This document shows positions 1 to 64,000 of a stretch of 64,000 bases of DNA, piece by piece; position 1 is the first letter of the stretch, and the number at the start of each line of letters is the position of its first letter. Source of the DNA: Candidatus Woesearchaeota archaeon (GTDB lineage: Archaea; Nanobdellota; Nanobdellia; SCGC-AAA011-G17; GW2011-AR18). The position numbers and the translations under genes were made by a program. The stretch covers positions 40,058-104,057 of the forward strand of contig JAGVZM010000003.1 in NCBI GenBank assembly GCA_018302545.1, written 5' to 3'. A model generated the notes under the pieces. That model saw only the letters and a list, made by a program, of their open reading frames with translations. It searched no databases and was not told the DNA's origin.

Positions 1-2
1 TA

Positions 3-671
3 GACGACCATTTTGCAACAATAGTTAATGCAATAAAGGAAGGAAGAGGAATATATAACAATATTAAAAAGTTTATAAGCTATTTATTTTCTTGCAACCT
101 CGCAGAAGTATTAGTTATTTTCATAGCCTTGTTGATTAATTTACCATTACCATTAATTGCAGTACAAATATTATTAATGAACTTATTAACTGATGGGCTT
201 CCTGCCCTTGCATTAGGTATAGATAAAATAGAACAAGATGTAATGTCTCAATCTCCAAGAAATCCTAAAGAACACATAATAACCAAAAAAGATTTATTAT
301 TTATATTATTTCAAGGGGCAATAATGACAACAATAGTATTAAGCTTATTTTATTATTATCTAAAAACAAATAATATAAATTATGCTCAGACAGTTGCATT
401 CTCAGCTCTTGTCCTATGCCAACTATCCAACGCCTATAATTATCACACTGCAAAAAAATCAATATTTAAAACAAATCCATTTTCAAATAAACTCCTAATA
501 GGGGCAATTTTAACCTCTTTAATAATCCAAATAGTAGTAGTTTATTCTCTAAATAATTTATTTAAAACCATACAATTAGGGCTATACACAGTTTGCATAA
601 TTATTGGGGCAAGCCTAATCATGATAATATCCCAAGAATTGATAAAACTGTTCTCTAAACCAAATTACTGA
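3..671 (+). CDS. P-type cation-transporting ATPase, C-terminal fragment (5' end lies outside the window)
   Basis: The reading frame is open from nt 3 and in frame with the listed ORF at 129. Translation DDHFATIVNAIKEGRGIYNNIKKF...LLMNLLTDGLPALALG matches the conserved C-terminal TM region of P2-type ATPases. Confidence 0.7.
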   Translation, partial: DDHFATIVNAIKEGRGIYNNIKKFISYLFSCNLAEVLVIFIALLINLPLPLIAVQILLMNLLTDGLPALALGIDKIEQDVMSQSPRNPKEHIITKKDLLFILFQGAIMTTIVLSLFYYYLKTNNINYAQTVAFSALVLCQLSNAYNYHTAKKSIFKTNPFSNKLLIGAILTSLIIQIVVVYSLNNLFKTIQLGLYTVCIIIGASLIMIISQELIKLFSKPNY

Positions 672-673
672 AT

Positions 674-1347
674 TGTAAAGTAAACGTCACCAAATTTAGT
701 CCTAAAGGAAAAAATTAAATAGAAGGTTTGGTGAAACAAATTATTATAAATATGAACAATTTAAAGGCACCATTTATGAAACGAAGCTCAACAATATTTA
801 TTCAGGTAGTCATTGTGCTCATCGGCATCGGCGCTCTTGCCCTTATGCTTTGGGAACCTCACCTCGAGGGCAGGAATGTGCATGCCACACTTTTTGAAAT
901 TTACTTCAAAGATCCTTTTTTGGCGTATGAGTATATAGCGTCCATTGCGTTTTTCGTGGCGTTATATAAAGCGTTTAAATTGCTCGGATACATCGGGCAA
1001 AATAAGGTATTCTCGCAAGCGGCCGTGAATGCTTTGCGGACTATAAAATACTGTATGATATCTCTTATTGGTTTTATCGTGGGTGCAGAAGCCTACTTCT
1101 TTATAGCTGGAGGAGGTAAGGATGACATCGCTGGAGGCGTAATGATTGGTCTTTTAATGATTTTTTTCTCCGTCATAATCGCCACTGTGGCAACGGTGTT
1201 TGAAAGAGCCATATGCAAAAAGCAAAAACTTATATTTTTATAAATTAAATGAGGATTTTCTTATAAACAACTTTCATAAATTCATTAAGAACCTGAAATT
1301 TAAAAAACTACCTAAAATCATCAAAAATAAATGACGTTTACTTTACA
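674..1347. mobile_element. Inverted-repeat-bounded GC-rich mini-cassette carrying a DUF2975-like gene. It has 16-bp perfect terminal inverted repeats (TGTAAAGTAAACGTCA at 674-689, reverse complement at 1332-1347) and encodes no transposase.
   Basis: The perfect 16-bp inverted repeats were read directly. The enclosed ~640 bp is clearly GC-richer than the flanking DNA. Confidence 0.45.
728..1243 (+). CDS. Small multi-pass membrane protein, DUF2975-like
   Basis: Four predicted TM helices. About 45% GC against roughly 27% background. Topology resembles bacterial DUF2975 proteins. Confidence 0.45.
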   Translation: MVKQIIINMNNLKAPFMKRSSTIFIQVVIVLIGIGALALMLWEPHLEGRNVHATLFEIYFKDPFLAYEYIASIAFFVALYKAFKLLGYIGQNKVFSQAAVNALRTIKYCMISLIGFIVGAEAYFFIAGGGKDDIAGGVMIGLLMIFFSVIIATVATVFERAICKKQKLIFL

Positions 1348-1394
1348 GATCACAAATTACTAATATTTATATAGTCTTATAATATTATCAATAA

Positions 1395-2345
1395 TTGAAA
1401 ATTAAGATGAAAAAAATAACAAATACTGTATTTATAATTTTGTTTCTTGTAATATTCACTATACCTATATTTGCTGAGGATTCTATCAATAACGAATTTT
1501 CTAATGACTGTCTTACAGTAAAAGGAGGAGACGGTTCTTATTGGCTATGTGAGAGAGGTGTATTCTTGCACAATAAAAAAATGGCATTTATAGTTGAAGA
1601 AATTTCAGAAGACATAGTTAAAATAAGAGTAGATGATTCAAAAATTAGAATTAGTTTTACTAATACCTCAGAATTTGGACAAGAATCAAAGTTCGATTAT
1701 ATTGATGTAAAATATAAAATAACCTTTGAAGGTCTTGATAATAACAATACAAAAGTAAGACTAACTATAAATTCAATTACAGGAAAAGAATTAAAACAAA
1801 ATCTGCAAGTTCAAGAATGTAAACCTGGAGAAAGACGTTGTATTGATACAGCTGGAAATTTGAAGTATTCCCAACAAAATACTCAAGGATATTATGGGAT
1901 GCATAAAATATGTTGTGGTGATAATTCAAATTATGATTATAGTCCTGTTTGTGGAGATTTAAGTGGAGTTTGGAAAGATTGGCAACCCGTACCATCCTGT
2001 TCAGAAAATAAAGAAAAAACATCTAACCAAGAAGAAAAAGATGAAGAAAAACAAACAAAAGAATCAAATTCTAAAAAAATAGAAGAAAAATGTAATGGTT
2101 GTAAACAAAATGAAGTTTGCCTTCCAATAGGAACAAGATTAACTGAAGAAAATAAACCAAGATATTGCGATATTGACTTAAATATAAAAGAACAAAAAAC
2201 AAACAGTCAAAATTGCCAAAATAATTACGAATGTTCAACAAATCAATGTAGTAATAATGAGTGTGTAAATCTAACAGAAGAATTAAAAGAAACAAGAAGT
2301 CTTATACAAAAATTATTTGACTTATTAAGTAAGATTTTCGGTTAA
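1395..2345 (+). CDS. Secreted cysteine-rich protein of unknown function, with signal peptide
   Basis: N-terminal hydrophobic signal. Many Cys in CxxC and C-x-C arrangements and a K/E-rich linker. Confidence 0.5.
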   Translation: MKIKMKKITNTVFIILFLVIFTIPIFAEDSINNEFSNDCLTVKGGDGSYWLCERGVFLHNKKMAFIVEEISEDIVKIRVDDSKIRISFTNTSEFGQESKFDYIDVKYKITFEGLDNNNTKVRLTINSITGKELKQNLQVQECKPGERRCIDTAGNLKYSQQNTQGYYGMHKICCGDNSNYDYSPVCGDLSGVWKDWQPVPSCSENKEKTSNQEEKDEEKQTKESNSKKIEEKCNGCKQNEVCLPIGTRLTEENKPRYCDIDLNIKEQKTNSQNCQNNYECSTNQCSNNECVNLTEELKETRSLIQKLFDLLSKIFG

Positions 2346-2354
2346 ATTATATCT

Positions 2355-3700
2355 TCTAGTTCGCAATAACACTCTACTCCTTTAGGTCTGAGTGAATTGC
2401 GAAAATATATTCTCCAATATGTCTCTTATAGAACAATGGTGGACGACACGACAAGGGATACGCGCGTAGAACTTATAAACTAAAATTCCTAAATAATTCT
2501 AATGTTAAAAACTTACAAATTCAGAATATATCCAAACAAAAAACAAGAGATAAAACTATTAGAAACTCTAAATCTTTGTAGGTTCACCTACAATAAACAA
2601 TTAGAACTAAAGATAAACAAATATAAAGAAAATAAAGTAAATTTAACACAATTTGATCTAAATAATAACTTAATAATACTAAAAGAAGAAAATAAAGAAT
2701 TAAAACAAATTCATTCTCAAACATTACAAGATATAAATAAAAGAATTAGTTTAGCTTTTAATGGATTTTACAGAAGATTAAATAAAAGAGAACAAGTAGG
2801 TTTTCCTAGATTCAAAAGTAAATATAGATATGATTCAATAACATATCCTCAATCTGGATTCAAATTAGAAAATCAGCTTTATATTTCTAAAATAGGACAA
2901 ATAAATATTATTAAACACAGAGAAATAGAAGGTAAAGTTAAAACCTTAACAATTAAGAAAACTTCTACAAACAAATGGTTTGCATGTTTCTCAGTAGAAC
3001 AAGAAAGTAAGAGTCACTCTAATCTAACAAATGAAGAAACAATTGGAATAGATCTAGGAATAAATCACTTTTATGCAGATTCTAATGGAAATCTAGTAGA
3101 TAATCCAAAATATCTAAGAAAATCAGAGTTAAAGTTAAAGAAATTACAAAGAAAACATTCTAAAAAGTTAAAAGGTTCTAATAATAGAAATAAATCTAGA
3201 TTAAAACTAGCTAATCTACATGAATTAATAAGTAATCAAAGAAATGACTTCTTACATAAACAATCAAGACAATTAGTTAATAATTATAATACAATAGTAG
3301 TAGAAAGATTACAAATAAGTAATATGACTAAAAACCACTATTTAGCTAAATCTATAAATGATGCTTCTTGGAATAAGTTTCTACAACTACTTTCTTACAA
3401 AGTGGAAGAGACTGGTGGAAAGTTAGTAGAAATAGATCCAAGAAATACTAGTCAATTATGTATTTGTGGCAATAAAGTAGAAAAATCATTAGCTACTAGA
3501 GTGCATAGATGCAATAATTGTGGAATAGAAATGGATAGAGATCTTATGTCTGCTTTGATTATTAAGGAAAAGGGAATAAATGATTTTAGTATTATTACCG
3601 TAGGAACTACGGGAATTCAAGCCTGTCAGAGAACTTCAATAGAAGTTCAGTGAAGCAGGACGCTCGGTCCCTTTAGGGCCGAGTAGTTCACATAAAAAGA
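2355..3700 (+). mobile_element. IS200/IS605-family insertion sequence, TnpB-only (IS1341-like), about 1.35 kb
   Basis: Left-end hairpin TTCGCAAT(2360-2367)...ATTGCGAA(2396-2403). Right-end hairpin CTCGGTCCCTTTAGGGCCGAG (3663-3683). Both ends share the motif CCTTTAGGnCnGAGT. The ends are GC-richer than the background. Confidence 0.65.
2502..3653 (+). CDS. tnpB: TnpB (OrfB), RNA-guided nuclease of IS200/IS605 family
   Basis: N-terminal YKFRIYPNKKQ motif. RuvC-like segments (IGIDLGI, VVERLQIS). C-terminal zinc finger CICG...CNNCG. Confidence 0.85.
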   Translation: MLKTYKFRIYPNKKQEIKLLETLNLCRFTYNKQLELKINKYKENKVNLTQFDLNNNLIILKEENKELKQIHSQTLQDINKRISLAFNGFYRRLNKREQVGFPRFKSKYRYDSITYPQSGFKLENQLYISKIGQINIIKHREIEGKVKTLTIKKTSTNKWFACFSVEQESKSHSNLTNEETIGIDLGINHFYADSNGNLVDNPKYLRKSELKLKKLQRKHSKKLKGSNNRNKSRLKLANLHELISNQRNDFLHKQSRQLVNNYNTIVVERLQISNMTKNHYLAKSINDASWNKFLQLLSYKVEETGGKLVEIDPRNTSQLCICGNKVEKSLATRVHRCNNCGIEMDRDLMSALIIKEKGINDFSIITVGTTGIQACQRTSIEVQ

Positions 3701-3710
3701 TAAATACTTA
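3500..3710 (+). ncRNA. Candidate omega-RNA (reRNA) overlapping the tnpB 3' end and the right-end hairpin. The guide would extend into flanking DNA.
   Basis: Inferred from known TnpB/omega-RNA architecture. Right-end hairpin at 3663-3683. Confidence 0.3.
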
Positions 3711-3736
3711 AGTAGTAATTATATATTTGAAATTAT

Positions 3737-4300
3737 ATGAGTATATTTACTAAAAACAAGGTGGTTATAGTCCACGGTTGTACTTCTGATAAAAATGATT
3801 TAACTTTTAATAAACATTGGATGCCCTGGCTTAAAAAAGAATTAGAAAAATTAAATTTTAAAGTTAAAATACCTAAAATGCCAGAAACTTGGAAGCCAAA
3901 CTATAATAAATTCAAAAAAGAATTTGAAAAGAATAAAATAGATGAAGATACTATATTAATTGGACATAGTTGTGGCTGCGCTTTTATAGTTCGTTGGCTT
4001 GGAGAAACAAAACAAAAAATTAAGAAATTAATATTAATTGCCCCTTGGAAAATTTATGATAAGGATGACAAAATCAGAAAAGAATTTTATAATTATAAGA
4101 TTGACGAAAATATAAAAAAGAGAGTTAAAGAAATTATAATGTTTACTTCTAATAATGAGGAAGAAGATGGCAAAAAAAGCCTAAAGATCTTTCAAAAAGA
4201 GTTAGGCGGTAAAATTATAGAACTAAAAAATAAAGGGCACTATGCATTTGAAGATATGGGTTCAGAGGAATTTCCAGAATTATTAAAAGAGATTATATAA
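3737..4300 (+). CDS. alpha/beta-hydrolase, YdeN/RBBP9-like serine esterase
   Basis: GHSCG nucleophile elbow (GxSxG), about 187 aa. Confidence 0.5.
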   Translation: MSIFTKNKVVIVHGCTSDKNDLTFNKHWMPWLKKELEKLNFKVKIPKMPETWKPNYNKFKKEFEKNKIDEDTILIGHSCGCAFIVRWLGETKQKIKKLILIAPWKIYDKDDKIRKEFYNYKIDENIKKRVKEIIMFTSNNEEEDGKKSLKIFQKELGGKIIELKNKGHYAFEDMGSEEFPELLKEII

Positions 4301-4305
4301 ATAAT

Positions 4306-7035
4306 TTATCTCCTAAAACCCATTCTAGGACCAATTTTTCTAGGACTCTTAATTTCTCTAATAACTGAATCTATTTGGTTATCTCTCCAACCTTTAGATT
4401 TCAAGGCAATCTTTATTTTGCCTTCATTCAATCCCTTATTTAAAGAATTTTGTACAAACATCTTTAATGATTGATGATCCCTTTCAGTTTTAAACAAACC
4501 GCCACCAAAAGATCCTGAAACTGATGAAACAACCTTCCCAAATTTCTTATTCAAAAAACCACCTTTAAAGAACAATCCAAAATAAATTATAATTCCAATT
4601 ACAATAACAGCGACACCAATTAAAATGAATAGGAAAGTATTACCTTTTTTACAATCTTTAGGGCAACTAAGTTCATCTTCATCCTCTTCACAGAAATTAT
4701 TTCCACATTCACTTAATATTTCCACTTCGCCGTTTTTAGTAGTAGACTTATCTACCTCAACACTTTCTAAATCTGCAGGTAACACTGCCGTTCTTGCTTG
4801 TAGGGCTTTATTTAAATCTGTAGTATCTAACTTGTAAGCTATTTCATTTGAATATGCAAAACTATAAACTCCAGAAGCTGCATTAGTAATATTTCCCCCC
4901 TTAAAGACATCATCATTTCCTATTGAAAATCCAAAAGGTAAAAATTCATAAATTTTATTCCCATCACCATTTATAATTTTTTTAATGACTGTATATTCCT
5001 CTTTACTTCCATCAATATACTGTAAGTTCACAACCCTAGCTTCAAAATTCACATTTACATTTTTTTGAGCAGTTAGTAATTTAGTTCTTTGTAATTCTGT
5101 CGTAAACTCACAACAAGATTTAATTTGGTTTAATCCATTTATTTTTCCACCATCATTAAAATTAGAGCTATCTACATTAAAACTAATTGGTATTTTTGAG
5201 GATATAAATCCGGCTTGGCTTAATAAAGGAGCAATTAAACCATTTTTTTGTTGATCAGTTAAAGTAGCATTATTATTTATTCTATCAAATTTATTTTTTA
5301 TATCTGTTAGATTAGCTTCAAAATTATTTAATTTAGAATTTAATCCTATTAAATCAGCTGTATCTTTAACCTTTTCATTACCTTTTCTCAAATTATCTTT
5401 AAATAAACTCAAAGAACTTAAAGTAGTATTAATTATATTTCCACTTCCGCTGCTATCATTGCCAATTTCTATAAATACTTTATCAACATCAATCAAGCCT
5501 TCACTATCTTTAACTTTTAATTTTATCTCATAAACTCCAATTTTAGTATAGGTATAAGTCACAACTGGACCATTTCCTGTTTTTCCATCTCCAAAATCCC
5601 ATGTATAATTAATAATATTTCTTCCAAGAGGAGCAGTACTTGCACTTGCATCAAAAGTAACTAATTCTCCCTTTCCAGGTTTAAATGGATCAATTGTAAA
5701 AAATGCTACTGGAGCATCTACGACTTCAAATTTAGTTTTATTCGTTCTGCTTCCATTAAATTCAACATAAAATTCATAATCATTATCTTTTTCTTTCGGA
5801 GTAAGTACTGTATTTAATGACTCTAAATTTATGTTTACTAATCTATCATATTTTAAAGCTTCAGGAACATGGTTTATTTTCTTAAATTGTCTTTCTGTTG
5901 CAGAACTACCCCCTACTAAATATCTAAAGAATAAATTAGTTATCTTAACATCTCCACCACTACCAACTGTAAAATTAAGAGGCATAACTAAACTTCCAGA
6001 ATCACTCATATAATTATCAATATCCTCTTTTTTTATTTCAACTTGTTTTATATTACTAGGACCAACATTCAAGGCTTTATTATAAGTCATATACTGTCCA
6101 AAAATATAAAAATTCCTATTAAATTGGTTTTCTGCTCCATTAAAAAAAGAATTTTTAGGCTGTGTTGCTTTTGTTTTAATATCAAAATAATCTGTACTAT
6201 CTTCATTCGCGTTTGTTGGGTAAACACAGAAGTATAAAGGTTTATCTTCAGGAATATTCTTTATAATATCACAATCAACTTCTCTCATAGAATTACTTAA
6301 TCCATTAAGAGTACAACAAGGTGTTTCTTCTTGGCAAGCTTGATCTGAATCTCCCAAAACTTCCTCACTAATTGTAGCATTTAATCCAACATTAGGATCA
6401 CTAACCTTTTTCTGAGCAAAAACTTTAACTTTATATTTTCCAGAAGAATTAACATTAATTAATTGACACAAAACACTATTTCCTGTTATGCCCTGAGTTC
6501 CTTCAGTTCCAGAATCTGTAATATGTTTATTACTTAAATCAATAAAACCAGTTTCTCCACCCCTATATTCATAAATTTTTTTCTCCCCTAAATATATAGC
6601 TAGATCTCTCACGTTCCTTCCAATAGCTTCGACATCAAAAGTGAAATTAGTTACATCAACATCTCCAGAAGAAAAACCATTGCCACTTAAATCAACACCA
6701 ACCTCTATTTTAGAACCACCAGAAGAATTAAATTCTAATATTCCATTAGAATTTCCAACAGGACCAAAAGTAGCAGGAACTATATTATTTCCTTTATACA
6801 AATCTGCAGCCTGAAATAATTGCTTTAAAGTAACTTTATTATCTGAATCCCCATTATAAAAAATAACTTCAGAATTAGATGGAATATTTCCAGAGAAATT
6901 AAATTTAAAATAACCATCAAATGTATTATCAGGCCCATATTTTGTTCTTGTTAAATTAGTATCAACAAAAACATTTGCAAAAACAAAATTGCTTAATAAA
7001 ACAATAAATAAAACAATAAATAATCCTCTTTTCAT
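4306..7035 (-). CDS. Large cell-surface (S-layer-like) protein with PKD domain and C-terminal TM anchor
   Basis: Signal peptide. PKD-like segment (TWDFGDGKTG...YTYT). Cys-rich stalk, one C-terminal TM helix and a short basic tail. Confidence 0.55.
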   Translation of the reverse strand: MKRGLFIVLFIVLLSNFVFANVFVDTNLTRTKYGPDNTFDGYFKFNFSGNIPSNSEVIFYNGDSDNKVTLKQLFQAADLYKGNNIVPATFGPVGNSNGILEFNSSGGSKIEVGVDLSGNGFSSGDVDVTNFTFDVEAIGRNVRDLAIYLGEKKIYEYRGGETGFIDLSNKHITDSGTEGTQGITGNSVLCQLINVNSSGKYKVKVFAQKKVSDPNVGLNATISEEVLGDSDQACQEETPCCTLNGLSNSMREVDCDIIKNIPEDKPLYFCVYPTNANEDSTDYFDIKTKATQPKNSFFNGAENQFNRNFYIFGQYMTYNKALNVGPSNIKQVEIKKEDIDNYMSDSGSLVMPLNFTVGSGGDVKITNLFFRYLVGGSSATERQFKKINHVPEALKYDRLVNINLESLNTVLTPKEKDNDYEFYVEFNGSRTNKTKFEVVDAPVAFFTIDPFKPGKGELVTFDASASTAPLGRNIINYTWDFGDGKTGNGPVVTYTYTKIGVYEIKLKVKDSEGLIDVDKVFIEIGNDSSGSGNIINTTLSSLSLFKDNLRKGNEKVKDTADLIGLNSKLNNFEANLTDIKNKFDRINNNATLTDQQKNGLIAPLLSQAGFISSKIPISFNVDSSNFNDGGKINGLNQIKSCCEFTTELQRTKLLTAQKNVNVNFEARVVNLQYIDGSKEEYTVIKKIINGDGNKIYEFLPFGFSIGNDDVFKGGNITNAASGVYSFAYSNEIAYKLDTTDLNKALQARTAVLPADLESVEVDKSTTKNGEVEILSECGNNFCEEDEDELSCPKDCKKGNTFLFILIGVAVIVIGIIIYFGLFFKGGFLNKKFGKVVSSVSGSFGGGLFKTERDHQSLKMFVQNSLNKGLNEGKIKIALKSKGWRDNQIDSVIREIKSPRKIGPRMGFRR

Positions 7036-7144
7036 TAATTTATAATATTATAACTGGTTTAAAAGTTTTCCTGTGAGGGTTTTAATGTCCAAATAGTTAA
7101 CGCATATAATAACACTTATATAAATCCAAATTTATATTTAAGAA

Positions 7145-8089
7145 ATGAAAAAGAATCATGAATATTATGTTTCTAAAATAATACTAAAAGAGTTTAACGA
7201 ATCTCCAATCAGAATAACTAGAATGACTATTGGTATAGTTAATGAGGTTTACTTAGTAGTTTTAAAAAACAAAGAAATAATTGTGCGTTTAAATAAAAAC
7301 AAAGATTTAATATTGGGCTCCAGTAAATACATTCCTCTCTATAGTTCAAAAGGAATTAAGGTTCCTGAAATCTTAGTTGAAAATTATTCTAAAAAGGTTA
7401 TTCATTATTGTTACCAAATACTGAGTAAAATAGAAGGCAAAGACATAGACAAAGTAATTTCAAAGTTATCTAATAAAGAATTAAAAGAAATAGCAAAAGA
7501 GATCGCAAATATAATTATGAAGTTACGTAAAATTCCTACAAATAGAGAGTTTGGTTATGTAAGGACTAAAGAAAAGAATTTGTTTAATTCTTGGTCTGAT
7601 TATATGAATAATATGATTAAGGAAATTGAAAAAAACAACAAGAAAACAAAAGTCTTAGATAAAAACACTCTAGATATTTTAAATGAATTATTAATAAAAT
7701 ACAAAGATTATTTTGATAAAGTAAAATCAGAATTCTATTACGATGATTTAAGTTCTAAGAATGTGATGATAAATAAAGGCAAATTTAATGGAATTGTAGA
7801 TTTGGATGGTGCGATGTATGGCGACCCAATCGAAGCAATTGGGAGAATTAAAGCAAGTTGGTGTGGAAAATATTACGGCGAGTTTTATACTAGTGCGGTA
7901 ATTAAAGAATTAAAGTTAGATAATACTCAAAAAAAAATGGTAACAGTCTATGCAATATTTAACTTAGTTGGTTGGATGTGTGAAACAGGAGATTTTAATG
8001 CAAACGTTTCTAAAGAAATAGATTGGAATGAAGTAAAGAAAGATAAGGAAAAATTAAATAAACTTTACAATGAATTAAGTAAAAAATAA
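7145..8089 (+). CDS. Protein-kinase-like phosphotransferase (APH/choline-kinase fold)
   Basis: Catalytic D-L-S-S-K-N motif (YYDDLSSKNVMI) and DLDG metal-binding motif. Confidence 0.5.
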   Translation: MKKNHEYYVSKIILKEFNESPIRITRMTIGIVNEVYLVVLKNKEIIVRLNKNKDLILGSSKYIPLYSSKGIKVPEILVENYSKKVIHYCYQILSKIEGKDIDKVISKLSNKELKEIAKEIANIIMKLRKIPTNREFGYVRTKEKNLFNSWSDYMNNMIKEIEKNNKKTKVLDKNTLDILNELLIKYKDYFDKVKSEFYYDDLSSKNVMINKGKFNGIVDLDGAMYGDPIEAIGRIKASWCGKYYGEFYTSAVIKELKLDNTQKKMVTVYAIFNLVGWMCETGDFNANVSKEIDWNEVKKDKEKLNKLYNELSKK

Positions 8090-8093
8090 TCTC

Positions 8094-8606
8094 TTACTTC
8101 AAAGATTTAATAAGTTTTCCTCTTTCCATTCCAATGATCTCAACTTTTGCATCATTAAACTTAGTTTTGCATCCAAATAGATCATAAAGAAAGATACCTA
8201 AAGCAGCAATCTCAGAATGTGGTTGGTTTCCAACACTTAAATTATAATCACTTAGTTCATAAAATTCCGGTTCTACTTTTTCCCCACCAACAATGATTAA
8301 TATATTATTATCTAATTTATTTTTAAATTCTTTAAAGTCTTTTCCATAAACTGTAAGATGAACAATTACAAAATCTTCTTTTTTCTTTTCTTTAATCAAT
8401 TTAATTTCATTATCACAATATTTAATTTCAAATGGCCCTCCAAATTTATCAACGATTTTTTTAATACTTTCTTCCATATTAGAATCTTTTTGTCCAGAAT
8501 AATATAATTTAGAAGCACCAAAAGCCCTTGCAGTTAGTCCAACATGGCTGCTTACTCTTTTATCCCTGCTTATCCTATGATTTAATCTAAGAATCTCAAT
8601 TTTCAT
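8094..8606 (-). CDS. trm56: tRNA (cytidine56-2'-O)-methyltransferase aTrm56 (SPOUT)
   Basis: N-terminus [26 protein letters not shown] matches the conserved aTrm56 signature [26 protein letters not shown]. C-terminus has [11 protein letters not shown]. Confidence 0.7.
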   Translation of the reverse strand: [170 protein letters not shown]

Positions 8607-9132
8607 TTTCTAAAATCTCAAAAATATCTTTACTTATTTCATCAACTTTTCTATCCCCTTCAATTAAAATAACCTTTTCTTTATAATGTTTTAATAAAAC
8701 TTCAGTTTGTTCTCGATATATTTTATATCTATTTTTAATAACCTCTTCATTATCATCAGTCCTACCTTCTAATTCAGCTCTTTTTAATAATCTTAATTTC
8801 AAAGTATGAAAAGGAACATCTAAAGCTATAACTTTATCTATATTTGAGATGCTATCAAAAAATTCAGCTTGTTTTAAAGTCCTAGGATATCCATCTAAAA
8901 GATAATTATTTTTAGGAAGAAGATTTTTAATTAAACTATTTATAACCCTATCTGGAGCTAAAACCCCCTTATCATAATCTTCTTTGTTATAAGCCTCAAA
9001 AGAATTATTATTTTTAAAATATTCCCTAAATATTTGTCCTGTAGAAATATGTTTTAAATTTAGTTTCTCAGAAATTATCTTTGCTTGAGTTCCTTTTCCA
9101 GATCCAGGAGGACCAAAAATTATTAATTTCAT
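8596..9132 (-). CDS. adk: Adenylate kinase
   Basis: P-loop GPPGSGKGTQ, plus NMP-binding and LID regions. Confidence 0.85.
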   Translation of the reverse strand: MKLIIFGPPGSGKGTQAKIISEKLNLKHISTGQIFREYFKNNNSFEAYNKEDYDKGVLAPDRVINSLIKNLLPKNNYLLDGYPRTLKQAEFFDSISNIDKVIALDVPFHTLKLRLLKRAELEGRTDDNEEVIKNRYKIYREQTEVLLKHYKEKVILIEGDRKVDEISKDIFEILENEN

Positions 9133-9614
9133 CCAAAATATCTTTCCCCTTCTTCTTTCTTCTGTTCATTCTTCCAAGTATCAATCATCTTCATAACCGT
9201 TGCTTGAATTTCATTCTTGAAATGTTCCCATCTTTTAAAAGTTTTAACAATAAATTGGATATTTTTTTCATCATCAGAAGCTTCAACATCTAAATATATA
9301 GATTCTCTCTCTATAACCATTAATTCTTTATGTATATCTGACAATTTCTGTTTTTCATCATCAGTAAAAAAATTTGCTTCATAAGCACTCAATGCATTTT
9401 GCATACTAGGATAGATTATATTCTCTAGAATCCTACAAAAAAATACAACTTTTTCATTAATTCTCCTTCTTACTCTTCTAATTAAAAAATCTTCTTTATC
9501 AATAGTTGTAATCTCAAAATCTTTACTAAGATCATCAAAACTAGGTAAATCTTTATATTTATTTCTTAATTTTCCATACTCTTTTCTCAAATCAAATTTT
9601 TCTTCTTCACTCAT
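9129..9614 (-). CDS. Hypothetical protein, in operon with adk and trm56
   Basis: ORF only. The start overlaps adk (ATGA overlap). Confidence 0.45.
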   Translation of the reverse strand: MSEEEKFDLRKEYGKLRNKYKDLPSFDDLSKDFEITTIDKEDFLIRRVRRRINEKVVFFCRILENIIYPSMQNALSAYEANFFTDDEKQKLSDIHKELMVIERESIYLDVEASDDEKNIQFIVKTFKRWEHFKNEIQATVMKMIDTWKNEQKKEEGERYFG

Positions 9615-9707
9615 GAGGATTTAAGGAATATTGATAGTATATTTAAAGCTTATTCTGGGCTAAATTAAACAAATAGCCTTTTAAATTTTTTCTATGTCAT
9701 TAATTTT

Positions 9708-11177
9708 ATGTCTGTAACAGAATTAATCAAAACAGAAGCAGAATTAAAAGAAATAGCTGCCATAATGCAAGATAAGTTAAGATTTGATCCTGATGGGCAA
9801 ACTGTCTCTAGATGCACTCGTTTAGTTATTGATTCTGTTAAATTTGTAGACGGAACAAAAACTTCAGAATGCGGAAAAAGTATTTTACAAAATAATGAAG
9901 GAATAGGTGCCAAAACCTATTCCGGGTATAGATCCCCCTATGATCTTACGAAAGGTAATAAAGTAGAATTACTAGTTGCAAGAGATTCAGATCCAGTAAG
10001 GTTTAATTTTCATCCAAAAGGAATACCACTTCCTACAGATGAAAGAGTATATGTTGAAGATATACCTTCTGGCATTGATACTTTCGATCAAGAACTTAGA
10101 GAATTTACAAAATACCATCCAAATACAGAATTAAAAAGAAGATTTTTAGTAGAACAAAAAATTGTTGTTAATTCAGAAGGAGGAATTGCAATACAATCAA
10201 TACCTTTTTTAGGAGTTTATTACCAACAAGGTTTTTCACCACTACCCACTTCTAGAGACATAAACGTAGTATGTGCTTCTGAAGAAGATATTAAAAGATT
10301 TCCTAAATTAATAAAGTATATAGCTGACCCAACTCCAGATGGAAGAATAACTTCCTCTATATCATTTACAGAAGCATTTGATCAATTATACAAACTTGCT
10401 CCATTAAGAATAGAAAAATTAAAAGATCATATTAACATTCCAGGACTAGTAGATGTAGTTATTTTAACAGGCGTTCCAGCACACGAAGTATTTGGACATC
10501 ATTTTGAAGAGCCAATAGATCATCTAAATCAAGGCCAATCAAGCCCATTTTTCCTTGGCCAAAAATTAAAAACACCTAACATAATTCTTAAAGATGATCC
10601 AAATGTTCTAATCGAGGGATTTAGACCAACAGGATTTACTTATTTTGATGCATATGGAAGAACAAGAAAGACTGTAAACCACATAGTAAATGATGAAGTC
10701 TTTGGATTTTTAGGGGGAGAATATGCAGATCCTAAGAAACTAAAAGAATACAACGGATCAGAATTAAGACAATTTTCAGGAAACACATGTCAAGGTATGG
10801 ACGGACAATTTCCCCAGACTAGAATGTCTTGTACAGTTTTAGATGGTGTTCATGAAAACTTAGATTTAGAAGGAAAATTAGTTATTGTTTCTCATTCTGG
10901 ATTCACAGATAGACAAACTAAAGCCTATCAAATCTCAGCTGAAGAATGTTATATAATAAAAAATGGAGAACCTAGAAGAGTAGTACCTGTAAAAGTTGGA
11001 GGAAATATACACCAAGCATTAAGAGACATAACTCTTTTTGATAGGTGGAATTATAATTCAGGAACATGTGGTAAACCAGAACCAATTCATAAAAGACAAC
11101 TTGCAGAAGTTCCAGTCTCCCAATTTTCAAGAGTTCAATTATGGCAAGGGCAATATGTAGAAACTCTCCCAATTTAG
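9708..11177 (+). CDS. TldD/PmbA-family metallopeptidase
   Basis: HExxGH motif (AHEVFGHHFEE). Size of about 490 aa is typical. Confidence 0.55.
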   Translation: MSVTELIKTEAELKEIAAIMQDKLRFDPDGQTVSRCTRLVIDSVKFVDGTKTSECGKSILQNNEGIGAKTYSGYRSPYDLTKGNKVELLVARDSDPVRFNFHPKGIPLPTDERVYVEDIPSGIDTFDQELREFTKYHPNTELKRRFLVEQKIVVNSEGGIAIQSIPFLGVYYQQGFSPLPTSRDINVVCASEEDIKRFPKLIKYIADPTPDGRITSSISFTEAFDQLYKLAPLRIEKLKDHINIPGLVDVVILTGVPAHEVFGHHFEEPIDHLNQGQSSPFFLGQKLKTPNIILKDDPNVLIEGFRPTGFTYFDAYGRTRKTVNHIVNDEVFGFLGGEYADPKKLKEYNGSELRQFSGNTCQGMDGQFPQTRMSCTVLDGVHENLDLEGKLVIVSHSGFTDRQTKAYQISAEECYIIKNGEPRRVVPVKVGGNIHQALRDITLFDRWNYNSGTCGKPEPIHKRQLAEVPVSQFSRVQLWQGQYVETLPI

Positions 11178-11203
11178 GATATTAGGGCATTAACACAATT
11201 AAA

Positions 11204-11590
11204 TTATATATAAGGAATTTGAATTCTTAATCTTTCTTCCTCTTGCGAAATTACAGATCTCAATAATATTTGATCATCTAATTTGGTAAAATCTAATCCT
11301 AATCTCCTTTCTAAATATCTTATCGGATCTGCTGCAACTCTAAATACTAAATCTAAAGGCCCGCCTCTTCTTGTACATCCATAACAAATATATAAATTAC
11401 TTTTAGGCTTTAAGTAAAAAGAAGGTTCTTTCTCATCATGAAAAATACACAAACCTTTATAGTTTGATCCACTTGTTTGTTTTTTTACTCTATCTCCAAT
11501 TAAATCTAATCCAACAAATAAAATATCTAAATTTTCTAATGTTCTAAAAACTAAGTCTTCTTCTCCTCCAAAAAGTAAAAGTTGTTTCAT
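11204..11590 (-). CDS. Stand-alone CHC2 zinc-finger protein (bacterial DnaG primase zinc-binding-domain-like)
   Basis: CIFHDEKEPSFYLKPKSNLYICYGCTRRGG matches the CHC2 finger C-x-F-H-x-E-x-x-P-S-F...Y-x-C-x-x-C. Confidence 0.55.
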   Translation of the reverse strand: MKQLLLFGGEEDLVFRTLENLDILFVGLDLIGDRVKKQTSGSNYKGLCIFHDEKEPSFYLKPKSNLYICYGCTRRGGPLDLVFRVAADPIRYLERRLGLDFTKLDDQILLRSVISQEEERLRIQIPYI

Positions 11591-11595
11591 TATTA

Positions 11596-11681
11596 AGCCT
11601 CTGACGGGATTTGAACCCGCGATCTCCGCCTATTTAGACTATTTTACCAAGGCGATGCTCTACCAACTAAGCCACAGAGGC
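11596..11681 (-). tRNA. tRNA-Thr(GGU) with 13-nt intron at position 37/38. No encoded CCA.
   Basis: Manual fold gives acceptor GCCUCUG/CAGAGGC, D-arm with G18G19, anticodon stem UCGCC/GGCGG, loop UUGGUA|A, T-arm GCGGG-UUCAAAU-CCCGU and discriminator U. Confidence 0.85.
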
Positions 11682-11702
11682 AATGAAAAAATAAAATAAC
11701 TA

Positions 11703-12656
11703 TTATCTAAATAGTTTTGCATATCCTGCAGCAATCCTATTTTCCAACCCTAAATTTTTTGGGGAGAAACTATGAGGCAACCATTCATTAGTATCTGTTT
11801 TAAAAGTTTGTATAGATCCATCATTTCCAACATTAATAATATAAACAGGTAAAGGTTCTCCAGATTTTTCATTCAAAGATTGTATTGCTTCAGCAAATTC
11901 TAAAGCATGTTGTCTATCTTTATACATTACATTAGGAATACTCCCACTAGAAACAACAACTATCTCTTTTACATATCTTCTACTAGAATCATTACTCCCA
12001 TCCCTAAAATTACAGATAGCAGCAGAAATTGGTAGTTCTGGATGATAAGCAACATCTCCTCTAAAACTTCCTCTAAAAAGATTACCATTTTCACATACAA
12101 TAACTGCCCCATAGATTTTAGGACTAGATTCTGTTAAATAAATATCATAAGCACTTTGCTCAGCAAAGATAGCTTGTTTTATAGCATCAAGTCTTGATTC
12201 TTCTCCAATTACTTCTGTAAAATTAGATTTAAAATAGGCATTACCAGGAACAAGTACAGCAGTACCACCCTCTCTTGGAGCATTAATAATTACTAAATTA
12301 GCTAAATCAGTATATTGTTTTATAGCATCTCTACAATTACCGCAAGGATTTGGAATTTCATTACCGCCTAATCCTACAAATGCAATTATTTGAATAGAAT
12401 CTTCACTTCCGAAATTTTCCAATGCAGCAGCAATAACTGCTTCTTCGCCATGAGTCATTCCACTAGATATTCCTATCTCATGATTAGAACCTGCAACTAT
12501 ATTTCCATTTTTTGTGACTGCTCCTGTATTTACATGATATCCTGATTGAATAGGAGTAGCCTTAGATGTTAAAGCAGCCTCTAATGCTAGTAGCCATTTT
12601 GGATCTATATCCATTTTATCTTTATTTAAACCATTTATAAAATTCCATTTTGACAT
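11703..12656 (-). CDS. cdd: Cytidine deaminase, dimeric E. coli Cdd-like type (catalytic N-domain plus degenerate C-domain)
   Basis: HGEE and PCGNCRD zinc motifs in the first domain. The second domain lacks PCxxC. About 317 aa, GC-richer. Confidence 0.6.
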   Translation of the reverse strand: MSKWNFINGLNKDKMDIDPKWLLALEAALTSKATPIQSGYHVNTGAVTKNGNIVAGSNHEIGISSGMTHGEEAVIAAALENFGSEDSIQIIAFVGLGGNEIPNPCGNCRDAIKQYTDLANLVIINAPREGGTAVLVPGNAYFKSNFTEVIGEESRLDAIKQAIFAEQSAYDIYLTESSPKIYGAVIVCENGNLFRGSFRGDVAYHPELPISAAICNFRDGSNDSSRRYVKEIVVVSSGSIPNVMYKDRQHALEFAEAIQSLNEKSGEPLPVYIINVGNDGSIQTFKTDTNEWLPHSFSPKNLGLENRIAAGYAKLFR

Positions 12657-12737
12657 TTTCTTTATTCCTGGACAAACATATATTTTGTCACTTTAAATTT
12701 TCTATAATGTTACAATAACAAATTAAATATTTTTGTA

Positions 12738-14159
12738 TTAACCAGCAATCATATATAATCTCTCTCTATATTCAGCGCCTTTACCATCTCTATTAATTTT
12801 ATTTCTTAACTTCCTTAAAGCTTTATAATAATTTTGTTCTACTGCTTGACGGCTTATACCCCATGAACTAGCTATATCAACAAAACTTTCTTTTTTTCCA
12901 GAAAAACCAATTTTTCTCAAAAGTGCATCCCTTTGTCTTTTAGTTAGTTTAGATTCACCCATTAATAATTGAAGATCTGCTCTCAAAGCAAATCTTTCCT
13001 GTCTTAAAAATGATTCTTCTAAATCTACTGAGAATTTCTCATCTTCTAATAATTCAGAGTAGTCCTCTCCATCTTCATTAGACTGAGCATGTATACTGCT
13101 TGTTTTTGGCATCTCTAATAAAACAGTTTCTATTATTTTACATTCTTTAGCAATAACCTCTGATAATGAACCTTCAAAACCATTAAGGTTAGATCCACTT
13201 TCTTTTAGTTTACCAATTAAACCTTCAAAAGTATCACTTTTTTTCCTATCTCTTTTTAATTTTTTAGCTATTTGATGTTCTAAAGATCTTATTGCAACTT
13301 CTTGTTCAGAAGGATCCCTACGTAATTCTTCACTCAATTCTTTTTTAACTCTTTTAATCTTATTATATTTTATACTCCTATCATTAGGTACTCTTATAGT
13401 CCCACTTTGATCTTTTGATCCCCGTATCATATTCCCTCTAATCCTATGCTCTGCATAAGTAAGAAATCTTAAACCAGACCTATGATCATAGAGTTCTACA
13501 GCTCTTTCTAATCCTAAATTTCCTTCTTGAATAGCATCTAAAAGAGATAAGCCCCTTCTTCGTCTTCCATGAGCGAGAGGCACAACTAGATGTAGATTAC
13601 CTTCTATCAACTTACTCTTTATCCCCCTATACATATAAAGATTTTCTTCAATTCCATCTTTGACACTTTTAAACTCTGAATAATCTCCATCCTGAATAAC
13701 ACTTCTAAGATCTGAAGCTGCTTTTCTAATCACAATTGGAGGAATCTCATTAAAGAATCCTCTATATACTTCTTCAGATTTTTCATCACCAATTAGAGCT
13801 TCCATTAATCTTCTATAAGGATGTTTTTCAGGCAAGGAACCAAAACCATCACTTTCAAAATTTTTAATTTGTTCTTTAGAAAATAAACGCGTTTTTGAAG
13901 TTCCCCTATAACTTAAATAGTGTGGAACTAACAAGTACATTCCTGTTCTTCTTGAATAAACTCCTGTTGCTGAATAAGGGAATACTTGTAATTCTGTTGT
14001 AACAAGATAAGAAGCTAAATTATCATGAACAGCTGTTAACTCACCAACAATTCTTCTTTCATCACACTCATCGATCTTAGGTGTTTTAGCAATATTCCTT
14101 AAATATATTGTTTCTGCACTAAGTCCATTATCTGTATTATTTTTATTTTGTTTTTTCAT
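12738..14159 (-). CDS. RNA polymerase sigma-70 family factor (regions 1.2, 2, 3 and 4 all present)
   Basis: Region 2 GLSLLDAIQEGNLGLERAVELYDHRSGLRFLTYAEHRIRGNMIRGSKDQSGTIRVP versus the RpoD consensus [56 protein letters not shown]. Region 4 HTH LTKRQRDALL...ISRQAVEQ. Confidence 0.8.
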   Translation of the reverse strand: MKKQNKNNTDNGLSAETIYLRNIAKTPKIDECDERRIVGELTAVHDNLASYLVTTELQVFPYSATGVYSRRTGMYLLVPHYLSYRGTSKTRLFSKEQIKNFESDGFGSLPEKHPYRRLMEALIGDEKSEEVYRGFFNEIPPIVIRKAASDLRSVIQDGDYSEFKSVKDGIEENLYMYRGIKSKLIEGNLHLVVPLAHGRRRRGLSLLDAIQEGNLGLERAVELYDHRSGLRFLTYAEHRIRGNMIRGSKDQSGTIRVPNDRSIKYNKIKRVKKELSEELRRDPSEQEVAIRSLEHQIAKKLKRDRKKSDTFEGLIGKLKESGSNLNGFEGSLSEVIAKECKIIETVLLEMPKTSSIHAQSNEDGEDYSELLEDEKFSVDLEESFLRQERFALRADLQLLMGESKLTKRQRDALLRKIGFSGKKESFVDIASSWGISRQAVEQNYYKALRKLRNKINRDGKGAEYRERLYMIAG

Positions 14160-14225
14160 AGGATATTCAGAAGAGCTTTAAAAAGTTTTAAAAGACTTGC
14201 GCTATTCAAATATAATTTTAAAAAT

Positions 14226-14368
14226 GGTGCGAGGGGTAGGATTTGAACCTACGGAGGCCTAAGCCACAGGATTTCTCCCATTCGGTCTTAAGTTTGGCAA
14301 AGCTTCAGAGCTTACCTGCCCATCTAGTCCTTCCTTAAGGAAGATTGACCAGGCTCTGGTACCCTCGC
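14226..14368 (-). tRNA. Intron-containing class-II-like tRNA (Leu/Ser type, isotype unresolved), 143 nt, CCA encoded
   Basis: Acceptor GCGAGGG/CCCUCGC + A + CCA. T-arm GUAGG-UUCAAAU-CCUAC. D-loop GAGCCUGGUCAAU. Variable hairpin GGC-UUAG-GCC. About 55 nt of extra sequence contains two tetraloop hairpins. Confidence 0.6.
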
Positions 14369-14522
14369 ATAAATGTAAGGATCAAGAATTGTTTTATAAA
14401 CGTTTTTATTCTAATAAGATTTATTTCCTTTCTACTAAATTAGTTTTAAAATAAGATACCCCTCACTATGGATACAACTCTAAAGTAGTAATATTTATAA
14501 AGAATACCTGCCCCTATTTTCT

Positions 14523-14966
14523 ATGATAACTGAAGTTACAGCAGATATATTAGAACTTAAAGTAAATGCTATAGCTCATGGTTGTAATACTCAAGGGATT
14601 ATGAATGCAGGTTTGGCTAAGGTCTTAAAAGAACGTTTTCCAATAATGTATAAAGAATATAAAGCCTATTGTGAAACAGAAATGTTTAATCCAGGGGATA
14701 TACATTTTTATAGAAACCCAAAAGGACCAAATATTATAAATATAGCAACACAAATTGAACTAGAGAAGGGTGCAAGATTAGATTATATTGAAGAAGGCTT
14801 AAAAAAAATTGAAGATTCTTATTCAAGATGGGGAATAAATTCATTAGCAGTACCAAGAATTGGTTGCGGTCTTGGAGGTCTAGCTTGGAGAGATGTTAGA
14901 AGAGTTATATACTCTATTTTTGGTTCTTCTAATTTAGATGTAAGGGTTGTAACAAAGCCACATTAA
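14523..14966 (+). CDS. Macro-domain protein (ADP-ribose binding/processing)
   Basis: VNAIAHGCNTQGIMNAGLAKVL resembles the macro-domain N-terminal motif. About 147 aa. Confidence 0.55.
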   Translation: MITEVTADILELKVNAIAHGCNTQGIMNAGLAKVLKERFPIMYKEYKAYCETEMFNPGDIHFYRNPKGPNIINIATQIELEKGARLDYIEEGLKKIEDSYSRWGINSLAVPRIGCGLGGLAWRDVRRVIYSIFGSSNLDVRVVTKPH

Positions 14967-15436
14967 AAGGACAATTTTTCAGCAATGTTCTTAATTACCT
15001 CTTCAGCTTCTAATCCTCCCTTTATAGCATATTTTAAAGGATGATTTTTTTGTACTTTTATAAATACTCTATAAGTCGGGACAGTAAATGTAACCTCAAA
15101 CTTAATTCCAATATCTGTAGCCCCAATTAAGTGTCTTATTTCAGATTCACTAATAGAATTAAAATCATCTTCTACAAAATATATGTGATGTTCAGGGCTT
15201 AGAGCAGTAAACTGTCTATACTGTCTTATTTGAGTACCAAGTTCTCTTGTAGTAAAGTGTTGTCCTTTAATTATAACATTTTTTCCATCCAATAAAAATC
15301 CAGATATCTCTCTTTCATCTACAAATAATTTTTTATTCTTAATTTCTATTTGACATTTATAAGCGTCTAGATTACCCAATTCTATTATTTGATCTAATGG
15401 AATATATTGGGGTCCTTTTGTTGATGGTCTTCTCAT
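14963..15436 (-). CDS. Hypothetical protein
   Basis: ORF only. Confidence 0.4.
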   Translation of the reverse strand: MRRPSTKGPQYIPLDQIIELGNLDAYKCQIEIKNKKLFVDEREISGFLLDGKNVIIKGQHFTTRELGTQIRQYRQFTALSPEHHIYFVEDDFNSISESEIRHLIGATDIGIKFEVTFTVPTYRVFIKVQKNHPLKYAIKGGLEAEEVIKNIAEKLSF

Positions 15437-15567
15437 AAAAATAGTAATAAACTGTAAAAATATAAAGTTTTCTCATCTCATAAATTAAGATTATAAAAAA
15501 GATATCCTGTGGAAAAAATTAAGGGTCTTCCTACAAATCCTTTAACTGGTTTAAAATTAAAGGAAAT

Positions 15568-16038
15568 TCAGTGGGTTCCACTACTTCCAAAACCATCAGA
15601 CCTATTAGTAGAATCTAGATCTTGAACATAGTGAACTTGAACAGTTTCATATTTTTGAATTATAATCTGAGCAATTCTTTCATTTTTAGTTAGATCATAA
15701 GACAAGATTCCATGATTAACAACTATAACACTAATTTCCTCCCTATAGTTTGAATCAATAACTCCTCCCAGAGTATGAATTTCATGTTTAAATGCAAGGC
15801 CACTTCTATCTCTTATGTTGCCCCAATAACCTTGTGGGATTGCCATCTTAATCCCTGTTTTTATTAAAATCCTCTCTCCAGGTTTTAATTGATATTTATC
15901 TTGTTCAATCTCTTTTTTACTAGAATCTAAATCAACAATCCATCTTCCAGAAGCTCTTAAATCTAAACCGCAATCTCCTTGTCTAGAATAACAAATATCA
16001 TCCAAACCTTCAACAAGTTTAATTATCTTTAATTCCAT
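15568..16038 (-). CDS. dut: dUTP diphosphatase (trimeric dUTPase)
   Basis: Conserved dUTPase motifs GLDL, IDSNYREE and C-terminal RSDGFGSSG. Confidence 0.8.
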   Translation of the reverse strand: MELKIIKLVEGLDDICYSRQGDCGLDLRASGRWIVDLDSSKKEIEQDKYQLKPGERILIKTGIKMAIPQGYWGNIRDRSGLAFKHEIHTLGGVIDSNYREEISVIVVNHGILSYDLTKNERIAQIIIQKYETVQVHYVQDLDSTNRSDGFGSSGTH

Positions 16039-16085
16039 TTTCTATATATGCTCTCTTAATTTCTTCAAATGTTGATAAAAATTAT

Positions 16086-18674
16086 TCATTTTAACAAATC
16101 TACATCATGATGTCTGCTTTCTTTCATTCCAGCACCAGTAATCCTAATAAACTCTGCATTTTTCCATAACTCATTAATACTCTTAGATCCACAATAACTC
16201 ATCCCACTTTTCAATCCACCAATTAATTGGTAAATAACTTCTGTAACTTTCCCTCTATAAGGAATAGTCCCCTCAACGCCTTCAGGAACAACATCACTTA
16301 TGTCTGCATCATCTTTACCACTTTCTCTTTCTTTCTTACTTTTATTTGCACCAAAACCAGCCATTCCCCTATAAATTTTATATTTCCTTCCTTCCTTTAT
16401 TATTGTTTGTCCAGGACTTTCATCAGTTCCTGCTAACATATTTCCTAACATAACTGTAGAAGCTCCAGCTGCTAAAGCCTTAACAATATCTCCAGATTGT
16501 TTAATTCCACCATCAGCAATAACTGTAATTCCCACTTCATTCGCAACTTTAGCAGAATCCATAACAGCCGTTAATTGAGGCACACCACAACCAGTCTGAA
16601 TTCTAGTTATACAAATTGAATTATGAACTATTGCATTATTTGCTATAAAACTATGAGTAGGACAATCTATTTCCAAATCATAAACTTTAACACATAAATC
16701 TGTTTTTTCATTTTTTAATAATTTTACAACTTGATAATCTTCAGATAATCTTTTTTCTCCTGTATTTATTATTTCAGAAATATAACTTTGGCTAAAATTA
16801 TCCAAATTAGCATTTTTCAAATTACCTTTACTAATTTTCTTTTTTTGATTATTTGGAAATACACCTTTTAATAAATAGTGAACAATATTAAATAATTCTA
16901 TTAATTTTATTGAAGTATTTGAAAATCTTATTCTTCCCCTTTCTTCTATATTTCCATCTGTATCAATTAAACCATCTAAAATACCTTGCAAATATTCTCT
17001 ATTATTAATTAAATATTTTTGTGGTAATTCTTTATTTTTCTTTTTTCCAAAAGATTGTAAAAAATCTGAAAACGGTTTATAATATAAAATAACTTGAATT
17101 ATATTCTCTTTATATGTTACTTTACATTCTTTATTAAAGATATTTATTATAAATTTCATTAATTTATTAACTTTATCAATTTCATGCTTCCCAAAATACC
17201 ATCTAACAGAACCAACACGAGAATTTTTCTTTGAAATGCCGCTATGTGAAGACCCATCACCTAAAAATGTTCCAAAAATATAACCTAATTCATAACAAGG
17301 TTCAAGACTTACATCATTTAGATATTTATATCGAATTATCCAATTACCCCCAACTCTTTTTTTCAAATTAATTTTAAAATATTGTTCTAGTTCAAACTTT
17401 ATTTCTCTAGGAATTAATAAAACATCTTGTCTAAAATCTTTTACTTCTTTCCACTTGTATTTTGAAGCTTTAGGAATTGTTTTGCTTTGTTTTTGTAATA
17501 ATCTTACATAACCCCTACTTTGTATAGTTTCAATTGAAGAAGTATTCAAGTCTCCTACCCAATACCTATGTTCTGGAGTTACATGGGTTTCTTCATAAAA
17601 TATAGAGTTTCTAATTTTTCTAACTTCTTTAATTCCAGTACAAAATGCTTTTTTAACATTCACAGGTTCTCCATTCTTATTTATTACTCTTTCACCAGCC
17701 TTAATTTCTTCAATATTTTTATAAATTCCATTAGACATTAATACCCTAGTTCCTGCAGCAAAACAGCCCCCTCCAACTCCGACCTTAATACAATCTGCTC
17801 CCGCATTAATTAAATCTAAAGTTCCTTCAGCTGTAGCAACATTTCCAGCAATTATTTGAACATCTCCAAATCTATCTTTAATATTTTTTATAGTAGAAAG
17901 AGTCATATCATGATGTCCATGCGCAACATCTATACAAAGAACATCACATCCAACCTTAATTAAAGCTTCAGTTCTATCCAAATAATCTCCTTTAACCCCA
18001 ACAGCAGCACCAACTAATAATCTCCCTTTCTTATCTTTAGTAGCCAGAGGATGTTTCTCTCTATTAGTTATATCCTTAGCAGTAATTAACCCTTTTAAAA
18101 TTCCTTTACTATCAATTAAAGGAAGTTTCTCAATTTTATTTTGCTTTAATATTTCTTTTGCATTTTCAATATCTTTATTTATGTCACCAATAATTGATTT
18201 TTCTTTTGGAGTCATCAAATCTTTAATTTGTTTTAATAAATTGTCCTCAAACATCATATCTGTGTTTGTTAAAATTCCCACATATCTTCCAACATTATCT
18301 GTAATGGGAATTCCTGTAATATTTTTATCCTGCATTAAAATTTTAGCATCTTTTAAATTATGTTCTGGAGTTAAAGTATAAGGATTCTCTATTACAATTG
18401 CTTCTGATCTTTTAACTTTTAAAATTTCTTTAACTTGGTCGTCTATAGTTAAAAATCTATGAATAATTCCAAGACCCCCTTGTCTTGCCATTTCAATTGC
18501 CATTGCACTTTCCGTAACAGTATCCATATTGGCGCTTATTATAGGCATATTTAGTTTAATTTTATTAGTTAAAAAAGAACTTATATCAACATTTTTTCTA
18601 GAATATATATTGGAAAGTTTAGGAACTAATAAAACATCATCATAAGCTAATGCCTCTCTTATTTCATTATTCAT
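16086..18674 (-). CDS. guaB: Inosine-5'-monophosphate dehydrogenase containing an in-frame intein
   Basis: N-extein carries IMPDH and CBS domains. Catalytic loop VGVGGG|SICITR is split by 382 aa starting with Cys and ending HN. The intein holds two LAGLIDADG blocks. Confidence 0.9.
16620..17765 (-). other. Intein (382 aa) with LAGLIDADG homing-endonuclease domain, inserted at the IMPDH catalytic-Cys loop
   Basis: N-terminal Cys1 (CFAAGTRV). C-terminal ...IVHN with +1 Ser. Endonuclease blocks [13 protein letters not shown] and [14 protein letters not shown]. Confidence 0.8.
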
Positions 18675-18735
18675 TTTACTATAAATCTGAAATTTCTAGA
18701 CTATTTTTAAGTATTATTATCATAAAAGATATAAC

Positions 18736-21087
18736 TTAGAAACTACCTAAATCTAATTGCTTATTACCTTTTAATACATCCTCAAAATTAGTATTGAAAA
18801 AAACAAGAATTGAATCAGCAATAGGTTGTATCTGTCTTTTAATATAATGTTCATAATCGATTTTACTTTTCATCTTCTCTACAGGTTCTGGACCGTCTTC
18901 TGTGATTACATATTTTATTTTATTTGATTCTATTATCCCCCCTCTTTCTAAAAGTTTTCTAGCAGACAAAATGTGGGGTGGTGTAATCTTAGTGTATTCT
19001 TTTAAATCTTTCCTAATACTTTTAGTATAAACTAACATCTCATCATATTTTCCTTTTCTAACATCATCTACAAACTTCTTTGTAAATTTAACAACATCTT
19101 TATTATGAAAGACTCTATCTAATAATTCTTCTTGATATTTTTTAGCTAATTCAGTCCAATCAGATCTCACGGTTTCAAGTCCAGTAAATTCAATTTCCTC
19201 TTTTCCATTCTTAATGACTAAACCCGCATATCTCTTTTTAGCTCCCTCTTCCCTACCTCTAAGTTTAGGCATTAAACATTTAATGAAACATTTTTCATAC
19301 CTCAATTCTAAATAACTTTGACGTTTATACTCTTCTTTAATTAGATGATCATAAAATTCATTTATGTGTTTTTGAATCTTCTTTCCAATCTTATCTGCTT
19401 CTTCTAAATTTTTTGCTTTAGAAACTACAAATGAGCTGTCTGTGTCTTGATAAATTACTTCATAACCTAATTTTTCAATTTCTTTAGAAGTTAATTGAAT
19501 AATATATTGACCAAAATGAGTGATTGCATTTGCAACATTCATATCAAAAAATCTACAACTAGGAGAAGCTAAAACTCCAAAGAAAGAATTACTCAAAATC
19601 TTAATTGCATATCTTGTTAATTCATCTTTTTCTTTTCTTGCTTTTTCCCTTTCATGATATAATTCCGTTAAGATTATTGGCATTATTCCATCTTCATTTC
19701 TAAAGCAAGCTCCATTGGGTGCTTTGATTAAATTTTTACCTTTACAATATTCAACATAAGAGTAAGGATCAATATTAAAACTTCTCATCATACTAGGATA
19801 CAGACTTTTAAAATCTAAAATTAGAATATAATCGTAAATTCCAGGTTTACTCTCCTTAACATATCCCCCTTTAATTGGTTCCTCCTTCAAAGCGAATTTA
19901 GCACTAGGACAAACAATCTTTCTCTTTGTAGTCTCTCTTATATACAAAGAGTCAAGCGAAGCAATTGAAGCATTTACTCTATCTAAGGGCATACCTGTTA
20001 ATAAACTTCTTAATATAGTTAATTCAAATACTCCGCTCTTTTCTAAAATTCTTAATACTAAATCTGCATCTTTAAGATTATATGCAGCTAATTTTTTCTT
20101 ATTATTTCTCCATAGATCATCAATTTCTAAGTATTTATCATGTCCTGTAGTTTTGATTAATTTACCATCCCCTAAAATCTCTCCAGCTACAGTATCAAGT
20201 TTGAAATCTTTAGGTTTAATAAAAGAAACCTTCAATAAATTCAAACCATCTAAAACTTGCCTTCCAATAACATCAACTTTACTATCTTTAAAAAAATCAC
20301 TCTCAATTCTCAACTTAACTTTAGATCTCTCTCTGCCAAAATCAAAAGGAACTTTTAATTTATCACATTTTCCCTTTAAATAATCTAAATCAAAATCAAT
20401 AACATTCCAACCAGTAATAACATCAGGATCTAACTCTATAATATCATTAATAAAATTCTCAAGAACATTAGTTTCACCATTGCAAGAAATAGCACCTTCA
20501 ATTTTATCTTTAGAATTAATGAAAACTTTATTTACATTTCCACAAACATAACCTATGCAATATAATTCATCATTTTTAGGATCACCTTTACTACTTTCTA
20601 TATCAAAACTTAAAATCTTAATATTCTTCGGTTTATAATTATGAATTCCTATTATATCTGGCTCCTTATAAATTCTATCAACTCTTTCACCTATTTCATA
20701 TTCCCCCTCTATCTCTAAACTTCCTTGAATATCATGATCCATCATAAACCTATAAGAAAATCTTATATCTGCTTCATAACTTTCAATTCCTACTTCTGAA
20801 AACTGTTTTTTTAATTTAGGAACTTCTGCAGGAATATCCAAAAAAATCTTAATTACTTTATTGCCATTAAAATTTTGAAAATCGTCATCACTTACTTCAA
20901 AATCAGTTATACCCTTAGCTAATTTTAAATCTTGTTTTTTAATATAAAAATAAGGTTTATAAGAATTAACTGTTAGAAAACTTTCCCCATTCTCTAATCT
21001 TCCATATAAACAAACAAAAGATTTTCCACCAATTACTTTATATGTGGGATAAATAACAAAACCTTTCATAATGATAAAATGTATCAA
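18736..21087 (-). CDS. polB: Family B DNA polymerase
   Basis: Exo I FDIES. Pol motif A DFKSLYPSMM. Motif B KILSNSFFG. Motif C YQDTDS. Confidence 0.9.
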   Translation of the reverse strand: MIHFIIMKGFVIYPTYKVIGGKSFVCLYGRLENGESFLTVNSYKPYFYIKKQDLKLAKGITDFEVSDDDFQNFNGNKVIKIFLDIPAEVPKLKKQFSEVGIESYEADIRFSYRFMMDHDIQGSLEIEGEYEIGERVDRIYKEPDIIGIHNYKPKNIKILSFDIESSKGDPKNDELYCIGYVCGNVNKVFINSKDKIEGAISCNGETNVLENFINDIIELDPDVITGWNVIDFDLDYLKGKCDKLKVPFDFGRERSKVKLRIESDFFKDSKVDVIGRQVLDGLNLLKVSFIKPKDFKLDTVAGEILGDGKLIKTTGHDKYLEIDDLWRNNKKKLAAYNLKDADLVLRILEKSGVFELTILRSLLTGMPLDRVNASIASLDSLYIRETTKRKIVCPSAKFALKEEPIKGGYVKESKPGIYDYILILDFKSLYPSMMRSFNIDPYSYVEYCKGKNLIKAPNGACFRNEDGIMPIILTELYHEREKARKEKDELTRYAIKILSNSFFGVLASPSCRFFDMNVANAITHFGQYIIQLTSKEIEKLGYEVIYQDTDSSFVVSKAKNLEEADKIGKKIQKHINEFYDHLIKEEYKRQSYLELRYEKCFIKCLMPKLRGREEGAKKRYAGLVIKNGKEEIEFTGLETVRSDWTELAKKYQEELLDRVFHNKDVVKFTKKFVDDVRKGKYDEMLVYTKSIRKDLKEYTKITPPHILSARKLLERGGIIESNKIKYVITEDGPEPVEKMKSKIDYEHYIKRQIQPIADSILVFFNTNFEDVLKGNKQLDLGSF

Positions 21088-21140
21088 AACTATATAAATC
21101 TAATCGATAGCAATTTAAAATTTTCTATAAAAATTAAAAT

Positions 21141-21707
21141 ATGCATTCATATAACTTTTTATCAGGAGCAAGAGAAAAGCTAAAGGCTTATAAAAAACCA
21201 AATGACTTAGAGTTACTTGCAGCAACAGATGATCAAATAAAAGAGGAAAGCCCAGATCTACCTAATGAATCCTCAAAAAGATGTTTAAGGTCACAAACAT
21301 ATCTATTCTTAGATGACTGTAGAAGACTAGTCGAAGAGAATAAGCCCTATCGACCTTATCAAATAGGGATGGGAGCATTCTTCGGTGCAATGATTGGAGA
21401 AGGAATAAATCAAGCATTAAACACCAACAGTGTTATAAAAGGAATAGTACATGTAGGGTTTGCAGCAATAGGAACTACATTATGTAGATTGATAGGTGTT
21501 TATTTTAGAGAAGAAAGAATAAGAAATTTTGCAATTATCTATGCTGAAACCCTAGATGAAATACACAAAGGAAATTGCCTAGGAAAAATGGAATATACTC
21601 TTCCAGATAGTCCAGACTATAATCCAAGAACAATAAAGGCAAGAATGAAAAAAGCAAAACCTGAAAAAGTTTTAGAGTATAATCTTGAACTAAAAAACAG
21701 GCAATAA
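21141..21707 (+). CDS. Hypothetical protein (GC-richer)
   Basis: ORF only. Confidence 0.4.
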   Translation: MHSYNFLSGAREKLKAYKKPNDLELLAATDDQIKEESPDLPNESSKRCLRSQTYLFLDDCRRLVEENKPYRPYQIGMGAFFGAMIGEGINQALNTNSVIKGIVHVGFAAIGTTLCRLIGVYFREERIRNFAIIYAETLDEIHKGNCLGKMEYTLPDSPDYNPRTIKARMKKAKPEKVLEYNLELKNRQ

Positions 21708-21718
21708 TTTAAACAAAA

Positions 21719-23554
21719 CTATAAACTTTTAGGCGTAAGAGAAATTTCTTGAGAAACATCAACTTTTTCATCTCCTAAATAACCACCATAAAATTTATAC
21801 ATTGTTGTAGGATCAATATAAGCGCTATAGTTCTTTCTTTCAATTTTAAAATCTAATTTAAAACCAAAGTGCAAATGGACTCCACTCTTACCTTTAACCC
21901 TCCCAGTTCTTCCCATCTGCATAAGATCCTGTCCTAAACCAACTTGATCTAAAGGAGAAACATTAAAAGTATTAGGAACACCATGCAAATAGAATGTTTC
22001 AAATCCTAATTCAGGTTTACCATGTCTAACTTTAACATAATAACCATTAATATTATCTGAACCAGTATCTACAACAACCCCATCCATCACTGAATATATA
22101 GGATCTCCTTGAACTCCAGCTGTAGCAGGAGCAATGTCTATACCGTTATGGTGTCTTCCCCACCTTACCCCAAAATAAGAATTTATCTCAGTATTGACAG
22201 TAGGCCAACCTACACCTTGTTTTAAAGTCAAATAATAAGCCATTACTCTCCTTACATAATCATTTGTTTGATAAGTAAGATGATGTAAAACATCCCAGAT
22301 ATCATTGCTTCCAGCTTTTAGTTTTGCTTCTTTAACTTTTTTAGGACCAGCATTGTAATTTGCTAAAATCTCTACTAAAGAATCTTCTCCTGATGATGGG
22401 GAGTATCTACTATAAAGAGCAATACTATACACCGCTGCTCTTATATTTTCAGATGGATCATTTTTTACTTTATCCCAAGAAAATTCTTCACCACTCAAAA
22501 CCCCGCTTCTAATCAACCTATTTAATTCATCAACATTAATTCTTGTTTGTTGAGTAAGTCCATAAGCATCTTCTCCAGATTTTTTTACTTTTCTTTTCTT
22601 CCCATCAAAGTGTTTGAAATCTCCAGATTCAACAATTGCAATGGCTCTTCCAAAATCAGGATCAACCTCAAAATTATTTCTTTGATTAAATCTTTCTGCA
22701 TGATAGGCAAATGCATCCCAATAAGTTAATTGACCTTGTTCAAAAACATAACCTTCTCTACCTCTCCTTATTTCTTCTTTTCTTTTAATCTCCATTCTAG
22801 GAAGTTCAGGAATTTTTATTCTTTCAACCAAGCCGCTAATATCAGGAGTAGTTAATCCTGGTCTTTCAAGTGCAGCATGTGCAGCGCTAACTGAAAATAA
22901 AGCATATAATAAAGGGACTTTAGATGCCATCCTATTCCTTGCAGGAATCTTAGCTTTTTTTCTATTAAAATATCTTGACAAATCTCTACCAACTTTAACA
23001 CCCAATCCTGAAATTAATCCACCAACACCTAATTTAACCAAATCAAAATCATCTATAACAGTATAACCTAAATGTAAAGTTCCAGCACCAGCCACAAGAG
23101 GTAAAAGATATTTATTATTAACAAATTTATTTTCAGTCAAAAATCTCCTAGCATCAACAATTTTTTGATGCACCTTTCTTAATGCTCCTTTACCTTTAAC
23201 AACATAACTTCCTTTACTTTGATCATATAATCTATATAAATTAATACCTGTAGGAACTGCAATTCCAAATATTCCTGTTAAGCTAGCACCCCATTCTAAT
23301 ATAGAATAAGTTGTATCTCCAATAAACATTCCCATTTGAGTGCTTTCAACACTTAAAGCAAGACCTGCAGCACCAGGAATTAACCATTTCTCAACATGGG
23401 GCTTTATATCTCTTAATGTAGAGTTAAGTCTATCATCTAATTTACCAATTCCTTTTAAGAGTATATCTAATCCCATAACAATACAATTACCACAACTAAG
23501 TAGAAAATTTATAAAGATTTGTATAAGATAAAATTTGTCACTAATAAGAGACAA
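21719..23554 (-). CDS. Membrane-anchored peptidoglycan hydrolase with lytic transglycosylase (SLT) and M23 peptidase domains
   Basis: SLT motif ES...GLTQQ. M23 motifs HNGIDIA and HLHFG. N-terminal TM segments. GC-richer. Confidence 0.7.
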   Translation of the reverse strand: MSLISDKFYLIQIFINFLLSCGNCIVMGLDILLKGIGKLDDRLNSTLRDIKPHVEKWLIPGAAGLALSVESTQMGMFIGDTTYSILEWGASLTGIFGIAVPTGINLYRLYDQSKGSYVVKGKGALRKVHQKIVDARRFLTENKFVNNKYLLPLVAGAGTLHLGYTVIDDFDLVKLGVGGLISGLGVKVGRDLSRYFNRKKAKIPARNRMASKVPLLYALFSVSAAHAALERPGLTTPDISGLVERIKIPELPRMEIKRKEEIRRGREGYVFEQGQLTYWDAFAYHAERFNQRNNFEVDPDFGRAIAIVESGDFKHFDGKKRKVKKSGEDAYGLTQQTRINVDELNRLIRSGVLSGEEFSWDKVKNDPSENIRAAVYSIALYSRYSPSSGEDSLVEILANYNAGPKKVKEAKLKAGSNDIWDVLHHLTYQTNDYVRRVMAYYLTLKQGVGWPTVNTEINSYFGVRWGRHHNGIDIAPATAGVQGDPIYSVMDGVVVDTGSDNINGYYVKVRHGKPELGFETFYLHGVPNTFNVSPLDQVGLGQDLMQMGRTGRVKGKSGVHLHFGFKLDFKIERKNYSAYIDPTTMYKFYGGYLGDEKVDVSQEISLTPKSL

Positions 23555-23557
23555 TAA

Positions 23558-23707
23558 TTACAGTTCATCATCAAATCTATTGTTTAATCTTTTTTGGCAA
23601 GAACTACAAACAATTTTTCTTTTTCCATCAATTTTAATATAAGTTCCATCAATCTTACCAAGAAATAAAGTTTCAACCTTATTTTTACAAATATCACATT
23701 TAGTCAT
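23558..23707 (-). CDS. Small zinc-ribbon protein (49 aa, CxxC...CxxC), not in the supplied ORF track
   Basis: Manual translation MTKCDICKNKVETLF...CSSCQKRL. Confidence 0.35.
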   Translation of the reverse strand: MTKCDICKNKVETLFLGKIDGTYIKIDGKRKIVCSSCQKRLNNRFDDEL

Positions 23708-23737
23708 ATTAATAAAATATTAAATTATTATTTAAAA

Positions 23738-24943
23738 TTATTCTAATTGATTAAATCTTCCATTATACCTATTATCCCCATAACTAGCACCATCAAATTT
23801 TAAATCCCTTAAACAAACGCTTCTGTAAAATACTTCTCTGCCTAAATCTTCAGCACCACCAACAACTTCAATTTCTCCTTCAAAAGGAGCAGGAATACTA
23901 CTCTTACCTTTAATATGTATCATTCTTTGACTCTCTGTAGATGGGTGATTCTTACAATCAACACAGATACCATACATAACTTCAACTTCATCAGCTAAAC
24001 ACATCAAAGCGCTTGTTTCACCAAACCTTTTTCTATTGTAAGTTCTAGCTAATCCAAACACAACAATATCATATCCTTCAGATAATAAATTATGTACAGG
24101 CATATAAAGACCTTTAAGAGGTTCATCTTTTAAACCGATAAATTGAGATTCATCAATAAACACAGTTTTAACATTAGGATTTCTAATTACTCTATCGTAA
24201 ACCTCTTGTCCATTTGTAACCCCTATAGAATCAAATTCAGCCCTATCATGTGTTGCACATTTTCCTGTTTCAGAATACCTATTATCAGCTGCATAATTAA
24301 AAACCATAAATTCATTTTGTCTTAATTCTTCTTCAGCAACTAAATCTCCTAAAGTGGTTGTTTTTCCAACATACATCGGACCTGTTTTTACCATTAATTT
24401 TCCATGTCTTGGCCTTCCACCTTGTTTTGAAAAATGAGTAACACACCTAGGCTCATAATCTCTATCAATTTTAATACTTCTTCCAGCAGGAAGTTCACAA
24501 AAACCATCACCACATATAGCTTTCAAAACCTTAACATCATCAGAAATAGCCATTAAATCTGCCATAGAACCATAAGGCCAACCTTCTGAATCTAAATTTA
24601 AACCATAACCTATAACATTCCTGCCACTTCTAACTAAAGAATCAACTAAATCGACTATTCCTTCCTCCTTTTTAAAATGAGAAATTCCAGAGATTAGTAT
24701 CGCTCTAGTTTCATCAGTAATCAGTTCTGCAATTCCATTAGGATGTTCTAAAACATAGGCTTCATGACCTCCAATTTTACCAGGACTTCCAACATCATCC
24801 ATGGGATGTTTAACAACTAAAAAATTACCATTATGCTTGAAACCACTTGCTCTTGCAGAATTTAGAACTCTTACAGCATGGAATGTTTTTCTGGATTTAA
24901 CCGGACCAGAAAATAAAGTAAATTTCGCTAGTTTATAGGGCAA
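23738..24943 (-). CDS. tdk: Tandem-duplicated thymidine kinase (TK1 type). The N-terminal copy has a degenerate P-loop.
   Basis: C-terminal half has GPMYVGKTT, FIDESQF and a CxxC ribbon. N-terminal half is a TK-like fold with GPVKSRKT. Confidence 0.7.
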   Translation of the reverse strand: MPYKLAKFTLFSGPVKSRKTFHAVRVLNSARASGFKHNGNFLVVKHPMDDVGSPGKIGGHEAYVLEHPNGIAELITDETRAILISGISHFKKEEGIVDLVDSLVRSGRNVIGYGLNLDSEGWPYGSMADLMAISDDVKVLKAICGDGFCELPAGRSIKIDRDYEPRCVTHFSKQGGRPRHGKLMVKTGPMYVGKTTTLGDLVAEEELRQNEFMVFNYAADNRYSETGKCATHDRAEFDSIGVTNGQEVYDRVIRNPNVKTVFIDESQFIGLKDEPLKGLYMPVHNLLSEGYDIVVFGLARTYNRKRFGETSALMCLADEVEVMYGICVDCKNHPSTESQRMIHIKGKSSIPAPFEGEIEVVGGAEDLGREVFYRSVCLRDLKFDGASYGDNRYNGRFNQLE

Positions 24944-25111
24944 TACAGGTATGATCTTAATTCACCTCTCTCGAATTAATTTGAGATTTTTACTCAAACA
25001 AAATTGAGATAATGAGTTTATTAATAAACTTTACTTATGTTAAAAAATATAAAAAGAATTTTAATTCAAAAATCCAAAAATTAATTAAACCTTTGCAAAT
25101 TATTTTAATAA

Positions 25112-26893
25112 ATGAGAAAAGTATTAGCTATTGTAGAAAAAGACAAATGTCATCCAGATAAATGTCAGCATGAATGTATGAAATATGATCCAATAAATAA
25201 AACAGGGGGAGAAGGATTCCATATTAGTGAAGAAACCAAAAAGGCATGTATAAGCGATTCTGTAGTTATGGAAATGCATAAGATTTCAGCAAAAAAATGC
25301 CCCTTTCATGCAATTCACATTGTTAATCTGCCTGAAAAATTAAAAGAAGATCCAATACACAGTTATGGTTTAAACTCATTCGAGCTTTATTCACTGCCTC
25401 ATGTAAAAGAAAAGACAGTAGTTGGAATAATTGGAAGAAATGGAATTGGAAAATCTTCAGCATTACAATTTTTAACAGGAACTATAAAACCAAATTTAGG
25501 AAATTATCAAAAGCCTCTAAAAGAAAATGAAATAATTGAGAGATATTCAAATTCTTGGGTGGGAGAATATTTCAAAAAATTACTAAATAAACAATTAAAA
25601 ATTGCTTACAAACCTCAGCGTGTGGAGTTGCTCACTTCAATTTACAAAGGATATACTGTAAAAGAATTATTAAGCAAAGTAGATGAAAGAAAAATAATTC
25701 ACACACTATTAAATGATTTAGATATCCCAACAATAGAAAATAGAAAAATAGAAGAATTATCTGGTGGAGAATTACAAAGAGTTGCGATAATTGCAACAGT
25801 AGCTAAAAAAGCTGATGTTTATTATTTTGATGAGCCCTCATCTTTTTTGGATATAACTCATAGGATAAAAGCTGCTAGATTAATAAGATCTTTAGCTGAA
25901 AATTCTTCTGTTGTAGTAGTTGAACATGACTTAGCCACATTGGATTATATATCAGATGAAATCCAAATTGTTTATGGAGAACAAGCATGTTACGGTATAT
26001 TCTCTCAATCTAAAGCAGTAAGAAGAGGTATTAATGAGTATATGGAAGGTTTTCTACCTGATGAAAACATAAAGTTCAGACCATACTCAATAAAATTTGA
26101 AGAGCGCCCCATAGATAAATTTGTCTCACAAGAATTAATTTTAGAATTTCCAGAATTAGAAAAATCATATACATCATTTAAATTAAAAACCTCTCCTGGA
26201 AAATTACACAGAGGAGAAGTATTAACAATTATGGGAGCGAATGGTTTAGGCAAATCTACATTCTTAAAACTACTTTCAGGATTAGAAATTTCAGATAAAG
26301 GAAAATTAGAAAAGGTAAGGATAAGTTATAAACCTCAATACTTAAAAAATGATATTGAGGGTAATGTAGAGGATTATCTCAAGGGAATAGCAGGTTCTGA
26401 ATTCAATTCTTCTTGGTTCAAAGCGAATATTTTAGAAAAACTGAATATACAATCAATTTTACAAAATAAAATTTCTGAACTATCTGGAGGAGAATTACAA
26501 AAAGTTCACATAGCTGCTTGTCTAGCTTGTCCAGACAAAGATATAATAACAATGGATGAGCCTTCTGCTTTTATAGATGTAGAAGATAGATTAAATGTAG
26601 CAGAGATAATTAAGGATTTTGTAATAAACAAAAACATCGCAGCAATAATTGTAGATCATGATATCCAATTTATAGATTACTTAGCAGATTCTATGTTAGT
26701 CTTTGAAGGAACTCCTGCAAAGGAGGGACATGTTTTAGGAACTTTATCTAAAAGAGAAGGAATGAACAAAGTTCTAAAAGATTTAGATATTACTTATAGA
26801 AGAGATAAACAAACTGGTAGACCGCGTATCAATAAACCAGGTTCTCAATTAGATCAAGAACAAAGACATAAAGGGGAACATTACTATATCTAA
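25112..26893 (+). CDS. abcE1: ABCE1 (RNase L inhibitor, RLI), ribosome recycling ATPase with twin ABC domains
   Basis: N-terminal CHPDKC...KCPFHAIHIVNLPE, two Walker A/B domains and signature LSGGELQ. Several Fe-S ligand cysteines are replaced. Confidence 0.85.
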   Translation: MRKVLAIVEKDKCHPDKCQHECMKYDPINKTGGEGFHISEETKKACISDSVVMEMHKISAKKCPFHAIHIVNLPEKLKEDPIHSYGLNSFELYSLPHVKEKTVVGIIGRNGIGKSSALQFLTGTIKPNLGNYQKPLKENEIIERYSNSWVGEYFKKLLNKQLKIAYKPQRVELLTSIYKGYTVKELLSKVDERKIIHTLLNDLDIPTIENRKIEELSGGELQRVAIIATVAKKADVYYFDEPSSFLDITHRIKAARLIRSLAENSSVVVVEHDLATLDYISDEIQIVYGEQACYGIFSQSKAVRRGINEYMEGFLPDENIKFRPYSIKFEERPIDKFVSQELILEFPELEKSYTSFKLKTSPGKLHRGEVLTIMGANGLGKSTFLKLLSGLEISDKGKLEKVRISYKPQYLKNDIEGNVEDYLKGIAGSEFNSSWFKANILEKLNIQSILQNKISELSGGELQKVHIAACLACPDKDIITMDEPSAFIDVEDRLNVAEIIKDFVINKNIAAIIVDHDIQFIDYLADSMLVFEGTPAKEGHVLGTLSKREGMNKVLKDLDITYRRDKQTGRPRINKPGSQLDQEQRHKGEHYYI

Positions 26894-28698
26894 TAACCAA
26901 TTTGTTTTCTTATTGCTTTTAAATGAGGCACCAATGCTTTAGTCCAACTTTCTAAAACACCTTCAACTCTTCCACCAATTAAATCATTTATATCCACAAG
27001 ATTACCTTCAACAATAGACTTATCCTTAACTCGAACTTCTCCATCTGTATAAGTAGCATAAATTAATCCAAAATGATCCTTATCTACTTCTTCATCCTCA
27101 ACATATAAAGTTCCTACTAAGCTTGGTTCTGAATATTTTTCTTCAAACGTAACATCTCCTAAAACTTTATCTCTCAAACAATTAGCAATATAATCTGGCC
27201 CATGAGATCTAGCAACATGACCTCCAACTCCAATAGAGATTTTATCAAATAATCTTTTATCTCCATAATCCTTAATGTCACTAGATCTTCTATAAATAAA
27301 CACCTTATCTGAATTAGTAAATATGAGCATATAATCAATTACTTGCAAGACCTCAGGATCGCCTTCACAATCATATCTAGAATGGAAAAATCCTTTTTCA
27401 CATGTTTTTATTATCTCCCCTCTTTGAGCATCAGAATCTATAGATTCAAAACCAAATCTACCTCTTCTATTATTCAATAAACTCTCTTTCTCTTCAACCA
27501 ATACCAATCTATCTAATTTTCCATGTTCTTTAGCAGCACTTTTATAATCAAAATTAGTAAAATGCTTTGAAACTTTTGGGCCCCTCTGTCCTTGATAACT
27601 AGAACCTATTTTAGATCCATAAACTTTATCTGCATCCACTTCACATCTAAAAACATCTAATACACTTATAGGCATGCCATGTTCTAGTGCAATAGGTTTT
27701 AATTCATCTGATCTTACTTCAAAAACCAAATCTCCTAAGAATCCAGGATCTATAAAACCTGCAAAATGTAACATCCCTTGTATTCCAGTATGGTGTGTTG
27801 CCCTAACTTCAGAGCTTAATGCTGGACCAAACCTTAAAATTTCCGCAGAACTAAATAAATAATATTTTTCAGGTTCAATAACAACTCTTCCATCTTTAGC
27901 AAAAACAGGTTCGAAATAATCTTCAGACACTGACCCATTAGACTTTGATAAGTCAACAACAAAAGGAGGTTGTCTAGCCATTAAACCAACAATCCCAGAG
28001 CTAGACTTTCCTTCAAGATTTAATCTAACAACTAATTCTCCATTATCAATCTTAGCAGGAGTTAATGTTCCTCTTTCATCAGAATAGAGAAGCATAGGAT
28101 TTCTAATATGCTCTTCTATAATCTCCTTGTCATTTAACTTAGAATCTAAACCTTGGAAAAATCTAAGTTGGTTTAAAGTTAATCCTTCTGAAGCTTTTAC
28201 ATTAAATACCATAGGTTGTACTAATAACCATAGATCAGAAACACAACTATCTTCTCTTCCAATTAACTCATCAAAACTTGCGCTGTAATCTACTAATAAC
28301 CTAGTATTCAAAAAATTTCTTCCAGTTGTACTTTTAGGAGAAGATTTTACGCGTTGTCCTTCGCTTAATTTAATTTTTTCATTTAATTTTAATAAATAAG
28401 AATACCCAACTAATAAATGATCATCATCAAGTCTTATCTTTCTCCTTTTTCTCTTCTCTAAATGGAGTAAATGTCTATAAACCGAGTCTTTGCTAGTACC
28501 TTTAAAACCAGTAGCATCTAAAACATAACCATCTCCACTTAAAGTAGGTTCAAAAGAAGCAGGTTGCACTCTTTTTTCTAAAGCAGCACAATTATTTATT
28601 TCTTGAGATCCTTTAAAATTTCCCTCAGGAACAACTAACCTTCCTTCAACAATTAAATTTCTAATATCTTGAGAATTTAAAGCATAACCTCTTGTCAT
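26890..28698 (-). CDS. dCTP deaminase/dUTPase-superfamily protein, long form with extra C-terminal domain
   Basis: N-terminal DIRNLIVEGRLVV and HFAGFIDPGFLGDLVFEV resemble dCTP deaminase motifs. 602 aa. Confidence 0.45.
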   Translation of the reverse strand: MTRGYALNSQDIRNLIVEGRLVVPEGNFKGSQEINNCAALEKRVQPASFEPTLSGDGYVLDATGFKGTSKDSVYRHLLHLEKRKRRKIRLDDDHLLVGYSYLLKLNEKIKLSEGQRVKSSPKSTTGRNFLNTRLLVDYSASFDELIGREDSCVSDLWLLVQPMVFNVKASEGLTLNQLRFFQGLDSKLNDKEIIEEHIRNPMLLYSDERGTLTPAKIDNGELVVRLNLEGKSSSGIVGLMARQPPFVVDLSKSNGSVSEDYFEPVFAKDGRVVIEPEKYYLFSSAEILRFGPALSSEVRATHHTGIQGMLHFAGFIDPGFLGDLVFEVRSDELKPIALEHGMPISVLDVFRCEVDADKVYGSKIGSSYQGQRGPKVSKHFTNFDYKSAAKEHGKLDRLVLVEEKESLLNNRRGRFGFESIDSDAQRGEIIKTCEKGFFHSRYDCEGDPEVLQVIDYMLIFTNSDKVFIYRRSSDIKDYGDKRLFDKISIGVGGHVARSHGPDYIANCLRDKVLGDVTFEEKYSEPSLVGTLYVEDEEVDKDHFGLIYATYTDGEVRVKDKSIVEGNLVDINDLIGGRVEGVLESWTKALVPHLKAIRKQIGY

Positions 28699-28845
28699 GC
28701 TCTTGCATTCAATTTAACTTTTAAATACATTTATATCCAGAAAAAGTTACAACAAAACACTATTAAGGCTACAACTAAAATAGTAATAACAACTAAAAAC
28801 ATATTTTCTATTTAAGAAAATTATTTAAATCATTTCAACATCAGA

Positions 28846-28892
28846 ATACTATATTTTGTGTTTTACTTCAAATAAGACACAATATATTGTGT
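28846..28892 (+). promoter_or_regulatory. Two NrdR boxes. Box 2 ACACAATATATTGTGT (28877-28892) is a perfect palindrome. Box 1 is ATACTATATTTTGTGT (28846-28861). Centres are 31 bp apart.
   Basis: Match to the NrdR-box consensus acaCwAtATaTwGtgt. Lies in the divergent intergenic region just upstream of nrdR. Confidence 0.7.
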
Positions 28893-28909
28893 TTACTCTA
28901 GGGTAATAA

Positions 28910-29362
28910 ATGAAATGTATATTTTGTAACAACACAGAAACAAAAGTAGTTGATTCAAGAGAATCAGAAGATTTAACAAGAAGAAGAAGGGAATGTTTAA
29001 TCTGTCAAAAAAGGTTTACAACTTATGAAAGAGCAGAAGATCCGCAAGTATACATAATAAAGAAGGATAATAGAAGAGAATTATACAATAGGGGAAAACT
29101 AAAAGGGGGAATATTAAAAGCCTGTGAAAAAAGACCAATATCATTAGAAAAAATTGATATAGGTATAAACAAGATCGAGTCAAAACTAAGAACCTTAGAA
29201 AATAATGAAATACAAAGTAAGTTGCTTGGTGAAGAAGTAGCAAAAATGTTAAAACAACTTGATAAGGTAGCATACATAAGATTCGCATCTGTTTACAGAG
29301 AGTTTGAGGACATCGGAGACTTTAAAAAAGAAATTCAAATACTATCAAAAAGAAGGGGGTAA
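28910..29362 (+). CDS. nrdR: Transcriptional repressor NrdR (zinc ribbon plus ATP-cone)
   Basis: MKCIFCNNTETKVVDSRESEDLTRRRRECLICQKRFTTYE. Confidence 0.85.
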   Translation: MKCIFCNNTETKVVDSRESEDLTRRRRECLICQKRFTTYERAEDPQVYIIKKDNRRELYNRGKLKGGILKACEKRPISLEKIDIGINKIESKLRTLENNEIQSKLLGEEVAKMLKQLDKVAYIRFASVYREFEDIGDFKKEIQILSKRRG

Positions 29363-29367
29363 TGTAA

Positions 29368-31944
29368 ATGCAAAAAGAAGAAATAAAAAGAGGAGAAGAT
29401 TCTGTTTCTACATTTGAGGAGGGTTTGCAATCTATAGAGGAGTTAGCTACAAAAGGAACTAAAGTTCAGGTTACTGAAAATCAATTAAAGGTTATGCAGA
29501 ATAAATATTTAAGAGGAGATTCTGTTGAATTATGGTTAAGGAGAATAGCAAGAAACATTGCATTGCCAAATGTTTATTATTATTCTAAAGAATTTCAAAA
29601 AGAAATATTAAAAGGAGTAAAACATAAGATTACAATTTCAAATGATGAATATAAATCTGAATCTTTGCTCTTACAATTACCTGAGTTAACCAGAAATGAA
29701 AGAACCCAAAATTTCTATAAGTTTGAAGATAATATTATTAAGTTTGCACAAAAAAATAAAGAAGCAACCAAGATATTAAGATCTAAAGAAGAACAATTTT
29801 TCAAATTTTTATCTAGTTTTGATTTTTTACCAAACTCTCCATGTTTAATGAATGCTGGAAGAGATCTTCAAGGTTTACATGCATGTTATGTAATTCCTGT
29901 AGGAGACTCACTTGAAGAAATTTATTATGCTGTAACTACTATGGCTTTAATTCATCAATCTGGTGGAGGAACAGGCTTTGCATTCTCTAGATTAAGACCA
30001 GAAGGAGATAAAGTTAGATCTACTAAAGGAGTTTCATCTGGTCCTATGTCTTTCATAAAACTCTTTGATACCTCAACAGATGTTGTTCGTCAAGGAGGAA
30101 CTAGAAGAGGTGCAAATATGGGTATTTTACATTACAAACACCCAGATATTAGAAGTTTTATAACCTCAAAATCCAAAGACAAAGGTTTCTTACAGAACTT
30201 TAATATCTCTGTAGGAATAGATGAAGAATTTATTAAAGCAGTTGAAATTGGTGGAGAAATAGACTTAATTAATCCTAGGACTAATCAAGTAGTAAAAAGA
30301 GAAAAAGCAAGAGAGTTATGGGATTTAATGGCAAAATGTGCATGGGAAACAGGAGATCCTGGTTTTGTTGTTATAGATAGAATTAATAATACAAATTCAA
30401 ACCCAACACCAAAATTAGGTCCAGTAGAATCTACTAACCCGTGTGGAGAGCAACCCCTATTACCATGGGAGCCTTGTACTTTAGGTAGTATTAATCTATC
30501 TAATCATGTAACAGAAGAAAAAGGAAAGACAATTGTAGACTATCAAAAATTAGAATACACTTCAAAATTAGCAACAGAGTTTTTAGAGAATGTTGTTGAA
30601 ATGGGCAATTATCCTCTTCCAGAAATTGAAGTAATATCTAAAGGAAATAGACGTATAGGATTAGGAGTTATGGGTTGGGCAGAAATGTTAGTCAAATTAG
30701 AAATCCCCTATGACTCAGAGGAAGCAATAACATTAGCAGAGGAAGTAATGGCATTTATAAATGCTAAAGCTCTAGAAGCTTCTCAAGAACTATCAGAGCT
30801 AAGGGGAGTATTCCCCAATTACAAAGACTCTATCTACGACAAGAAAGGAACCTATTTTAGAGGTCAAGATATAAAAGTAAGAAATTGTGCAACAATAGCT
30901 CCAACAGGCACTATAGCAATAACTGCAGGTCTACAAGGCTCCGGTATTGAACCTTTCTTTGCAATTGCTTACAAAAGATATCAAGCAGAAGCGGTAGATG
31001 CCTTAAAGTTAGGTAAAGAACCAGATTCAAAATATGTTTATTTTGAAGTCATACCTGCCTTTTTGGAAGTAGCAGAAAAACACAATTGGTTCGGAGCAGA
31101 TAAAAATACTTTGCTTAAAAAAATATCAGATAATCACTCTTCTGTAAAAGGAGTTAAAGAAATTCCAGAACATATACAAAAAGTATTTGTGTCTTCTCAT
31201 GACATTCATTGGAAAACACATATAGACCATCAAGCAGCATATCAAAGAAATGTTGATAATGCAGTTTCAAAAACGATTAACATGACTAATTCAGTAACTA
31301 TAGAGGACATACAATCAGCTTACTTATATGCATATAAGTCTGGATTAAAAGGAGTGACTGTTTATAGAGATGGATGTAAAGAAGTACAAGTATTGAATTT
31401 AGCCCAAGACAAAAAAAAACAAGAACAAAAGCAAATACAAAAACAAAAAATAGAAAAAAAAGAAATTGATTATACAAAAGGCGCATCATCTGATTACTAT
31501 GAAATTGAGACAGGTTACGGAACTTTACATGTTAATATAGTTCATGACTCAGATGGTCCTTCAAAAATATTTGCTTCCATACCTCCATTAGGTACAGAGT
31601 TAAGTAATTTGACATGTGTTTTAGGAATATTTATGACTAAAGCATTTGAAGCTGGTTATGATCCTAGAAAAGCAATCAAACACTTAAATTCTGCAAAAGG
31701 AGATAAACCCATTGGATTTGGTGCAAATAGAATTGACTCAATACCTCATGCAATTGCTGTAGCTCTAAAAAGACATTTAGAGAAAACAGGTAAAGTAGGA
31801 GATCAAGAACAAAAAAGATTAACAGAGATGGACATTGGTGTTAAACAAGAACATTGTCCAAAATGTTATTCACCAAATGTAGAATATGTATCTGGTTGTT
31901 CATCTCCAACATGTATAGATTGTGGACATTCAGAATGTAGTTAA
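29368..31944 (+). CDS. nrdJ: Class II (adenosylcobalamin-dependent) ribonucleotide reductase with C-terminal zinc ribbon
   Basis: Active-site NPCGEQPL. C-terminal CPKC...CIDCGHSEC. K/Q-rich low-complexity linker. Confidence 0.85.
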   Translation: MQKEEIKRGEDSVSTFEEGLQSIEELATKGTKVQVTENQLKVMQNKYLRGDSVELWLRRIARNIALPNVYYYSKEFQKEILKGVKHKITISNDEYKSESLLLQLPELTRNERTQNFYKFEDNIIKFAQKNKEATKILRSKEEQFFKFLSSFDFLPNSPCLMNAGRDLQGLHACYVIPVGDSLEEIYYAVTTMALIHQSGGGTGFAFSRLRPEGDKVRSTKGVSSGPMSFIKLFDTSTDVVRQGGTRRGANMGILHYKHPDIRSFITSKSKDKGFLQNFNISVGIDEEFIKAVEIGGEIDLINPRTNQVVKREKARELWDLMAKCAWETGDPGFVVIDRINNTNSNPTPKLGPVESTNPCGEQPLLPWEPCTLGSINLSNHVTEEKGKTIVDYQKLEYTSKLATEFLENVVEMGNYPLPEIEVISKGNRRIGLGVMGWAEMLVKLEIPYDSEEAITLAEEVMAFINAKALEASQELSELRGVFPNYKDSIYDKKGTYFRGQDIKVRNCATIAPTGTIAITAGLQGSGIEPFFAIAYKRYQAEAVDALKLGKEPDSKYVYFEVIPAFLEVAEKHNWFGADKNTLLKKISDNHSSVKGVKEIPEHIQKVFVSSHDIHWKTHIDHQAAYQRNVDNAVSKTINMTNSVTIEDIQSAYLYAYKSGLKGVTVYRDGCKEVQVLNLAQDKKKQEQKQIQKQKIEKKEIDYTKGASSDYYEIETGYGTLHVNIVHDSDGPSKIFASIPPLGTELSNLTCVLGIFMTKAFEAGYDPRKAIKHLNSAKGDKPIGFGANRIDSIPHAIAVALKRHLEKTGKVGDQEQKRLTEMDIGVKQEHCPKCYSPNVEYVSGCSSPTCIDCGHSECS

Positions 31945-31998
31945 ACATATATTTTATTTTTCCATTATTTTTTTAAAGTTTTATTTATTTTATTTTTC

Positions 31999-32718
31999 AT
32001 GAAATCAAATATAACTAGAAGGTTGATAGTATCAGATTTAGACGAGATATTCTTTCCAATAAGACAAGTTTATGTAAATGCAATAAACATGAGATTTGGT
32101 CTTAGTTTAGATTCATCTAGTTATAATTGTTATGGGGTAATGGCTTGGTTAGCTTCTCATCATCCAGAAGTTTTTGCTGAAATTGAAAGAAGAGGAGGAA
32201 AACTTGAACATTTTAAGTGGTTAAGCGTAAATACTAATTTATTACAAGATACTCCTCCAATTCCAGGAACAGCAGAATATGCAGGAGAACTTAAAGATAG
32301 AAAAATATCACTAGGAATTGCAACCCATAGAGCATCTCCAAAAGATCCCCATTATTATTATCAAGATGGTCCAAAAATAACAAGAGAATGGTTAGTAAGA
32401 TTTGGAATACCCTTTGATTTTATAGAATTTACAGGAGAAAAAGCAGCTGCAATAGCAAAAATAGAAGGAGAAGCAGGCTGTTCTGCAGAAGTATATGTTG
32501 AAGACCATCCAGCAAATATAATTGAAACTCTTGAAGCAGGTTACAGAGTAGCATTTCCAGATAAAACTTATAATCAAGCAGATTTAATTTCAGAAGATGC
32601 AGATCCTATAAGTTATGGTAATGGTAGGTTTACTCAAGAAAAATGGACAAACACTTTAAGGTCTCCTAGAGTTCATAGAATAAAGCATTTAAGAGATATA
32701 TCTGATTTAGTTGCATAA
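31999..32718 (+). CDS. HAD-like hydrolase, possible 5'(3')-deoxyribonucleotidase
   Basis: IVSDLDEIF resembles the HAD motif I DxDG. Sits within the nucleotide cluster. GC-richer. Confidence 0.3.
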   Translation: MKSNITRRLIVSDLDEIFFPIRQVYVNAINMRFGLSLDSSSYNCYGVMAWLASHHPEVFAEIERRGGKLEHFKWLSVNTNLLQDTPPIPGTAEYAGELKDRKISLGIATHRASPKDPHYYYQDGPKITREWLVRFGIPFDFIEFTGEKAAAIAKIEGEAGCSAEVYVEDHPANIIETLEAGYRVAFPDKTYNQADLISEDADPISYGNGRFTQEKWTNTLRSPRVHRIKHLRDISDLVA

Positions 32719-32776
32719 ATTTATTACTATTCCATCCTCAATAACTTTAATAAATAAAATAAAAACCACTTAAAAA

Positions 32777-33085
32777 ATGCTAGAATTAAACAAGATAAAT
32801 TACAAAGAAGTAATATCTAAAGGAAAAGTAGTAGTTGACTATTGGGCCCCCTGGTGCGGCCCCTGCAGGGCAATGGCTCCTATATTTGAAGAACTAAGCA
32901 AAGAATTCAAAAAAGTCAAATTCACAAAATTAAATGTAGATGAAAATCAAGAAATTGCTTCTAAGTTAGGGATTCAGGGTATACCCACTTTAATTTTGTT
33001 TAAAGAGGGGAAGGAAATAAAAAGAAGAACAGGTTTACTCTCTAAATCAGCTTTAAAAGAACTTTTAGAAGACAATTTTTCTTAA
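32777..33085 (+). CDS. trxA: Thioredoxin
   Basis: WCGPC active site, about 102 aa. Confidence 0.85.
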
Positions 33086-33179
33086 TTATTATTACTATTA
33101 ATCGATAGTAACAAATAGTAAGGTTTATATATAAATATATACGAAATCTTTTAAACTTATATTTGTAAACAATTATAAA

Positions 33180-34871
33180 ATGGGAAAACATCTTAAATTA
33201 TCAAGAAAACAAAAAGTGTTTGCTGGAGTTTCAGGAGCTGTTGGACTAGGTTTAACAGGGATATTAGCCACTTGTTCTCCAGATGAAAGAATCCCAGAAG
33301 AAACAAAAAAATTTCAAATATCAGAATTTGCAACAGAGTTTGAACCCTTGAGAATTAGAGGAGATGGAAGACAAGTTTTCAGAACTAAAGTAAAACCTGG
33401 AGATGGAGCTTCCCATGTTGCTAAACGTTTTAATTATCTAGATAAAGAACAAGGAGATTTATATGAAGATATTTCTTGGCGAAAAGGCATTGTTAATAAT
33501 CAAGGCGCAGAAATAAGAAGATTTAAAGAAGGAGACGATGCTTATGTTGTCGCTTATAAAAATGAGGTAAGACAAGAATCAACTCCAAAAAGAAGACAAG
33601 AGCCTCCAATAGTAGAAGAAAAAAAACCTTCTCAAGAACCTAAAAAAACAGAACCAAAAAAACCTCAACAACCAAGACAACAACCTATTGTAGAAGAAGG
33701 AAAAATAAAGATTGTAGAGGCTAGAGGAAAATCAGAACCTTATGCAATTCTAATTAATAATGATGGTAGAGAATCAAGGCACTACACAGATAATCCAAAT
33801 AATGCATTTAATGCTTTAAGAAGATTAGGTGTTCCTGCTTGTAATATTTATTTTGTAACAGATCATAATAGAAATGCTTCATGTAAAGATCCTAGTCTAA
33901 ATTTAAGTTTCATAGGAACATCAGGAGGAGTTAGAGATGCTTTTGAGGATTTAGCAACAAGAATTGATTCTAATGATAGATTATTTATTTATATAACAGG
34001 TCATGGCGCAGAAAATGGATTTTTTAGTTTTACAAGAAATAATTCAATTTTAACTTATAATGATATTAGAGGCTATTCAGATGCACTTTCTCCAGAAGTA
34101 ACTATAGCAATGTCTGATCTTTGTTTTGGTGGCGAGATAACAGAAGCATTCAGAGATAGTAAAAGAAAAACTCTAGCATTTTCAAATAATCCAAACTCAA
34201 GGGAAGGAGTATGCAACCTATTTTCACCAGACTTTTTCAATATGCTAAGATATAATATGGCAGATATTGATGGTGATGGTTTAACCTCAATAAAAGAAGG
34301 ATATCTAGTTGCAAAATTAGGATATGAATATGCTCTTGAAAGAGACAGACATTTAACTAGTCATGAGAAAGAAGAAGTTCTAGACGGAGCCATAGAGTAT
34401 GTTACTAAGCAAGGTGGCTTAAGAAATCTAACTTTACCTATTGTCGCAACTGGAGGAATTCAGGATGCAACTTTAGATGGAAGATTGCTTGTTCCAGGTC
34501 AAATAAATCAAAGAACTGTAGAAGGAAGAGTAATTGAATTAAACGCATCTAATTATGAATCAGGGGTAATAGGTTCTAGGATTCCAGTAGTCGTCGATCT
34601 TTATACTAAATGGTGCCCAAATTGTCCAAGAGTAGAGAGACAAATGAAACAATTAGCTCCTTCATATGCAGGCAGAGTTAAATTTATAATGTTTGATGTA
34701 GATCAACCTGGTGCTATTAGTGAAGTAAGAAAATATAGCCCAGAATATGATGGTGCCATTCCAACAGTGTTATTTGTTAATAATGGGAACATTGTAAGGA
34801 CTTTACGTGGTGGTGCTCCAGATGCAAGATCGTTAAGCAAAGAAATAGGTTATGCTTTTTCTAGAAGATAA
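33180..34871 (+). CDS. Lipoprotein-like clan-CD cysteine peptidase (legumain/C13-like) fused to a C-terminal thioredoxin-fold domain
   Basis: Lipobox-like LATC. P/K-rich linker. FIYITGHGAENG (His) and DLCFGGE (Cys) dyad. DIDGDGLTS calcium-loop-like. WCPNCP CxxC. Confidence 0.5.
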   Translation: MGKHLKLSRKQKVFAGVSGAVGLGLTGILATCSPDERIPEETKKFQISEFATEFEPLRIRGDGRQVFRTKVKPGDGASHVAKRFNYLDKEQGDLYEDISWRKGIVNNQGAEIRRFKEGDDAYVVAYKNEVRQESTPKRRQEPPIVEEKKPSQEPKKTEPKKPQQPRQQPIVEEGKIKIVEARGKSEPYAILINNDGRESRHYTDNPNNAFNALRRLGVPACNIYFVTDHNRNASCKDPSLNLSFIGTSGGVRDAFEDLATRIDSNDRLFIYITGHGAENGFFSFTRNNSILTYNDIRGYSDALSPEVTIAMSDLCFGGEITEAFRDSKRKTLAFSNNPNSREGVCNLFSPDFFNMLRYNMADIDGDGLTSIKEGYLVAKLGYEYALERDRHLTSHEKEEVLDGAIEYVTKQGGLRNLTLPIVATGGIQDATLDGRLLVPGQINQRTVEGRVIELNASNYESGVIGSRIPVVVDLYTKWCPNCPRVERQMKQLAPSYAGRVKFIMFDVDQPGAISEVRKYSPEYDGAIPTVLFVNNGNIVRTLRGGAPDARSLSKEIGYAFSRR

Positions 34872-34901
34872 TTTTATTAAGATTTCTAGAATCCAATTAT
34901 T

Positions 34902-35675
34902 ATGTATTTAGTAGCAATAGGAGAAATATTCCTAAAAGGAAAAAACAGAGTAATTTTTGAAAGAAGATTAATTAGAAATATAAGAAAAACTCTAAACTTA
35001 GAAGAAAACGAATTATTAAAATTTAGAAATAGGTACATAATTAAAAAAGAAAACATTGAAAAATTAAAGAGGGTTTTCGGAATAATATTTTATGTAAAAG
35101 TTAAAGAATCTAAAAAAGAGGGGATTAAACAAACAGCATTATCTTTAATAAATAATGAAAATACTTTTAGAATTACAGCAAAAAAATCTCAAACATTAAA
35201 TAAGTCTTCTACAGAGATTAATGAAGAAATAGGTGAATATATTTTAGAAAAAAATCCAGGAATAAAAGTAAAACTAGATAATGCAGAGATAAACATAAAA
35301 ATAGAAGAATTAAGAAATAATTTTTATATTTACAAAGAAAAAGATATTGTTAGATGCTTAGGAGGATTACCAATAGGAACTGGAGGATTTGTACATATAA
35401 ATGTTAAGGATGATATGAAGTCAACAATAACCGCTTTTTTGTTATTAAAGAAAGGGTGCATAATATCTCTGTCTAAAGATTTACCATTAATTAATAAATT
35501 TACAGATTCATTTAATCTAAGGGTCAGACAAGAAAAAGATACAGACATCATAGCAATAGATGAAGACTTAAAGGATATAGAAATAAAAAGAGAAAATAAA
35601 CTGATTCTAAGACCTTTAATAGGTTATTCAGAGAAAGAGATAAAAGACTTATATTCCTTAGTAATCTCCTTGTGA
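34902..35675 (+). CDS. THUMP-domain protein, ThiI N-terminal-like. PP-loop is degenerate or absent.
   Basis: N-terminus GEIFLKGKNRVIFERRLIRNIRKTL resembles the ThiI start. Only 257 aa. Confidence 0.3.
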   Translation: MYLVAIGEIFLKGKNRVIFERRLIRNIRKTLNLEENELLKFRNRYIIKKENIEKLKRVFGIIFYVKVKESKKEGIKQTALSLINNENTFRITAKKSQTLNKSSTEINEEIGEYILEKNPGIKVKLDNAEINIKIEELRNNFYIYKEKDIVRCLGGLPIGTGGFVHINVKDDMKSTITAFLLLKKGCIISLSKDLPLINKFTDSFNLRVRQEKDTDIIAIDEDLKDIEIKRENKLILRPLIGYSEKEIKDLYSLVISL

Positions 35676-35709
35676 AAAACTATATAAACGCCTTAATTAA
35701 ATTTTAATC

Positions 35710-36330
35710 ATGAATCGTACAATAAAATTGTTGATGTTTTCTGATGTTTTCGTTTCTACAGGTTTTGGTTTAATAGAACCCATATTAGCAATCTTTATAA
35801 AAGAAAATTTAATAGGAGGAACTATATTTGCAGCAGGTATGGCAAGCACAATATTCTTTTTAACTAAATGTATTATTCAACTCCCGTTCTCAAAATATGT
35901 AGATAAGCACGATCATAAAATAAGATATTTACTAATAGGCTCATTATTAATAGCTTTAGTGCCATTTCTCTACGCTTTTGCTAAGCATATAAACACAATA
36001 TACCTAGCACAATTTGTTTATGGTATTGGAGCAGGCTTAGCATATCCAGCATGGCTTGGATTATGGAGCACAAATTTAGATAAGCATAATGAAAGTTTTG
36101 AGTGGAGCATGTATTCAACCTTTGTGGGAGTAGGTATAGCTGCAACTGCTGCAATAGGTGCAGGATTAGCACAATTTATAGGATATCATGCAACTTTCTT
36201 TATAGTTGGTTTTATGTCCTTAATAGGATGCGCAATAATATTCTTCCTTGATAAAAAACAAGAAAAATTAAAGAAAACACCAATACATCACTATCATAAA
36301 AAAAGAAAATTAGTAAAAAATCATAGATAA
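35710..36330 (+). CDS. Six-TM membrane protein resembling the C-terminal half of an MFS transporter
   Basis: Six predicted TM helices and a basic C-terminal tail. Confidence 0.4.
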   Translation: MNRTIKLLMFSDVFVSTGFGLIEPILAIFIKENLIGGTIFAAGMASTIFFLTKCIIQLPFSKYVDKHDHKIRYLLIGSLLIALVPFLYAFAKHINTIYLAQFVYGIGAGLAYPAWLGLWSTNLDKHNESFEWSMYSTFVGVGIAATAAIGAGLAQFIGYHATFFIVGFMSLIGCAIIFFLDKKQEKLKKTPIHHYHKKRKLVKNHR

Positions 36331-36338
36331 AATAATAT

Positions 36339-37223
36339 TTACATATTCTCCAATTTTTGAATTCTAGAATTTATATCAGGATGAGTACTAAAGAAATCTG
36401 TTTTCTTAAATGGATTACTAATAAATAAATGAGAAGTTGCCTTACTAGCGCCCCTTAACGCCGGCCCCTTATAATCTCTAAGTTTTTTTAAGGCGTTAGC
36501 TAATCCATTTGGATTTCTAGTTAATTTAGCACCAGAAGCATCTGCCAAAAACTCTCTTTTTCTAGATATTGCCAATTTAATTAATTCAGCAATCAAAGGA
36601 GCCAAAACTGCTAAAATTATACCTATAACTAAGACAACTGCATTACCTCCATCCCTATCATTCCTTCCACCACCAAACAAACTACCATAAAATACAAAAT
36701 CACTAATAATTACAGCCATACCAACCATAACACCCACAATCATCATATATCTTATATCATAATTTTTAATATGACTTAATTCATGTGCAATTACTCCCTC
36801 TAATTCTTCTCTATTCATAAGATTCAATAATCCAGTAGTAACAGCAACATGTGAATTTTCAGGATTTCTTCCAGTTGCAAAAGCATTTGGATTTTCATCA
36901 TTAATAACCCATACTTTAGGTTTAGGAATTCCAGCAGCAATAGCCAGTCCTTCTACTGTATTTATCAAGTAAGTATATTGGGGTTTCTTAGCTTCTACCG
37001 CCCTTGAAACTTTTAAAACAATTGAATCCCCATTAAAATAACTAAACATAATCAAAACAAAAGAAATAAAGAAAGCTAAAATCAATCCAAGTAAAGCATT
37101 ATTAAAAAATATTATACCAACCACATATCCTATAAATAACAGGAGTATCGAAAATAAAATTATTAAAAGAGTAGTCTTTAATTTATTACTCCTTATTTCA
37201 TCATAAAAACTTGTTTTATTCAT
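36339..37223 (-). CDS. htpX: HtpX-like M48 zinc metalloprotease
   Basis: HELSHIKNYD (HExxH) and TM segments. Confidence 0.8.
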   Translation of the reverse strand: MNKTSFYDEIRSNKLKTTLLIILFSILLLFIGYVVGIIFFNNALLGLILAFFISFVLIMFSYFNGDSIVLKVSRAVEAKKPQYTYLINTVEGLAIAAGIPKPKVWVINDENPNAFATGRNPENSHVAVTTGLLNLMNREELEGVIAHELSHIKNYDIRYMMIVGVMVGMAVIISDFVFYGSLFGGGRNDRDGGNAVVLVIGIILAVLAPLIAELIKLAISRKREFLADASGAKLTRNPNGLANALKKLRDYKGPALRGASKATSHLFISNPFKKTDFFSTHPDINSRIQKLENM

Positions 37224-37254
37224 AATAATAAAATAAGAAAAGACTATAAAAAGA

Positions 37255-37830
37255 TTATGAATTTATATTTAATTTCCAAGCTTGCTTATTAAATTTAATT
37301 ATTAACTCCAGAACTTCTTCCACATCTCTTCCAATTATAACTTGCCCATGATTTTTAATATTAATTATTGGAGATTTCTTAAGTAAATACAAAATTTCTT
37401 CACTTTCTTTTTTACTTGCGCCAATTATGCAATTATTAGTACAAGGAATTCTCAATTTATCTCCAAATTTTAAAACTAATAAATCATGTATATGAACTAC
37501 AACATTAATATTTGAAAAAGTACTATAAACTGATTTATGAATAAATAATTCTCTGGAAGGTTTTTTATTGGATTTAATATTAATAATAGAATTCTTAATA
37601 TTTGGTACAAAAACTATTGAATCTGAATCTATATTTCTCTTATCTACCCCACTAGCAGTAATAAAAAATCCATCCTTAAATCTAAGACTAAAGTTACCGC
37701 TACTTCTAAGATTTCCAGATTCTTCTACTATTGGGAGTAAACCTAAAAAACTAAGTTCTCTACCTAAATTTTTCATAACTTTTAATTTGTTAGATTCTCT
37801 TTGCAATTGTTTTTGAATAACATGATTCAT
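37255..37830 (-). CDS. Class II aldolase/adducin-family protein
   Basis: FITASGVDK and VVHIHD metal-binding motif. Confidence 0.5.
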   Translation of the reverse strand: MNHVIQKQLQRESNKLKVMKNLGRELSFLGLLPIVEESGNLRSSGNFSLRFKDGFFITASGVDKRNIDSDSIVFVPNIKNSIINIKSNKKPSRELFIHKSVYSTFSNINVVVHIHDLLVLKFGDKLRIPCTNNCIIGASKKESEEILYLLKKSPIINIKNHGQVIIGRDVEEVLELIIKFNKQAWKLNINS

Positions 37831-38696
37831 TTTTTAACCTCTAAAATATGCAATGTATGGTATTCAGGAACAACTTTTTGATCAAAACCCAATTCAACCA
37901 TTTTATTTTCAATAGCCTTATGTTCAGCAAAAAATTTCTTCCAAGATTGAGGAGTTTGAAAATTAAATGGAACATTAACTTTATTTTCTTCAAATTCACT
38001 AAAATGAATAACCCTATTGTAAAAATGATCAAAAAAAATATTTACTAATCTTTGTTGTTCTTCATTTAAATTGTCATATTTATCAACACCATAAACTGAT
38101 TCTATTACAATGATCTTTCCACTATTTTTTGTAACTCTAACTGCCTCTTTTATAACTTCAACAGGATTATCGCTGTGATGTAAAACGGTTAATAATAAAG
38201 TTGTATCAAACATATTATCATAAAATGGAATTTTTCCTTTTTGATTTATCAAAACAAAAGGCAATTCTAAATTCGAGATGTTCCCATTTCTATAAACATC
38301 TGCTAATATTACTTGTCTACTATTAGATTTAGCAATTAATTCTCCTACTTTACCATCTCCACAACCAAGATCTAAAATTTGATGACCTTGAATAAAATTT
38401 TTTATTTGATTAAATATTAAATTCGCCCTATTTCCTAATTTAACTGGAATTCCCTGAGTAATTCTTTTTTGATCAAATAATTGATGTACTTTTCTTTCAT
38501 AATTTTCTAATTTATCATAACTTTTAGCTTCTTTAATTGCAAATTCAACTACAGATTCAGAATCTTCAATTTCTAGATAATTTAAAACAGAAATTAAAGT
38601 TTTTCTAATATAATTTTCTATCTCAAAATCTTTGAATAATTTTTTTATTTCCGGGATATTTTTCCCAAATGAATTTTTTGTCATTTTTACCTCCAA
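37827..38696 (-). CDS. Class I SAM-dependent methyltransferase
   Basis: ILDLGCGDGKVG motif I. Confidence 0.7.
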   Translation of the reverse strand: MEVKMTKNSFGKNIPEIKKLFKDFEIENYIRKTLISVLNYLEIEDSESVVEFAIKEAKSYDKLENYERKVHQLFDQKRITQGIPVKLGNRANLIFNQIKNFIQGHQILDLGCGDGKVGELIAKSNSRQVILADVYRNGNISNLELPFVLINQKGKIPFYDNMFDTTLLLTVLHHSDNPVEVIKEAVRVTKNSGKIIVIESVYGVDKYDNLNEEQQRLVNIFFDHFYNRVIHFSEFEENKVNVPFNFQTPQSWKKFFAEHKAIENKMVELGFDQKVVPEYHTLHILEVKK

Positions 38697-38756
38697 TAAT
38701 ACTACTAATAGATAGTAAAATAAATATATAAATCTTATTTCCCCTCTAGGGAGGTA

Positions 38757-39512
38757 ATGGAAACAAAAATATTAGAAGAAATTGGTTTAACACCTGGAGA
38801 AATAAAAGTTTATTTAGCTTTAATCGGCTTAGGAGAAACAACAACAGGACCAATAGTTGATGAAGCTAGAGTCTCAATATCTAAAGTTTATTCAATATTA
38901 GAAAGATTATCTAAAAAAGGTTTAGTAAGCCATGTTGTAAAAAATAATGTAAAATATTTTAAAGCAGCAGATCCAAACAGATTATTAATTTACTTGCAAG
39001 AAAAAGAAGAACATCTAAAAAAACAAGAGCAAGAATTAAAAAAATTTATTCCAGAACTAGAATTAAAACAAAATTCTGCTGTAACTCAAGAAACAGCACA
39101 AGTATTTGATGAATTAAGAGGAATACAAACTGCAAGAGAAAGAACTTTAAAAATTATGAAAAAAGGAGACGAGATGTGGATTATCGGAATTGCAAGAACA
39201 CCCTATGATAAATTAACAGCTTACTTTAAAGATTATCACGAAAGAAGATTCAGAAAAGGAATAAAATGTAAATATCTTTATAATGAATATGCAAAAAATC
39301 CCTTTGGTCAAGAAGCTTCAAAATTTCCATTAAGTGAAGTTAAATATATGCCAGAAGAAATGATAACTCATGCTTGGATGGAAATATATGCCGATACAGT
39401 TACTATTGGTATAAATTTTAAAAAAACTTTTTCTATTGTAATACAAAATCAAGATGTAGCTGATTCATTTAGGAATTATGCTAAATTGCTTTGGAGTATT
39501 GCTAAAAAATAA
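38757..39512 (+). CDS. TrmB-family transcriptional regulator
   Basis: N-terminal LTPGEIKVYLALIGLGETTTGPIVDEARVSISKVYSILERLSKKGLV. Confidence 0.7.
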   Translation: METKILEEIGLTPGEIKVYLALIGLGETTTGPIVDEARVSISKVYSILERLSKKGLVSHVVKNNVKYFKAADPNRLLIYLQEKEEHLKKQEQELKKFIPELELKQNSAVTQETAQVFDELRGIQTARERTLKIMKKGDEMWIIGIARTPYDKLTAYFKDYHERRFRKGIKCKYLYNEYAKNPFGQEASKFPLSEVKYMPEEMITHAWMEIYADTVTIGINFKKTFSIVIQNQDVADSFRNYAKLLWSIAKK

Positions 39513-39539
39513 TTTAGCTAATCTTAAAAGCTTTTCTAA

Positions 39540-40232
39540 ATGATTTTATGGATGTTAATATTACATGAAGATTTATCTAAAGAAGCTGATATTGTTGCTG
39601 AAGCTTTAAGAGAAGTCTATAGATTAGATAGTCAAATAGAAGAAATAGATTTAACTACTTTATTTAGTCCAGTTCCAAATTTATCAAATGGTTATTTTGA
39701 TTCTGGAGGAAATCTATATAGAGAACTTAAAGATTTAGAAGCAAGTGTTTTAGTTTTAACTCCAAAAGATTTGTATATGAATACAGGTAATGTCTTTAAT
39801 CCAGAAGATGATTGGGTATTTGGATATCAACTAGAATTCTTTTATGTTGTATCAACTGCTCGTTTAAGAGACACTGATAGTAAACCCTCAACTGAAGTAA
39901 GAGTTAGTAAGGAATTATATCATAATAGAGTTAAAACTGTTGCCTTACATGAGATAGGACATAATGTTGTAAAAGCACATCATTTAAGAGATGCATTTTG
40001 GGTAAATGCTCAAAATGGCAGAAAGTTAAATTTAGGGGCTCATTGCACAGATTATTCATGTTTAATGTACGAATCTGTAGATATAATTGCACCAGATCCT
40101 AGTTTAGGTTATTTAGAAATCGGAGGAGAAAAAAGATATGATGCAGGCTTAGACCAATTATTACAAAGAATGTATCCAAATATGTTATGTAAACCATGTT
40201 TAAAAAGTGTAGATCTTAGTGAAATAAATTAA
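39540..40232 (+). CDS. amzA: Archaemetzincin-like zinc metalloprotease
   Basis: HEIGHNVVKAHH plus GAHC..YSC...CKPC cysteine cluster. Confidence 0.6.
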   Translation: MILWMLILHEDLSKEADIVAEALREVYRLDSQIEEIDLTTLFSPVPNLSNGYFDSGGNLYRELKDLEASVLVLTPKDLYMNTGNVFNPEDDWVFGYQLEFFYVVSTARLRDTDSKPSTEVRVSKELYHNRVKTVALHEIGHNVVKAHHLRDAFWVNAQNGRKLNLGAHCTDYSCLMYESVDIIAPDPSLGYLEIGGEKRYDAGLDQLLQRMYPNMLCKPCLKSVDLSEIN

Positions 40233-40233
40233 T

Positions 40234-40482
40234 TTAGATAGTATATTTATCTCTTAAATTTTGTAACTCAGAATAAAACTTATTTGTAGGATATCTTGCA
40301 ATTCTTCCTTCTTTTCCACTAATTTCAAGTCCAATATCATAAGACTCTTTAAGCAAATCCATATATCTATTTGCTAAAACAGGTGGTAAATTTGCTTCTC
40401 TTATAATTTTTAAAGTTTCATCTAAAACATTAGAAATTCTAACATCTAAAGAGTCTCTTATGTCTTTTAAAGCATTTGGCAT
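40234..40482 (-). CDS. Hypothetical protein
   Basis: ORF only. Confidence 0.4.
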   Translation of the reverse strand: MPNALKDIRDSLDVRISNVLDETLKIIREANLPPVLANRYMDLLKESYDIGLEISGKEGRIARYPTNKFYSELQNLRDKYTI

Positions 40483-40540
40483 AAAAAAAAGAATTTTTAA
40501 TATTTTAAGATCTTGTGTGGGTATCTAATACACCAAAATT

Positions 40541-41101
40541 TCAGAAACTAACTTTAACATTTTTTCTTTCTTCTTCTCTAGTCTCTAAGAAATTCTTTTT
40601 ATCAAAATTAAACACTTTAGAAATTAAATTACTTGGAAAACTCTCAACCTTCACATTCCAAGTTTGAACAGAATCATTAAAATGTTGCCTTGCATATGCG
40701 ATTTTACTTTCAGTTCCGCTTAATTCTTCCTGCAATTGCATAAAATTTTCACTTGCTTTTAAATTCGGATAATTTTCAGAAACAGCAAATATAGTTTTTA
40801 AAGCACCTTCTAATTGATTTTCAGCTTTCATCTTTCCATTTGCATCTTTAGCCTTCATAAAAGATGTTCTTGCTTCAGTAATTTCTTTTAAAGTAGACTT
40901 CTCATGTTTCATATAACCTTTAACAGTTTCCATTAGGTTTGGAATTAAATCAAATCTTCTCTTTAATTGAACATCAATTTGAGACCAAGCATTATCCATT
41001 CTATTTCTTAAATTAATAAATGAATTATAACTTAAAATAAACCAAAGTAATATAATCACTACAACAATAATCAATATCCATAAACCTATTCCTAATACCA
41101 T
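40541..41101 (-). CDS. LemA-family membrane protein
   Basis: N-terminal TM and NAWSQIDVQLKRRFDLIPNL. Confidence 0.8.
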   Translation of the reverse strand: MVLGIGLWILIIVVVIILLWFILSYNSFINLRNRMDNAWSQIDVQLKRRFDLIPNLMETVKGYMKHEKSTLKEITEARTSFMKAKDANGKMKAENQLEGALKTIFAVSENYPNLKASENFMQLQEELSGTESKIAYARQHFNDSVQTWNVKVESFPSNLISKVFNFDKKNFLETREEERKNVKVSF

Positions 41102-41195
41102 ACTTTCAATAAATATTATCTAATTTATAAACTTTATGAAAGTCTTTCAGAAATTTCTAAGAAAATTATATAAATTAATAATTTAAAATAATCAT

Positions 41196-41375
41196 ATGTT
41201 TGTATTGAAAAAAGCACATAGGTATTTTGTAGGAACTGCAGGAGTAATAGGGGCGATCTTGGGAATGACAATTATGGTGCCTTCTTTAATGCAAGACAAA
41301 ACAATAGCTGCAACACTTGCTGGTACATTAATGGTCATAGGTTTTATTCTTATGGCTATAGCTTTAGGAGACTAA
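41196..41375 (+). CDS. Small two-TM membrane protein (59 aa), not in the ORF track
   Basis: Manual translation MFVLKKAHRYFVGTAGVIGAILGMTIMV... Locally GC-rich. Stop abuts the next ORF. Confidence 0.35.
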   Translation: MFVLKKAHRYFVGTAGVIGAILGMTIMVPSLMQDKTIAATLAGTLMVIGFILMAIALGD

Positions 41376-41376
41376 A

Positions 41377-41637
41377 ATGGATTCTAAAATAATAGAAAAG
41401 AATTTATTAGATCTGGATTATAATATGTATTTACAATATTTCAACACTTGTTTAATAATTTTATCAACATATTTTATAGGACTTTTTACATTATTAATGA
41501 CAAAACAGACACAAGAGTATGATTTAATTATTATAATATCGCCCGTATTTGCAGTTTTAATGTTTGGATTATTAATACGCCTAAAAAATAAACTAAAGCA
41601 AACAAAAAATAAAATTAAAAATTTAAACACTAACTAA
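41377..41637 (+). CDS. Small membrane protein
   Basis: Two TM helices. Confidence 0.4.
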   Translation: MDSKIIEKNLLDLDYNMYLQYFNTCLIILSTYFIGLFTLLMTKQTQEYDLIIIISPVFAVLMFGLLIRLKNKLKQTKNKIKNLNTN

Positions 41638-41940
41638 AGAATATTCTTTGTGATTTGAATGATAAGAGAAAACTTCTCCATTAAATCCAGAATCAAAAAC
41701 ACCTCTCCAACCATGACTTAATCCTTCCGGAATAAAAACCCATGAAAATCTAGGCAATTCATAATCTCTACCATTAACAGTTAGAAATTTAACATTCTTT
41801 GCAAAATACATAGAATTTCCATGAGTATGTTCTTTTATAGCCTGGCCTTTATTCAATTCCATGACACAAACATCCGGCGTCTTACTTATATTTTCAATCA
41901 ATTCAAAATTACATTCTCTAATTACAATTCCATCTTTCAT
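41623..41940 (-). CDS. Cupin-domain protein
   Basis: HTHGNSMYF...G-x-x-H-G motifs. Confidence 0.45.
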   Translation of the reverse strand: MKDGIVIRECNFELIENISKTPDVCVMELNKGQAIKEHTHGNSMYFAKNVKFLTVNGRDYELPRFSWVFIPEGLSHGWRGVFDSGFNGEVFSYHSNHKEYSLVSV

Positions 41941-42006
41941 AAATATAAATTGATAAGCACATATTTTAAATTTCTGTTTATATAATATTAATAATTATAA
42001 TAATCT

Positions 42007-42660
42007 TTACTTCCCTTGCAATTCCAATTTCAATTCATCCAGAAACTTAAGTAAAACCCTTTCTCTTCTTTCTGCAATCTTTTTAGCCTTTTTTGTATGC
42101 ATTCTATCTTTAACTCTTAATAGTCTCGAATAAAAAACATCAACACTATATTTCAAATCTTCAGGTTCTCTATTTTCACAAAAAGGGTCGTCTGAATTAT
42201 AATAGGGCCTAAGCATTTGTCCAGAACTGGAAAACGTCCTCATTATTGAAATTACTCCTGTAGACTCTAATTTATCAGCATCTTGCAATATCTTCGCTTC
42301 TTTTAATTCTGGAATTATCCCTTTACTAAATGAGCATTGTTTTATTGCAGTATAAACTTTCCCAACCCTTTCCTTAGGATATTCTTTAATATTTTCCAAT
42401 ATTTCCTTAGCAAGTTCTGCACTTTCATCAGAAGCATCCTTAGATTTTGGATGGTTTTTAGGGTACACAATTATATCATGAAATAAAGCTGAAGGTATAA
42501 TAACGTCAAGATCCCCTCCCTCTTCATTACAAATTCGCTCCGCATTAGCCAATACTCTTAATGCATGTTCAAAATCATGAGAAATATCATCATTAACAAT
42601 TTTTTCTTTTGCGATTGAAATTAATCTATTCTTTAGTTTATCATTCATAAAATTAACCAA
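42007..42660 (-). CDS. HD-domain phosphohydrolase
   Basis: HDFEHALRV and ALFHDI. Confidence 0.7.
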   Translation of the reverse strand: MVNFMNDKLKNRLISIAKEKIVNDDISHDFEHALRVLANAERICNEEGGDLDVIIPSALFHDIIVYPKNHPKSKDASDESAELAKEILENIKEYPKERVGKVYTAIKQCSFSKGIIPELKEAKILQDADKLESTGVISIMRTFSSSGQMLRPYYNSDDPFCENREPEDLKYSVDVFYSRLLRVKDRMHTKKAKKIAERRERVLLKFLDELKLELQGK

Positions 42661-42706
42661 AAACTTATATATTTAAAAATTCCCATTTAATTAGAGAGGC
42701 GAATAT

Positions 42707-43639
42707 ATGAATTATCCCAAATTACAACTAATGCAGGCATTCACAACTAAGAATATTCCAGATTTAGATGTTTGTGTTTTAGCAGCTTTAGAATTATTTA
42801 TTAAAGAAGGTTTACCAAAGTTAAATTTAAAAAAATCAAAAAGACCTTTAGTAGTTGGCTCAGGAAATGCAGCAGCAACAGGAAGAATAATATTTGAAGA
42901 TCAAGATGCGGTTTTTGCAGATGAAGGAACATATGAAAATAAATTAAAAGTTATAAAATCAATAGACCAAGTTATAATAATCTCTGCATCAGGAAGTAAA
43001 CATGCAATTGAAATATCTAAAAAATTAAAAAGGTTAAATCCAGTTTTATTAACCTGTAATAAAAATGCTCCAGCAAAACAATATATAGATAATAAAAATT
43101 TCTACGTTTTCCCAAAAAATAGAGAACCTTACACTTACAATACATCAACATATTTAAGTATGATATTTGCCAAAACCCAAGAAGATCCAAAAGAGATTCT
43201 AAGTTTTTTAAAAACAAAAATTGATCCACTAATTCCTAAAAATTTAAAAAAATTCGATTCTTTCTATTTATTAATTCCAGTAGAATTTGACAACATGAGG
43301 GAAATGGCCTTGACCAAATTTGATGAGTTATTTGGCCCAATAATATCTGGAAGGGTTTTTACCCCAGAACAAACAAAACATGCTAAAACCGTAGTTTCAT
43401 CAAAAAAAGAATTTTTCATTAGTTTTGGTTATCCAAACAATAATTTTGGCTACGAGAATAATAGATTAAATATTCCTCTTCCTAAAAATGCGGATTATGC
43501 TTCTGTTATCTCAATAGTCTATTATATCATAGGTAAAATCCAAAAACAACACAAACCCTATTTCAAAAGAAGCATAGAAGAATATATGAAAAAAGCCTCT
43601 AATATCTTCAGTCTTGAATTAAAACCAATAGTAGAATAA
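42707..43639 (+). CDS. Hypothetical protein, possibly SIS-like fold
   Basis: VVGSGNAAATG...IIISASGSKHAIE. Confidence 0.35.
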   Translation: MNYPKLQLMQAFTTKNIPDLDVCVLAALELFIKEGLPKLNLKKSKRPLVVGSGNAAATGRIIFEDQDAVFADEGTYENKLKVIKSIDQVIIISASGSKHAIEISKKLKRLNPVLLTCNKNAPAKQYIDNKNFYVFPKNREPYTYNTSTYLSMIFAKTQEDPKEILSFLKTKIDPLIPKNLKKFDSFYLLIPVEFDNMREMALTKFDELFGPIISGRVFTPEQTKHAKTVVSSKKEFFISFGYPNNNFGYENNRLNIPLPKNADYASVISIVYYIIGKIQKQHKPYFKRSIEEYMKKASNIFSLELKPIVE

Positions 43640-43760
43640 AAAAGAATATATTATTCACTTGAAAATTTAATAGGTTTAGAAGTAAAGTAATTTTCTTTAA
43701 TAAGTTAAATAAAAATAAAACAAAAAAAAATATTTAATCTATTCAGATAATAAGAATATT

Positions 43761-43961
43761 TTACTCTTCCTTCTTACTTCTATAGCATTCTTTACAAAAT
43801 ACTTCTCTACCTTCAGTCGGTTTAAAAGGAACTTCACATTCCTGACCGCAAGCAGAGCATGTTGCTTTGTGCATTTCTCTAGGTCCGTCGAAACTTCTTC
43901 TATTGTCTCTTCTTGGACCACGGTGCTCTCTTTCCATTATTTGCTCCTCCAATTCTAACAT
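43761..43961 (-). CDS. Small arginine-rich zinc-ribbon protein (zf-trcl-like CxxC...CxxC)
   Basis: CSACGQECEVPFKPTEGREVFCKECY. Confidence 0.5.
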   Translation of the reverse strand: MLELEEQIMEREHRGPRRDNRRSFDGPREMHKATCSACGQECEVPFKPTEGREVFCKECYRSKKEE

Positions 43962-44086
43962 ACAAGAAAACTACAAGAATTTTCTATATGTAATGTAAAT
44001 ATAATATAAGCTCAAGATTTATAAAATTATCTTTAATGCAGAAAAACAGTAAAAAGCTTTAAATTGGGGTAAAAACCGCATATATC

Positions 44087-44836
44087 ATGGAAATTTCATT
44101 TTTTGAAGAATATCCAAATACTAAAAATCTAGAGAAATTAAAATTAATAAATTTTTCAACAAAATTATATTTAGCAGATTACTCCATAGAATCATATAAA
44201 GTTTATAAAAAACAATTGCAAAAAGAGCATAAAAATCTAAAAGAAGTTATTTGGTGGCCTATATTAAATTTCTCTGAAGGTTATTGGCTTTCACCATTTT
44301 CTAAGAGAAGAGCATTATTAAGATTATTTCATGTTTTATTAAAAGAAAGAATTCCAATAATGTGGGACGCAGAGGTTCCTAGAAAAAGATCCTTATTCTT
44401 AACACAATTTTTTAAACATTTTAAAAATAGGGCTCTAATAAGGAAATTCTTTTTAAAATATAAAGGACAGATCTATACAGCAGAGAATTTATTAGAAAAT
44501 TCTTTTCTAGAATATCTATGTTTAAATTTTAATCCAAAAAATTATGATAATATAAAAATAAAAATGATGTATTCTTCAATGCATCTATTACTAAATAAAG
44601 ATCCAGAATTTATGAAAAAAGAAATTAAAAAATTTAAAGACTTATTTGGTGATAAAATTTATATCGGATTGGGAGTTTTAGCAACTGGAGTTATAGGAAA
44701 TGAAAAAACAATGACTCCAGAACTTCTAGAAAGAGATCTAAAAATCTGTAAAGAATTAGATATTAAAGAAATTATTATTTTCAGATTAGGTGGATTAAAT
44801 AAAGAATATTTAAAGATTATAAAAAAATATATCTAA
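44087..44836 (+). CDS. Hypothetical protein
   Basis: ORF only. Confidence 0.4.
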   Translation: MEISFFEEYPNTKNLEKLKLINFSTKLYLADYSIESYKVYKKQLQKEHKNLKEVIWWPILNFSEGYWLSPFSKRRALLRLFHVLLKERIPIMWDAEVPRKRSLFLTQFFKHFKNRALIRKFFLKYKGQIYTAENLLENSFLEYLCLNFNPKNYDNIKIKMMYSSMHLLLNKDPEFMKKEIKKFKDLFGDKIYIGLGVLATGVIGNEKTMTPELLERDLKICKELDIKEIIIFRLGGLNKEYLKIIKKYI

Positions 44837-44895
44837 TTAAAAACCATAAAAACAGCAATAGTTAATATTTTAAAATTTTCTGAAATCTTAACTTT

Positions 44896-45189
44896 ATGAA
44901 ACAGGAATTATCTATAGAAGAAAGAGCCAGGATGGCAAGATCTATCTTAAAATTATTTGGATTTGTATCTGCTGCAGGTCTTGTAGGATTATTGTCCTCT
45001 CTTGGAGGATGTGATGACTCAGCCTGTTCAAGAATAAAAACAGGAATAACATACCAAGCTAATAGCTCTTATATCACCCACGATAGGGGGAAATATGTTA
45101 AAATTGATAGGCCAACAAATGTACCTGTATATTGTTTAGATGGAGAAAATGTTTCAGAAGAAATATACAGAAGAGTAATGGGTTTTTAG
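44896..45189 (+). CDS. Small hypothetical protein with N-terminal hydrophobic segment
   Basis: ORF only. Confidence 0.4.
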   Translation: MKQELSIEERARMARSILKLFGFVSAAGLVGLLSSLGGCDDSACSRIKTGITYQANSSYITHDRGKYVKIDRPTNVPVYCLDGENVSEEIYRRVMGF

Positions 45190-45195
45190 AGTATT

Positions 45196-46308
45196 TCATT
45201 TAAATTTAGCAAATTCTTTAATTTTATCAAGTAAACTTTTTTTCTCTTCAGTTTTTTGTAAATCTTTAAACAATTTTTTTTGTTGAGAACTTAATTTTTT
45301 AGGTGTAAAAACATTAACAATCACATACAAATCTCCTCTACCATATCCATCAACATAAGGTACTCCCTTTCCTTTAAGTCTAAAATTAGTCCCACTTTGT
45401 GTTCCAGAAGGGATCTTTATATTAACTTCATTATCTAAAGTAGGAACTTTTATTTCATCACCTAAAGCAGCTTGGCTAAAAGTAATTGGCACGTATAATT
45501 GCAGGTCATTACCTGTTCTTTCAAATATATCACTAGGCTTAACCTTTAAAATAACATATAAATCTCCAGAAATACCACCCCTCATTCCAGCTTCACCAGC
45601 TCTAGGAATTCTTAATCTAGAACCATTATCAACCCCTTTAGGAATTTTAACTTTAACTGTTTTAATTTTACTTAATCTTCCAGTACCATTACATGCTTTG
45701 CATTTATTTTTAATTTGTTTTCCTTCTCCCCCACAATCACTACAACTACTTACACTAGAAAAAACACCAAAAGGAGTTCTCCTATTCATTCTAACTTGGC
45801 CTGTTCCTTCACAACTTGGACAAACTTCTAATTTGCCATCTGAACTTCCTGTCCCATCACAATCCTCGCAAGTATCTAAGATATTTATTTCTATATCTTT
45901 AATAACACCAAATACTGCCTCTTCAAAATCTATCTCTAATTCATAAGCTAAATCTCTACCTCTGTTTTGCCTTCTCCTACTGCTTCCGCCTCCAAAAAAA
46001 GATTCAAAAGGATCTCCTCCGCCAAATATATCCCCAAAAATATCTCTGAAATCAAAATTCCTAAAAATATCTTCTTGGCTATATTTTTGATGGAATCCTG
46101 CATCACCAAATTGATCATATTTTGTTCTTTTCTGGTCATCACTTAGAACAGCATAAGCTTCAGATATATCCTTAAACTTATTAGCTGCCTCAGGATTATC
46201 AGGATTTCTATCAGGGTGATGTTCCATAGCTAGTTTCCTATAAGCTTTTTTAATTTCATCTTTACTAGCACCCTTCTCTACTCCTAAAGTTTTATAATAA
46301 TCACTCAT
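45196..46308 (-). CDS. dnaJ: Chaperone DnaJ
   Basis: J-domain with HPD. G/F region. Four CxxCxGxG repeats. Confidence 0.9.
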   Translation of the reverse strand: MSDYYKTLGVEKGASKDEIKKAYRKLAMEHHPDRNPDNPEAANKFKDISEAYAVLSDDQKRTKYDQFGDAGFHQKYSQEDIFRNFDFRDIFGDIFGGGDPFESFFGGGSSRRRQNRGRDLAYELEIDFEEAVFGVIKDIEINILDTCEDCDGTGSSDGKLEVCPSCEGTGQVRMNRRTPFGVFSSVSSCSDCGGEGKQIKNKCKACNGTGRLSKIKTVKVKIPKGVDNGSRLRIPRAGEAGMRGGISGDLYVILKVKPSDIFERTGNDLQLYVPITFSQAALGDEIKVPTLDNEVNIKIPSGTQSGTNFRLKGKGVPYVDGYGRGDLYVIVNVFTPKKLSSQQKKLFKDLQKTEEKKSLLDKIKEFAKFK

Positions 46309-46733
46309 CTAAACATCCCTATCAACATCGGTTTTGTATAATCATAAACAGTAAATCTAGATCCTATATTTAACCTTTCTTCTTGACATCTAACAAAATC
46401 ATAAAAAGTTCTAACCAAATCTCCTGCTCTTTGTAAATGTTCTAAATCAGGATTTTTTATATAATTACAAACAGATCTGCATAAAGCTCTTCTAATTCTA
46501 TTCCTTTTCTCTTGGCTTTCACCTAATTCTCTTAAATAATCAACTGCTTCTTCAACATAAGTGGCTAAATTTGTTATAGCTTTATTATCTATACCAAAAG
46601 CATCAAATTCTAAAACAAAAGATTTCCTGCCTAAAAATTTGCTTTCATTTGCATCTAAAAAAGAAATAAATCTATCAACAAGTTCTCTATCATCTGAAAA
46701 TTCAGCCTTTGCAAGAGCTTCTTTAAATTTCAT
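46305..46733 (-). CDS. Hypothetical protein inserted between dnaK and dnaJ
   Basis: ORF only. Overlaps dnaJ start. Confidence 0.45.
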   Translation of the reverse strand: MKFKEALAKAEFSDDRELVDRFISFLDANESKFLGRKSFVLEFDAFGIDNKAITNLATYVEEAVDYLRELGESQEKRNRIRRALCRSVCNYIKNPDLEHLQRAGDLVRTFYDFVRCQEERLNIGSRFTVYDYTKPMLIGMFR

Positions 46734-46759
46734 AATAAAAAATGAAAGGTTATAACCTC

Positions 46760-47125
46760 CTATCTCAATTTACTTTTAGCTTCTATCAATATCTGTTCAC
46801 ATTCATCATTAGGGTCACATAACTCTAGTTTTCCATCTAAACCATTATCAACTACCCTGCCTTCTCTAGCAAATCTAGAAGTATCAATTTTCCTTTTGAA
46901 TAAGATTACTAAGGAATCTTCTTTTCCAAAATTGCCTTTTGGCATTTCATCAGTAAAAATTACTTCTGTTTCATTACCAAATTTATAACTTCGTGAATAG
47001 ACCTCGCCCATTGTTATTTGATATGGTGAACCATTTTCATTCACATATTTAGCAATGTCCTTAATATAATAATTATTGGTACAACCAAAGACCCCAATTA
47101 ACGCTAAAGCGAGTAGTCTATTCAT
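46760..47125 (-). CDS. Small lipoprotein-like protein
   Basis: Signal sequence with Cys. Confidence 0.4.
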   Translation of the reverse strand: MNRLLALALIGVFGCTNNYYIKDIAKYVNENGSPYQITMGEVYSRSYKFGNETEVIFTDEMPKGNFGKEDSLVILFKRKIDTSRFAREGRVVDNGLDGKLELCDPNDECEQILIEAKSKLR

Positions 47126-48993
47126 TACTTATCTTCCTCATCATCTACAATTTCAGCATCAACAACTTTTTCTTTTCCACCATTCTTCTTGTCTTTTTTA
47201 ATTTCTCCATCTTTGGCTTCTTTTTCTTGCTTCATGGCATCTTGATACATTTTTGTAGACATTTCATGTATCTTAGTATTAATTTCATCTATCTTTTTCT
47301 TCAATTTATCTATTTCTTTATTTTTAATTAAGTCTCTAATTTCATTCTTCTCTTTCTCGATCTCAGAAATTTTATCTTTGTCTAATTTATCTCCAAAATC
47401 TTTTACACTTTTATCAATTGTATAAACTAAACTCTCAGCTTGGTTTATTACTTCAATTTCTTCTTTCTTCTTTTTATCTTGATCTGCATATTTTTCAGCT
47501 TCTTTTCTCATTCTATCAATTTCTTCTTTATCTAATTTAGTAGATCCAGAGATCCTAATATTTTGTTCTTTTCCAGTGGCTTTATCTTTAGCACCTACAT
47601 GTAAAATTCCATTTGCATCTATATCAAAAGTAACTTCAATTTGGGGAATTCCTCTAGGAGCAGGTGGAATGCCCATTAAATCAAATTTACCTAAGCTTTT
47701 ATTATCTGCAGCCATCTCTCTTTCACCTTGTAAAACATGAATAGTTACAGCTGTTTGATTGTCATCTGCAGTGCTAAATATCTGGCTTTTTTTAGTAGGC
47801 ACAGTAGTATTCCTATCTATTAATGAAGTTCTAACTCCTCCCAGAGTTTCAATACCAAGAGTTAAAGGAGTCACATCTAGTAATAATATATCTTTAACTT
47901 CGCCCCCTAAAACCCCAGCTTGAACCGAAGCCCCCATAGAAACACATTCCATAGGATCTACTCCTCTCTCAGCTTTAGCATTTAATAAATCCTCAACAAA
48001 CTTTTTAACCATTGGAATTCTTGTTGGACCACCAACTAAGATTACTTTATCAACTTCGCCAACTTTTAGACCTGCATCTTTCAAAGCTTGTAAGACTGGT
48101 TTCTTACATCTTTGGACTATTGAGTCTATTAATTCTTCTAATTTAGATCTTGTTAATCTTAATTGTAAATTATTTTGCTCATGTATAAAAGGCAGATTAA
48201 TATCTGTTTCCATCACAGTACTCAATTCTATCTTTGCTCTTTCACTTGCTTCTCTAATTCTTTGTAATGCAACTTGATCATCATTTAGATCAATTCCCGT
48301 CTCTTTCTTAAATTGGTCAATAACAAAATTCATAAGAGTAACATCCATATCTGTTCCACCAAGTTGAGTATCCCCAGATGTAGACTTAACTTCAAAAACG
48401 CCTCCTCCAAAATCCATAACAGTAACATCTAAAGTACCACCACCAAGATCAAAAACTAAAATTTTAGCCTCTTGATCTTGCTTGTCTAAACCATAAGCTA
48501 AAGAAGCAGCTGTAGGCTCATTAACAATCCTTACAACTTCTAAACCAGCTATCTCACCAGCATCTTTAGTTGCTTGTCTTTGATCATCATTAAAATAAGC
48601 TGGAACAGTAATAACAGCCTTCTCAACTTTTTCTCCTAAAAATTCTTCAGCATCTTTCTTTATTTTTTGCAGAATAAAAGCACTTATTTGTTGAGGTGTA
48701 AACTCTTTACCATGAACCTTATATTTAAAATTAGTACCTATCTTTCTTTTTGCAGCTATAATTGTGCCTTGAGGATTAGAAACAGCTTGTCTTCTAGCTG
48801 GTTCACCTACCAACATATTCCCATCTTTAGTAAAAGCAACCACACTTGGAAATGCTTTTCCATATAAACTAGTTCCTTCAGCACTAGGAATCATAACTGG
48901 TCTTCCTGCTTGCAAAACACTCGCAGCAGAATTTGATGTACCTAAATCTATACCTATAATTTTACTCATTTTTTTTACCTCCGTAAATATCAT
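47125..48993 (-). CDS. dnaK: Chaperone DnaK (Hsp70). The true start is probably the internal [11 protein letters not shown] at 48969.
   Basis: [16 protein letters not shown], canonical Hsp70 along the full length. Confidence 0.95.
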
Positions 48994-49159
48994 TTAATTT
49001 ATTTGCTAATCTCTTCTTTTTTGCAGCAAATTCTCTTCTATTCTTTAATGCAGCACATTTATGTTTAATATAATCTTGTTCAAAATAAAAAAATCTTCTA
49101 CATAAAGGACATTGAAAGGGTGTCCCCAAATTTGTTGATTCAACAATTGTTACGCTCAT
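48962..49159 (-). CDS. Small C2HC zinc-finger protein
   Basis: [19 protein letters not shown]. Confidence 0.35.
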
Positions 49160-49303
49160 TTTTTATATAAATTACCCCCTCTTGAATAATTGAACATAGG
49201 TTGAAATACCGTTTTATAACTAATATTACTAGGACTATACATATTTGATTTACTTATACAATATTTTGTCCCGCTTCCTTCATTTCCATGAGCATTGCAC
49301 ATT

Positions 49304-49549
49304 TTATTCAAAATCCTCCCCTAAATATCTTTTTCTCAAGACACTTCCTACTTGATCTATTGTTAAATCAGGTCTTTGATTTCTTAAACCATCACCAATT
49401 TCTACAATTTCTGAAACAGTAGAGTCATAATTTAATTCGTCTATCCTTCCCATGATTATCATTTCCCTAACTATTGGAATAGCTATATAAGCCGCAGTGT
49501 AAACATCAGTTAATCCTTTAATTCCATATCTATTCATTTTTTCCTCCAA
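49304..49549 (-). CDS. Hypothetical protein between grpE and dnaK
   Basis: ORF only. Confidence 0.4.
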   Translation of the reverse strand: MEEKMNRYGIKGLTDVYTAAYIAIPIVREMIIMGRIDELNYDSTVSEIVEIGDGLRNQRPDLTIDQVGSVLRKRYLGEDFE

Positions 49550-50036
49550 CTTTACTTATTCTAACTTTACTAGGCCTCAAAACTTTATTTTTTAGTATAT
49601 ATCCTCTTTGAATTTCATGAACCACAACATCCTCTTCTTCACCATTTATCATATCTATCACTTCATGTTTATATGGGTCAAATTTTTGACCATGAGACTG
49701 AATAATTTCTAATCCTTCTTCTTTTAAGGTCTTATGAAATTGATCCTCAATCATTTTAACACCTTTTAAAGTCTCTTCATCCTTTATTACTTCTATAGCT
49801 TTCTGAAAGCTATCAGCAACAGTCAATAATTTAGTAATTAATTTATGATTTGAAAAATTGACAAATTCTTGTTTCTCTTTTTCAGTTCTCTTCATATAAT
49901 TTTCAAATTCAGCCTGGAGTCTTCTCAAAGTATCCAAATATTCAACAAGTTGTTTTTCTTGTTCTTCAAGCCTTTTTTTAAGCTCTTGCTCTTGCGTTGA
50001 TTTTTCTTCAACTTTTTTATTCATATTAAACTCCAC
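49530..50036 (-). CDS. grpE: Nucleotide exchange factor GrpE
   Basis: Coiled-coil N-terminus and GrpE C-terminal beta-domain (RPSKVRISK). Confidence 0.85.
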   Translation of the reverse strand: MEFNMNKKVEEKSTQEQELKKRLEEQEKQLVEYLDTLRRLQAEFENYMKRTEKEKQEFVNFSNHKLITKLLTVADSFQKAIEVIKDEETLKGVKMIEDQFHKTLKEEGLEIIQSHGQKFDPYKHEVIDMINGEEEDVVVHEIQRGYILKNKVLRPSKVRISKVGGKNE

Positions 50037-50038
50037 TG

Positions 50039-50055
50039 TTGATCTAAGATCAACT
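50039..50055. promoter_or_regulatory. Perfect 17-bp palindrome GTTGATCTAAGATCAAC between grpE and the divergent wHTH regulator. Candidate heat-shock operator.
   Basis: Read directly. Located 3 bp upstream of the grpE start. Confidence 0.5.
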
Positions 50056-50104
50056 AAATAGATGTAAGACCAACAAATATTTAAACCTTTCTATCTTAGT
50101 AAAA

Positions 50105-50545
50105 TTGGTTAAAATGGCAGAAATAATGGAGTTTAGGGTAGTAAGGCTAAGAAAACCAGATGAAAAATCCCTAAATTTAGATTTACAATGGTTTGCCCAA
50201 AGTTTAGGCTTATTTGGAGATAGAGATAAAGAAAAGTCATGTTTTAGAGTCTTTTTGGAATTACTAAAAGCTAGTAGGCTAAGAAAACCAGTCTCTAGTG
50301 ATGATATAGCATTAAGGTCTAATCTATCTAGAGGAACAGTAGTCCATCATTTACATAGGTTGGAAGATTCAGGTTTAATAATTATAAAGCATAATAGGTA
50401 CTTGCTCAGAGAGCCAAATTTAGAAAATTTAATCCTAGAAATGAAAAAAGATATGCTAAGAACTATTCAAGATATACAAGAGATAGCTCAAGAAATAGAT
50501 GAAGAGTTAGGTCTAGTAAAAAGAGAAAAAAAGGCAGTTTCCTAA
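50105..50545 (+). CDS. Winged-helix transcriptional regulator divergent from the grpE-dnaK-dnaJ operon (candidate heat-shock repressor)
   Basis: wHTH-like segment LSRGTVVHHLHRLEDSGLI. Position is divergent to the operon. Confidence 0.5.
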   Translation: MVKMAEIMEFRVVRLRKPDEKSLNLDLQWFAQSLGLFGDRDKEKSCFRVFLELLKASRLRKPVSSDDIALRSNLSRGTVVHHLHRLEDSGLIIIKHNRYLLREPNLENLILEMKKDMLRTIQDIQEIAQEIDEELGLVKREKKAVS

Positions 50546-50612
50546 TTTATTACTATTATTAAATATACATGTATATACAAACACTTAGAAAGTTAAATTC
50601 TAAACTTAATTT

Positions 50613-52142
50613 ATGGGATTATTAAAAAGTTTAGAAAATGCACTCTTTAATGCAGCTGATAAATTAGAGTCAAATCCAGTTGTAAATAGAAGAGCCCTTT
50701 TACAAGGTGCAGCTGCAACTGCAGGAGCTGTAACTTTAATATCAAAACTGAGAGAATCAACAGCAGCAGAACCAAAATGGGATGTTTCTTATATGTGGCA
50801 TACAGATATAGACTCTGTTCTAGATTATCAAGAAGTTATAGGTCAAAAGTTAGGTCCAGAAGTAGAAAAAGAATTGCATGTTGTAAGAGGTAGATCAGGA
50901 AATTACGGTTTAATATATGATAGAAATGGAACTAAAGAAGAGGCAGAAAAAACTGCAAAAAATCACCAGAGAATACTAAAGAGAATAGGTTTAGAAGAAG
51001 CAACACCAATTCAAGATGAAGGATATTCTAAGCTTTATAACGTGGTTTATGGAAAAGGTCCAAATTTACAACAACTAAAGGGAGATTATAAAATTGTATA
51101 TAGAACATTAGGAATAGGAGTAGGAAAAGATTTAGTAATAGAAAGAATAAATGGAGACTACGCCTTAGTTTGGAGAAGAAGAGGAGATCTAGATTCAACA
51201 TTTGATATAGCAAGAGGACACGCACAAATTCTGAAAAAAGAAAATATAGAAGCATCAGTAATAACAGAAAATAATAATCCTACAGTTTTTGGAGAATCAA
51301 GCCATTTAGATGAAGATATTCCAGTAAAAAAATTAAGAGCAAAAAGACAAAAACCAAAACTGAATAATCTAGAATTAGAAATTGAAACCTTAATAGGAGA
51401 TTTAAGAAAAAAAGGATTAATTGAAGAGGATGAAGTAACTGCCTGGTCTGTTTATGATTTCACAACAGGAGAGAAATTAGTTTCTATTAATGAAGATGTT
51501 CCATTACAATGTGCAAGTATGGTCAAACCATTAGTGGCTTTAGCATTTTTCGATCAAGTAAAAAAAGGAAATCTAAGTTACACATCCAAAGCAAGAATGC
51601 ATATGGAAAGAATGATTCAAAAAAGTAGCAATTCTTCTACAAATTGGGTAATTGATAGATTAGGTGGCCCAGGCCAAGTTCAAAAAACATTAAAAGATTG
51701 TTATGGTAATGTTTGTCAGCAAACAAATGTTGTAGAAAGAATACCTGGAGGTGGAAGAACTTATAGAAATAAAGCATCAACACATGATTATAGCAGATTC
51801 TTGTATAATTTATGGAATAATAATTTACCTTACTCACAAGAAATAAAACGATTAATGGCTCTACCAGGAAGAGACAGGGTTTATACAGGAGCAAAAAAAG
51901 TTCCTGAAGGAACACTTGTTTATAATAAAACAGGAAGTACTGCTAGATTATGTGGAGATATGGGAATATTATATGCAAAAGGAAGAGATGGTGAAAGACA
52001 CGCTTATACTGTAGTAGGAGTAATACAAAAACAAAGAAAAACAAGAAGATATTTACCATGGATTGCATCAAGAGGTAATGTAATAAGAGAAGTTTCTAAT
52101 AAGGTCTATGAACATTTAAGACAAGTACATGATTTAGTTTGA
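50613..52142 (+). CDS. Tat-secreted protein with two SPOR-like peptidoglycan-binding repeats and a C-terminal serine beta-lactamase/PBP-like domain
   Basis: RRALLQGAAATAGA twin-arginine signal. SxxK (ASMVKP), SxN (SSN) and KTG (NKTGST) motifs. Confidence 0.6.
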   Translation: MGLLKSLENALFNAADKLESNPVVNRRALLQGAAATAGAVTLISKLRESTAAEPKWDVSYMWHTDIDSVLDYQEVIGQKLGPEVEKELHVVRGRSGNYGLIYDRNGTKEEAEKTAKNHQRILKRIGLEEATPIQDEGYSKLYNVVYGKGPNLQQLKGDYKIVYRTLGIGVGKDLVIERINGDYALVWRRRGDLDSTFDIARGHAQILKKENIEASVITENNNPTVFGESSHLDEDIPVKKLRAKRQKPKLNNLELEIETLIGDLRKKGLIEEDEVTAWSVYDFTTGEKLVSINEDVPLQCASMVKPLVALAFFDQVKKGNLSYTSKARMHMERMIQKSSNSSTNWVIDRLGGPGQVQKTLKDCYGNVCQQTNVVERIPGGGRTYRNKASTHDYSRFLYNLWNNNLPYSQEIKRLMALPGRDRVYTGAKKVPEGTLVYNKTGSTARLCGDMGILYAKGRDGERHAYTVVGVIQKQRKTRRYLPWIASRGNVIREVSNKVYEHLRQVHDLV

Positions 52143-52799
52143 TTCCTTTTTAAAGATAATTATATTCCCTCTTCCCTTTTTAATTTTCTCTATCTTTCCT
52201 TTGCTTTCCAATTCAGAAATAATCAAACTTATTTTTGCTTCTGAATAAGGAAATAATTTTCTTAAGTCTTTTTGTTTGATTCTCTTTTCATTTTTAATAA
52301 ATTCTAATACCTTATTCACAAGTTCATCATTTTCAAAATTATTTGATTTAACCACTCTATTTTTTCTAAAATTAAAAATTAAAAAAATAATAAGCAATAA
52401 TACTATAATTAGAATTGCCCAAATCCAAGAGTAGTTATTCTCGTTTAAATCTTCTTGAAAATCAGATTCAAGATCCACATCCTCTTCATTTGTATCAAAC
52501 TCAGGAAAGAGTATAATATCTAATTGATAGTTTCCATCATTTATTATAATCAAATTTTCATGCCCTAAAATAGAACCATTTAAGGAAAAAACAAATAGTT
52601 CATAATCTCCATTAGGTAACTCAAAAGAATAACTGCCATTTTTAACAACCTGTTTTTGTATAGGAGAACTATTAACTTCAATAATAATATTCGTAACATA
52701 ATCTAATGAGAAATCATAAATTTCTCCTTGTACTATTGCAGCTGATGAAAATGGAGTAATTAGCAGTATTATAGTAATAAAAGAGATTAACCATTTCAT
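52134..52799 (-). CDS. Membrane-anchored winged-helix protein
   Basis: Signal peptide, one TM helix, C-terminal wHTH (KQKDLRKLFPYSEAKISLIISELESKGKI). Confidence 0.45.
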   Translation of the reverse strand: MKWLISFITIILLITPFSSAAIVQGEIYDFSLDYVTNIIIEVNSSPIQKQVVKNGSYSFELPNGDYELFVFSLNGSILGHENLIIINDGNYQLDIILFPEFDTNEEDVDLESDFQEDLNENNYSWIWAILIIVLLLIIFLIFNFRKNRVVKSNNFENDELVNKVLEFIKNEKRIKQKDLRKLFPYSEAKISLIISELESKGKIEKIKKGRGNIIIFKKESN

Positions 52800-52961
52800 A
52801 TAATAAATTAAAATTCGGTCTATAAATAGCTTTCTTTTGCTAAATTCAAATGATATAAAGTTTCATAAAGTTTTGTAAAGCTTTAAAATAGGCAAAACTA
52901 AAAGTATATTTATATATAAGGAAACTAATAACAACTTATCAAAATTTCATAGGAGGACAAA

Positions 52962-54014
52962 ATGAAAAAGACAATATCCATTGCATTAAGCTTATTGATT
53001 ATAATTAGTATCTTGCCATTCGCTTATGCTGAAAATATAGAAATTGAAAGCGATACAAGAGTATTAACTGATTCAGAAACAAATACAGAATTAGGAGCCT
53101 CAGTAGAAGTGTCTACAGATGATAATGAAAGAGGATCAAGAGAGGAAAATAAAGGAAGAAAAAGAGCAGAAACAAAGATAAAATCGAATATAGAAATTAA
53201 AAATTTGATGAAGGAAAGAATAGAATCAAGAAAGAATTTATTGCACGAATCTAGAAAAGATTTCTTGGATTTAAAAAAGGATTTAAAATCCTGTAGGGGA
53301 AAAGATAATGATAAATGTGATCAGTTAAGAATAGATGTCCAGCTAAAATCAAAAGAATATATGTTAGGTGCAGCAATGAGAATAATAGAAACACTAGAAT
53401 TAGCTAAAGAAAAACTAGAAGAAACAAATATAAATGCTGAAGTAAAAACAGGACTTTTATCTAGACTAGAGACAGATATTAAAGCAATGAATGATGTAAA
53501 AATCAAGATTCAAGGAATAAATGAATCAGAGCCTTCAAAAGAACAAGTAAAAGATGTAGCAGAAGACTTAAAATCAGAATGGAAAAGATCTCAAAGAACA
53601 TTATTAGTTATTAATTATGTTTTAGTTGACTTAAAAGCGAATAATATATTAGAAAAATCCGAAAAGTTGAAAGAAAGATTAAATAAGATAATAGAAAGCT
53701 TAGAATCTAAAGGAGAATTAACTGCTGAAATAAAATTAAAAGTAGATGAATTGAACATTCACCTTAACAAAGCTAAAGAGAAAAGAGAAGAAGCATTAAA
53801 GATCTTTGCTGAAGTTCCAGTAGTTCATGATACAGAAGATCAAGAAGTTTGGAAAAACACAAAAGAGGGACATAAATTACATAAAGAAGCTAGAGAAGAA
53901 CTTAGAAAAGCACATAAATTATTAATCGAAATTGTAAGATTAATAAAAGGTACAGATAACTTAACAGTTATTGCAGAATCAAATACAGAAGTAAATGTAG
54001 AGGAGAGTGCTTAA
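52962..54014 (+). CDS. Secreted coiled-coil protein
   Basis: Signal peptide followed by K/E-rich heptad-like sequence. Confidence 0.45.
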   Translation: MKKTISIALSLLIIISILPFAYAENIEIESDTRVLTDSETNTELGASVEVSTDDNERGSREENKGRKRAETKIKSNIEIKNLMKERIESRKNLLHESRKDFLDLKKDLKSCRGKDNDKCDQLRIDVQLKSKEYMLGAAMRIIETLELAKEKLEETNINAEVKTGLLSRLETDIKAMNDVKIKIQGINESEPSKEQVKDVAEDLKSEWKRSQRTLLVINYVLVDLKANNILEKSEKLKERLNKIIESLESKGELTAEIKLKVDELNIHLNKAKEKREEALKIFAEVPVVHDTEDQEVWKNTKEGHKLHKEAREELRKAHKLLIEIVRLIKGTDNLTVIAESNTEVNVEESA

Positions 54015-54222
54015 AATGAAAATACTTATTTTAGCTTTTTTATTAGTTAGTGTATTTTTAATTGCTTGTACTCCTGAAGAAAAAGTAAATAAAGAAGAAA
54101 TTAATTCAGTAAGTCAACAAGTAGATTCTATTGATGTAGAAACTATCAACGGATTAGATGATGAAATAGATTTAAATGAATTCGAGAATCTAGATGAAAA
54201 TCTAGATTTAGAAGACCTTTAA
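54007..54222 (+). CDS. Small acidic lipoprotein
   Basis: Lipobox-like LIAC. D/E-rich tail. Confidence 0.4.
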   Translation: MLKMKILILAFLLVSVFLIACTPEEKVNKEEINSVSQQVDSIDVETINGLDDEIDLNEFENLDENLDLEDL

Positions 54223-54500
54223 ACCAGTTCTTCTAATTCTTTTTTTATTTGTTTATTGTGCCCAACTAAAGCAGTAACTCTACTTCTAATTTCACTTATT
54301 CTTCTAGAAACATCAATCCCTAAGTGGCAAGCATAAACCTCTGCATAAAATAAAACCTCTGGTAAAGTTGAAAAAGCAATAGGCCCTTCCTTTAAGAAAC
54401 AAGTTGTATCTTTACTAATTTTATCTGCATATTTTAAAAGACTATAAACAGTTATTTCACTTATATCTGCTTTTCCAGAATAAAAACTTGTCATGACCAT
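54219..54500 (-). CDS. Hypothetical protein
   Basis: ORF only. Confidence 0.35.
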   Translation of the reverse strand: MVMTSFYSGKADISEITVYSLLKYADKISKDTTCFLKEGPIAFSTLPEVLFYAEVYACHLGIDVSRRISEIRSRVTALVGHNKQIKKELEELV

Positions 54501-54530
54501 TAACTGACTAAAAAGAAAAATAATTTAAAA

Positions 54531-55535
54531 TTAACTACTAACAGCTTGACTCGCTATAGCAGAAGCAAAACTCGAAGGAATTGAGAATCCTATACCTTCA
54601 GAATTTCCTACTTTATATGTGTTTATTCCAACAATTTGTTTTTTATTATTTATCAAAGGACCACCAGAATTTCCAGGATTAATTGCAACATCTGTTTGTA
54701 TGTATCCAACACCACTACTATCTATATTTCTATTTAAAGCACTAATTATTCCTTCTGTAACTGTAAAACTTAAACCTAAAGGATTACCAACAGCAATAAC
54801 TCTTTCACCAACTTTAATGTCAGAAGAACTAGCAAAACTTAAAGCACTAAAACCACTACTAGAACTTATTTTTAGAACAGCTAAGTCAGCATTACTAGCA
54901 ACACCAATTAAAGTAGCACTATAACTATTGCCATTATAATCAATTGCCTGTATGCTACTTACCCCTTCTATAACATGTTTATTTGTCATTATATAGCCTT
55001 GAGAATTAAAAATAACACCGCTCCCTTGCCCTTTATTCGTTCTTATACTTACAACAGACCTAATTACCTCATCAACTATAGAAGAAAAATCAGCACTACT
55101 AACTTGAATACTAGAAATTTGAGTTTCTAATTCAGAATTTTTTTTATTCAAATTACTAACTTGTCCAGAAACAGACTCTAATCCTTCTTGAGTAGCCTCT
55201 GTAGCACCTCTAACACTATTTAAATCCAGTTTTAATTTGGAAGTTTCAGAATTTAAATTATCTTGTAATGTTTTAAAATTTTTATTTGTTTTTTCTTCTA
55301 TTGCTTTTCTCTGATTAGTACTAAATTCTCTTTCTTCATCTATCTTATTTAATAACTTACTCTCCGTATCATTTAGTTCAGAATCTAAATTATCTAACTT
55401 ACCACCAAGACTACTTATCTGACTTTTATAATCAGTTTTCAATGAATTATAAGTTACATAATTTGTACCAATTAAAATTATTAAGAAAACAAATCCAAAC
55501 AACATTAAATCTGTAAATCTCAAATCAGTTCGCAT
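54531..55535 (-). CDS. Membrane-anchored trypsin-like serine protease (S1C/HtrA-like, no PDZ domain)
   Basis: Catalytic TNKHV (His), DLAVLKI (Asp), GNSGGP (Ser). N-terminal TM and coiled coil. Confidence 0.7.
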   Translation of the reverse strand: MRTDLRFTDLMLFGFVFLIILIGTNYVTYNSLKTDYKSQISSLGGKLDNLDSELNDTESKLLNKIDEEREFSTNQRKAIEEKTNKNFKTLQDNLNSETSKLKLDLNSVRGATEATQEGLESVSGQVSNLNKKNSELETQISSIQVSSADFSSIVDEVIRSVVSIRTNKGQGSGVIFNSQGYIMTNKHVIEGVSSIQAIDYNGNSYSATLIGVASNADLAVLKISSSSGFSALSFASSSDIKVGERVIAVGNPLGLSFTVTEGIISALNRNIDSSGVGYIQTDVAINPGNSGGPLINNKKQIVGINTYKVGNSEGIGFSIPSSFASAIASQAVSS

Positions 55536-55647
55536 TATAAATTAATCATTAATATTATTTAATAATGTTTTGGAATTATCTAGCCACATAGATTTTAAAT
55601 TTGTAGAAAACAAAAAAGTTTAATAGTCTCATTATAAAGAGGAATAT

Positions 55648-56154
55648 ATGGAAAATCCCTTACTAACTTTAAAACCAAGCATTACCAACGCATTATTACC
55701 TTCATTTTTAAAAAATTTATTTTATGCAATCATAATATCAGGAATAGCTTTTTTAATTTCCCTTATATTAAGATTTTTTGATATAATAGATTATACAACC
55801 TCAACATTATTGGTTTCAGCAGCAGTTTTAATTATAGTAGTAGACTTAATTCCAACAATTATAAGATTAATAATATTATACAATACTAAATATTTATTTT
55901 ATCCACACCATTTAATAAGAGAATTTGAGTTAATAATAATTAAAAGATATTCAGTACCTTATAATCAAATAGTAAATATAAAAACAAAAGTATCTTTATG
56001 GGATAGATTATGCAATGCAGGAGATATAATAATACATACAGCAGAAGATAAGGCGCAAGATTTAATTTTACATTATATAAAAAACCCACAAGAATTAGAA
56101 CATAGATTATATAAAATGGCACACATAACTAAAGACAAAAAAGTTCATAACTAA
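55648..56154 (+). CDS. Membrane protein, possibly bacterial-PH (YdbT-like) domain
   Basis: Two or three TM helices plus a soluble domain. Confidence 0.35.
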   Translation: MENPLLTLKPSITNALLPSFLKNLFYAIIISGIAFLISLILRFFDIIDYTTSTLLVSAAVLIIVVDLIPTIIRLIILYNTKYLFYPHHLIREFELIIIKRYSVPYNQIVNIKTKVSLWDRLCNAGDIIIHTAEDKAQDLILHYIKNPQELEHRLYKMAHITKDKKVHN

Positions 56155-56230
56155 ACAAATTCCGTTTTCATCTAATTCCAGTCATTATCCAACCAAAAGC
56201 TTTAAAAACACCCCATTTTTGCTATTTAAT

Positions 56231-56403
56231 GGGCGGTCATAGTGGCTTGGTTCCACCCGATCTCATCGATCTATTCAAGATTGAAAGATCTGAGGAATTC
56301 GAACTCGGAATGAGTTTATCTCTATAAATTCACGAGAGAGTTAAGCAAGCCGACGTTTTATGTTGTACTGTTCTTCGAACGGGAAGCATATTTCGCTGCC
56401 CAC
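56231..56403 (+). rRNA. rrf: 5S rRNA, expanded to about 173 nt with two extra hairpins
   Basis: GGGCGGUCAUAGUGG...CCACCCGAUCUCAU...UUCGAACUCGGAA...UUAAGC...GUACUG...CGCUGCCC. The ends pair (GGGCGG/CUGCCC). A TATA-like GCTATTTAAT lies upstream. Confidence 0.7.
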
Positions 56404-56456
56404 CTTATTTTCTCTTAAAGAATAAAGTTTATATAATATCAATTTCTCAAGATTAT

Positions 56457-57947
56457 ATGAAAAAAAGAGCATTATTTATTGTCTTAATACTCCTTTTAAT
56501 TTTAATATCTTGTACTAAAGAAAAACCAACCCCTAATGAAGTTCTTGATAATATAGATGATCAAAAACCACGAGTTCAAAATAATGAAAATCAACAAGAA
56601 TCTGAAAAACAAGTACAAGAAAATAATCAAAGACCACAAATAAGAAAAAATACACAACCAATTCAAACATCTGTAGGAATTACAGACCCTCTTGCAGTAT
56701 TCAAACCTGCTAAGATAAGTTTACAAGCATTTGGAAAACCATTCAAAGATACAACATTTGGAACTACTTTAACAAGAGTAGGAGAAACAGAAAGACTAGT
56801 TGATGACATTGGTGTTCAGCATTGGGATAGACATACTTATTCTCAATTACAAGCATTTAATTTAGATAATAGTTTAATAATGTTAAACAATAATAATTTA
56901 ATGACTTTTAGAGATATGAATGATAATTTAAAAATTGTATATCAATTTGAAAATGTAATAAATACTCCAAGATGGAACCCAATAAATAAACATGAAGTTT
57001 ATCATTTTAGATTTTTTGAAGAAAGAGTGAGTTTACTAAAAACAAATGTAATGAGTGGAGAAACAGAAACAGTAGTAGAATATCCTGAAAAATATGTTAA
57101 TATAGAAAATACTGTATCTTCAGAAGAACTATCAAATGATGGAAGATGGATTGTTGCCTATTTATTTGACAAAAATGATGATGGTTATTTTGTTGCTTAT
57201 GATCTAATAGATAAAAAATTCGGAGTTCAATTAGGAGAACATACTGAATTATTTAATGGCCCTTGTGGAAAATTCCAAGATAGAGATAATGCTGATGAAG
57301 GAGGCAGTTATGATGCTGGTCCAAATTGGGTAAGAGCTTCTCCTTTAGGAAAAATGGTTATAGCCTGGAATAGGCCTGGAAACGAAAGATGCAGGGGTAT
57401 AGAAGTTTTAGATATTAAAACTGGAAAATATATTGGTCATGTTGGAGAAAGTGGTTCCCATAGTGATGTAGGTTTAGATAAAAATGGAAATGAAGTTTAC
57501 GTTGCTTTCTATGAAGGTTATATTGGAGCAACAACTTTTCCAGGTGCAACCTCTCCAAATACTTTTGAATCTAATCCAGAAAAACCTTATTTCCAAGTTT
57601 TATTAGATCCAGATTATGGACATACTTGGCATTTATCATGTCAAGGTGCACCAGGTGTTTGTGTTGTAACTTCAGAACCAGAAATAAAAGGAAATCCATT
57701 TGATGATGAAATCTATTTAGTTTATTTAGATAGTGATGTTCAAAGAGGAGATAATTCAAATGCTAAAGTTAGAAGATTAGCACATACAAGATTAGATGAT
57801 ACTTCTTGTGAGGTTGATGGAGAATTTAGTTATAGAATGCAGCCTCAAGCAAGTATTTCTAGAGACGGAAGTTATGTTGTATTTGCTTCTAATTGGGGAA
57901 AATGTGGAGATGCAAGTTATTCTTATTTAATAGATTTAAGAAAATAG
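56457..57947 (+). CDS. Secreted lipoprotein, probably beta-rich, function unknown
   Basis: Lipobox LISC. Confidence 0.45.
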   Translation: MKKRALFIVLILLLILISCTKEKPTPNEVLDNIDDQKPRVQNNENQQESEKQVQENNQRPQIRKNTQPIQTSVGITDPLAVFKPAKISLQAFGKPFKDTTFGTTLTRVGETERLVDDIGVQHWDRHTYSQLQAFNLDNSLIMLNNNNLMTFRDMNDNLKIVYQFENVINTPRWNPINKHEVYHFRFFEERVSLLKTNVMSGETETVVEYPEKYVNIENTVSSEELSNDGRWIVAYLFDKNDDGYFVAYDLIDKKFGVQLGEHTELFNGPCGKFQDRDNADEGGSYDAGPNWVRASPLGKMVIAWNRPGNERCRGIEVLDIKTGKYIGHVGESGSHSDVGLDKNGNEVYVAFYEGYIGATTFPGATSPNTFESNPEKPYFQVLLDPDYGHTWHLSCQGAPGVCVVTSEPEIKGNPFDDEIYLVYLDSDVQRGDNSNAKVRRLAHTRLDDTSCEVDGEFSYRMQPQASISRDGSYVVFASNWGKCGDASYSYLIDLRK

Positions 57948-57949
57948 AA

Positions 57950-58252
57950 TTATCTTTTATTAAACTCTTCTAAAGCCAATTTATAAGCATCTAATTCTGT
58001 TTTTTCTTCTCTTGACAATTCTCTTGATTGATGTTCAGCGCCTCCTAAAGTAAATGCCTCCAATTTACCAATTCTTCCTTGAATATCTAAAAATCCTAAT
58101 TGTCCTGATTGATTATAAGAGCCAAAAGAATCTGTACCAATTCTAGTTAAAAGTTCAGAAGCTTGTCTGTAATAGGTAGTATTTCTCAAATAATTATCTC
58201 TATCTCCCTCTCCCTGAATAATAACCAACTTTGGTTTTTTATCTTCTTCCAT
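57950..58252 (-). CDS. Hypothetical protein
   Basis: ORF only. Confidence 0.35.
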   Translation of the reverse strand: MEEDKKPKLVIIQGEGDRDNYLRNTTYYRQASELLTRIGTDSFGSYNQSGQLGFLDIQGRIGKLEAFTLGGAEHQSRELSREEKTELDAYKLALEEFNKR

Positions 58253-58293
58253 ATTAATAAAAATAAAGAAAAAATCTTAAAACTTTCTAAAGT

Positions 58294-58329
58294 TCAATTC
58301 TTCCTATCAGCAATCTTCCATAAATATTA
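58294..58329. repeat. Left copy of a ~36-bp direct repeat duplicating the 3' end of the trmB-like gene. It encodes ...YLWKIADRKN*.
   Basis: TCAATTCTTCCTATCAGCAATCTTCCATAAATATTA versus 58839-58874 TTAATTTTTCCGATCAGCAATTTTCCATAAATATTC. Confidence 0.6.
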
Positions 58330-58389
58330 AAGATTAAATAATATAATCAAAAAAGTAAATTATTTAAATCCTTAAGTATAATTAGAATT

Positions 58390-58563
58390 ATGACAACTGA
58401 AACCCAACAAATACTAGCAGAATTGAAAGCAATAAGATCAGAACTTGATTTTATTAAAGGGCATATTGTAGATCTTGACCTTGTACTTACAGATGCAGAT
58501 TTAAAAACATTAGATGAATCTGAAAAAGAGTTGCAACAAGGAAAGACAAAGAGGCTGGTATAA
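58390..58563 (+). CDS. Antitoxin of a RelE/ParE-type toxin-antitoxin pair (57 aa, not in the ORF track)
   Basis: Manual translation MTTETQQILAELKAIRSELDFIKGHIVDLDLVLTDADLKTLDESEKELQQGKTKRLV. Stop lies 2 nt before the toxin TTG start. Confidence 0.5.
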   Translation: MTTETQQILAELKAIRSELDFIKGHIVDLDLVLTDADLKTLDESEKELQQGKTKRLV

Positions 58564-58565
58564 AT

Positions 58566-58841
58566 TTGTCTTATCAAGTACATCTTTCTAAAAATGCAGA
58601 TGAATTCTTAGAAAAATTAGATAAACACCTAAATGAGAGAATCAAAAAGCGATTAATAAAGCTGGCAGAGAATCCAATACCAACTGATGCAAAATTCATC
58701 ACACGTGATAAATCAGAAGATAAAATTTTTCGATATAGGATTGGAGAATATAGAGCACTTTATAAGATAAAAGAAAAAGAAAGGATTGTTCTTATTGCTG
58801 AGATTGACAAAAGACCAAGAATATATGATAAAATTAATTAA
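58566..58841 (+). CDS. relE: RelE/ParE-family toxin
   Basis: YRIGEYRALYKIKEKERIVLIAEIDKRPRIY matches the RelE C-terminal signature. Confidence 0.7.
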   Translation: MSYQVHLSKNADEFLEKLDKHLNERIKKRLIKLAENPIPTDAKFITRDKSEDKIFRYRIGEYRALYKIKEKERIVLIAEIDKRPRIYDKIN

Positions 58842-59590
58842 TTTTTCCGATCAGCAATTTTCCATAAATATTCAAAATGATTTTTATAAGTTTCAGCTAT
58901 ATCTTTATTTTTAATCATAATTGCAGTTATAGGATTTCCCCAAGTAACAATAACAACTTTATCCCCATAAACAAAGGTATTTGTTGGATTAAAATCTTTA
59001 GCTTCCAAAAACCTATATTCTGTATTAGGTGCAACATCTTTATCAAATAAAAATACATCTTTGCTTTTTACAGTTATAATTCTTTCATTTATTTTATTAT
59101 TTCTCAAATCTCTAAAATATTGCTTCATAAAAATAGGTAAAGCTTCTTCATATTTTTTATCTTCTATGCCTGTAACTAAAACATCTTTTTCAGTTTTAAT
59201 AATGTCTTTAAGAAAATATTTCAAACCTTCACTGCCTCTAAAAACTTCAACAAAAGTATCTTCTCTAGGTAATTTCATAAATGATTCTAATTCTGGAAGA
59301 ATCTTCTCAAAATCTTTTTCTTGTTCATCTAAAATTCTTTTCTTTTCATCTAAATATTGTTTAATTTTTGAAGGATGAACTGCTTGAAAATGTTTCTTTG
59401 CTCCTTTTAAAACAGTTGTTACTAAGCCTTTTTCAATTAATTGTTCCAATTTATCATAGACATGTACCCTATAAATCCTAGTTCTATTAGAAATTTCATA
59501 AGCAGAACTAAGTCCTGATTTTAATAAATCTAAATATATTTTTATCTCATTATCAGTAAGCCCTAATTTTCTTAACACAGTATCATCCAT
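58838..59590 (-). CDS. TrmB-family transcriptional regulator (second copy)
   Basis: LTDNEIKIYLDLLKSGLSSAYEISNRTRIYRVHVYDKLEQLIEKGLV. Confidence 0.7.
   Translation of the reverse strand: MDDTVLRKLGLTDNEIKIYLDLLKSGLSSAYEISNRTRIYRVHVYDKLEQLIEKGLVTTVLKGAKKHFQAVHPSKIKQYLDEKKRILDEQEKDFEKILPELESFMKLPREDTFVEVFRGSEGLKYFLKDIIKTEKDVLVTGIEDKKYEEALPIFMKQYFRDLRNNKINERIITVKSKDVFLFDKDVAPNTEYRFLEAKDFNPTNTFVYGDKVVIVTWGNPITAIMIKNKDIAETYKNHFEYLWKIADRKN
58839..58874. repeat. Right copy of the ~36-bp direct repeat. This is the authentic 3' end of the trmB-like gene.
   Basis: See the left copy. About 31 of 36 positions are identical. Confidence 0.6.
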
Positions 59591-59699
59591 ATTATTCTAA
59601 TCTATTATTTCTTTATATATTTTTCGTACTAATTTGGTACGACAATATTTTAAGTATATTATATGTTTACTACTATTAAGTCAAAAATCGGAGGAAAAA

Positions 59700-60416
59700 A
59701 TGAAAGCAGAAAAACAATTTGTAGAAAAACTAAACAAAGCAATGATTGAAGATTTTGTTGCTGTAAACAAAAAAAGAAATCCAATAGCAAAAAACCTTGC
59801 TAAAGATATGAAAGCACTTCAATATGTAATAGGGCAATATTCAATATTTCCAAAAAACATTGTGAGTTTCTTAGAATTTGCTAAAAACAAAGCAAAAGAA
59901 ATGAATTGGAAAAATGTTGAAGAAGAAATAATTAGAAACATGGGTGAAGAATTAGGATCAAAATCTAATGGAATAACACATTATGACCTTTTAGTAAATG
60001 GTGTAAAAGAAGAATTAGGTTTAGATATAAGTAATATCCAAATATCAGAATCAACAAAAAATTTCATAGAATCAATGAAGTCTATCTTATCTAATAAAAA
60101 TCCTTATTATATTATGGGTGCAACTTATGCATTAGAAGATTCAGCAGTTCCTGAGTTAGCTTTAGTTGTAGAATGGGTAAGTCATTTATTCATAGAAATA
60201 ACTGGAAAACCAATTCAAGATAAGACCTTGAAATTTTTCTTTGACATGCACTTAGGTGTATGGGAACCAGGACATGAAGAAGGACTTAGAAATACAGTAT
60301 TTGAAAAAATATCTAGCGAAGAAGATAGAGATAACTTTGAAGCAGGATTCAGAGAAGTACTAAAAACAATGGACTTTTGGTGGAATGGTTTGTATAATGA
60401 AGCAAGTCAAAATTGA
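59700..60416 (+). CDS. Heme-oxygenase-like/TenA-like multihelical protein (iron-containing redox enzyme family?). Start placed at the internal ATG preceded by GGAGG.
   Basis: The all-helical impression is weak. SD GGAGG lies 6 nt upstream of ATG 59700. Confidence 0.35.
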   Translation: MKAEKQFVEKLNKAMIEDFVAVNKKRNPIAKNLAKDMKALQYVIGQYSIFPKNIVSFLEFAKNKAKEMNWKNVEEEIIRNMGEELGSKSNGITHYDLLVNGVKEELGLDISNIQISESTKNFIESMKSILSNKNPYYIMGATYALEDSAVPELALVVEWVSHLFIEITGKPIQDKTLKFFFDMHLGVWEPGHEEGLRNTVFEKISSEEDRDNFEAGFREVLKTMDFWWNGLYNEASQN

Positions 60417-60429
60417 AGGAGAATAAAAT

Positions 60430-60933
60430 ATGTTTAAAGATTTTGTAAAAGAATCATATAAAAAAGATTGGCCTACAATGGTGAATAATCTAACTTCAAA
60501 TGGATTATCTATATTTAGTGCCTCTGTAGCTTCAGGAATTTGTGATAACTTAGAATATTCAACAGAGACTACTACAGGAATTGCAACTTTAGTAGATTTT
60601 GCTGCATTTTGGGGCACATTTATTCCACAATTAATGTATAGAGATAAAGAATATTTGAAAGATGAAAAAGGAAATTATTCAAAAAATAAAATTAAAGCAA
60701 AAGCAAGAGAATACGGAAGTATGTTTACTCTGCTTGAAGGAACTTACTTAATAGCAAGACCACTAATACAATATTATTTAGATAAAAAAGGCCTAGATCC
60801 TGCTTTAGCTTCTGCTGTGTCTCAAGCAGGTATCATAACTATTTACACTGCATTATTGCCAATAATAAGAACTGGAATAAAAAAATTAAGTAATAAAAAT
60901 TTAGATGATTTGGTTAATGGAGAAGAAAAATGA
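60430..60933 (+). CDS. Hypothetical protein
   Basis: ORF only. Confidence 0.35.
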   Translation: MFKDFVKESYKKDWPTMVNNLTSNGLSIFSASVASGICDNLEYSTETTTGIATLVDFAAFWGTFIPQLMYRDKEYLKDEKGNYSKNKIKAKAREYGSMFTLLEGTYLIARPLIQYYLDKKGLDPALASAVSQAGIITIYTALLPIIRTGIKKLSNKNLDDLVNGEEK

Positions 60934-61343
60934 AAAATAAATTAGTGAGTACAATTTTATGTTTAGCTTTAAGTTTTAATGCATGTAATAAAGAATCACC
61001 TTGTAAAGAAAAAGTTGCTTATGAATTAAAAATAGAACCTATAAAATTAGAAGATAAAACTCTTGAGGAAGTTAGATGTTCATTTGACCCAATGGAACAA
61101 AGAGCAACGATTCGAAATAAATCAGAAAGTTATAGTTTATATGTTGGTTATGGAACCACAGATAATTTAGGTGTTAGATATTCGCAAGTAGAAACTTTGA
61201 ATTTATTAAGTGCTTGTAGAGATACAATTAATGATATAAAAATAAAAGGTATTCCTTTGGTAAGAAAAGATGAAAGAATGATTTATGATGTAATTGAATT
61301 TGAAATTGGAGGTAAAAGATATACTCGTTTTGTATCTGAATAA
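60930..61343 (+). CDS. Small lipoprotein
   Basis: LSFNAC lipobox-like. Confidence 0.4.
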   Translation: MKNKLVSTILCLALSFNACNKESPCKEKVAYELKIEPIKLEDKTLEEVRCSFDPMEQRATIRNKSESYSLYVGYGTTDNLGVRYSQVETLNLLSACRDTINDIKIKGIPLVRKDERMIYDVIEFEIGGKRYTRFVSE

Positions 61344-61350
61344 ATTAAAA

Positions 61351-61824
61351 ATGAAAGAATTTATAGATTCAACAATATTTATGGGTATGCATAATAAAGA
61401 TGAAACAATAAGAATTGCATGTAAAAACTTTTTTGTAAAAAGAATAAAAAAGAAAATTTACATGAGCTTAGAACAAGTTGGTAAGTGTGACGATATAATT
61501 TGGAAATTTGATAGAAGAACCCAAGACGCATATTATCCTTTCATGGACAACTTACATACAATAATGAATATTAAAAGAGTTTCTTATAATGAAAAAGATA
61601 TAAAACATTCAATGTCTATAAAAGAAGATAAGTTGAGTTTTTCAGAAAAATTAACTCTAGGAATGACAATTGCAAGAAAGGGCAGATTAATAACGTTAAA
61701 AAAGTCTTTATTAAATTTAAGAAATAAAAATATTATTTATCTTAAAATTGACGAAAAAGAATTATCATTTCCAGAAGAATTGGAAAAACTTTATCAAGAA
61801 TCTCTAAAAATAAGAATCAATTAA
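61351..61824 (+). CDS. Hypothetical protein (start moved to MKEFIDS to avoid a 50-nt overlap)
   Basis: ORF only. Confidence 0.35.
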   Translation: MKEFIDSTIFMGMHNKDETIRIACKNFFVKRIKKKIYMSLEQVGKCDDIIWKFDRRTQDAYYPFMDNLHTIMNIKRVSYNEKDIKHSMSIKEDKLSFSEKLTLGMTIARKGRLITLKKSLLNLRNKNIIYLKIDEKELSFPEELEKLYQESLKIRIN

Positions 61825-61854
61825 TTTTTATAATCTAATATTTCTAATAAAGTA

Positions 61855-62193
61855 ATGAAAATATCAAAAAAACAAAAAGCAAGAGAAGAAGCTTTAGAAA
61901 AAATTAATGATTTATTCAAACAAGCTAAATCTAATCCAGAAAAAGCAAATTTGTATGTAAAAAAAGCTAGGAAAATAGGCATGAAAGTTAATCTTCCTAT
62001 GCCAAAAGAATACAAAAGAAAATTCTGCAAACATTGTTATAATTATTTCCAAGATAAAAATTATAGAGTAAGGACAAGAAATAAAATGGTTGTTTATTAT
62101 TGTTTAAATTGTAAGAAATATATGAAATTTAAGATGATTATTAAAAATAATTTAAAGAAAAAAAGTTTATTAAAATTAAAACCAAAAAGTTGA
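61855..62193 (+). CDS. rnp4: RNase P protein subunit Rpp21/Rpr2
   Basis: Basic N-terminal helix plus zinc ribbon CKHC...CLNC. Confidence 0.7.
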   Translation: MKISKKQKAREEALEKINDLFKQAKSNPEKANLYVKKARKIGMKVNLPMPKEYKRKFCKHCYNYFQDKNYRVRTRNKMVVYYCLNCKKYMKFKMIIKNNLKKKSLLKLKPKS

Positions 62194-62258
62194 GGCAAAA
62201 AATCTGCAGATACAAGTGAAAAATCGATGAGATAATATACGGAAAAATTTAAAAGTAT

Positions 62259-62693
62259 TTGCCTTATATTTTGTTTATGGATTACGCAGCAGTATTAATG
62301 ATAAAAAATAGAAATGATGAAATTCTATTTGGAAAAAGATCTCCAATTAAAAAAGATTATCCAAATTGTTGGGCATTACCAAGTGAAACCTCACACGAAA
62401 GCGAATCTCCAGAAGACTGTGCGAAAAGAGGAGCAAAAGAAGAGCTAGGAGTTAAGATCAAAATCGAAAAAATTCTTAAGTCCCACACATATAAACGAGA
62501 CTCTGGAAGAGATATAACTATTCATATATATTTATGTTCTATTGAATTTGGAGAACCAAAAAATTTAGCACCTGAAGAAATAACAGAATTAAAATGGCAA
62601 AAATTAGATGAGTTTTACAAACAACATTCCGATCAAGAGATAGCTAAAGGATTACAAGAATTAAGAAAAAATTACAAAGAATTAAATATATAA
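62259..62693 (+). CDS. NUDIX hydrolase
   Basis: Nudix box GAKEELGVKIKIEKIL. Confidence 0.65.
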   Translation: MPYILFMDYAAVLMIKNRNDEILFGKRSPIKKDYPNCWALPSETSHESESPEDCAKRGAKEELGVKIKIEKILKSHTYKRDSGRDITIHIYLCSIEFGEPKNLAPEEITELKWQKLDEFYKQHSDQEIAKGLQELRKNYKELNI

Positions 62694-62696
62694 AAT

Positions 62697-63137
62697 TTAT
62701 CTTCGTTTAAAACCTTTGTCTATCAAATAATGAGAATCTCTAATCTCAAATCCCAAAGATTTAAACAACTCAAGTGAGGCTTTATTAGTCTTTTCAGCAT
62801 GACAAAATATTAAAGGAATTTCAATTTCTTCCAATTTTTGAATAATTTTTTCAATTAATTTTGAAGCAATACCTTGTCTTCTATAATCCTCAATAACTGC
62901 GACCTTTTGTATATAGCCTCTAAATGCACCGTCATGTGTTGCAAAAGCAGAACCGATAATTTTTCCATTATCTTCAGCCACAAAACAAAGCCCCTTATTT
63001 CTATTCAACATATTCAAAAATTTTCCCTTAGAAAAATATGAGTCTTTGAGTTTATTATCATTAAGTAAAAATGAAATATCTTCGAAATCATCTTCTTTTG
63101 TTTCTCTAATATTGATTTTCATATTTACAGTAAACAA
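62697..63137 (-). CDS. GNAT-family N-acetyltransferase
   Basis: QKVAVIEDYRRQGIASKLIE (acetyl-CoA motif A). Confidence 0.7.
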   Translation of the reverse strand: MFTVNMKINIRETKEDDFEDISFLLNDNKLKDSYFSKGKFLNMLNRNKGLCFVAEDNGKIIGSAFATHDGAFRGYIQKVAVIEDYRRQGIASKLIEKIIQKLEEIEIPLIFCHAEKTNKASLELFKSLGFEIRDSHYLIDKGFKRR

Positions 63138-63138
63138 A

Positions 63139-63408
63139 TTATTTTTTATTAGGAATTACAATCCAAGCCAAGAAATAAGCAATAACTGCCATAACATTTG
63201 TAAAAATTAAAAGTAATATTGCAATAACTCTAATAACCGTACTATCCATATCTAAATATTCAGCTATTCCACCGCAAACTCCGCCTATCTTTTTATCCTT
63301 TTCAGATAAAAACAGTCTTTTAATTTGTTTAACCATAATAAAATATAAAGACAAACAATTAAATATCTTTCTAAAACCACCTAAACAAACCTCTAATGGG
63401 TTTAGCAA
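63139..63408 (-). CDS. PspC-domain membrane protein
   Basis: GGVCGGIAEYLDMDSTVIRVIAILL. Confidence 0.6.
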   Translation of the reverse strand: MLNPLEVCLGGFRKIFNCLSLYFIMVKQIKRLFLSEKDKKIGGVCGGIAEYLDMDSTVIRVIAILLLIFTNVMAVIAYFLAWIVIPNKK

Positions 63409-63826
63409 TTATTTTCTGTTTAAGTTTAAATTCTTCATTAGCAATTTTTTGCCATTCTTCTTTAATCCATTTTTTCTCTAATTTTAAAGCCTCACTAAAA
63501 CCTCTTTTCTTTAAATCCTTATTAACAATTCCTCCTTTATGAGGGTGATTATATAATCTAGGTAAGGGGCTATTGAAACCATGGGAGTAGTGAACCAACT
63601 CATGGGCTATTGTCAAATCAATAATATAAGTTGGAATTTTTAAATCTCTAAAATAACCATTAATAACAATCTCTGAATCATTATTTTTTAATTTTTTAAT
63701 ATGTCCAAATTTGTTCTTCCACTTCCCCTTGAATCTAATTTTAACTATATTTTTTCTCTCAACATCATTAAATGCATTATTCCATAAATATTCTAATCTC
63801 TCTCTTAAAAAATAATCATCTCTCAT
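63371..63826 (-). CDS. SprT-like/DUF45 zinc metallo-hydrolase
   Basis: TIAHELVHYSH (HExxH). Confidence 0.55.
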   Translation of the reverse strand: MRDDYFLRERLEYLWNNAFNDVERKNIVKIRFKGKWKNKFGHIKKLKNNDSEIVINGYFRDLKIPTYIIDLTIAHELVHYSHGFNSPLPRLYNHPHKGGIVNKDLKKRGFSEALKLEKKWIKEEWQKIANEEFKLKQKIIAKPIRGLFRWF

Positions 63827-63856
63827 ACATTGAATAACAAATTAGCATTTATTAAA

Positions 63857-64000
63857 TTAACGCAATCTTAAAACTATTTTAGGATTTTCGTTTATTATTG
63901 AACAAAGATGTTGTGCTTCTTTTGTAGCTCCTTGATAAAGTGACTTAAGTGAAAATTTTCTTCTTCTAGAATCATAACAATGTTCTCTAACATTACTTAC
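63857..64000 (-). CDS. C-terminal fragment of a protein whose 5' part lies outside the window
   Basis: The minus-strand frame is open from the window edge to a TAA (reverse complement of TTA at 63857-63859). Confidence 0.3.
   Translation of the reverse strand, partial: VSNVREHCYDSRRRKFSLKSLYQGATKEAQHLCSIINENPKIVLRLR

Follow-up and report, generated by a model that had tools for sequence, protein, structure and literature searches.

What kind of unit places a GC-rich gene for a membrane protein, framed by inverted repeats, in the AT-rich DNA of a woesearchaeon? The question is raised by a stretch of DNA of 64,000 nucleotides (the window; 29.1% GC) from a Candidatus Woesearchaeota archaeon, in which a DUF2975-like open reading frame (ORF) follows the gene of a P-type cation ATPase. 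A preliminary description had placed this ORF between perfect 16-bp inverted repeats and proposed either a non-autonomous, MITE-like or cassette-type mobile unit, or a passenger gene bounded by recombination sites, recently acquired from a GC-richer bacterium.

Terminal repeats and element boundaries

The perfect 16-bp repeats are present as described, the 16-mer TGTAAAGTAAACGTCA at 674–689 having its exact reverse complement at 1332–1347, and the 64-kb window contains no other copy even when up to 3 mismatches are allowed. By itself, a perfect 16-bp inverted repeat is within chance expectation in such AT-rich DNA. In first-order Markov simulations of the window, a perfect inverted pair of this length occurred in 32% of the simulated windows at a spacing of 50–3000 nt and in 11% at 50–1000 nt, and at least two matches to the 16-mer with up to 3 mismatches were found in 17 of 100 shuffles. 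These frequencies, together with the common occurrence of the motif beside TATA boxes in archaeal intergenic DNA, speak for a chance repeat or for a terminator- or operator-like palindrome unrelated to mobility. However, that reading is refuted by an 8/8 duplication outside the extended repeat, both here and in 18 other pairs, and transposase genes are found between such pairs. Moreover, the arms lie 642 nt apart, too distant for a terminator, and an Rfam search gave no family for the cassette region, its sole match being a tRNA at 11596–11681. We accordingly give it practically no credence and count the repeat as real because a target-site duplication flanks it and it belongs to a family of terminal inverted repeats (TIRs).

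Both 16-mers are cores of longer TIRs of 21 bp, which are identical to each other at 19 of 21 positions; the whole element measures 684 bp and spans 669–1352 rather than 674–1347. The family consensus TGAGCTGTAAAGTAAACGTCA, built from 44 archaeal copies, is matched at 19/21 positions by the left and at 20/21 by the right TIR; extended around the 16-mer it reads TGAGC-TGTAAAGTAAACGTCA-CCT, and its conservation ends exactly 5 nt outside the 16-mer.

669..689, forward strand: left TIR, TGAATTGTAAAGTAAACGTCA, with a sharp edge 5 nt outside the 16-mer
1332..1352, reverse strand: right TIR, reverse complement TGATCTGTAAAGTAAACGTCA

An apparent extension of the inverted repeat to 27 nt at 85% identity is better explained as the five extra TIR bases plus a partly palindromic duplication. 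Since conservation ends sharply at the TIR tip and 8-bp duplications are found, we also dropped four other readings of the 16-mer: an attC site, an operator, an origin-recognition box, and the 5′ end of a small RNA for which a TATA box farther upstream would serve as the promoter.

Target site and host locus

Directly outside the 21-bp TIRs lies an 8-bp target-site duplication at the very end of the ATPase gene, and a promoter follows its right copy.

3..671, forward strand: 3′-terminal part of the host gene for a P-type cation ATPase (Pfam Cation_ATPase_C, E = 2.9e-51)
661..668, no strand: left copy of the target-site duplication, CAAATTAC, abutting the TIR tip directly and 8/8 identical to 1353–1360
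1353..1360, no strand: right copy of the target-site duplication, CAAATTAC, followed by TAA (1361–1363)
1366..1373, forward strand: TATA-like box TTTATATA of the downstream host gene for a 312-aa protein, as read from the sequence

A 9-bp direct repeat, CAAATTACT, is only apparent and consists of the 8-bp duplication plus a chance T. The last codons of the ATPase gene (CCA AAT TAC) fall within the duplication, while its stop codon TGA (669–671), 2 nt before the 16-mer, comes from the first three bases of the TIR. The TAA at 1361–1363 is the stop codon of the gene before the insertion; the TGA of the TIR takes its place, so that the ATPase protein (855 aa for the full gene in contig L001) is unchanged. 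Nor does the insertion disrupt the promoter of the downstream gene, right after the duplication: its TATA-like box begins 14 nt from the TIR tip, and transcription of the 312-aa gene is predicted to start at 1395, 43 nt from that tip, a spacing that fits the one seen across the TIR family. Before the insertion, the site would have read TCTCTAAACCAAATTACTAATATTTATATAG. An empty site was sought through homologues of the 312-aa protein, of which none was found except the protein itself, and among the contigs encoding it, all of which contain the cassette.

The preliminary wording of a passenger gene bounded by recombination sites finds no support in these borders. A cassette of the integron attC type, a unit bounded by Xer or integrase sites, or a product of an IS200/IS605 TnpB element might be suspected, as a single promoter-poor foreign gene in a small unit resembles an integron gene cassette and a TnpB gene (IS200/IS605-type element, 2502–3653) lies 1.1 kb from the cassette. 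However, the boundaries are inverted and not direct, an 8-bp duplication of the DDE type is not made by site-specific recombination, and neither an attC-like R″/R′ core nor IntI is present, with no integrase among the neighboring ORFs, which were examined as far as position 4300. Between the TnpB element and the repeats there is no shared sequence, and the TnpB gene was judged unrelated to the cassette; IS200/IS605 elements are not known to have TIRs or to make a target duplication. The chance that any of these systems formed the unit is close to nil.

The archaeal family of the element ends

Beyond the window, the 16-mer is common in archaeal genomes (Woese-, Pace-, Nano-, Micr-, and Aenigmarchaeota, Bathyarchaeia, Thaumarchaeota, and Methanosarcinales), where it marks the ends of duplication-flanked insertions rather than a terminator-like motif at unrelated loci. 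Identical octamers (8/8) directly outside the 21-bp TIRs were found for 19 elements, i.e., the one in the window and 18 other pairs in public contigs (L014, L017, L027, L112, L077, and 13 metagenome elements), as compared to 0–3/8 identical positions for the flanking octamers of unrelated pairs. The 18 other pairs include autonomous copies with passenger genes as well as five that lack a transposase:

L077, 387 bp: MITE
L203, 510 bp: MITE
L186, 834 bp: SET-domain gene
L168, 1515 bp: TrmB-like gene and membrane gene
L017, 2296 bp: MjaI-type restriction-modification pair

The pair of L030 (702 bp) and several pairs at bacterial loci failed the duplication test and were discarded, and matches of the 16-mer in Steroidobacteraceae and in cyanobacterium CCP3 belong to unrelated conserved contexts. 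The TIR 21-mer is absent from viral contigs, which gives no sign of a viral carrier.

The transposases between such TIRs are 289–311 aa long. Those of L112 and L014 match the DDE domain of Pfam PF13610 (DDE_Tnp_IS240) with 44.2 and 46.4 bits (cut-off 27), and the best NCBIfam match is the “IS6 family transposase” NF033587 (E = 5.5e-23), followed by IS1 at 36.7 bits. In L112 and L224, the transposase is preceded by an AbrB/MazE-like ORF of 52 aa.

The IS6 family is characterized by an 8-bp target duplication and by conserved inverted repeats of 15–20 bp with a GG tip and cTGTt and caaa motifs (cTGT...AAA) (PMC7986276). The archaeal family has in common with IS6 (IS26, IS257, IS240; archaeal clade A, zinc-finger clade h; PMC7986276) the IS240-type DDE domain and the length of the duplication; longer-type transposases with an N-terminal CxxC zinc finger likewise occur in both. 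Its short, highly conserved repeats agree with those of IS6 only in part, in the CTGTA and AAA runs of TGAGCTGTAAAGTAAACGTCA. In contrast to IS6, its tip is TG, the conserved end extends over 21–24 bp, and its transposase scores 81.7 bits and thus misses the equivalog cut-off of 125 bits of NF033587. Because of this score and the TG tip, “IS6-like” is a safer name than “IS6”. Complete copies also measure 1.9–6 kb rather than about 0.8 kb, and those inspected (L014, L027, L112) all carry passengers, including helicase, methyltransferase, and regulator genes, whereas the IS6 review lists only one passenger-carrying member and two MITEs (PMC7986276). The family is further set apart by its spread across DPANN and other uncultured archaeal phyla.

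Interior of the element and its passenger gene

In accordance with the preliminary description, the interior is GC-rich (0.40–0.45 in 200-nt windows over 800–1200 as compared to 0.20–0.30 around it); the foreign DNA is, however, confined to 747–1206 (41.5% GC), and the TIRs do not bound it directly, as AT-rich segments lie in between (22–26% GC for the flanking parts of the element).

690..746, no strand: left subterminal segment, AT-rich, resembling the TIR-adjacent sequence of L024 only
744..751, forward strand: TATA-like box TTATAAAT across the 746/747 junction, as read from the sequence; the ATG at 776 follows about 28 nt downstream
747..1206, forward strand: foreign bacterial (CPR-like) DNA by nucleotide identity to CPR loci, 41.5% GC
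776..1243, forward strand: passenger ORF, DUF2975 membrane protein of 155 aa (Pfam PF11188)
1207..1266, no strand: AT-rich segment that gives the passenger ORF its last codons and stop
1267..1331, reverse strand: right subterminal region, with homology to autonomous copies at their transposase-proximal end

The right end retains traces of the parent element: 1269–1352 is 81–86% identical over about 84 nt to L112, L124, L157, L175, L224, L230, and L239, and 1267–1331 keeps the start of the 52-aa upstream ORF (ATG at 1277–1275, then AAA GTT) before it diverges. The left subterminal segment is probably derived from an IS too, to judge from a weak resemblance; GC measured over 669–746 is 25.6%, and no convincing homologues of the 57 nt at 690–746 were found. 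Neither bacterial homologues nor other copies of the element match 1207–1266.

The sole substantial ORF inside the cassette is the DUF2975 gene; its assignment stands (PF11188, E = 5.8e-19, 68.7 bits, gathering score 27), and four long hydrophobic stretches were recognized by eye in the protein sequence. The absence of a transposase was likewise borne out for the element and for the entire 64 kb, in which a tblastn search with the family transposase found no IS6-type transposase (best E 0.099); cognate transposases lie between identical TIRs elsewhere, including autonomous copies with identical TIR cores in other Woesearchaeota genomes. The passenger is 100% identical to Woesearchaeota protein P0001 of NCBI, and since an exact-product look-up of the 155-aa protein gave no match, the near-identical P0002 was used instead. 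By the general spacing of archaeal promoters between TATA box and start, TTATAAAT would be a putative hybrid promoter of the passenger gene.

As the preliminary description had supposed, the cargo came from a GC-richer bacterium. The 460 bp at 747–1206 comprise a 5′ leader of 29 nt and codons 1–144 (the last one incomplete) of a yoaS-type DUF2975 gene, and nucleotide identity to bacterial loci (81–89% overall) is confined to 747–1206/1223. It is 89% to L006 (Yanofskybacteria) and 87.6% to L135–137, starting exactly at 747, and the CPR loci together give 87–89%; the match to Anaerolineales loci is 81% and ends at 1207. At the protein level, residues 1–146 are 86% identical (BLASTP) to the 160-aa bacterial protein P0006, a CPR protein of the YoaS type, and more than 8000 homologues at 73–88% amino acid identity include named ones from several bacterial phyla. 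After FER, the C-terminus is encoded by non-homologous AT-rich DNA. In every examined bacterial locus that reaches past the DUF2975 gene, a 67-aa HTH_26 gene follows 4–10 nt downstream; this Cro/C1-type, YozG-like partner is absent from the cassette, in which homology ends at 1206, before the end of the gene. The comparison supports a bacterial DUF2975 gene from a yoaS/yozG-type operon like that of CPR bacteria, truncated by 14 codons at its 3′ end and copied without the HTH repressor gene and without the operator region beyond 29 nt.

The donor was most likely a CPR/Parcubacteria-type bacterium of the same aquifer. Contig L003 leads from 1473 nt of Parcubacteria genome through a conserved yoaS upstream region into sequence identical to window positions 747–1530. 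Its Parcubacteria part is 99.2–99.3% identical to L258–L260 and L262–L265 (98.7% for L264) and 95.9% identical to the NCBI record L261, and the 141-aa protein encoded there shares 99% identity with a protein of Parcubacteria GW2011_GWC2_40_31. As L003 may be a chimeric contig, the assignment of the donor is indirect.

The mixture of Parcubacteria and archaeal sequence in L003 also bears on whether an assembler stitched the DUF2975 fragment into the archaeal contig. Closely related DUF2975 genes co-occur in the samples and tangle the assembly graphs, and L005 and L134 differ from the window at their tips. Nevertheless, at least five contigs (L001, L002, L004, L133, L134), which come from different samples and assemblers, show the junctions at 99.9% identity, and the NCBI MAG has them too; for a chimera to form, k-mers would have to be shared at 746/747 as well as at 1206/1207, and the fragment sits cleanly between two IS ends with its ORF intact. 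We regard such an artifact as very improbable.

Origin of the cassette

With a probability of about 0.88, we read 669–1352 as a non-autonomous derivative of an archaeal IS6-like IS, a mobile insertion cassette with bacterial cargo in a Woesearchaeota chromosome. Of the alternatives in the preliminary description, the mobile unit is the one borne out, as its repeats are transposon ends flanked by an 8-bp duplication. The cassette would have entered the chromosome by DDE transposition, duplicating CAAATTAC at the very end of the ATPase gene, after or before the interior of the parent IS (52-aa ORF and transposase) was replaced by 460 bp from a bacterial yoaS/yozG-type operon, as capture and insertion could have come in either order. 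Its movement presumably required that an autonomous copy provide the transposase in trans and may have followed the replicative cointegrate route known for IS6-family elements, and the passenger may be transcribed from the TATA-like box made at the 746/747 junction.

The order of events separates this account from one of capture in place, which differs from it in nothing else: a plain IS or MITE would have inserted at the ATPase stop codon, its interior would later have been replaced on the spot by illegitimate recombination, and the DUF2975 cassette itself would never have transposed. The DUF2975-bearing unit is known from a single genomic location, the duplication records the insertion of the ends and not of the present interior, and the unmatched sequence at 1207–1266 suggests untidy, non-transpositional joins. 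All contigs with the passenger gene have the same right flank, and the junction 24-mer (735–758), sought as the mark of a second insertion site, was not found in the metagenome collection; with a single known locus, there is no sign of movement after DUF2975 was acquired. The sibling single-gene cassettes show that interiors are frequently exchanged, but not where the exchange took place. Capture in place is a serious contender, to which we give somewhat less than an even chance.

Comparison with other mobile units

The mobile insertion cassette is an already known type, to which the element in the window adds one member. Mobile insertion cassettes such as MIC231 of the Bacillus cereus group and the qnrD/qnrS2 mic elements also consist of two IS ends and a duplication around one or more passengers, lack a transposase, and would likewise need one in trans in order to move. 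The window cassette differs in that it belongs to another IS family and another domain of life, carries a truncated cross-domain passenger, and is known as one copy. With MITEs, including archaeal ones, it shares the nature of a non-autonomous IS derivative that has kept both ends and the duplication length of its family, whereas it holds a foreign coding region and is not known as multicopy. As for the cargo, the YoaS-YozG operon combines a DUF2975 membrane protein with a Cro/C1-type HTH repressor across diverse phyla (bioRxiv 10.64898/2026.09.15.751765); the passenger resembles the YoaS-type protein over 146 residues, in contrast to which it ends 14 residues short at the C-terminus, has neither the repressor gene nor the upstream operator region beyond 29 nt, and resides in an archaeal host.

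Promoter spacing and implications

In 144 independent insertions, a distance of 43 nt separates the ends of the family from the leaderless start codons of the host downstream, which places these ends just outside the TATA/BRE promoter elements. For a TIR tip fixed at this distance before the transcription start or leaderless start codon, the 8-bp duplication would occupy promoter positions −35 to −42, at the upstream border of the BRE/TATA region, and the cue for targeting could be DNA that is bent or bound by TBP/TFB, or a BRE/TATA-like sequence. This strikingly regular relation to promoters may be more novel than the cassette itself. We tentatively suggest, as a conjecture to which we give somewhat less than an even chance, that the IS6-like family reads archaeal promoter architecture to pick its targets. 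As its interiors are readily swapped, it could then serve DPANN and other archaea as a gene shuttle that docks at promoters and is able to install genes from co-resident CPR bacteria. Should the regular spacing stem from active targeting, prokaryotes would have a counterpart of the promoter-directed integration known from eukaryotic elements.

CPR and DPANN are both ultra-small and uncultured and are thought to exchange genes, for which the mechanisms are rarely visible; the cassette makes one vehicle and one insertion event of bacteria-to-DPANN gene flow concrete at the level of sequence. Its family departs from textbook IS6 by combining long, cargo-carrying copies with MITEs and single-gene cassettes. 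If promoter targeting holds true, the window cassette would be one such docking event, as it carries Parcubacteria-like cargo and ends on the right 43 nt from the predicted start of the next gene.

Structure of the cassette and its family of terminal repeats

The unit behind the ATPase gene is an IS6-like, transposase-less cassette (669–1352) with an 8-bp target-site duplication and a truncated bacterial yoaS-type gene as its cargo. A preliminary description, made from the sequence alone, had reported a DUF2975-like gene between 16-bp inverted repeats, and these basic observations are borne out. The 16-mer TGTAAAGTAAACGTCA occupies 674–689 and its perfect reverse complement 1332–1347, the only two copies in the whole 64-kb window with up to three mismatches permitted. 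The ORF that stops at 671 encodes the C-terminal portion of a P-type cation ATPase (Cation_ATPase_C, E 2.9e-51), a DUF2975 protein (E 5.8e-19) is encoded at 776–1243, and GC content is 0.40–0.45 at 800–1200 versus 0.20–0.30 on both sides. Taken alone, the 16-bp inverted repeat is weak evidence in such an AT-rich window: first-order Markov simulations of the window produced at least one perfect 16-bp inverted pair at a spacing of 50–3000 nt in 32% of cases, and at 50–1000 nt in 11%.

Among one genome per prokaryotic species, at least 120 stretches of DNA matched the 16-mer, which overall is about the number expected by chance. A large share of the listed matches came from Woesearchaeota, Pacearchaeota, Nanoarchaeota, and Micrarchaeota, as well as Aenigmarchaeota, Bathyarchaeia, Thaumarchaeota, and Methanosarcinales, and all archaeal matches among those listed extend to TGAGC-TGTAAAGTAAACGTCA-CC(T), with conservation ending abruptly 5 nt outside the 16-mer (44 archaeal copies). 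Where copies face each other within one locus, identical octamers lie directly outside the 21-bp terminal inverted repeats (TIRs); unrelated repeat pairs matched at 0–3 of 8 outside bases.

Octamers directly outside facing 21-bp repeats
L014: CATTAAAA
L017: CACATCAA
L027: TTATTATA
L112: GAAAAACA
Window, 661–668 and 1353–1360: CAAATTAC

Scanning metagenome contigs with the 21-mer yielded 13 more elements of 510–5960 bp, all with 8/8 duplications (43 pairs tested), and a more tolerant search found a 387-bp element (L077). Two stretches with sequence of this kind are assigned to bacteria: a 3840-nt contig binned as Sneathiellales (L014) consists almost entirely of a complete element with a UvrD-like helicase, a transposase, and the duplication, and a Lentimicrobiaceae (Bacteroidota) MAG (L060, 6536–6557) has 22 nt identical to the right end of the window element. 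These assignments may reflect mis-binning or a presence of the family in bacteria. The 16-mer also occurs within GCGCGTAG-16mer-CTTTCGTAAAC in Steroidobacteraceae/Gammaproteobacteria MAGs, where it precedes a gene in many of the Steroidobacteraceae, and within a repeated element of cyanobacterium CCP3; both contexts are conserved, unrelated, and without the archaeal TIR extension.

Longer elements encode between their TIRs a 289–311-aa protein with an N-terminal CxxC zinc finger that matches the IS240-type DDE domain (PF13610, 44–46 bits; cut-off 27); among NCBIfam models it scores best with "IS6 family transposase" (81.7 bits, under the model cut-off of 125). The IS6 family is characterized by an 8-bp duplication and short conserved inverted repeats with cTGT and AAA motifs (PMC7986276). 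The duplications, the DDE-domain protein between the repeats, and these family characters together identify the window repeats as the termini of an IS6-like transposable element. The 64-kb window encodes no IS6-type transposase (tblastn, best E 0.099), in agreement with the earlier view of a non-autonomous, cassette-type mobile unit. In the two autonomous (transposase-encoding) copies examined, a conserved 52-aa ORF (MKVMKVVDKKVGNTTYYKYRINLPKEAVEQL...) lies between TIR and transposase (L112, 5880–6038, minus strand; L224, 3530–3688, plus strand); its MazE/AbrB-type match is weak and sub-threshold (E 0.0013), and it may be an element-encoded regulator.

Features of the window element
669–1352: element, 684 bp
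TIRs: TGAATTGTAAAGTAAACGTCA and, on the other strand, TGATCTGTAAAGTAAACGTCA, 19 of 21 positions identical
1269–1352: right 84 nt, with 81–86% identity to the end next to the transposase in autonomous copies L112, L124, L157, L175, L224, L230, and L239
1277–1245, minus strand: remnant of the 52-aa ORF, its ATG AAA GTT start kept in the right end
1207–1266: 60 nt for which no matching sequence was found
Left 57 nt inside the TIR: similar to the matching region of L024, a further TIR locus, only

The element inserted at the end of the ATPase gene, where the sequence previously read ...AAA CCA AAT TAC TAA TAT TTA TAT AG. Behind the left CAAATTAC copy, the TGA of the TIR now serves as the ATPase stop, the right copy is followed by the former TAA stop, and the ATPase protein is unchanged; the insertion at this stop codon in the Woesearchaeota genome is harmless. 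At two short contig tips the sequence deviates: in L005 (1–16) TCTTTCTCACAAACAT stands in place of the flank and the outermost 7 nt of the left TIR, and L134 (1–17) begins with a variant DUF2975 sequence, which may represent contig-tip noise or co-occurring variants. A complete TnpB gene (383 aa, 2502–3653, plus strand; OrfB_IS605 and a Cas12f1-like TNB domain; NCBIfam guided_TnpB, 305 bits) without an adjacent TnpA lies 1.1 kb downstream of the cassette and is a second, unrelated mobile element of the neighborhood.

Origin of the DUF2975 cargo

Databases contain over 8000 relatives of the cargo protein, at 73–88% identity, with Yanofskybacteria, Uhrbacteria, Anaerolineales, Edaphobacter, and Bacteroidota among the named sources. 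At the nucleotide level, the match to bacterial loci is confined to 747–~1206; identity is 89% with a contig of Yanofskybacteria, 87.6% with three contigs from the Hainich aquifer in which homology begins exactly at 747, and 81% with Anaerolineales loci, where the match ends at 1207. This piece has 41.5% GC, compared with 22–26% elsewhere in the element and 29% across the window, as anticipated for a passenger from a GC-richer bacterium. With the match so confined and the remainder AT-rich, the foreign DNA is not directly flanked by the repeats, which enclose an IS shell with the foreign piece set inside. The interpretation in the preliminary description, a mobile unit with a bacterial passenger, is supported, with its boundaries refined.

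In every examined bacterial locus that extends past the gene, DUF2975 comprises 160 aa and is followed 4–10 nt on by a 67-aa HTH_26 gene, which is the YoaS-YozG arrangement (bioRxiv 10.64898/2026.09.15.751765). The suspected HTH partner, the repressor gene, thus exists in bacteria and is missing from the cassette, as are the final 14 codons and most of the operator region upstream of the gene. An ungapped alignment of the cargo protein spans 146 residues (86% identity), and the few residues at its end are encoded by non-homologous AT-rich DNA. A TATA-like TTATAAAT spans the left junction ~28 nt before the ATG and could serve as an archaeal promoter for the cargo gene. Between distant bacteria (CPR and Chloroflexi; L006, L007–L012, L135–L137), the two-gene module plus ~70–90 nt upstream is 81–93% identical in nucleotides and sits among small accessory genes, with a phage-type integrase nearby in L007/L008; the module looks horizontally mobile within bacteria.

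The metagenome contig L003 (ENA ERZ4903125 k141_2729311, 1–2317) contains sequence identical to window 747–1530, which covers the 155-aa gene, the right IS end, and the beginning of the following archaeal gene. Beyond 747 in the upstream direction, it carries the conserved bacterial yoaS leader and then 1473 nt with 98.7–99.3% identity to a single Parcubacteria population (seven contigs, L258–L260 and L262–L265) and 95.9% identity to an NCBI record (L261). The 141-aa ORF of L003 shares 99% identity with a protein of Parcubacteria GW2011_GWC2_40_31, and the named homologues are all CPR/Patescibacteria (one labelled just "bacterium"); DUF2975 is absent at the corresponding place in the other Parcubacteria contigs. 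L003 is either an evolutionary intermediate or an assembler chimera with its crossover within a stretch common to donor and recipient. A chimera would require a same-sample Parcubacteria variant whose gene matches the archaeal copy perfectly across one k-mer length or more. Both readings point to a recent event with a CPR bacterium from that aquifer as the donor. The cassette is no assembly artefact: several samples yielded contigs with these junctions at 99.9% identity, and an NCBI genome encodes the identical 155-aa protein.

Spacing of insertions relative to promoters

We collected 144 independent TIR/flank junctions (ends with TGAGCTGTAAAGTAAACGTCA; loci L013–L132 and L138–L257). In 65 of them, a TATA-like hexamer begins 15–26 nt beyond the TIR tip, compared with 8–14 in control windows of equal width further out, and at 23 junctions a divergently transcribed gene has its start codon exactly 43–45 nt from the tip (background 2.3 per position; binomial P 3e-16). 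These genes are mutually unrelated, and several look like housekeeping genes judging from their sequences. Of 19 complete elements, 16 show this TATA spacing at one end or both (four at both), with no fixed orientation of the TATA-spaced side relative to the transposase. On promoter coordinates, the duplication occupies roughly −35 to −42, just upstream of BRE/TATA. The window element follows this pattern: its right tip is at 1352, TTTATATA lies at 1366–1373, and 1352 + 43 = 1395 is the expected TATA-directed start of the next gene.

Such spacing could result from active targeting of a BRE/TATA-like sequence or of TBP/TFB-bent DNA, or from survivorship in very compact genomes; its single-nucleotide sharpness would favor targeting. 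The octamer starts with C in 12 of 19 duplications (e.g., CTAAAAAC, CGAAGTCA, CAAATTAC), often preceded by ...TTAA, which may indicate a target-sequence preference or a conserved BRE edge.

Mobilization and interior exchange

The cassette alone would be inert. A family transposase supplied by an autonomous copy would recognize the 21-bp ends and insert the cassette through an 8-bp staggered cut. IS6-family enzymes act by replicative cointegrate formation followed by resolution (PMC7986276), and the cassette would presumably follow the same route. Only one insertion site is known for the DUF2975 cassette, whose bacterial fragment may have been captured before or after the ends reached the ATPase gene.

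Passengers of the family
Autonomous copies: UvrD-like helicase, methyltransferase, AlaE-like, and TrmB-like genes
L017, transposase-less: MjaI-type restriction-modification pair
L186, transposase-less: SET-domain gene
L168, transposase-less: TrmB-like gene and membrane gene
L077 and L203, transposase-less: no passenger

Interiors are clearly exchanged frequently within the family. The cassette belongs to an already known kind of element, the mobile insertion cassette; the archaeal group is nevertheless unusual within IS6 for its passengers and transposase-less copies, because the IS6 list of a 2021 review contains only one passenger-carrying member and two MITEs (PMC7986276). The interest of the cassette lies in its cross-domain cargo and in the behavior of its element family.

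Follow-up and report, generated by a model that had tools for sequence, protein, structure and literature searches.

The question raised by this locus, a tnpB gene with no adjacent transposase gene in an archaeon of the Candidatus Woesearchaeota (DPANN), is whether it is an intact insertion sequence that encodes an RNA-guided nuclease together with its guide RNA, a remnant of such an element, a gene taken over by the host, or a miniature CRISPR effector. The first-pass annotation of the 64-kb stretch of DNA analyzed here (hereinafter, the window) had described it as a stand-alone TnpB element of the IS200/IS605 type from an AT-rich archaeon. The host is indeed AT-rich, and this interpretation is supported, with only side statements of the annotation being wrong or imprecise.

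The best explanation as a whole, to which we assign a probability of about 0.85, is a non-autonomous IS200/IS605 insertion sequence of the IS1341 (tnpB-only) type, approximately 1.34 kb long, acting by the mechanism proposed below. The element looks ordinary and intact, lacks a transposase, and encodes TnpB and a guide RNA, its RNA-guided nuclease activity being predicted from sequence. Elements of this type are already well known, and only the member is new. Its anatomy has been refined by comparison with approximately 160 related loci; all features described below are on the forward (+) strand.

Extent and composition of the element

The element most likely spans positions 2351–3691. It had been located correctly at first pass, but the bounds given then, 2355–3710, have shifted on both sides, the left boundary still being imprecise. 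Its neighbors are a gene for a 316-aa secreted protein and a Ser_hydrolase gene. Both ends carry subterminal imperfect palindromes, similar to each other and located on the same strand (left end, LE, 2360–2403; right end, RE, 3662–3684). Terminal inverted repeats are absent, the outermost bases, ATCTTCTAG... and ...GTAGTTCAC, not being inverted copies of each other, and the flanks AAATTAT and ATAAAAAG do not form a target-site duplication. The assignment of these hairpins to the IS200/IS605 type holds, as the two ends resemble each other and change together among elements: both hairpins are found in L166 as well, whereas the two hairpins of L164 differ from these but still match each other.

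The description of the element as a GC-richer insert has to be abandoned. The GC content is 27.4% for the element and 27.1% for the interval 2355–3710, compared to 29.1% for the window, and 73% of windows of equal size are at least as GC-rich as this interval. Only the element ends are GC-rich: the scaffold region at 3592–3691 (48% GC) is in the top 0.16% of 100-nt windows, and positions 2436–2470 have 57% GC in a host genome with 29% GC.

TnpB protein

The 383-aa TnpB recognized at first pass is confirmed as the product of the open reading frame at 2502–3653 and is predicted to be an RNA-guided endonuclease. It contains the Pfam domains HTH_OrfB_IS605 (PF12323), OrfB_IS605 (PF01385), and Cas12f1-like_TNB (PF07282), all above gathering scores, and matches the NCBIfam model guided_TnpB (NF040570) over residues 5–356 with 305.4 bits, the cutoff being 100. 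The narrow, exception-level NCBIfam model NF038281 (IS200_TnpB) yields 307 bits, below its cutoff of 425, and the protein can be assigned to the TnpB family in the broad sense, outside the narrowly defined NF038281 group. The best solved relative is the ISDra2 TnpB (PDB 8exa and 8h1j), matched at E = 3e-52 over residues 3–358.

No inactivating substitution is found in the RuvC D-E-D triad. Residues D184, E268, and D347 (3051–3053, 3303–3305, and 3540–3542, respectively) align with D191, E278, and D361 of ISDra2; the alignment of 42 family sequences (A1) shows no variation at E268 and D347, and conservation of at least 90% at D184. The zinc-finger cysteines 320, 322, 337, and 340 align with Cys 331, 334, 351, and 354 of ISDra2, whose catalytic and zinc residues have been described earlier (PMC10097598), and are conserved among the 42 relatives. 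The first zinc knuckle has the form CxC, in contrast to the canonical CxxC of ISDra2, and all relatives with at least 60% identity share the CxC form; zinc binding is predicted.

The HMM searches also bear on the possibility that the protein is a Cas12f-like miniature effector of a type V CRISPR system, or an IS607-type TnpB, instead of an IS200/IS605 one. Weak similarity to the respective models is indeed observed (Cas12f2, 59.7; C2c8, 99.5; IS607_TnpB, 133.8 bits), Cas12f structures are found among distant PDB matches, and the element has in common with Cas12f (type V-F) the core of RuvC and TNB zinc finger, as well as a guide-pseudoknot-stem RNA core (PMC10097598). These scores are, however, far under the cutoffs (450, 350, and 350 bits, respectively), the closest solved structure is that of ISDra2, the hairpins at the ends are of the IS605 type, the scaffold derives from the RE, and the transposon flank determines the guide. 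Neither a CRISPR repeat family match nor a repeat array is found in the window, and the element has no tracrRNA. Hence, we regard a CRISPR or IS607 origin as extremely improbable and consider the protein below as an IS200/IS605-type TnpB.

Predicted guide RNA scaffold and the right end

The 3′ end of tnpB appears to be overlapped by a structured RNA of approximately 100 nt, which is supported by covariation and predicted to be the omega-RNA. The scaffold core (3592–3691), predicted with RNAalifold and the covariance model R1, comprises four helices: P1 (3598–3603/3607–3612), P2 (3622–3626/3655–3659), P3 (3631–3637/3642–3648), and P4 (3662–3671/3676–3684). It had been expected immediately downstream of tnpB; it does reach the right end of the element, but most of it lies inside the 3′ end of the open reading frame.

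Conserved 3′ RNA structure with strong covariation is present among the relatives. The scaffold is supported by consensus folds obtained by RNAalifold on 13 and on 16 relatives. The R1 model scores 91 bits at the scaffold, its sole match in the window. In a search of 100 sources (the window and 99 related loci), it yields 54 matches, distributed over 53 of these sources. With one exception, the matches share the strand of tnpB and are located at its 3′ end or overlap it; the exception is a second, weak match in L133 (24.5 bits, E = 0.0017), approximately 1.1 kb 3′ of the tnpB gene of that locus. In the alignment of R1 matches 94.3% of cells are paired, compared to 39–48% in slid controls, and compensatory changes are observed at 23 of the 24 scaffold pairs; these counts, coming from a model-fitted alignment, are biased towards the structure, and the independent RNAalifold runs agree with them. 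No conserved helices 5′ of P1 are seen in the 180-nt alignment. Rfam contains no omega-RNA or sotRNA family matching the window at the gathering score, and RF02656 and RF02657 have no match in the region 2200–3900 even at E up to 10; four weak Rfam matches in this region have been discarded as noise.

The P4 helix is at the same time the subterminal hairpin of the right end (3662–3684, with bulged T3668), supported both by folding and by covariation, with compensatory changes at all nine pairs. The bulged right-end hairpin CTCGGTCCCTTTAGGGCCGAG of the first-pass annotation, at 3663–3683, proves to be significant (z = –5.08, none of 200 shuffles folding as well). P4 is presumed to double as the TnpA recognition hairpin of the right end. 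It is followed by the conserved 3′ tail AGTTCAC (3685–3691), with which both the scaffold and the element end. The relatives can be aligned as far as ...GTAGTTCAC (with variants GCTTCAC and GTCAC) and are unrelated directly after it, and we place the right end at position 3691, after this family-wide terminus.

A pseudoknot like that of ISDra2 is likely here too, the candidate being a pairing of the P1 loop with the 3′ tail (G3604–A3606 with U3687–C3689, tail positions –5 to –3). Among the R1 matches we observe the combinations GAA:UUC (37 rows, 36 with the GGAA loop and one with CGAA), GGA:UUC (10 rows), GGC:GCC, GAC:GUC, and GGC:GUC (one row each), and one mismatch. The variation is too small for a firm conclusion, with three sequences compensatory, ten wobble-compatible, and one mismatching. 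A competing closing helix, GTGAA (3650–3654) with TTCAC (3687–3691), was suggested by the single-sequence DNA fold and has been rejected: both sides are nearly invariant, the existing variants (GTCAC tails and TGCA in L019) are uncompensated, and RNAalifold never predicts this helix. In ISDra2 an analogous predicted closing pairing was shown to be wrong, a 5′ pseudoknot being used instead (PMC10097598). Given the uncompensated variants and the ISDra2 precedent, we prefer the P1-loop pseudoknot.

Predicted guide and target motif

The predicted guide, ATAAAAAGATAAATAC, is 16 nt long (3692–3707, maybe extending to approximately 3711) and would be read from the flanking DNA. Its start at 3692 is deduced from the right boundary at 3691 and from ISDra2, whose guide of approximately 16 nt is taken from the flank (PMC8612924); the initial estimate, around 3690–3710, was right within 2 nt. 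The guide differs in every relative and is simply local flanking intergenic DNA. Within the window, its only exact match is the guide itself, and matches with three mismatches occur at the chance level.

The probable target motif (TAM) is ATTAT, with the TTAT core, corresponding to TTTAY in the relatives. This candidate (2346–2350), found by the motif position in the relatives, lies directly 3′ of the TAA stop codon (2343–2345) of the upstream gene. In 22 of 37 related loci TTTA[ATC] or [AT]TTAT starts 22–32 nt 5′ of the core of the LE hairpin, compared to 2.5 loci expected by chance (binomial P ~4e-17), and the ATTAT of the window starts 27 nt 5′ of its hairpin core, at the place matching TTTAY of the relatives. 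L166, the closest left-end homolog, carries TTTAT; the window motif differs from the commoner TTTAT and TTTAC, and the spacer between the motif and the outer stem is 9 nt, compared to 6 nt in L166.

Left end and predicted promoter region

The non-coding left end (2351–2501), delimited by homology to L166 and by the family layout, consists of a spacer, a nested hairpin, a GC-rich box, and the predicted promoter of tnpB. Its most probable first position is 2351, directly after ATTAT, any start in 2351–2360 being possible; the homology to the left end of L166 begins at 2360 or just 5′ of it. The family-wide order is TAM, 6–12 nt, an arm of the outer stem, (g)aaa, the inner hairpin, (A/G)TGAA, and the other arm of the outer stem. 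An automated nested-hairpin finder was too noisy for setting LE boundaries, and RE-hairpin-guided detection was used for the relatives in its place.

The nested hairpin (2360–2403) is supported by the DNA fold and by the relatives. Its outer stem, TTCGCAAT/ATTGCGAA (2360–2367/2396–2403), is the left-end hairpin already proposed at first pass, and its inner part is an imperfect hairpin, CACTC..CCtttaGG..GAGTG (2370–2394), which resembles the RE hairpin, with three mismatches relative to it. The fold has an energy of –11 kcal/mol (z = –5.65), and none of 200 shuffles folds as well. The nested hairpin is kept in L166, and the same nested design is observed in many relatives; as the imperfect form is conserved in L166 too, we consider the imperfection to be a feature and not decay. 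This hairpin is presumed to be the TnpA recognition site on the transposed strand.

The motif noticed as common to both ends is the 15-mer CCTTTAGGnCnGAGT, which occurs exactly twice in the window (2379–2393 and 3670–3684). With up to two mismatches, there are four matches, compared to 0.77 expected; the two-mismatch copies at 694–708 and 54768–54782 are at the chance level and have been rejected as further element ends.

A conserved GC-rich box, TGGACGACACGACAAGG...ACGCGCG (2440–2466), is observed just 5′ of the TATA box in the alignment of 13 relatives with TnpB identity of 52–100% (A6). It contains tandem (G/C)GACA half-sites with the spacing of 8–9 nt, and our guess is that it is a promoter-proximal operator. 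The TATA-box-like TTATAAA (2473–2479) is centered approximately 26 nt 5′ of the ATG, and each of the 13 aligned relatives has T(T)TATAAA equally far from its start codon. Such a box is generally known from archaeal promoters, and its distance from the ATG would imply a leaderless tnpB mRNA. Pairing of the GC-rich box with the RE hairpin (AAGGGA/TCCCTT) is not kept in L164 and has been rejected by inspection.

The conserved promoter-proximal box, suggesting regulated expression, could also point to a domesticated TnpB that serves the host, e.g., as an RNA-guided regulator or a defense nuclease, and not a transposon any longer. Single-copy, TnpA-less elements fixed between housekeeping genes across the DPANN clade fit this possibility as well. 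In the domesticated TldR regulators RuvC is inactivated. In contrast to these nuclease-dead TnpB derivatives, the element has an intact triad and still possesses both transposon ends with their matched hairpins. The guide is local intergenic flank that differs in each relative and has no other target in the window, and no guide is seen that orthologous loci have in common and that matches a target in the host or a virus. Domestication is therefore very unlikely, and a transposon remains the preferred reading.

Copies, relatives, and absence of TnpA

The absence of TnpA, stated at first pass, is borne out: tblastn with a verified Y1_Tnp protein and a search with a TnpA HMM built from 17 sequences reveal no Y1_Tnp in the 64 kb, the best E-value against six-frame open reading frames being 0.17. 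No second copy of the element or of its ends is found in the window. The sole other near-identical protein, P0121, had been considered as a second insertion site but comes from a second sample, where it is encoded at this very locus, the 9.65 kb compared being 99.98% identical. The single copy and the identity of the locus in the two samples give no sign that the element has moved recently. Its nearest relatives, with 70% identity, are present in one copy and devoid of TnpA. Y1_Tnp adjoins tnpB in 24 of 189 related loci; among these are L118 and L119, whose RNA and ends follow the same design as those of the window element.

These observations are compatible with a stranded fossil, that is, an immobile element whose nuclease and RNA module is disused and in which visible damage has yet to build up. 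The single copy in the window, the same locus in the second sample, the lack of TnpA in the 64 kb, the similarly fixed, single-copy, TnpA-less loci of the closest relatives, the loss of the RE hairpin in some relatives (L180, L185), and the imperfect inner LE hairpin would all agree with it. On the contrary, the open reading frame is of full length with every catalytic and zinc residue present, the four RNA helices and the tail are intact (the locus scores 91 bits with the family model), and conservation is seen for the promoter elements as well as, in L166, for the imperfect LE hairpin. We consider a fossil unlikely and proceed with the intact element.

Proposed mechanism

The TATA box (2473–2479) would drive a leaderless tnpB transcript running through the right end into the flank. 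The 3′ part of this transcript would be converted to the omega-RNA, consisting of the scaffold (3592–3691) and the guide of approximately 16 nt starting at 3692, and the TnpB–omega-RNA complex would recognize TTAT/TTTAY followed by a guide match. This combination would correspond to the joint TTAT|ATAAAAAGATAAATAC left after excision of the element; the empty site expected under the proposed ends is ...GGTTAAATTAT|ATAAAAAGATAAATAC... Cleavage of the joint by TnpB, followed by recombination with the occupied sister copy, would restore the element, such a cut-and-restore step being the homing, or retention, model proposed for ISDra2. Transposition to new sites would need a Y1 TnpA in trans, which would bind both hairpins and place the element downstream of a TTAT-like target. 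The mechanistic precedent is provided by Karvelis et al., 2021 (PMC8612924).

Comparison with known systems

The closest characterized system is ISDra2 of Deinococcus radiodurans with its TnpB–omega-RNA (reRNA) complex (PDB 8exa, 8h1j; PMC8612924, PMC10097598). Both proteins belong to the same family and have the same domain order, with the RuvC triad and a four-cysteine zinc finger. In ISDra2 the 3′ end of tnpB together with the right end gives rise to the guide RNA, the guide itself being taken from the flank, and the same origin is predicted here; both scaffolds have four stems. ISDra2 has a pseudoknot with positions –5 to –3 beside the guide, for which there is a candidate here, and its target motif precedes the left end, where the relatives place the probable motif of the window element as well. 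The systems differ in the scaffold length (a core of approximately 100 nt here, compared to 116 nt in ISDra2), the position of the pseudoknot partner in the loop of the P1 hairpin (–88 to –86, compared to –105 to –103), the TAM (probably TTAT/TTTAY, compared to TTGAT), and the first zinc knuckle. Unlike ISDra2, the window element has no adjacent TnpA, has an archaeal promoter, resides in an AT-rich host, and is known from sequence alone.

Archaeal IS1341-type elements with sotRNAs/omega-RNAs from Halobacterium salinarum (PMC4615843, PMC12558985; RF02656/RF02657) are also tnpB-only and have a non-coding RNA overlapping the tnpB 3′ end in the sense direction. The window element has no match to these Rfam families, and its lineage (DPANN) and sequence family differ. 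Complete IS605-type relatives with both tnpA and tnpB (e.g., L118, L119, L139, L005, L100) have TnpB 46–50% identical to the one studied here, the same omega-RNA architecture and GTAGTTCAC terminus, and the same nested LE design with TTTAA or TTTAT just before it. In these loci Y1_Tnp is directly 5′ of tnpB, whereas it is absent in the window element.

The element adds a well-delimited archaeal (DPANN) TnpB–omega-RNA pair to a very large known family and leaves the understanding of how TnpB systems work unchanged. It provides a covariation-backed RNA model for its clade, and the 383-aa protein, the ~100-nt scaffold, the predicted TTAT-type TAM, and the predicted guide start make it a directly testable candidate for a compact nuclease with AT-rich targets.

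It also raises a mild question of why streamlined DPANN genomes retain a lone copy without TnpA in which nuclease, RNA, and ends are all intact. A rather unlikely reading is that the clade, comprising relatives with at least approximately 53% identity, is a distinct compact OMEGA lineage persisting by homing or host use. Its features could be a ~100-nt scaffold with the hairpin-loop pseudoknot, the CxC knuckle, and an AT-rich TTAT-type TAM, and the conserved tandem GGACA operator in the left end could be another one. In the reduced genomes of episymbionts it would then persist as single-copy TnpA-less elements, whose retention would be owed solely to RNA-guided homing or else to incipient use by the host. 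As for taxonomy, the named or titled members of this clade are mostly Woesearchaeota and Nanoarchaeota.

The TnpB Gene and Protein

The single long ORF in the region, at 2502–3653 (+), encodes a protein of 383 aa, and no ORF of at least 50 aa was found on the opposite strand there. Pfam recognizes three TnpB domains (HTH_OrfB_IS605, OrfB_IS605, and Cas12f1-like_TNB), and the NCBIfam model NF040570, RNA-guided endonuclease TnpB, scores 305 bits at a cutoff of 100. Among natural proteins of solved structure, the closest match is ISDra2 TnpB (8exa/8h1j; E = 3e-52, residues 3–358). The RuvC D-E-D triad is intact, D184/E268/D347 aligning with the catalytic D191/E278/D361 of ISDra2, and Cys 320/322/337/340 align with its zinc ligands 331/334/351/354 (residue roles in ISDra2 from PMC10097598); all of these residues are kept across a family alignment of 42 TnpB sequences. 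The narrow IS200_TnpB, IS607_TnpB, C2c8, and Cas12f2 models of NCBIfam score below their cutoffs. Assignment to Cas12f or IS607 is hardly credible, as both the HMM scores and the context speak against it.

The first zinc knuckle (Cys320-Ile-Cys322, window 3459–3467) is of the CxC type, whereas ISDra2 TnpB and Cas12f have the canonical CxxC. CxC is common to every relative of at least 60% identity and to some distant ones, and most relatives at 30–50% identity have CxxC.

Ends and Boundaries of the Element

Hairpins had been noticed at both ends in the first-pass annotation, and both exist: folded as single-stranded DNA, they yield z = –5.65 (left) and –5.08 (right), and none of 200 shuffles folds as well at either end. 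Nested within the left hairpin, TTCGCAAT/ATTGCGAA at 2360–2367/2396–2403, is an imperfect inner hairpin; a bulged T is present in the right hairpin (3663–3683). The shared 15-mer occurs exactly at 2379–2393 and 3670–3684. The insert is not GC-richer than its surroundings, as had been proposed, with 27.4% GC in the element vs. 29.1% in the window; only the two ends are GC-rich, notably 3592–3691 at 48%.

The left end (LE) of L166, the locus whose element encodes protein P0004, is homologous to that of the window element from TTCGCAA on and has the same imperfect inner hairpin. The hairpin of L164 is unlike that in the window, yet matches the right end (RE) of L164 itself. Such a match within elements and difference between them is the prediction for a cognate TnpA that would recognize both ends.

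The 3' regions of relatives can be aligned through the conserved hairpin and the following (G)TAGTTCAC, with tail variants GCTTCAC and GTCAC, and are unrelated directly beyond. This places the end of the element at 3691; the guide, previously expected at about 3690–3710, is predicted to start at 3692 (ATAAAAAGATAAATAC).

In the family, the layout at the LE is a TTTAT/TTTAC/TTTAA motif, 6–12 nt, an outer-stem arm, (g)aaa, the inner hairpin, (A/G)TGAA, and the other outer-stem arm. In 22 of 37 loci, compared to 2.5 expected (P ~4e-17), the motif starts 22–32 nt ahead of the hairpin core. In the window, ATTAT at 2346–2350 is found at a matching distance, directly 3' of the upstream gene's stop codon; given this placement and the family layout, we infer that the left boundary is probably at 2351, with TTAT/TTTAY as the putative TAM.

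Between the LE hairpin and tnpB, a GC-rich box, TGGACGACACGACAAGG...ACGCGCG (2440–2466), lies shortly before the TATA-like box of tnpB and is shared by 13 relatives whose TnpB identity ranges over 52–100%. It contains tandem (G/C)GACA half-sites spaced by 8–9 nt and looks like a putative operator or promoter element of the LE. The TATA-like TTATAAA (2473–2479), also conserved among relatives, is centered approximately 26 nt 5' of the ATG, a position that suggests a leaderless archaeal mRNA.

Some close relatives, L180 (~1240–1277), L185 (~3200–3234), and also L175 (4158–4180), have no recognizable RE hairpin and retain TnpB, the P1–P3 helices of the omega-RNA, and the GAGCTTCAC tail. These copies look immobilized, with the nuclease/RNA module retained. 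In the P0009 element, a convergent neighbor gene ends just 22 nt past the tnpB stop.

The Predicted Omega-RNA Scaffold

RNAalifold applied to MAFFT-aligned relatives called four helices upstream of the RE boundary: P1 (3598–3603/3607–3612), P2 (3622–3626/3655–3659), P3 (3631–3637/3642–3648), and P4, the RE hairpin (3662–3671/3676–3684). A 13-sequence covariance model has one match in the window (3592–3691, 91 bits), and 54 matches in 53 of the 100 searched sources (the window and 99 related loci). All share the strand of tnpB and lie at its 3' end or overlap it; the one exception is a weak second match in L133 (24.5 bits, E = 0.0017), located approximately 1.1 kb 3' of tnpB. The expected conservation of 3' RNA structure among relatives is observed: in the alignment of the matches, compensatory changes occur in 23 of 24 pairs and 94.3% of cells are paired, vs. 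39–48% in controls with the 3' partners slid by 1–3 columns. Fitting to the model biases this alignment in favor of the structure; independent MAFFT/RNAalifold runs yield the same helices.

Upstream of P1, the relatives' alignment shows no additional conserved helix; hence the conserved core is approximately 100 nt, most of it within the ORF, 5' of the stop codon (3651–3653). The scaffold had been placed immediately downstream of tnpB: the structured RNA does end at the RE boundary, but lies mostly inside the gene. This overlap explains the odd conservation of the C-terminal peptide TVGTxGIxAC, encoded by P1.

GAA in the loop of P1 (3604–3606) could plausibly form a pseudoknot with UUC (3687–3689, positions –5 to –3 relative to the guide), and the ISDra2 pseudoknot is formed by the same –5 to –3 nucleotides (PMC10097598). 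GAA:UUC is seen in 37 rows (36 GGAA loops and one CGAA loop), GGA:UUC in 10, and GGC:GCC, GAC:GUC, and GGC:GUC in one each; one weak match has a mismatch. The suggested comparison with known omega-RNA models gave nothing: no Rfam family, the haloarchaeal sotRNA families included, matches the region.

Relatives, Copies, and TnpA

In a 186-kb contig of Candidatus Woesearchaeota archaeon, the identical protein carries the annotation transposase; the next closest proteins share only 70% identity. Relatives that have names belong mainly to Woesearchaeota/Nanoarchaeota; those from Patescibacteria are about 50% identical. P0121, the sole near-identical protein, comes from another sample but the same locus (99.98% identity over 9.65 kb) and therefore provides no independent information. 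Three Patescibacteria (CPR) proteins of the family alignment (P0090, P0103, P0109; 49–50% identical) have the CxC knuckle. This hints that the element family may have been exchanged between archaeal and bacterial episymbionts in shared groundwater habitats.

Among approximately 190 related loci compared, TnpA adjoins tnpB in 24 of 189, among them L118 and L119, whose RNA and ends follow the same design as in the window element. The closest relatives are each single-copy, fixed between housekeeping genes, with no TnpA within 3 kb. The 64-kb window contains no second TnpB, no second copy of LE or RE, and no CRISPR-like array, and, as noted earlier, no TnpA: searches with the Pfam-verified L106 TnpA and a 17-sequence TnpA HMM found no Y1 transposase (best E 0.17).

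A single copy lacking TnpA would fit an inert fossil, but this is unlikely, as the protein, RNA, ends, and promoter are all fully conserved. Even less probable is a domesticated host factor, as RuvC is intact, the transposon ends are retained, and the guide is purely local and non-conserved. The initial interpretation as a stand-alone TnpB element of the IS200/IS605 type is upheld: the element belongs to the already well-known tnpB-only group of IS200/IS605, and boundaries, an RNA structure, a guide start, and a probable TAM have now been assigned to it.

Possible Mechanism

The element has an intact nuclease gene, a structured RNA conserved up to the transposon boundary, and matched end hairpins, with no TnpA in 64 kb. 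By the ISDra2 precedent (PMC8612924), the tnpB transcript would extend through RE, its 3' part becoming the omega-RNA, whose guide of about 16 nt would come from the flank. The complex would then cut guide-matching, TTAT-flanked DNA, that is, the donor joint after excision, and the cut could promote reinstatement of the element via recombination with an occupied copy. Transposition to a new site would require TnpA in trans.

Other Features of the Window

Only 45 nt (3692–3736) separate the element end from the start codon of the Ser_hydrolase gene (3737–4300), which has the same orientation, so read-through from tnpB/omega-RNA could influence expression of the latter. A local GC peak at 751–1200 (approximately 41% vs. 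29% in the genome) coincides with a 171-aa membrane-protein ORF (728–1243), whose counterpart in L189 is annotated as DUF2975. An Rfam tRNA match at 11596–11681 (–), with 60 bits and an 86-nt span vs. the 71-position model, is not reported by ARAGORN and may be an intron-containing archaeal tRNA.

What the first reader, a model, noticed from the sequence alone, without database searches (positions are those of the whole stretch)
12738..14159. A complete bacterial-type sigma-70 factor encoded in an archaeal genomic context
The 473-aa protein has unmistakable sigma-70 regions 1.2, 2.1-2.4, 3 and 4. The region 2 match to RpoD spans about 55 residues. Yet the surrounding contig is archaeal: ABCE1, Rpp21, aTrm56, TrmB regulators, archaemetzincin, BHB-intron tRNAs and a stand-alone 5S rRNA. 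Archaea use TBP/TFB, and a sigma factor would have no cognate bacterial core RNAP. Possible explanations are a recent transfer remnant, a factor acting on a bacterial host's RNAP during episymbiosis, or a repurposed DNA-binding protein. The gene is intact and GC-richer than the background.
Basis: partly seen in the sequence, partly recalled or inferred. Interest (0 to 1): 0.8.

Follow-up and report, generated by a model that had tools for sequence, protein, structure and literature searches.

The report
Bacterial-type sigma factor in Woesearchaeota archaeon
An intact, highly diverged copy of the bacterial transcription-initiation factor sigma-70 sits in the chromosome of a tiny DPANN (Woesearchaeota) archaeon; the oddity is real, but it was published in 2021 and its function is still unknown.

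Summary
Window 12738-14159 (-) is an intact 473-aa sigma-70-family protein. The contig is archaeal: aTrm56, ABCE1, Rpp21, TrmB regulators, and intron-bearing tRNAs 66 bp upstream and 1.06 kb downstream of the gene. It is not a chimera. An independent assembly, 99.89% identical over 13 kb, has the same gene order, and there is no GC, tetranucleotide or codon-usage break. It is not recent or "GC-richer": the gene is fully ameliorated, has the same TATA-like box as its neighbours, and shares a lineage-specific ~130-aa insert with a second Woesearchaeota sigma on a 638-kb contig.

It is not new. The exact protein is GenBank MBS3167932.1, annotated as a sigma-70 family factor of a Candidatus Woesearchaeota archaeon. 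Castelle et al. 2021 (PMC8204110) already reported sigma-70 genes in DPANN, mainly Woesearchaeota, ruled out mis-binning and left the function open.

My additions: the protein keeps the RNAP-clamp-binding helix 2.2 and the sigma-2 and sigma-4 folds, but it has replaced almost every housekeeping promoter-reading residue (WW to HR, Q437G, H455D, E458I, E585Q, R586A, R588E). It also carries an insert in the sigma-3/sigma-4 linker. Canonical -35/-10 sites are depleted nearby. I infer a domesticated, repurposed regulator; the mechanism is untested.

The parts
12738..14159 (-). Intact sigma-70-family gene, 473 aa (identical to GenBank MBS3167932.1)
   Evidence: ORF; Pfam and NCBIfam; exact-sequence look-up; structure and fold
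14001..14120 (-). Region 1.2-like helices (aa 14-53)
   Evidence: Y18, L19 and E33 conserved against homologs; helices 14-24 and 30-53 at pLDDT 81-95; no Pfam r1_2 hit
13650..14000 (-). Lineage-specific insert between regions 1.2 and 2.1 (aa ~54-170), shared only with Woesearchaeota sigma P0126 (motif LPE-x3-YRRL-x-E-x-L-x-G)
   Evidence: 30-31% identity over 115-184 aa with P0126 and no match in 38 bacterial-type homologs; P0126 is the only hit in the exhaustive search that aligns from residue 16
13404..13649 (-). Sigma-2 domain (regions 2.1-2.4, aa ~171-252). Core-binding helix 2.2 is retained; the -10 reading and melting residues are replaced (WW to HR, Q to G)
   Evidence: Pfam r2 at 40.9 bits; residue audit; alignment to SigA; pLDDT 86-95
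13242..13403 (-). Sigma-3 domain (aa ~253-306). The extended -10 residues H455/E458 are replaced by D/I
   Evidence: Pfam r3 at 23.9 bits, just under the cutoff
13026..13241 (-). Sigma-3/sigma-4 linker (region 3.2) with an extra segment of about 45-50 aa (aa ~307-378), low model confidence
   Evidence: Alignment gap relative to all homologs; pLDDT 31-60 with an extra helical hairpin 310-347
12789..13025 (-). Sigma-4 domain, helix-turn-helix (aa ~379-457). R584 and Q589 equivalents are kept; E585, R586 and R588 are changed to Q, A and E
   Evidence: Pfam r4 at 22.8 bits; TIGR02937 above its cutoff; pLDDT 87-97
14187..14194 (-). TATA-like box CTTTTAAA, 35 nt upstream of the ATG (putative archaeal promoter element)
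   Evidence: The same [CG]TTTWWAW box lies at -35..-30 in 10 of 62 genes, against about 1.5 expected for that slot; sequence
14225..14368 (-). 144-nt class II (Leu-like) tRNA gene with an intron of about 50 nt and an encoded CCA, 66 bp upstream of the sigma start; an archaeal context marker
   Evidence: aragorn intron mode; brute-force intron removal; present in independent assembly L002
11596..11681 (-). tRNA-Thr(GGU) with a 13-nt intron at the canonical 37/38 position; an archaeal context marker 1.06 kb downstream of sigma
   Evidence: Rfam tRNA at 60 bits; aragorn -i
11204..11590 (-). Stand-alone 128-aa bacterial DnaG-type CHC2 zinc-ribbon protein; a possible relic of a co-transferred bacterial dnaG-rpoD operon (inference)
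   Evidence: Pfam Zn_ribbon_DnaG at 2e-15; BLASTP E=1e-10 against a bacterial DnaG encoded directly upstream of rpoD

Best explanation
What it is (largely shown): a genuine, intact descendant of a bacterial primary-type (RpoD-like) sigma-70 gene. A Woesearchaeota (DPANN) lineage captured it long ago, and it is now a domesticated chromosomal gene. It has the host's base composition and codon usage and the host's TATA-like promoter box. It sits between archaeal intron-bearing tRNA genes. It shares a lineage-specific ~130-aa insert between regions 1.2 and 2.1 with a second, less diverged Woesearchaeota sigma. It belongs to the set of DPANN sigma-70 genes reported by Castelle et al. 2021.

How it most likely works (inferred, not shown): it is no longer a conventional housekeeping initiation factor. 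The sigma-1.2, sigma-2, sigma-3 and sigma-4 folds are kept, and so are the helix 2.2 residues that in bacteria dock sigma onto the RNAP clamp coiled-coil (L402, D403, Q406, E407, N409 equivalents). Nearly all residues that read and melt TTGACA/TATAAT promoters are replaced, the sigma-finger linker carries an insert, and sigma-70 consensus sites are depleted in the surrounding DNA. The ORF has stayed open under AT-rich mutational pressure, so it is under selection. The most likely role is a repurposed transcription regulator acting inside the archaeon. It would bind DNA of a new specificity through its sigma-4 HTH and sigma-2 surfaces, and possibly dock on the structurally homologous clamp coiled-coil of the archaeal RNAP. 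My confidence in the identity part is about 0.9, and in the intracellular-regulator mechanism about 0.35-0.4.
For: Sigma identity. Archaeal host: aTrm56, ABCE1, PolB, Rpp21, TrmB, intron-bearing tRNAs, and the GenBank label 'Candidatus Woesearchaeota archaeon' on a 186-kb contig. Not chimeric: independent ENA assembly L002 is 99.89% identical over 13,011 bp with the same gene order, and a third read-level assembly fragment exists (P0001). Ameliorated: tetranucleotide distance at the 70th percentile, GC at the 77th, GC3 0.143, codon log-likelihood -0.79 against -0.75 +/- 0.08. Old, lineage-specific family: the insert is shared only with P0126. P0126 lies among L15e, RtcB and NurA on contigs of 208 and 638 kb, and its C-terminal half is 55-59% identical to bacterial RpoD. 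Residue audit: the query keeps 58 of 112 near-invariant positions (P0126 keeps 89); losses concentrate in DNA-reading positions while helix 2.2 is kept. Archaeal-type TATA box at -35, shared with 9 other genes. Sigma-70 consensus promoters are depleted: 81 against 104.7 +/- 9.7. Chance of a 473-codon ORF staying open in this composition: about 4e-18. No anti-sigma, no Mza partners, no virion genes nearby. Prior literature: PMC8204110.
Against: Nothing here shows that the protein is expressed, binds DNA or touches any RNAP. The residues kept in helix 2.2 are the ones that fit a bacterial beta-prime coiled-coil. That is more simply explained by a bacterial RNAP partner than by an archaeal one, and no archaeal RNAP is known to accept a sigma. 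Loss of the W-W dyad and the -35 residues is also normal for functional alternative (group 3/4) sigmas, so it does not prove loss of initiation function. The rest of the genome was not available, so the absence of bacterial rpoA/B/C rests on the literature, not on a test here. Only two members of the insert-bearing family were found, so conservation-based inference is thin. The TATA-box argument rests on a simple motif in an AT-rich genome.
Confidence: 0.5

Rival explanations
1. Cross-domain effector. The archaeon is an episymbiont of bacteria and delivers the sigma into its bacterial host. There it binds host core RNAP through the conserved helix 2.2 and either sequesters it or redirects it to non-canonical promoters, as phage-encoded sigmas do.
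For: The beta-prime coiled-coil docking residues are kept while the DNA-reading residues have changed. A secreted-type M23 peptidase plus SLT lytic transglycosylase, directed at bacterial cell walls, is encoded 7.5 kb away at 21719-23554. Castelle et al. argue that small-genome Woesearchaeota may be episymbionts of bacteria. The best PHROG hit is a phage sigma family at 8e-32.
Against: The N-terminus (MKKQNKNNTDNGLSAE...) is hydrophilic with no signal-peptide-like segment. No secretion or injection apparatus lies next to the gene. No protein transfer from a DPANN archaeon to a bacterium is known (my knowledge). The PHROG match is generic to all sigmas.
Confidence: 0.2
2. Functionless relic. 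The gene is a leftover of an old transfer, drifting without a role because no cognate core RNAP exists.
For: Extreme divergence: only 58 of 112 near-invariant positions are kept, best bacterial identity is <=35%, and only 4 hits fall below 1e-30 among 1.8 billion representatives. Canonical promoter-reading residues are lost.
Against: A 473-codon frame stays open although stop codons arise at about 0.08 per random codon here (P about 4e-18). Composition is fully ameliorated, which implies long residence. All domain folds are confidently predicted. The substitutions are patterned, with helix 2.2 and the structural core kept, not uniform. A homolog is likewise intact in a second Woesearchaeota genome.
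Confidence: 0.08
3. The sigma belongs to an integrated virus, plasmid or defence island rather than to the core chromosome. The neighbourhood is rich in nucleotide metabolism, PolB, a lysin-like gene, tRNAs, an intein, a DarG-like macrodomain and a primase zinc finger.
For: The neighbourhood content resembles huge-phage auxiliary gene sets. There are MzaA hits (NCBIfam 8e-31, PADLOC 9.5e-19) and a DarG-type macrodomain next door at 4e-38. tRNA genes flank the gene.
Against: There is no capsid, terminase, portal or integrase, and no Mza partner proteins. The MzaA matches cover only the generic sigma-2/sigma-3 domains. There is no composition break. ABCE1, aTrm56 and intron-bearing tRNAs are interleaved. 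The P0126 homolog sits in an unrelated core-gene context that includes ribosomal protein L15e.
Confidence: 0.05
4. Artefact: a bacterial fragment mis-assembled or mis-binned into an archaeal contig, or the organism is really a bacterium with its own rpoBC.
For: The sequence is metagenome-derived, and the sigma and several neighbours (NrdR, DnaK/J/GrpE, M23/SLT) are bacterial-type.
Against: Two independent assemblies give the same junctions. An intron-bearing archaeal tRNA lies 66 bp from the start codon. Composition and codon usage are indistinguishable from the neighbours. aTrm56, ABCE1 and Rpp21 have no bacterial counterparts (established knowledge). The published study also ruled out mis-binning for this gene family.
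Confidence: 0.02

Closest known systems
Sigma-70 genes of DPANN archaea (fam00359, 'particularly prevalent in Woesearchaeota'), Castelle et al. 2021, Front Microbiol, PMC8204110
   Same: A sigma-70-family ORF on contigs with archaeal markers, Woesearchaeota host, no anti-sigma partner, function unknown. The exact protein is deposited as MBS3167932.1, 'sigma-70 family RNA polymerase sigma factor [Candidatus Woesearchaeota archaeon]'.
   Different: Nothing in kind. The paper gives no residue-level or architectural description. The shared 1.2/2.1 insert, the linker insert, the loss of -10/-35 reading residues with retention of helix 2.2, and the archaeal-type promoter box are described here.
Bacterial primary (group 1) sigma factor RpoD/SigA
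   Same: Domain order 1.2, non-conserved insert, 2, 3, 3.2 linker, 4. Best HMM and PDB matches are RpoD/SigA. Helix 2.2 is conserved. The relative P0126 is 55-59% identical to bacterial RpoD in its C-terminal half.
   Different: Scores are far below the equivalog cutoffs (109.9 against 354 bits for RpoD_Cterm). The W433/W434, Q437, H455, E458, E585, R586 and R588 equivalents are replaced. There is no region 1.1. An extra insert sits in the 3.2 linker. The host uses an archaeal RNAP, and no bacterial core genes are seen in the window.
Alternative (group 3) sigmas such as FliA/SigF
   Same: The region 2.3-2.4 sequence 'YAEHRIRGNMIRG' lacks the W-W dyad, as group 3 sigmas do (comparison from my knowledge of those families). 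TIGR02980 SigBFG hits at 1.7e-17.
   Different: Those are short (about 230-260 aa), lack region 1.2 plus the long insert, work with bacterial core RNAP and usually have anti-sigma partners. All their family cutoffs are missed.
Phage-encoded sigma factors (PHROG 351) and MzaA of the Mza defence system
   Same: Divergent sigma-70-fold proteins encoded outside a normal bacterial housekeeping context; hits at 8e-32 (PHROG), 8e-31 (NCBIfam MzaA) and 9.5e-19 (PADLOC MzaA).
   Different: The matches are limited to the generic sigma domains. There are no viral structural genes and no MzaB-E partners nearby, and the host is an archaeon.

Membership tests
Sigma-70 superfamily (Pfam Sigma70_r2/r3/r4; NCBIfam TIGR02937) | Sigma-2 domain (regions 2.1-2.4) detected above the curated threshold | tested here: met
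   PF04542 scores 40.9 bits against a cutoff of 24, covering profile positions 1-69 of 71
Sigma-70 superfamily (Pfam Sigma70_r2/r3/r4; NCBIfam TIGR02937) | C-terminal sigma-4 helix-turn-helix domain in the same chain | tested here: met
   PF04545 alone is marginal (22.8 against 24.1). TIGR02937, spanning 182-454, scores 61.9 against a cutoff of 42.9. Residues 391-458 align to region 4 of SigA. pLDDT is 87-97.
Sigma-70 superfamily (Pfam Sigma70_r2/r3/r4; NCBIfam TIGR02937) | Binds bacterial core RNAP and directs promoter-specific initiation | not testable with these tools
   This needs biochemistry. Only the conservation of helix 2.2 docking residues can be reported.
Primary (group 1) sigma RpoD/SigA | Score above the RpoD equivalog cutoffs | tested here: not met
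   TIGR02393 RpoD_Cterm scores 109.9 against 354. All RpoD/SigA equivalog and subfamily models score about 3-10 times below their cutoffs.
Primary (group 1) sigma RpoD/SigA | Invariant -10/-35 reading and melting residues (E. coli W433, W434, Q437, H455, E458, E585, R586, R588; numbering from my knowledge) | tested here: not met
   They are replaced by H, R, G, D, I, Q, A and E at positions that are >=92% conserved in 38 homologs
Primary (group 1) sigma RpoD/SigA | Region 1.2 followed by a non-conserved insert before region 2 | tested here: inconclusive
   The architecture is present in the alignment and the model, but PF00140 gives no hit
Primary (group 1) sigma RpoD/SigA | Same genome encodes bacterial core RNAP (rpoA/B/C) | not testable with these tools
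   There is none in the 64-kb window. The literature reports the expected archaeal TBP, TFB and TFE in DPANN.
DPANN archaeal sigma-70 genes (Castelle et al. 2021, fam00359) | Sigma-70-domain protein co-encoded with taxonomically informative archaeal genes on one contig | tested here: met
   aTrm56, ABCE1, Rpp21 and intron-bearing tRNAs are on the same contig. The arrangement is confirmed in an independent assembly.
DPANN archaeal sigma-70 genes (Castelle et al. 2021, fam00359) | Host assigned to DPANN/Woesearchaeota | tested here: met
   GenBank names the organism Candidatus Woesearchaeota archaeon for the identical protein. I built no marker-gene phylogeny of my own.
DPANN archaeal sigma-70 genes (Castelle et al. 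2021, fam00359) | Formal membership of the published family fam00359 | not tested
   The family's member list is not in the supplementary text held
MzaA (Mza anti-phage system) | Full-length MzaA match plus adjacent MzaB-E genes | tested here: not met
   NCBIfam scores 107.6 against a cutoff of 800. The PADLOC hit covers only residues 175-273, and no other Mza component is found among the neighbours.
Phage-encoded sigma factor | Encoded within a viral genome or provirus with structural and packaging genes | tested here: not met
   There are no capsid, terminase, portal or integrase hits among the neighbours, only generic sigma, primase, polymerase and lysin families

The most novel reading that the evidence does not exclude
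The sigma is an active cross-system transcription component, in one of two ways. It may have been co-opted onto the archaeal RNAP clamp coiled-coil, making a hybrid sigma/TFB-type initiation or regulation mode. Or it may be exported to seize the bacterial host's core RNAP during episymbiosis. The selective retention of the helix 2.2 docking residues, while every promoter-reading residue has changed, is compatible with either and is not excluded by anything found here.
Probability: 0.2. Interest if true: 0.85.

Novelty: already known. Interest (0 to 1): 0.35.

Why it matters
Sigma factors and the TBP/TFB system are the textbook divide between bacterial and archaeal transcription. A sigma that is conserved and under selection in an organism with only an archaeal RNAP therefore poses a real unanswered question: what does it bind? 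The phenomenon has been in the literature since 2021 and this protein is already annotated, so the finding adds no new kind. Its value is as a well-characterised test case. It is chimera-free and has defined domain boundaries. It has a clear pattern of retained clamp-docking residues and lost promoter-reading residues. It also has a less diverged sister protein (P0126) for comparison. These features make binding experiments and AlphaFold-Multimer tests against bacterial and archaeal RNAP straightforward to design.

Tried and rejected
(1) Two GTDB genome scans found no relatives, one with the whole protein and one with the N-terminal insert alignment. The source genome and its relatives could not be reached that way, so I built no marker-gene taxonomy of my own.

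(2) A profile search with the two-sequence insert alignment returned nothing, not even the seed proteins. I treat this as uninformative, not as evidence of absence.

(3) A degenerate DNA pattern for LPE-x3-YRRL-x-E-x-L-x-G in JGI metagenomes gave 19 loci. Only P0126's own contig encodes a sigma, so no further family members were recovered.

(4) The top three hits of the exhaustive search (P0121-P0123) are not close relatives. They are proteins with a duplicated region 2 that score twice.

(5) Donor lineage: organism names were unavailable for the best full-length hits. Their contexts are ordinary bacterial dnaG-rpoD loci. No donor could be named.

(6) Mza defence system and phage origin: rejected.

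(7) dnaG-rpoD operon relic: the window has a DnaG zinc-ribbon ORF 1.1 kb from sigma, but the order is inverted. The ORF upstream of P0126 is not DnaG-like. I keep this only as a lead.

(8) Enrichment of sigma-70 consensus promoters: rejected, since the sites are depleted.

(9) A supplement search for fam00359 found nothing in the held text.

(10) dN/dS was not possible. There are no substitutions in the sigma gene between the two assemblies, and P0126 is saturated.
Full report
**OBSERVATION**

It is a sigma-70-family protein by every test.
- Pfam: Sigma70_r2 scores 40.9 bits (cutoff 24). Sigma70_r3 (23.9 against 25.3) and Sigma70_r4 (22.8 against 24.1) fall just under their cutoffs.
- NCBIfam: TIGR02937, the sigma-70 superfamily model, is above its cutoff (61.9 against 42.9) across residues 182-454. 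RpoD/SigA/SigC-type models reach 1e-37 but stay 3-10 times below their equivalog cutoffs.
- PDB sequence search: 63 solved sigma chains match at E<=1e-5. The best is a cyanobacterial SigA1 at 1.5e-28, aligned over residues 167-317 and again over 391-458.
- Structure: an AlphaFold2 model built on a 40-sequence alignment has mean pLDDT 71. Sigma-1.2/sigma-2 (85-95) and sigma-4 (87-97) are confident, sigma-3 is moderate, and two insert regions are low. Foldseek against the PDB returns only sigmaA/sigma70 chains from holoenzyme and open-complex structures at probability 1.0.

**IS THE CONTEXT ARCHAEAL, AND IS THE JUNCTION REAL?**

Pfam annotation of about 60 ORFs shows archaeal or archaeo-eukaryotic markers along the whole window:
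- aTrm56 (8094-8606)
- family B DNA polymerase (18736-21087)
- ABCE1/RLI (25112-26893)
- TrmB regulators (38757-39512, 58838-59590, and weakly 50105-50545)
- Rpp21 (61855-62193)

These are interleaved with many bacterial-type genes: NrdR, DnaK/DnaJ/GrpE, and an M23 plus SLT murein hydrolase.

ARAGORN's default mode found no tRNA, and Rfam found one. With introns allowed, two appear. The first is tRNA-Thr(GGU) at 11596-11681, with a 13-nt intron at the canonical 37/38 site. The second is a 144-nt class II (Leu-like) tRNA at 14225-14368, with an intron of about 50 nt, only 66 bp upstream of the sigma start codon. Short introns of this kind are an archaeal feature (established knowledge).

A 5S rRNA candidate at 56229-56404 aligns end to end with the Rfam model. 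It carries a 68-nt insertion, which drops it below the gathering score (33.9 against 38).

The sigma gene is not a compositional outlier:
- GC is 0.313, against 0.291 +/- 0.023 for windows of the same size (77th percentile).
- Tetranucleotide distance is at the 70th percentile.
- GC3 is 0.143.
- Synonymous-codon log-likelihood is -0.79, against -0.75 +/- 0.08 for 46 genes.

So 'GC-richer than background' is not supported, and there is no tetranucleotide break.

The exact 473-aa sequence is GenBank MBS3167932.1, 'sigma-70 family RNA polymerase sigma factor [Candidatus Woesearchaeota archaeon]', on a 186,493-bp contig. An independent ENA megahit assembly (ERZ4903137, k141_420971, 19.8 kb) carries the gene between the same neighbours: TK, M23/SLT, PolB, intein-bearing IMPDH, dUTPase, macrodomain, sigma, cytidine-deaminase-like gene and DnaG zinc ribbon. 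It is 99.89% identical over 13,011 bp, with no difference inside the sigma gene. A third, read-level assembly from SRR3989338 contributes a fragment covering residues 1-359 with one substitution. Chimerism is therefore very unlikely.

**PRIOR KNOWLEDGE**

Castelle et al. [quoted passage not shown] They state that mis-binning was ruled out by the phylogeny of co-encoded proteins. They found no anti-sigma factors, and they conclude that the mechanism remains unclear given the expected archaeal TBP, TFB and TFE. I found no functional follow-up in the library. The phenomenon is therefore known, and this protein is already annotated as such.

**HOW DIVERGED IT IS, AND ITS RELATIVES**

A word-indexed search gave no relative above 35% identity, over about 60% of the length. 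An exhaustive phmmer run against 1.84 billion representatives gave 45,385 hits at E<=1e-3 but only four below 1e-30. One of the four is the gene itself. The other three (P0121-P0123) are artefacts with a duplicated region 2.

The informative hit is P0126 (666 aa, PIN74203.1), from Candidatus Woesearchaeota archaeon CG10, GCA_002762785.1, on contigs of 208 and 638 kb. It is the only listed protein that aligns from query residue 16 through 318. The ~130-aa segment between region 1.2 and region 2.1 is 30-31% identical between the two, with a conserved LPE-x3-YRRL-x-E-x-L-x-G motif. None of 38 bacterial-type homologs has a counterpart. The spacing from region 1.2 to 2.1 is 169 and 177 residues in these two, against 37-119 in those bacterial-type homologs where both anchors were found.

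P0126 lies among ribosomal protein L15e, RtcB and a NurA-like gene, in a context that is not syntenic with the window. Its C-terminal half is 55-59% identical to RpoD of Nitrospira, Myxococcota and other bacteria. I read this as one old capture of a bacterial primary sigma in Woesearchaeota, followed by vertical descent with very unequal divergence. This is an inference from the shared insert, not from a tree. Attempts to find more members failed.

**RESIDUE-LEVEL ANATOMY**

At 112 alignment positions where at least 90% of 38 bacterial-type homologs agree, P0126 keeps 89 and the window protein only 58. The losses are patterned. E. coli numbering below is from my knowledge of sigma-70; the substitutions themselves are visible.
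- **Retained:** helix 2.1-2.2 is largely intact (N187, L188, L190-V192, A195, R201, G202, L206, D207, I209, Q210, E211, G212, N213, G215, L216, A219). These include the equivalents of E. coli L402, D403, Q406, E407 and N409, which dock sigma on the beta-prime clamp coiled-coil.
- **Replaced, -10 melting and reading:** W433/W434 to H237/R238, Q437 to G241, R448 to G252.
- **Replaced, extended -10:** H455 to D259, E458 to I262.
- **Replaced, -35 recognition helix:** E585 to Q437, R586 to A438, R588 to E440. The R584 and Q589 equivalents are kept.

In addition, a segment of about 45-50 aa with an extra helical hairpin interrupts the sigma-3/sigma-4 linker, the sigma-finger region. Region 1.1 is absent. 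Loss of the W-W dyad also occurs in functional group 3/4 sigmas (my knowledge). These changes therefore argue against housekeeping specificity, not against any DNA-dependent function.

**EXPRESSION SIGNALS AND TARGETS**

A TATA-like box [CG]TTTWWAW starts at -35..-30 from the start codon in 10 of 62 genes. About 1.5 would be expected for a 6-nt slot at the intergenic density. The sigma gene has CTTTTAAA at -35 (14187-14194). This suggests that the gene is driven by the host's archaeal-type promoter with a very short leader (inference).

Sites resembling the sigma-70 consensus (TTGACA, 16-18 nt, TATAAT) are fewer than in dinucleotide-preserving shuffles in 5-25 kb: 81 against 104.7 +/- 9.7. There is no sign of a canonical sigma-70 regulon nearby. 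There is no sigma paralog in the window and no anti-sigma domain among the annotated ORFs.

**SELECTION**

In this composition a random codon is a stop with probability about 0.081, so a 473-codon frame stays open by chance with P about 4e-18. Complete amelioration implies long residence, so this argues for purifying selection and against a functionless relic.

**RIVALS TESTED**
- **Defence system:** the MzaA hits cover only the generic sigma-2/sigma-3 part, and none of the neighbours scanned matches an Mza model. The neighbouring macrodomain is DarG-like, but no DarT was seen.
- **Virus:** PHROG hits are generic (sigma, primase, polymerase, lysin), with no virion or packaging genes.
- **Operon relic:** the bacterial hits P0014 and P0016 sit directly downstream of full-length dnaG, the classic dnaG-rpoD operon. 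The window has a stand-alone 128-aa DnaG-type zinc-ribbon ORF on the same strand, 1.1 kb from sigma, with BLASTP E=1e-10 to such a DnaG. The order is inverted, however, and the ORF upstream of P0126 is not DnaG-like. This is only a lead.

**VERDICT**

The best-supported account is an old, domesticated, strongly remodelled RpoD derivative under selection in a Woesearchaeota chromosome. My committed but untested mechanism is an intracellular regulator. It would use the sigma-4 and sigma-2 surfaces on DNA of a new specificity, and possibly dock on the archaeal RNAP clamp coiled-coil. The main rival is an effector that binds a bacterial host's core RNAP; the retained helix 2.2 fits that rival at least as well. 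Which RNAP, if any, it binds is the decisive unknown.

Noticed in passing
window 11204-11590 (-): A stand-alone 128-aa protein consisting of the CHC2 zinc-binding domain of bacterial DnaG primase (Pfam 2e-15; BLASTP 1e-10 to a bacterial DnaG). It is on the same strand as sigma and 1.1 kb away. In bacteria dnaG directly precedes rpoD, so this may be a rearranged relic of a co-transferred dnaG-rpoD operon.
   Followed up: partly
window 14225-14368 (-): A 144-nt class II (long variable arm, Leu-like) tRNA gene with an intron of about 50 nt and a genomically encoded CCA. Default ARAGORN and Rfam both miss it. The splice position and anticodon are ambiguous (AAG or UAA solutions score alike).
   Followed up: partly
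window 56229-56404 (+): A 5S rRNA candidate that aligns to the whole Rfam model but has a 68-nt insertion where the consensus has 4 nt. This puts it below the gathering score (33.9 against 38 bits). It may be an intron or an expansion segment in a DPANN 5S rRNA.
   Followed up: partly
window 14523-14966 (+): A 147-aa stand-alone macrodomain transcribed divergently from the tRNA/sigma unit. It matches the DarG antitoxin macrodomain strongly (PADLOC 4e-38; PHROG 335 at 1e-38). No DarT-like partner was detected; the overlapping convergent 157-aa ORF at 14963-15436 has no family hit.
   Followed up: partly
window 16086-18674 (-): An IMP dehydrogenase interrupted by an intein with a LAGLIDADG homing-endonuclease domain (Hint, Intein_splicing and LAGLIDADG_3 hits between the two halves of IMPDH).
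   Followed up: no
window 21719-23554 (-): A 611-aa protein combining an SLT lytic transglycosylase and an M23 peptidase, both enzymes that degrade bacterial peptidoglycan, in an archaeon. It fits the published idea that some Woesearchaeota attach to or prey on bacteria.
   Followed up: no
window 11.2-32 kb: An unusually dense block of nucleotide-salvage and replication genes: tandem-domain cytidine deaminase-like, dUTPase, IMPDH, PolB, thymidine kinase (401 aa, with an N-terminal extension), a 602-aa dCTP deaminase, bacterial-type NrdR and a ribonucleotide reductase with a TSCPD domain.
   Followed up: no
window 45196-50036 (-): A complete bacterial-type GrpE-DnaK-(two small ORFs)-DnaJ chaperone cluster, as reported for many DPANN. 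A relaxed aragorn run also calls a tRNA-His inside dnaK (47906-47978), which is probably spurious.
   Followed up: no
window 2502-3653 (+): An IS605-family OrfB/TnpB (Cas12f-like TNB domain) transposon-associated gene near the left end of the window.
   Followed up: no
L004 7845-9926 (+) (Woesearchaeota GCA_002762785.1): A 693-aa ORF with no detectable family lies 75 bp upstream of, and co-directional with, the second Woesearchaeota sigma (P0126). It is not DnaG-like. It could be a lineage-specific partner.
   Followed up: partly

Follow-up and report, generated by a model that had tools for sequence, protein, structure and literature searches.

The gene described here is, with high confidence, a functional tRNA-Leu(UAA) gene that encodes the main leucine tRNA of a Candidatus Woesearchaeota archaeon (DPANN) and is cut by three BHB introns. 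It lies on the minus strand of the 64-kb stretch of DNA that we analysed (the window), where the tRNA-like gene with its CCA occupies 14225-14368 (144 nt) and contains 56 nt of extra, non-tRNA sequence in three segments. The first-pass annotation had set the gene at 14226-14368 (143 nt), with about 55 nt of extra sequence that was consistent with two BHB introns, of which one interrupted the D-arm. The amount of extra sequence is borne out, as are the upper end of the gene, the non-canonical BHB introns and the D-arm site, but the lower end was one base short, cutting off the final A of the CCA, and the introns number three rather than two. Read 5′ to 3′, exons and introns alternate as GCGAGGGUACCAGAGCCUGGUCAA UCUUCCUUAAGGAAGGACUAG AUGGGCAGG UAAGCUCUGAAGCUUUGCCAA ACUUAAG ACCGAAUGGGAGAA AUCCUGUGGCUUAGGCCUCCGUAGGUUCAAAUCCUACCCCUCGCACCA. 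The exon/intron anatomy, the BHB geometry, the conservation of the sites, the presence or absence of introns among relatives and the archaeal host are established directly; from the sequences we infer that the three introns are spliced.

Exons, predicted mature tRNA and flanks

Exon 1 (14345..14368, minus strand, 24 nt) covers Sprinzl positions 1-21, with the 5′ acceptor strand GCGAGGG, U8 and A9, the D-stem strand CCAG and the D-loop AGCCUGGUCAA. It is near-identical to exon 1 of the orthologs, including that of the relative L121, and its D-loop is common to about 100 archaeal Leu genes. Exon 2 (AUGGGCAGG; 14315..14323, minus strand, 9 nt) supplies A22, the 3′ D-stem strand UGG, G26 and the 5′ anticodon-stem strand CAGG (27-30), and exon 3 (ACUUAAG; 14287..14293, minus strand, 7 nt) supplies A31, C32, U33, the anticodon UAA (14288-14290) and G37. 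Exon 4 (14228..14272, minus strand, 45 nt) runs from A38 through the 3′ anticodon-stem strand, the variable arm GGC-UUAG-GCC, the T-arm and the 3′ acceptor strand to A73. The four exons are colinear within 144 nt, which sets the gene apart from split and permuted tRNA genes; with three introns, at 21/22, 30/31 and the canonical 37/38, it is a multiple-intron gene.

Splicing in silico yields an 85-nt tRNA, 88 nt with the CCA, which ARAGORN calls as a class II tRNA-Leu(taa). The cloverleaf has 7 of 7 acceptor pairs, 5 of 5 T-stem pairs, G18 and G19, U33, the T-loop UUCAAAU, a long variable arm and A73. The anticodon UAA, the hairpin borne by the long variable arm and the discriminator A73 are those of a class II archaeal tRNA-Leu. 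Much of this had been read correctly at the outset: the acceptor stem GCGAGGG/CCCUCGC, the T-arm GUAGG-UUCAAAU-CCUAC, the D-loop GAGCCUGGUCAA and the variable-arm hairpin were all recovered, and the suggested Leu/Ser-like class II tRNA can now be narrowed to Leu with anticodon UAA. It had also been held that a failure to fold would point to a pseudogene; the spliced product folds as a complete cloverleaf with all exon stems intact. In the long ORFs of the window UUA makes up 66% of the leucine codons, and tRNA-Leu(UAA) should therefore be needed in quantity.

Standard tools overlook the gene. ARAGORN, proposed in the first pass as a check, reports no tRNA in the window in its default mode, and gives a clear isotype for the spliced sequence. 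Rfam at its gathering threshold leaves the gene unmatched and reports only the other tRNA gene, at 11596-11681; when the threshold is relaxed, the Leu gene matches by its T-arm only, with 14.4 bits. Two other ARAGORN solutions were rejected, each having no BHB and conflicting with the orthologs: Arg(CCU) with a 52-nt intron, from the intron mode, and Phe(GAA), after removal of intron 1 only. With both intron 1 and intron 2 removed, ARAGORN itself calls Leu(UAA) with a 14-nt intron beside the anticodon. That the main leucine decoder of an organism is missed by two common tRNA finders (ARAGORN, Rfam) bears on claims of "missing tRNAs" or a reduced translation machinery in DPANN.

A TATA-like box, TTTATAAA (14393..14400, minus strand), lies at -32 to -25 from tRNA position 1 and is the putative promoter; comparable boxes in the window stand at -30/-23 of the tRNA-Thr gene and at -28/-21 of the 5S gene. 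The run of five T directly 3′ of the CCA (14220..14224, minus strand) is a candidate oligo-T terminator. The genomically encoded CCA had been noticed in the first pass and is real (14225..14227, minus strand, directly after A73). CCA follows the discriminator in 0 of about 26 DPANN orthologs; the syntenic ortholog in L121 has CTT in its place, and the tRNA-Thr gene 2.6 kb away has no encoded CCA. It looks incidental, without known consequence. ARAGORN found no further tRNA genes in about 6 kb to the left and about 4 kb to the right of the window.

The host is an archaeon: the window encodes ABCE1/RLI, aTrm56, TrmB regulators and a family B polymerase. Its GC content is 27-31%, and the NCBI protein records MBS3167926-45 (locus tags J4216_*, on a 186-kb contig) are named Candidatus Woesearchaeota archaeon. 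The tRNA sequence is identical in a contig of a separate ENA assembly, and the gene is not a one-assembler artefact.

Intron geometry

Splice sites were placed by the archaeal rule, in which the central helix joins four exon nucleotides to four intron nucleotides, the former ending 2 nt short of the 5′ splice site and the latter 2 nt short of the 3′ one, and the splice site falls after the second base of each 3-nt bulge (marked ↓ below). The rule was verified on the window's own tRNA-Thr(GGU), where a 13-nt 37/38 intron pairs UUGG with CUAA and has the bulges UA↓A and AU↓A. This tRNA-Thr gene (11596-11681, minus strand; canonical intron at about 11632-11644) scores 60 bits in Rfam and is missed by ARAGORN in default mode.

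Intron 1 (UCUUCCUUAAGGAAGGACUAG; 14324..14344, minus strand, 21 nt) lies between A21 and A22 at the end of the D-loop (site 21/22). It has the central helix GGUC/GACU, the 5′ bulge AA↓U, the inner helix CUUCC/GGAAG and the 3′ bulge AG↓A. Intron 2 (UAAGCUCUGAAGCUUUGCCAA; 14294..14314, minus strand, 21 nt) separates G30 from A31 in the anticodon stem (site 30/31), with the central helix GGCA/UGCC, the 5′ bulge GG↓U, the inner helix AAGCU/AGCUU and the 3′ bulge AA↓A. The two introns share one 1+5+4+5+4+2 nt plan, and each combines a 4-bp central helix, 3-nt bulges and a 5-bp inner helix, as a BHB should. The hairpins CUUCC-UUAA-GGAAG and AAGCU-CUGA-AGCUU, on which the suggestion of two introns had been based, are present and form these inner helices. 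When sequences were shuffled in place and scored for a 4-bp central and a 5-bp inner helix at fixed boundaries, the geometry was matched by 23 of 100,000 shuffles for intron 1 and by 6 of 100,000 for intron 2.

Both modules co-occur in the minimum-energy fold of the whole precursor, and the module of intron 2 is in addition the local minimum-energy fold. The fold of the precursor also contains an alternative pairing, of the AG in the 3′ bulge of intron 1 with C17 U17a, which is not kept in the relative L118. The outer exon-exon helix comprises 0 bp in intron 1 and 1 bp in intron 2. Both are therefore formally relaxed, HBh'-type motifs, and with the outer helix nearly absent they would need an endonuclease that tolerates HBh' motifs outside the anticodon loop. 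No further copies of the intron hairpins were found in the window, so nothing points to a repeated mobile element.

Intron 3 (ACCGAAUGGGAGAA; 14273..14286, minus strand, 14 nt) lies between G37 and A38, the canonical 37/38 site. The first-pass annotation could not place a single canonical intron there. Indeed none explains all of the extra sequence, yet a 14-nt one exists; it was overlooked because intron 2 sits only 7 nt upstream and splits the anticodon stem, and it is visible only once the 30/31 intron is taken out. Its BHB is relaxed, with CUU/GAG paired, an A35.G mismatch (3 of 4 pairs), an inner helix of 1-2 bp and the 3′ bulge AA↓A, and is equalled by 6,025 of 100,000 shuffles (6%). The segment is predicted to be an intron on the grounds of its canonical position, the anticodon loop that its removal restores and the orthologous intron in L121.

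Relatives and shared intron sites

A scan of GCGAGGGTANNNNAGCCTGGTCAA against one genome per species returned 108 loci. Intronless Leu(UAA) genes of Nanoarchaeota and Woesearchaeota (L005, L068, L069 and L080) read ...GCAGGACTTAAGATCCTGT..., which is the predicted spliced product, and orthologs that have no 37/38 intron read CTTAAGATCCTGT at that place. For 32 interrupted Leu genes we used a custom spliced aligner that jumps only at BHB-compatible site pairs; an earlier unconstrained alignment had been misled by 30/31 introns starting ACTCAG, a decoy for the anticodon loop. All 32 genes splice to 85-88 nt, and 31 of them are called tRNA-Leu by ARAGORN; the exception, L111, has an undetermined call and a 4-base anticodon.

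The spliced alignment of these 32 Leu genes places an intron at site 21/22 in 12 genes, at 30/31 in 16 and at 37/38 in 21, while the variable arm and the T-loop are each interrupted in three. The 21/22 intron is homologous in L118 and L121, and nine further Leu genes have an intron at this site. At 30/31 the central helix covaries over 11 distinct orthologs (GGCA/UGCC, GGCA/UGCU, CGCA/UGCG, CGCG/CGCG and CGGC/GCCG): 97.7% of cells are paired, both partners vary in three of the four pairs, and none of 500 shuffles scores as high. The test leans to structure, since only boundaries with at least 3 of 4 pairs were admitted to it.

Introns at 21/22 also occur in Methanomassiliicoccales, where tRNA-Leu(CAA) genes (L047, L063, L073, L079 and L094) carry a 27-28-nt BHB intron that uses the central-helix strand GGUC, as does intron 1 of the window gene; this could reflect a preferred insertion site or an old intron. 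A metagenome scan for the 5′ exon retrieved only two loci, L110 and L111, both from another lineage.

Close relatives were reached via the neighbouring macro-domain gene. In L121 (Logan SRR22388208) the tRNA gene lies directly upstream of the macro gene, as it does in the window. This gene (1839-2048, minus strand) is 210 nt long, with five BHB introns, at 15/16 (a new site), 21/22, 30/31, 37/38 and in the T-loop, so that it shares all three introns of the window gene and has two more. The 30/31 introns of the two genes are identical at 18 of 21 positions and the 37/38 introns at 13 of 14. In silico the L121 gene splices to an 85-nt Leu(UAA) with 7 differences from the window tRNA, among them the compensatory change of A4:U69 to G4:C69. 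The gene in L118 (JGI 3300000571) is cut by the contig end; it keeps the homologous 21/22 intron and then reads GGGCAGG↓ACT, the exon 2-exon 3 junction predicted for a gene without the 30/31 intron. This case of presence and absence is the strongest support for the predicted splice sites short of RNA data. No tRNA-Leu was found in the other macro-gene relatives (L119, L120, L122 and L123).

The relatives also weigh against a decaying pseudogene, or a tRNA remnant that has accumulated insertions and is no longer functional. Such a remnant would fit the failure of two standard tools to recognise the gene, and an encoded CCA that is odd for the lineage, but we consider it very unlikely: no exon stem is broken and no universally conserved base missing, the BHB geometry of the insertions is exact and falls at sites shared by many lineages, and the locus is kept with its introns in the syntenic L121, where a stem has changed in a compensatory way. 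The gene stands between a TATA-like box and a T-run, moreover, and UUA is the dominant Leu codon.

A gene with two introns, in which only the hairpin segments are removed and the remainder is mature tRNA, is highly improbable, even though strong structure is confined to the two hairpin insertions and the BHB of the third is weak. It would leave 14 nt between G37 and A38 and hence a 21-nt anticodon loop, at the very place where ARAGORN calls a 14-nt intron, where orthologs lacking a 37/38 intron read CTTAAGATCCTGT and where L121 has a near-identical 14-mer (13/14).

It is scarcely credible that the insertions are removed or tolerated without EndA, whether they are taken for self-splicing introns, for expansion segments that stay in the tRNA or for an error of assembly. 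In favour, bacterial tRNA-Leu(UAA) is the classic home of group I introns and an EndA gene was not seen in the 64-kb window. But group I and group II introns are far longer than 14-21 nt, no Rfam intron family matches at the locus, a tRNA that kept its insertions in the D-loop and the anticodon stem would lose its L-shape, and an artefact is contradicted by the identical second assembly and by homologous introns in independent samples (L118, L121). The group I intron of bacterial and plastid tRNA-Leu(UAA) does interrupt the same tRNA species as in the window gene, but it is one ribozyme that lies inside the anticodon, is longer than 200 nt and splices itself. The three mini-introns of the window gene, 14-21 nt long, predicted to be spliced by proteins and located at other positions, are not of that type.

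Predicted splicing and comparison with known systems

For the gene with three BHB introns we propose the following pathway, of which the enzymes and the order of intron removal are those that we infer. Transcription starting downstream of the TATA-like box and ending at the oligo-T run would give a precursor of about 145-150 nt. Introns 1 and 2 would fold independently as compact 21-nt hairpin modules and be cut locally; in each module four exon and four intron bases would form the central helix between two 3-nt bulges, EndA would cleave both bulges and an RtcB-type ligase would join the exons. Since G25-A28, bases of the D-stem and anticodon stem, are tied up in the central helix of intron 2, the anticodon stem could form only after intron 2 has been removed, and since this stem is the outer helix that presents the 37/38 intron, intron 3 would most likely leave last. 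A dependence of this type has been described for archaeal tRNA introns that lie close together (PMC8450103). The end product would be the 85-nt class II tRNA-Leu(UAA), or 88 nt with the CCA.

Pfam scans found no EndA or RtcB gene within the 64-kb window, and we assume that both are located elsewhere in the genome. An RNA 3′-terminal phosphate cyclase (RTC) gene lies about 2 kb past the right window end (L116:1027-2043); RTC belongs to RNA end-healing/ligation chemistry and is not evidence for the splicing ligase itself.

Multi-intron, BHB-spliced tRNA genes are known mainly from Thermoproteales and Thaumarchaeota, and the stated maximum for archaeal tRNA genes is three introns per gene (PMC4033280; PMC8450103). 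The window gene belongs to this known kind, and is at, not beyond, the published maximum. Those of the Thermoproteales (Pyrobaculum, Thermofilum) are credited to Sugahara et al. 2007/2008 in PMC4033280 and PMC8450103. Like the window gene, they have several BHB introns per gene, up to three, including D-arm and anticodon-stem sites, and their introns are close enough to impose a removal order. Unlike these hyperthermophilic crenarchaea, the host here is a mesophile-like DPANN archaeon with 29% GC, and the two non-canonical introns of its gene are minimal 21-nt modules. Its endonuclease is expected to be an L3-loop EndA, whereas that of Thermoproteales is an (alpha-beta)2 enzyme with the crenarchaeal loop. 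Leu genes of Nitrososphaerales/Thaumarchaeota (L075, L084; the tRNAscan-SE 2.0 BHB model set) also have a 30/31 intron with a covarying central helix, but they belong to another phylum and their intron sequences are unrelated to those of the window gene; the common site may go back to shared descent or to repeated insertion.

The accessible text of Kaneta et al. 2018 (PMC5829648) reports increased tRNA gene disruption in DPANN with L3-loop EndA, names one Woesearchaeota and one Pacearchaeota genome as surveyed, and ascribes incomplete DPANN tRNA sets to undetected disrupted tRNA genes; it gives neither the sites of introns nor their number in each gene for Woesearchaeota. Superphylum and phenomenon are the same as here, and the window gene would be an example of such an overlooked disrupted tRNA; neither the gene nor its MAG is included in the survey as that text describes it.

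By itself the gene has little biological weight: it is a clean, well-supported case of an oddity already familiar from archaea. A complete BHB module could hardly be designed smaller than its 21-nt introns, which would be good substrates for the study of DPANN endonuclease specificity. The relatives, which have from none to five introns at shared sites and include a precise case of presence and absence, are useful material for studying intron gain and loss.

Intron load of the lineage and neighbouring features

The tRNA-Leu(UAA) gene of L098 (plus strand, from 5313) is 256 nt long with five BHB introns, and that of L065 (minus strand, start 4197 of the reverse strand) is 193 nt long with four. 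Both sequences are GTDB representative MAGs, and the L098 tRNA is near-identical to the Woesearchaeota ones. The L065, L098 and L121 genes splice in silico to an 85-86-nt tRNA accepted by ARAGORN. With the four and five introns predicted from their sequences, these three genes exceed the published maximum of three; a search for archaeal tRNAs with four introns found nothing relevant in the searchable literature.

The 5S rRNA gene of the window (56229-56404, plus strand) is 176 nt long, compared with the usual length of about 120 nt, and has a 68-nt insertion at helix III/loop C; it scores 33.9 bits in Rfam, below the gathering score of 38. It appears to carry two BHB introns. Candidate 1 (56267-56297, plus strand, 31 nt) has the central helix UCUC/GAGG. 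Candidate 2 (56310-56338, plus strand, 29 nt) has the 4-bp central helix CUCG/CGAG and a 9-bp inner helix, a geometry matched by 1 of 100,000 shuffles. After splicing, the 5S would be 116 nt, with the loop C consensus CUCAUUUCGAACUCGGAAGUUAAGC restored and a three-way junction fold. The alignment was guided by the gene's own flanks and a consensus. A search for relatives of the 5S gene via synteny retrieved none, as in related genomes the gene next to it lies apart from 5S. The searchable literature holds no report of BHB introns in 5S rRNA.

Because L121 and L098 have five introns and L065 four, where the published maximum is three, and the 5S gene adds two candidates, a Woesearchaeota lineage may have an unusually active BHB-intron system, with more introns in its stable-RNA genes than any described archaeon, a reading that we regard as evenly balanced between true and false. 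If it is true, the endonuclease of the lineage must accept minimal BHB modules at nearly any place in a structured RNA, and many of the "missing" tRNAs of DPANN would be hidden multi-intron genes.

Several other features of the window deserve mention. A 473-aa ORF with sigma-70 regions 2, 3 and 4 (12738-14159, minus strand) adjoins the tRNA-Leu gene in this archaeal genome; a homolog search gave no close relatives, the best match being bacterial RpoD at 29-34% identity. A small Sigma70_r4 protein is encoded beside the macro gene in the relative L123. A DnaG-type zinc-ribbon ORF lies nearby, at 11204-11590. The IMP dehydrogenase gene (16086-18674, minus strand) is split by an intein (Hom_end_hint), and its homolog in L119 has 480 aa and no intein. 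A TnpB/OrfB_IS605 gene occupies 2502-3653 on the plus strand; its 3′ end and downstream flank (3610-3693) form a GC-rich island in a genome of 29% GC, which may be the guide (omega) RNA.
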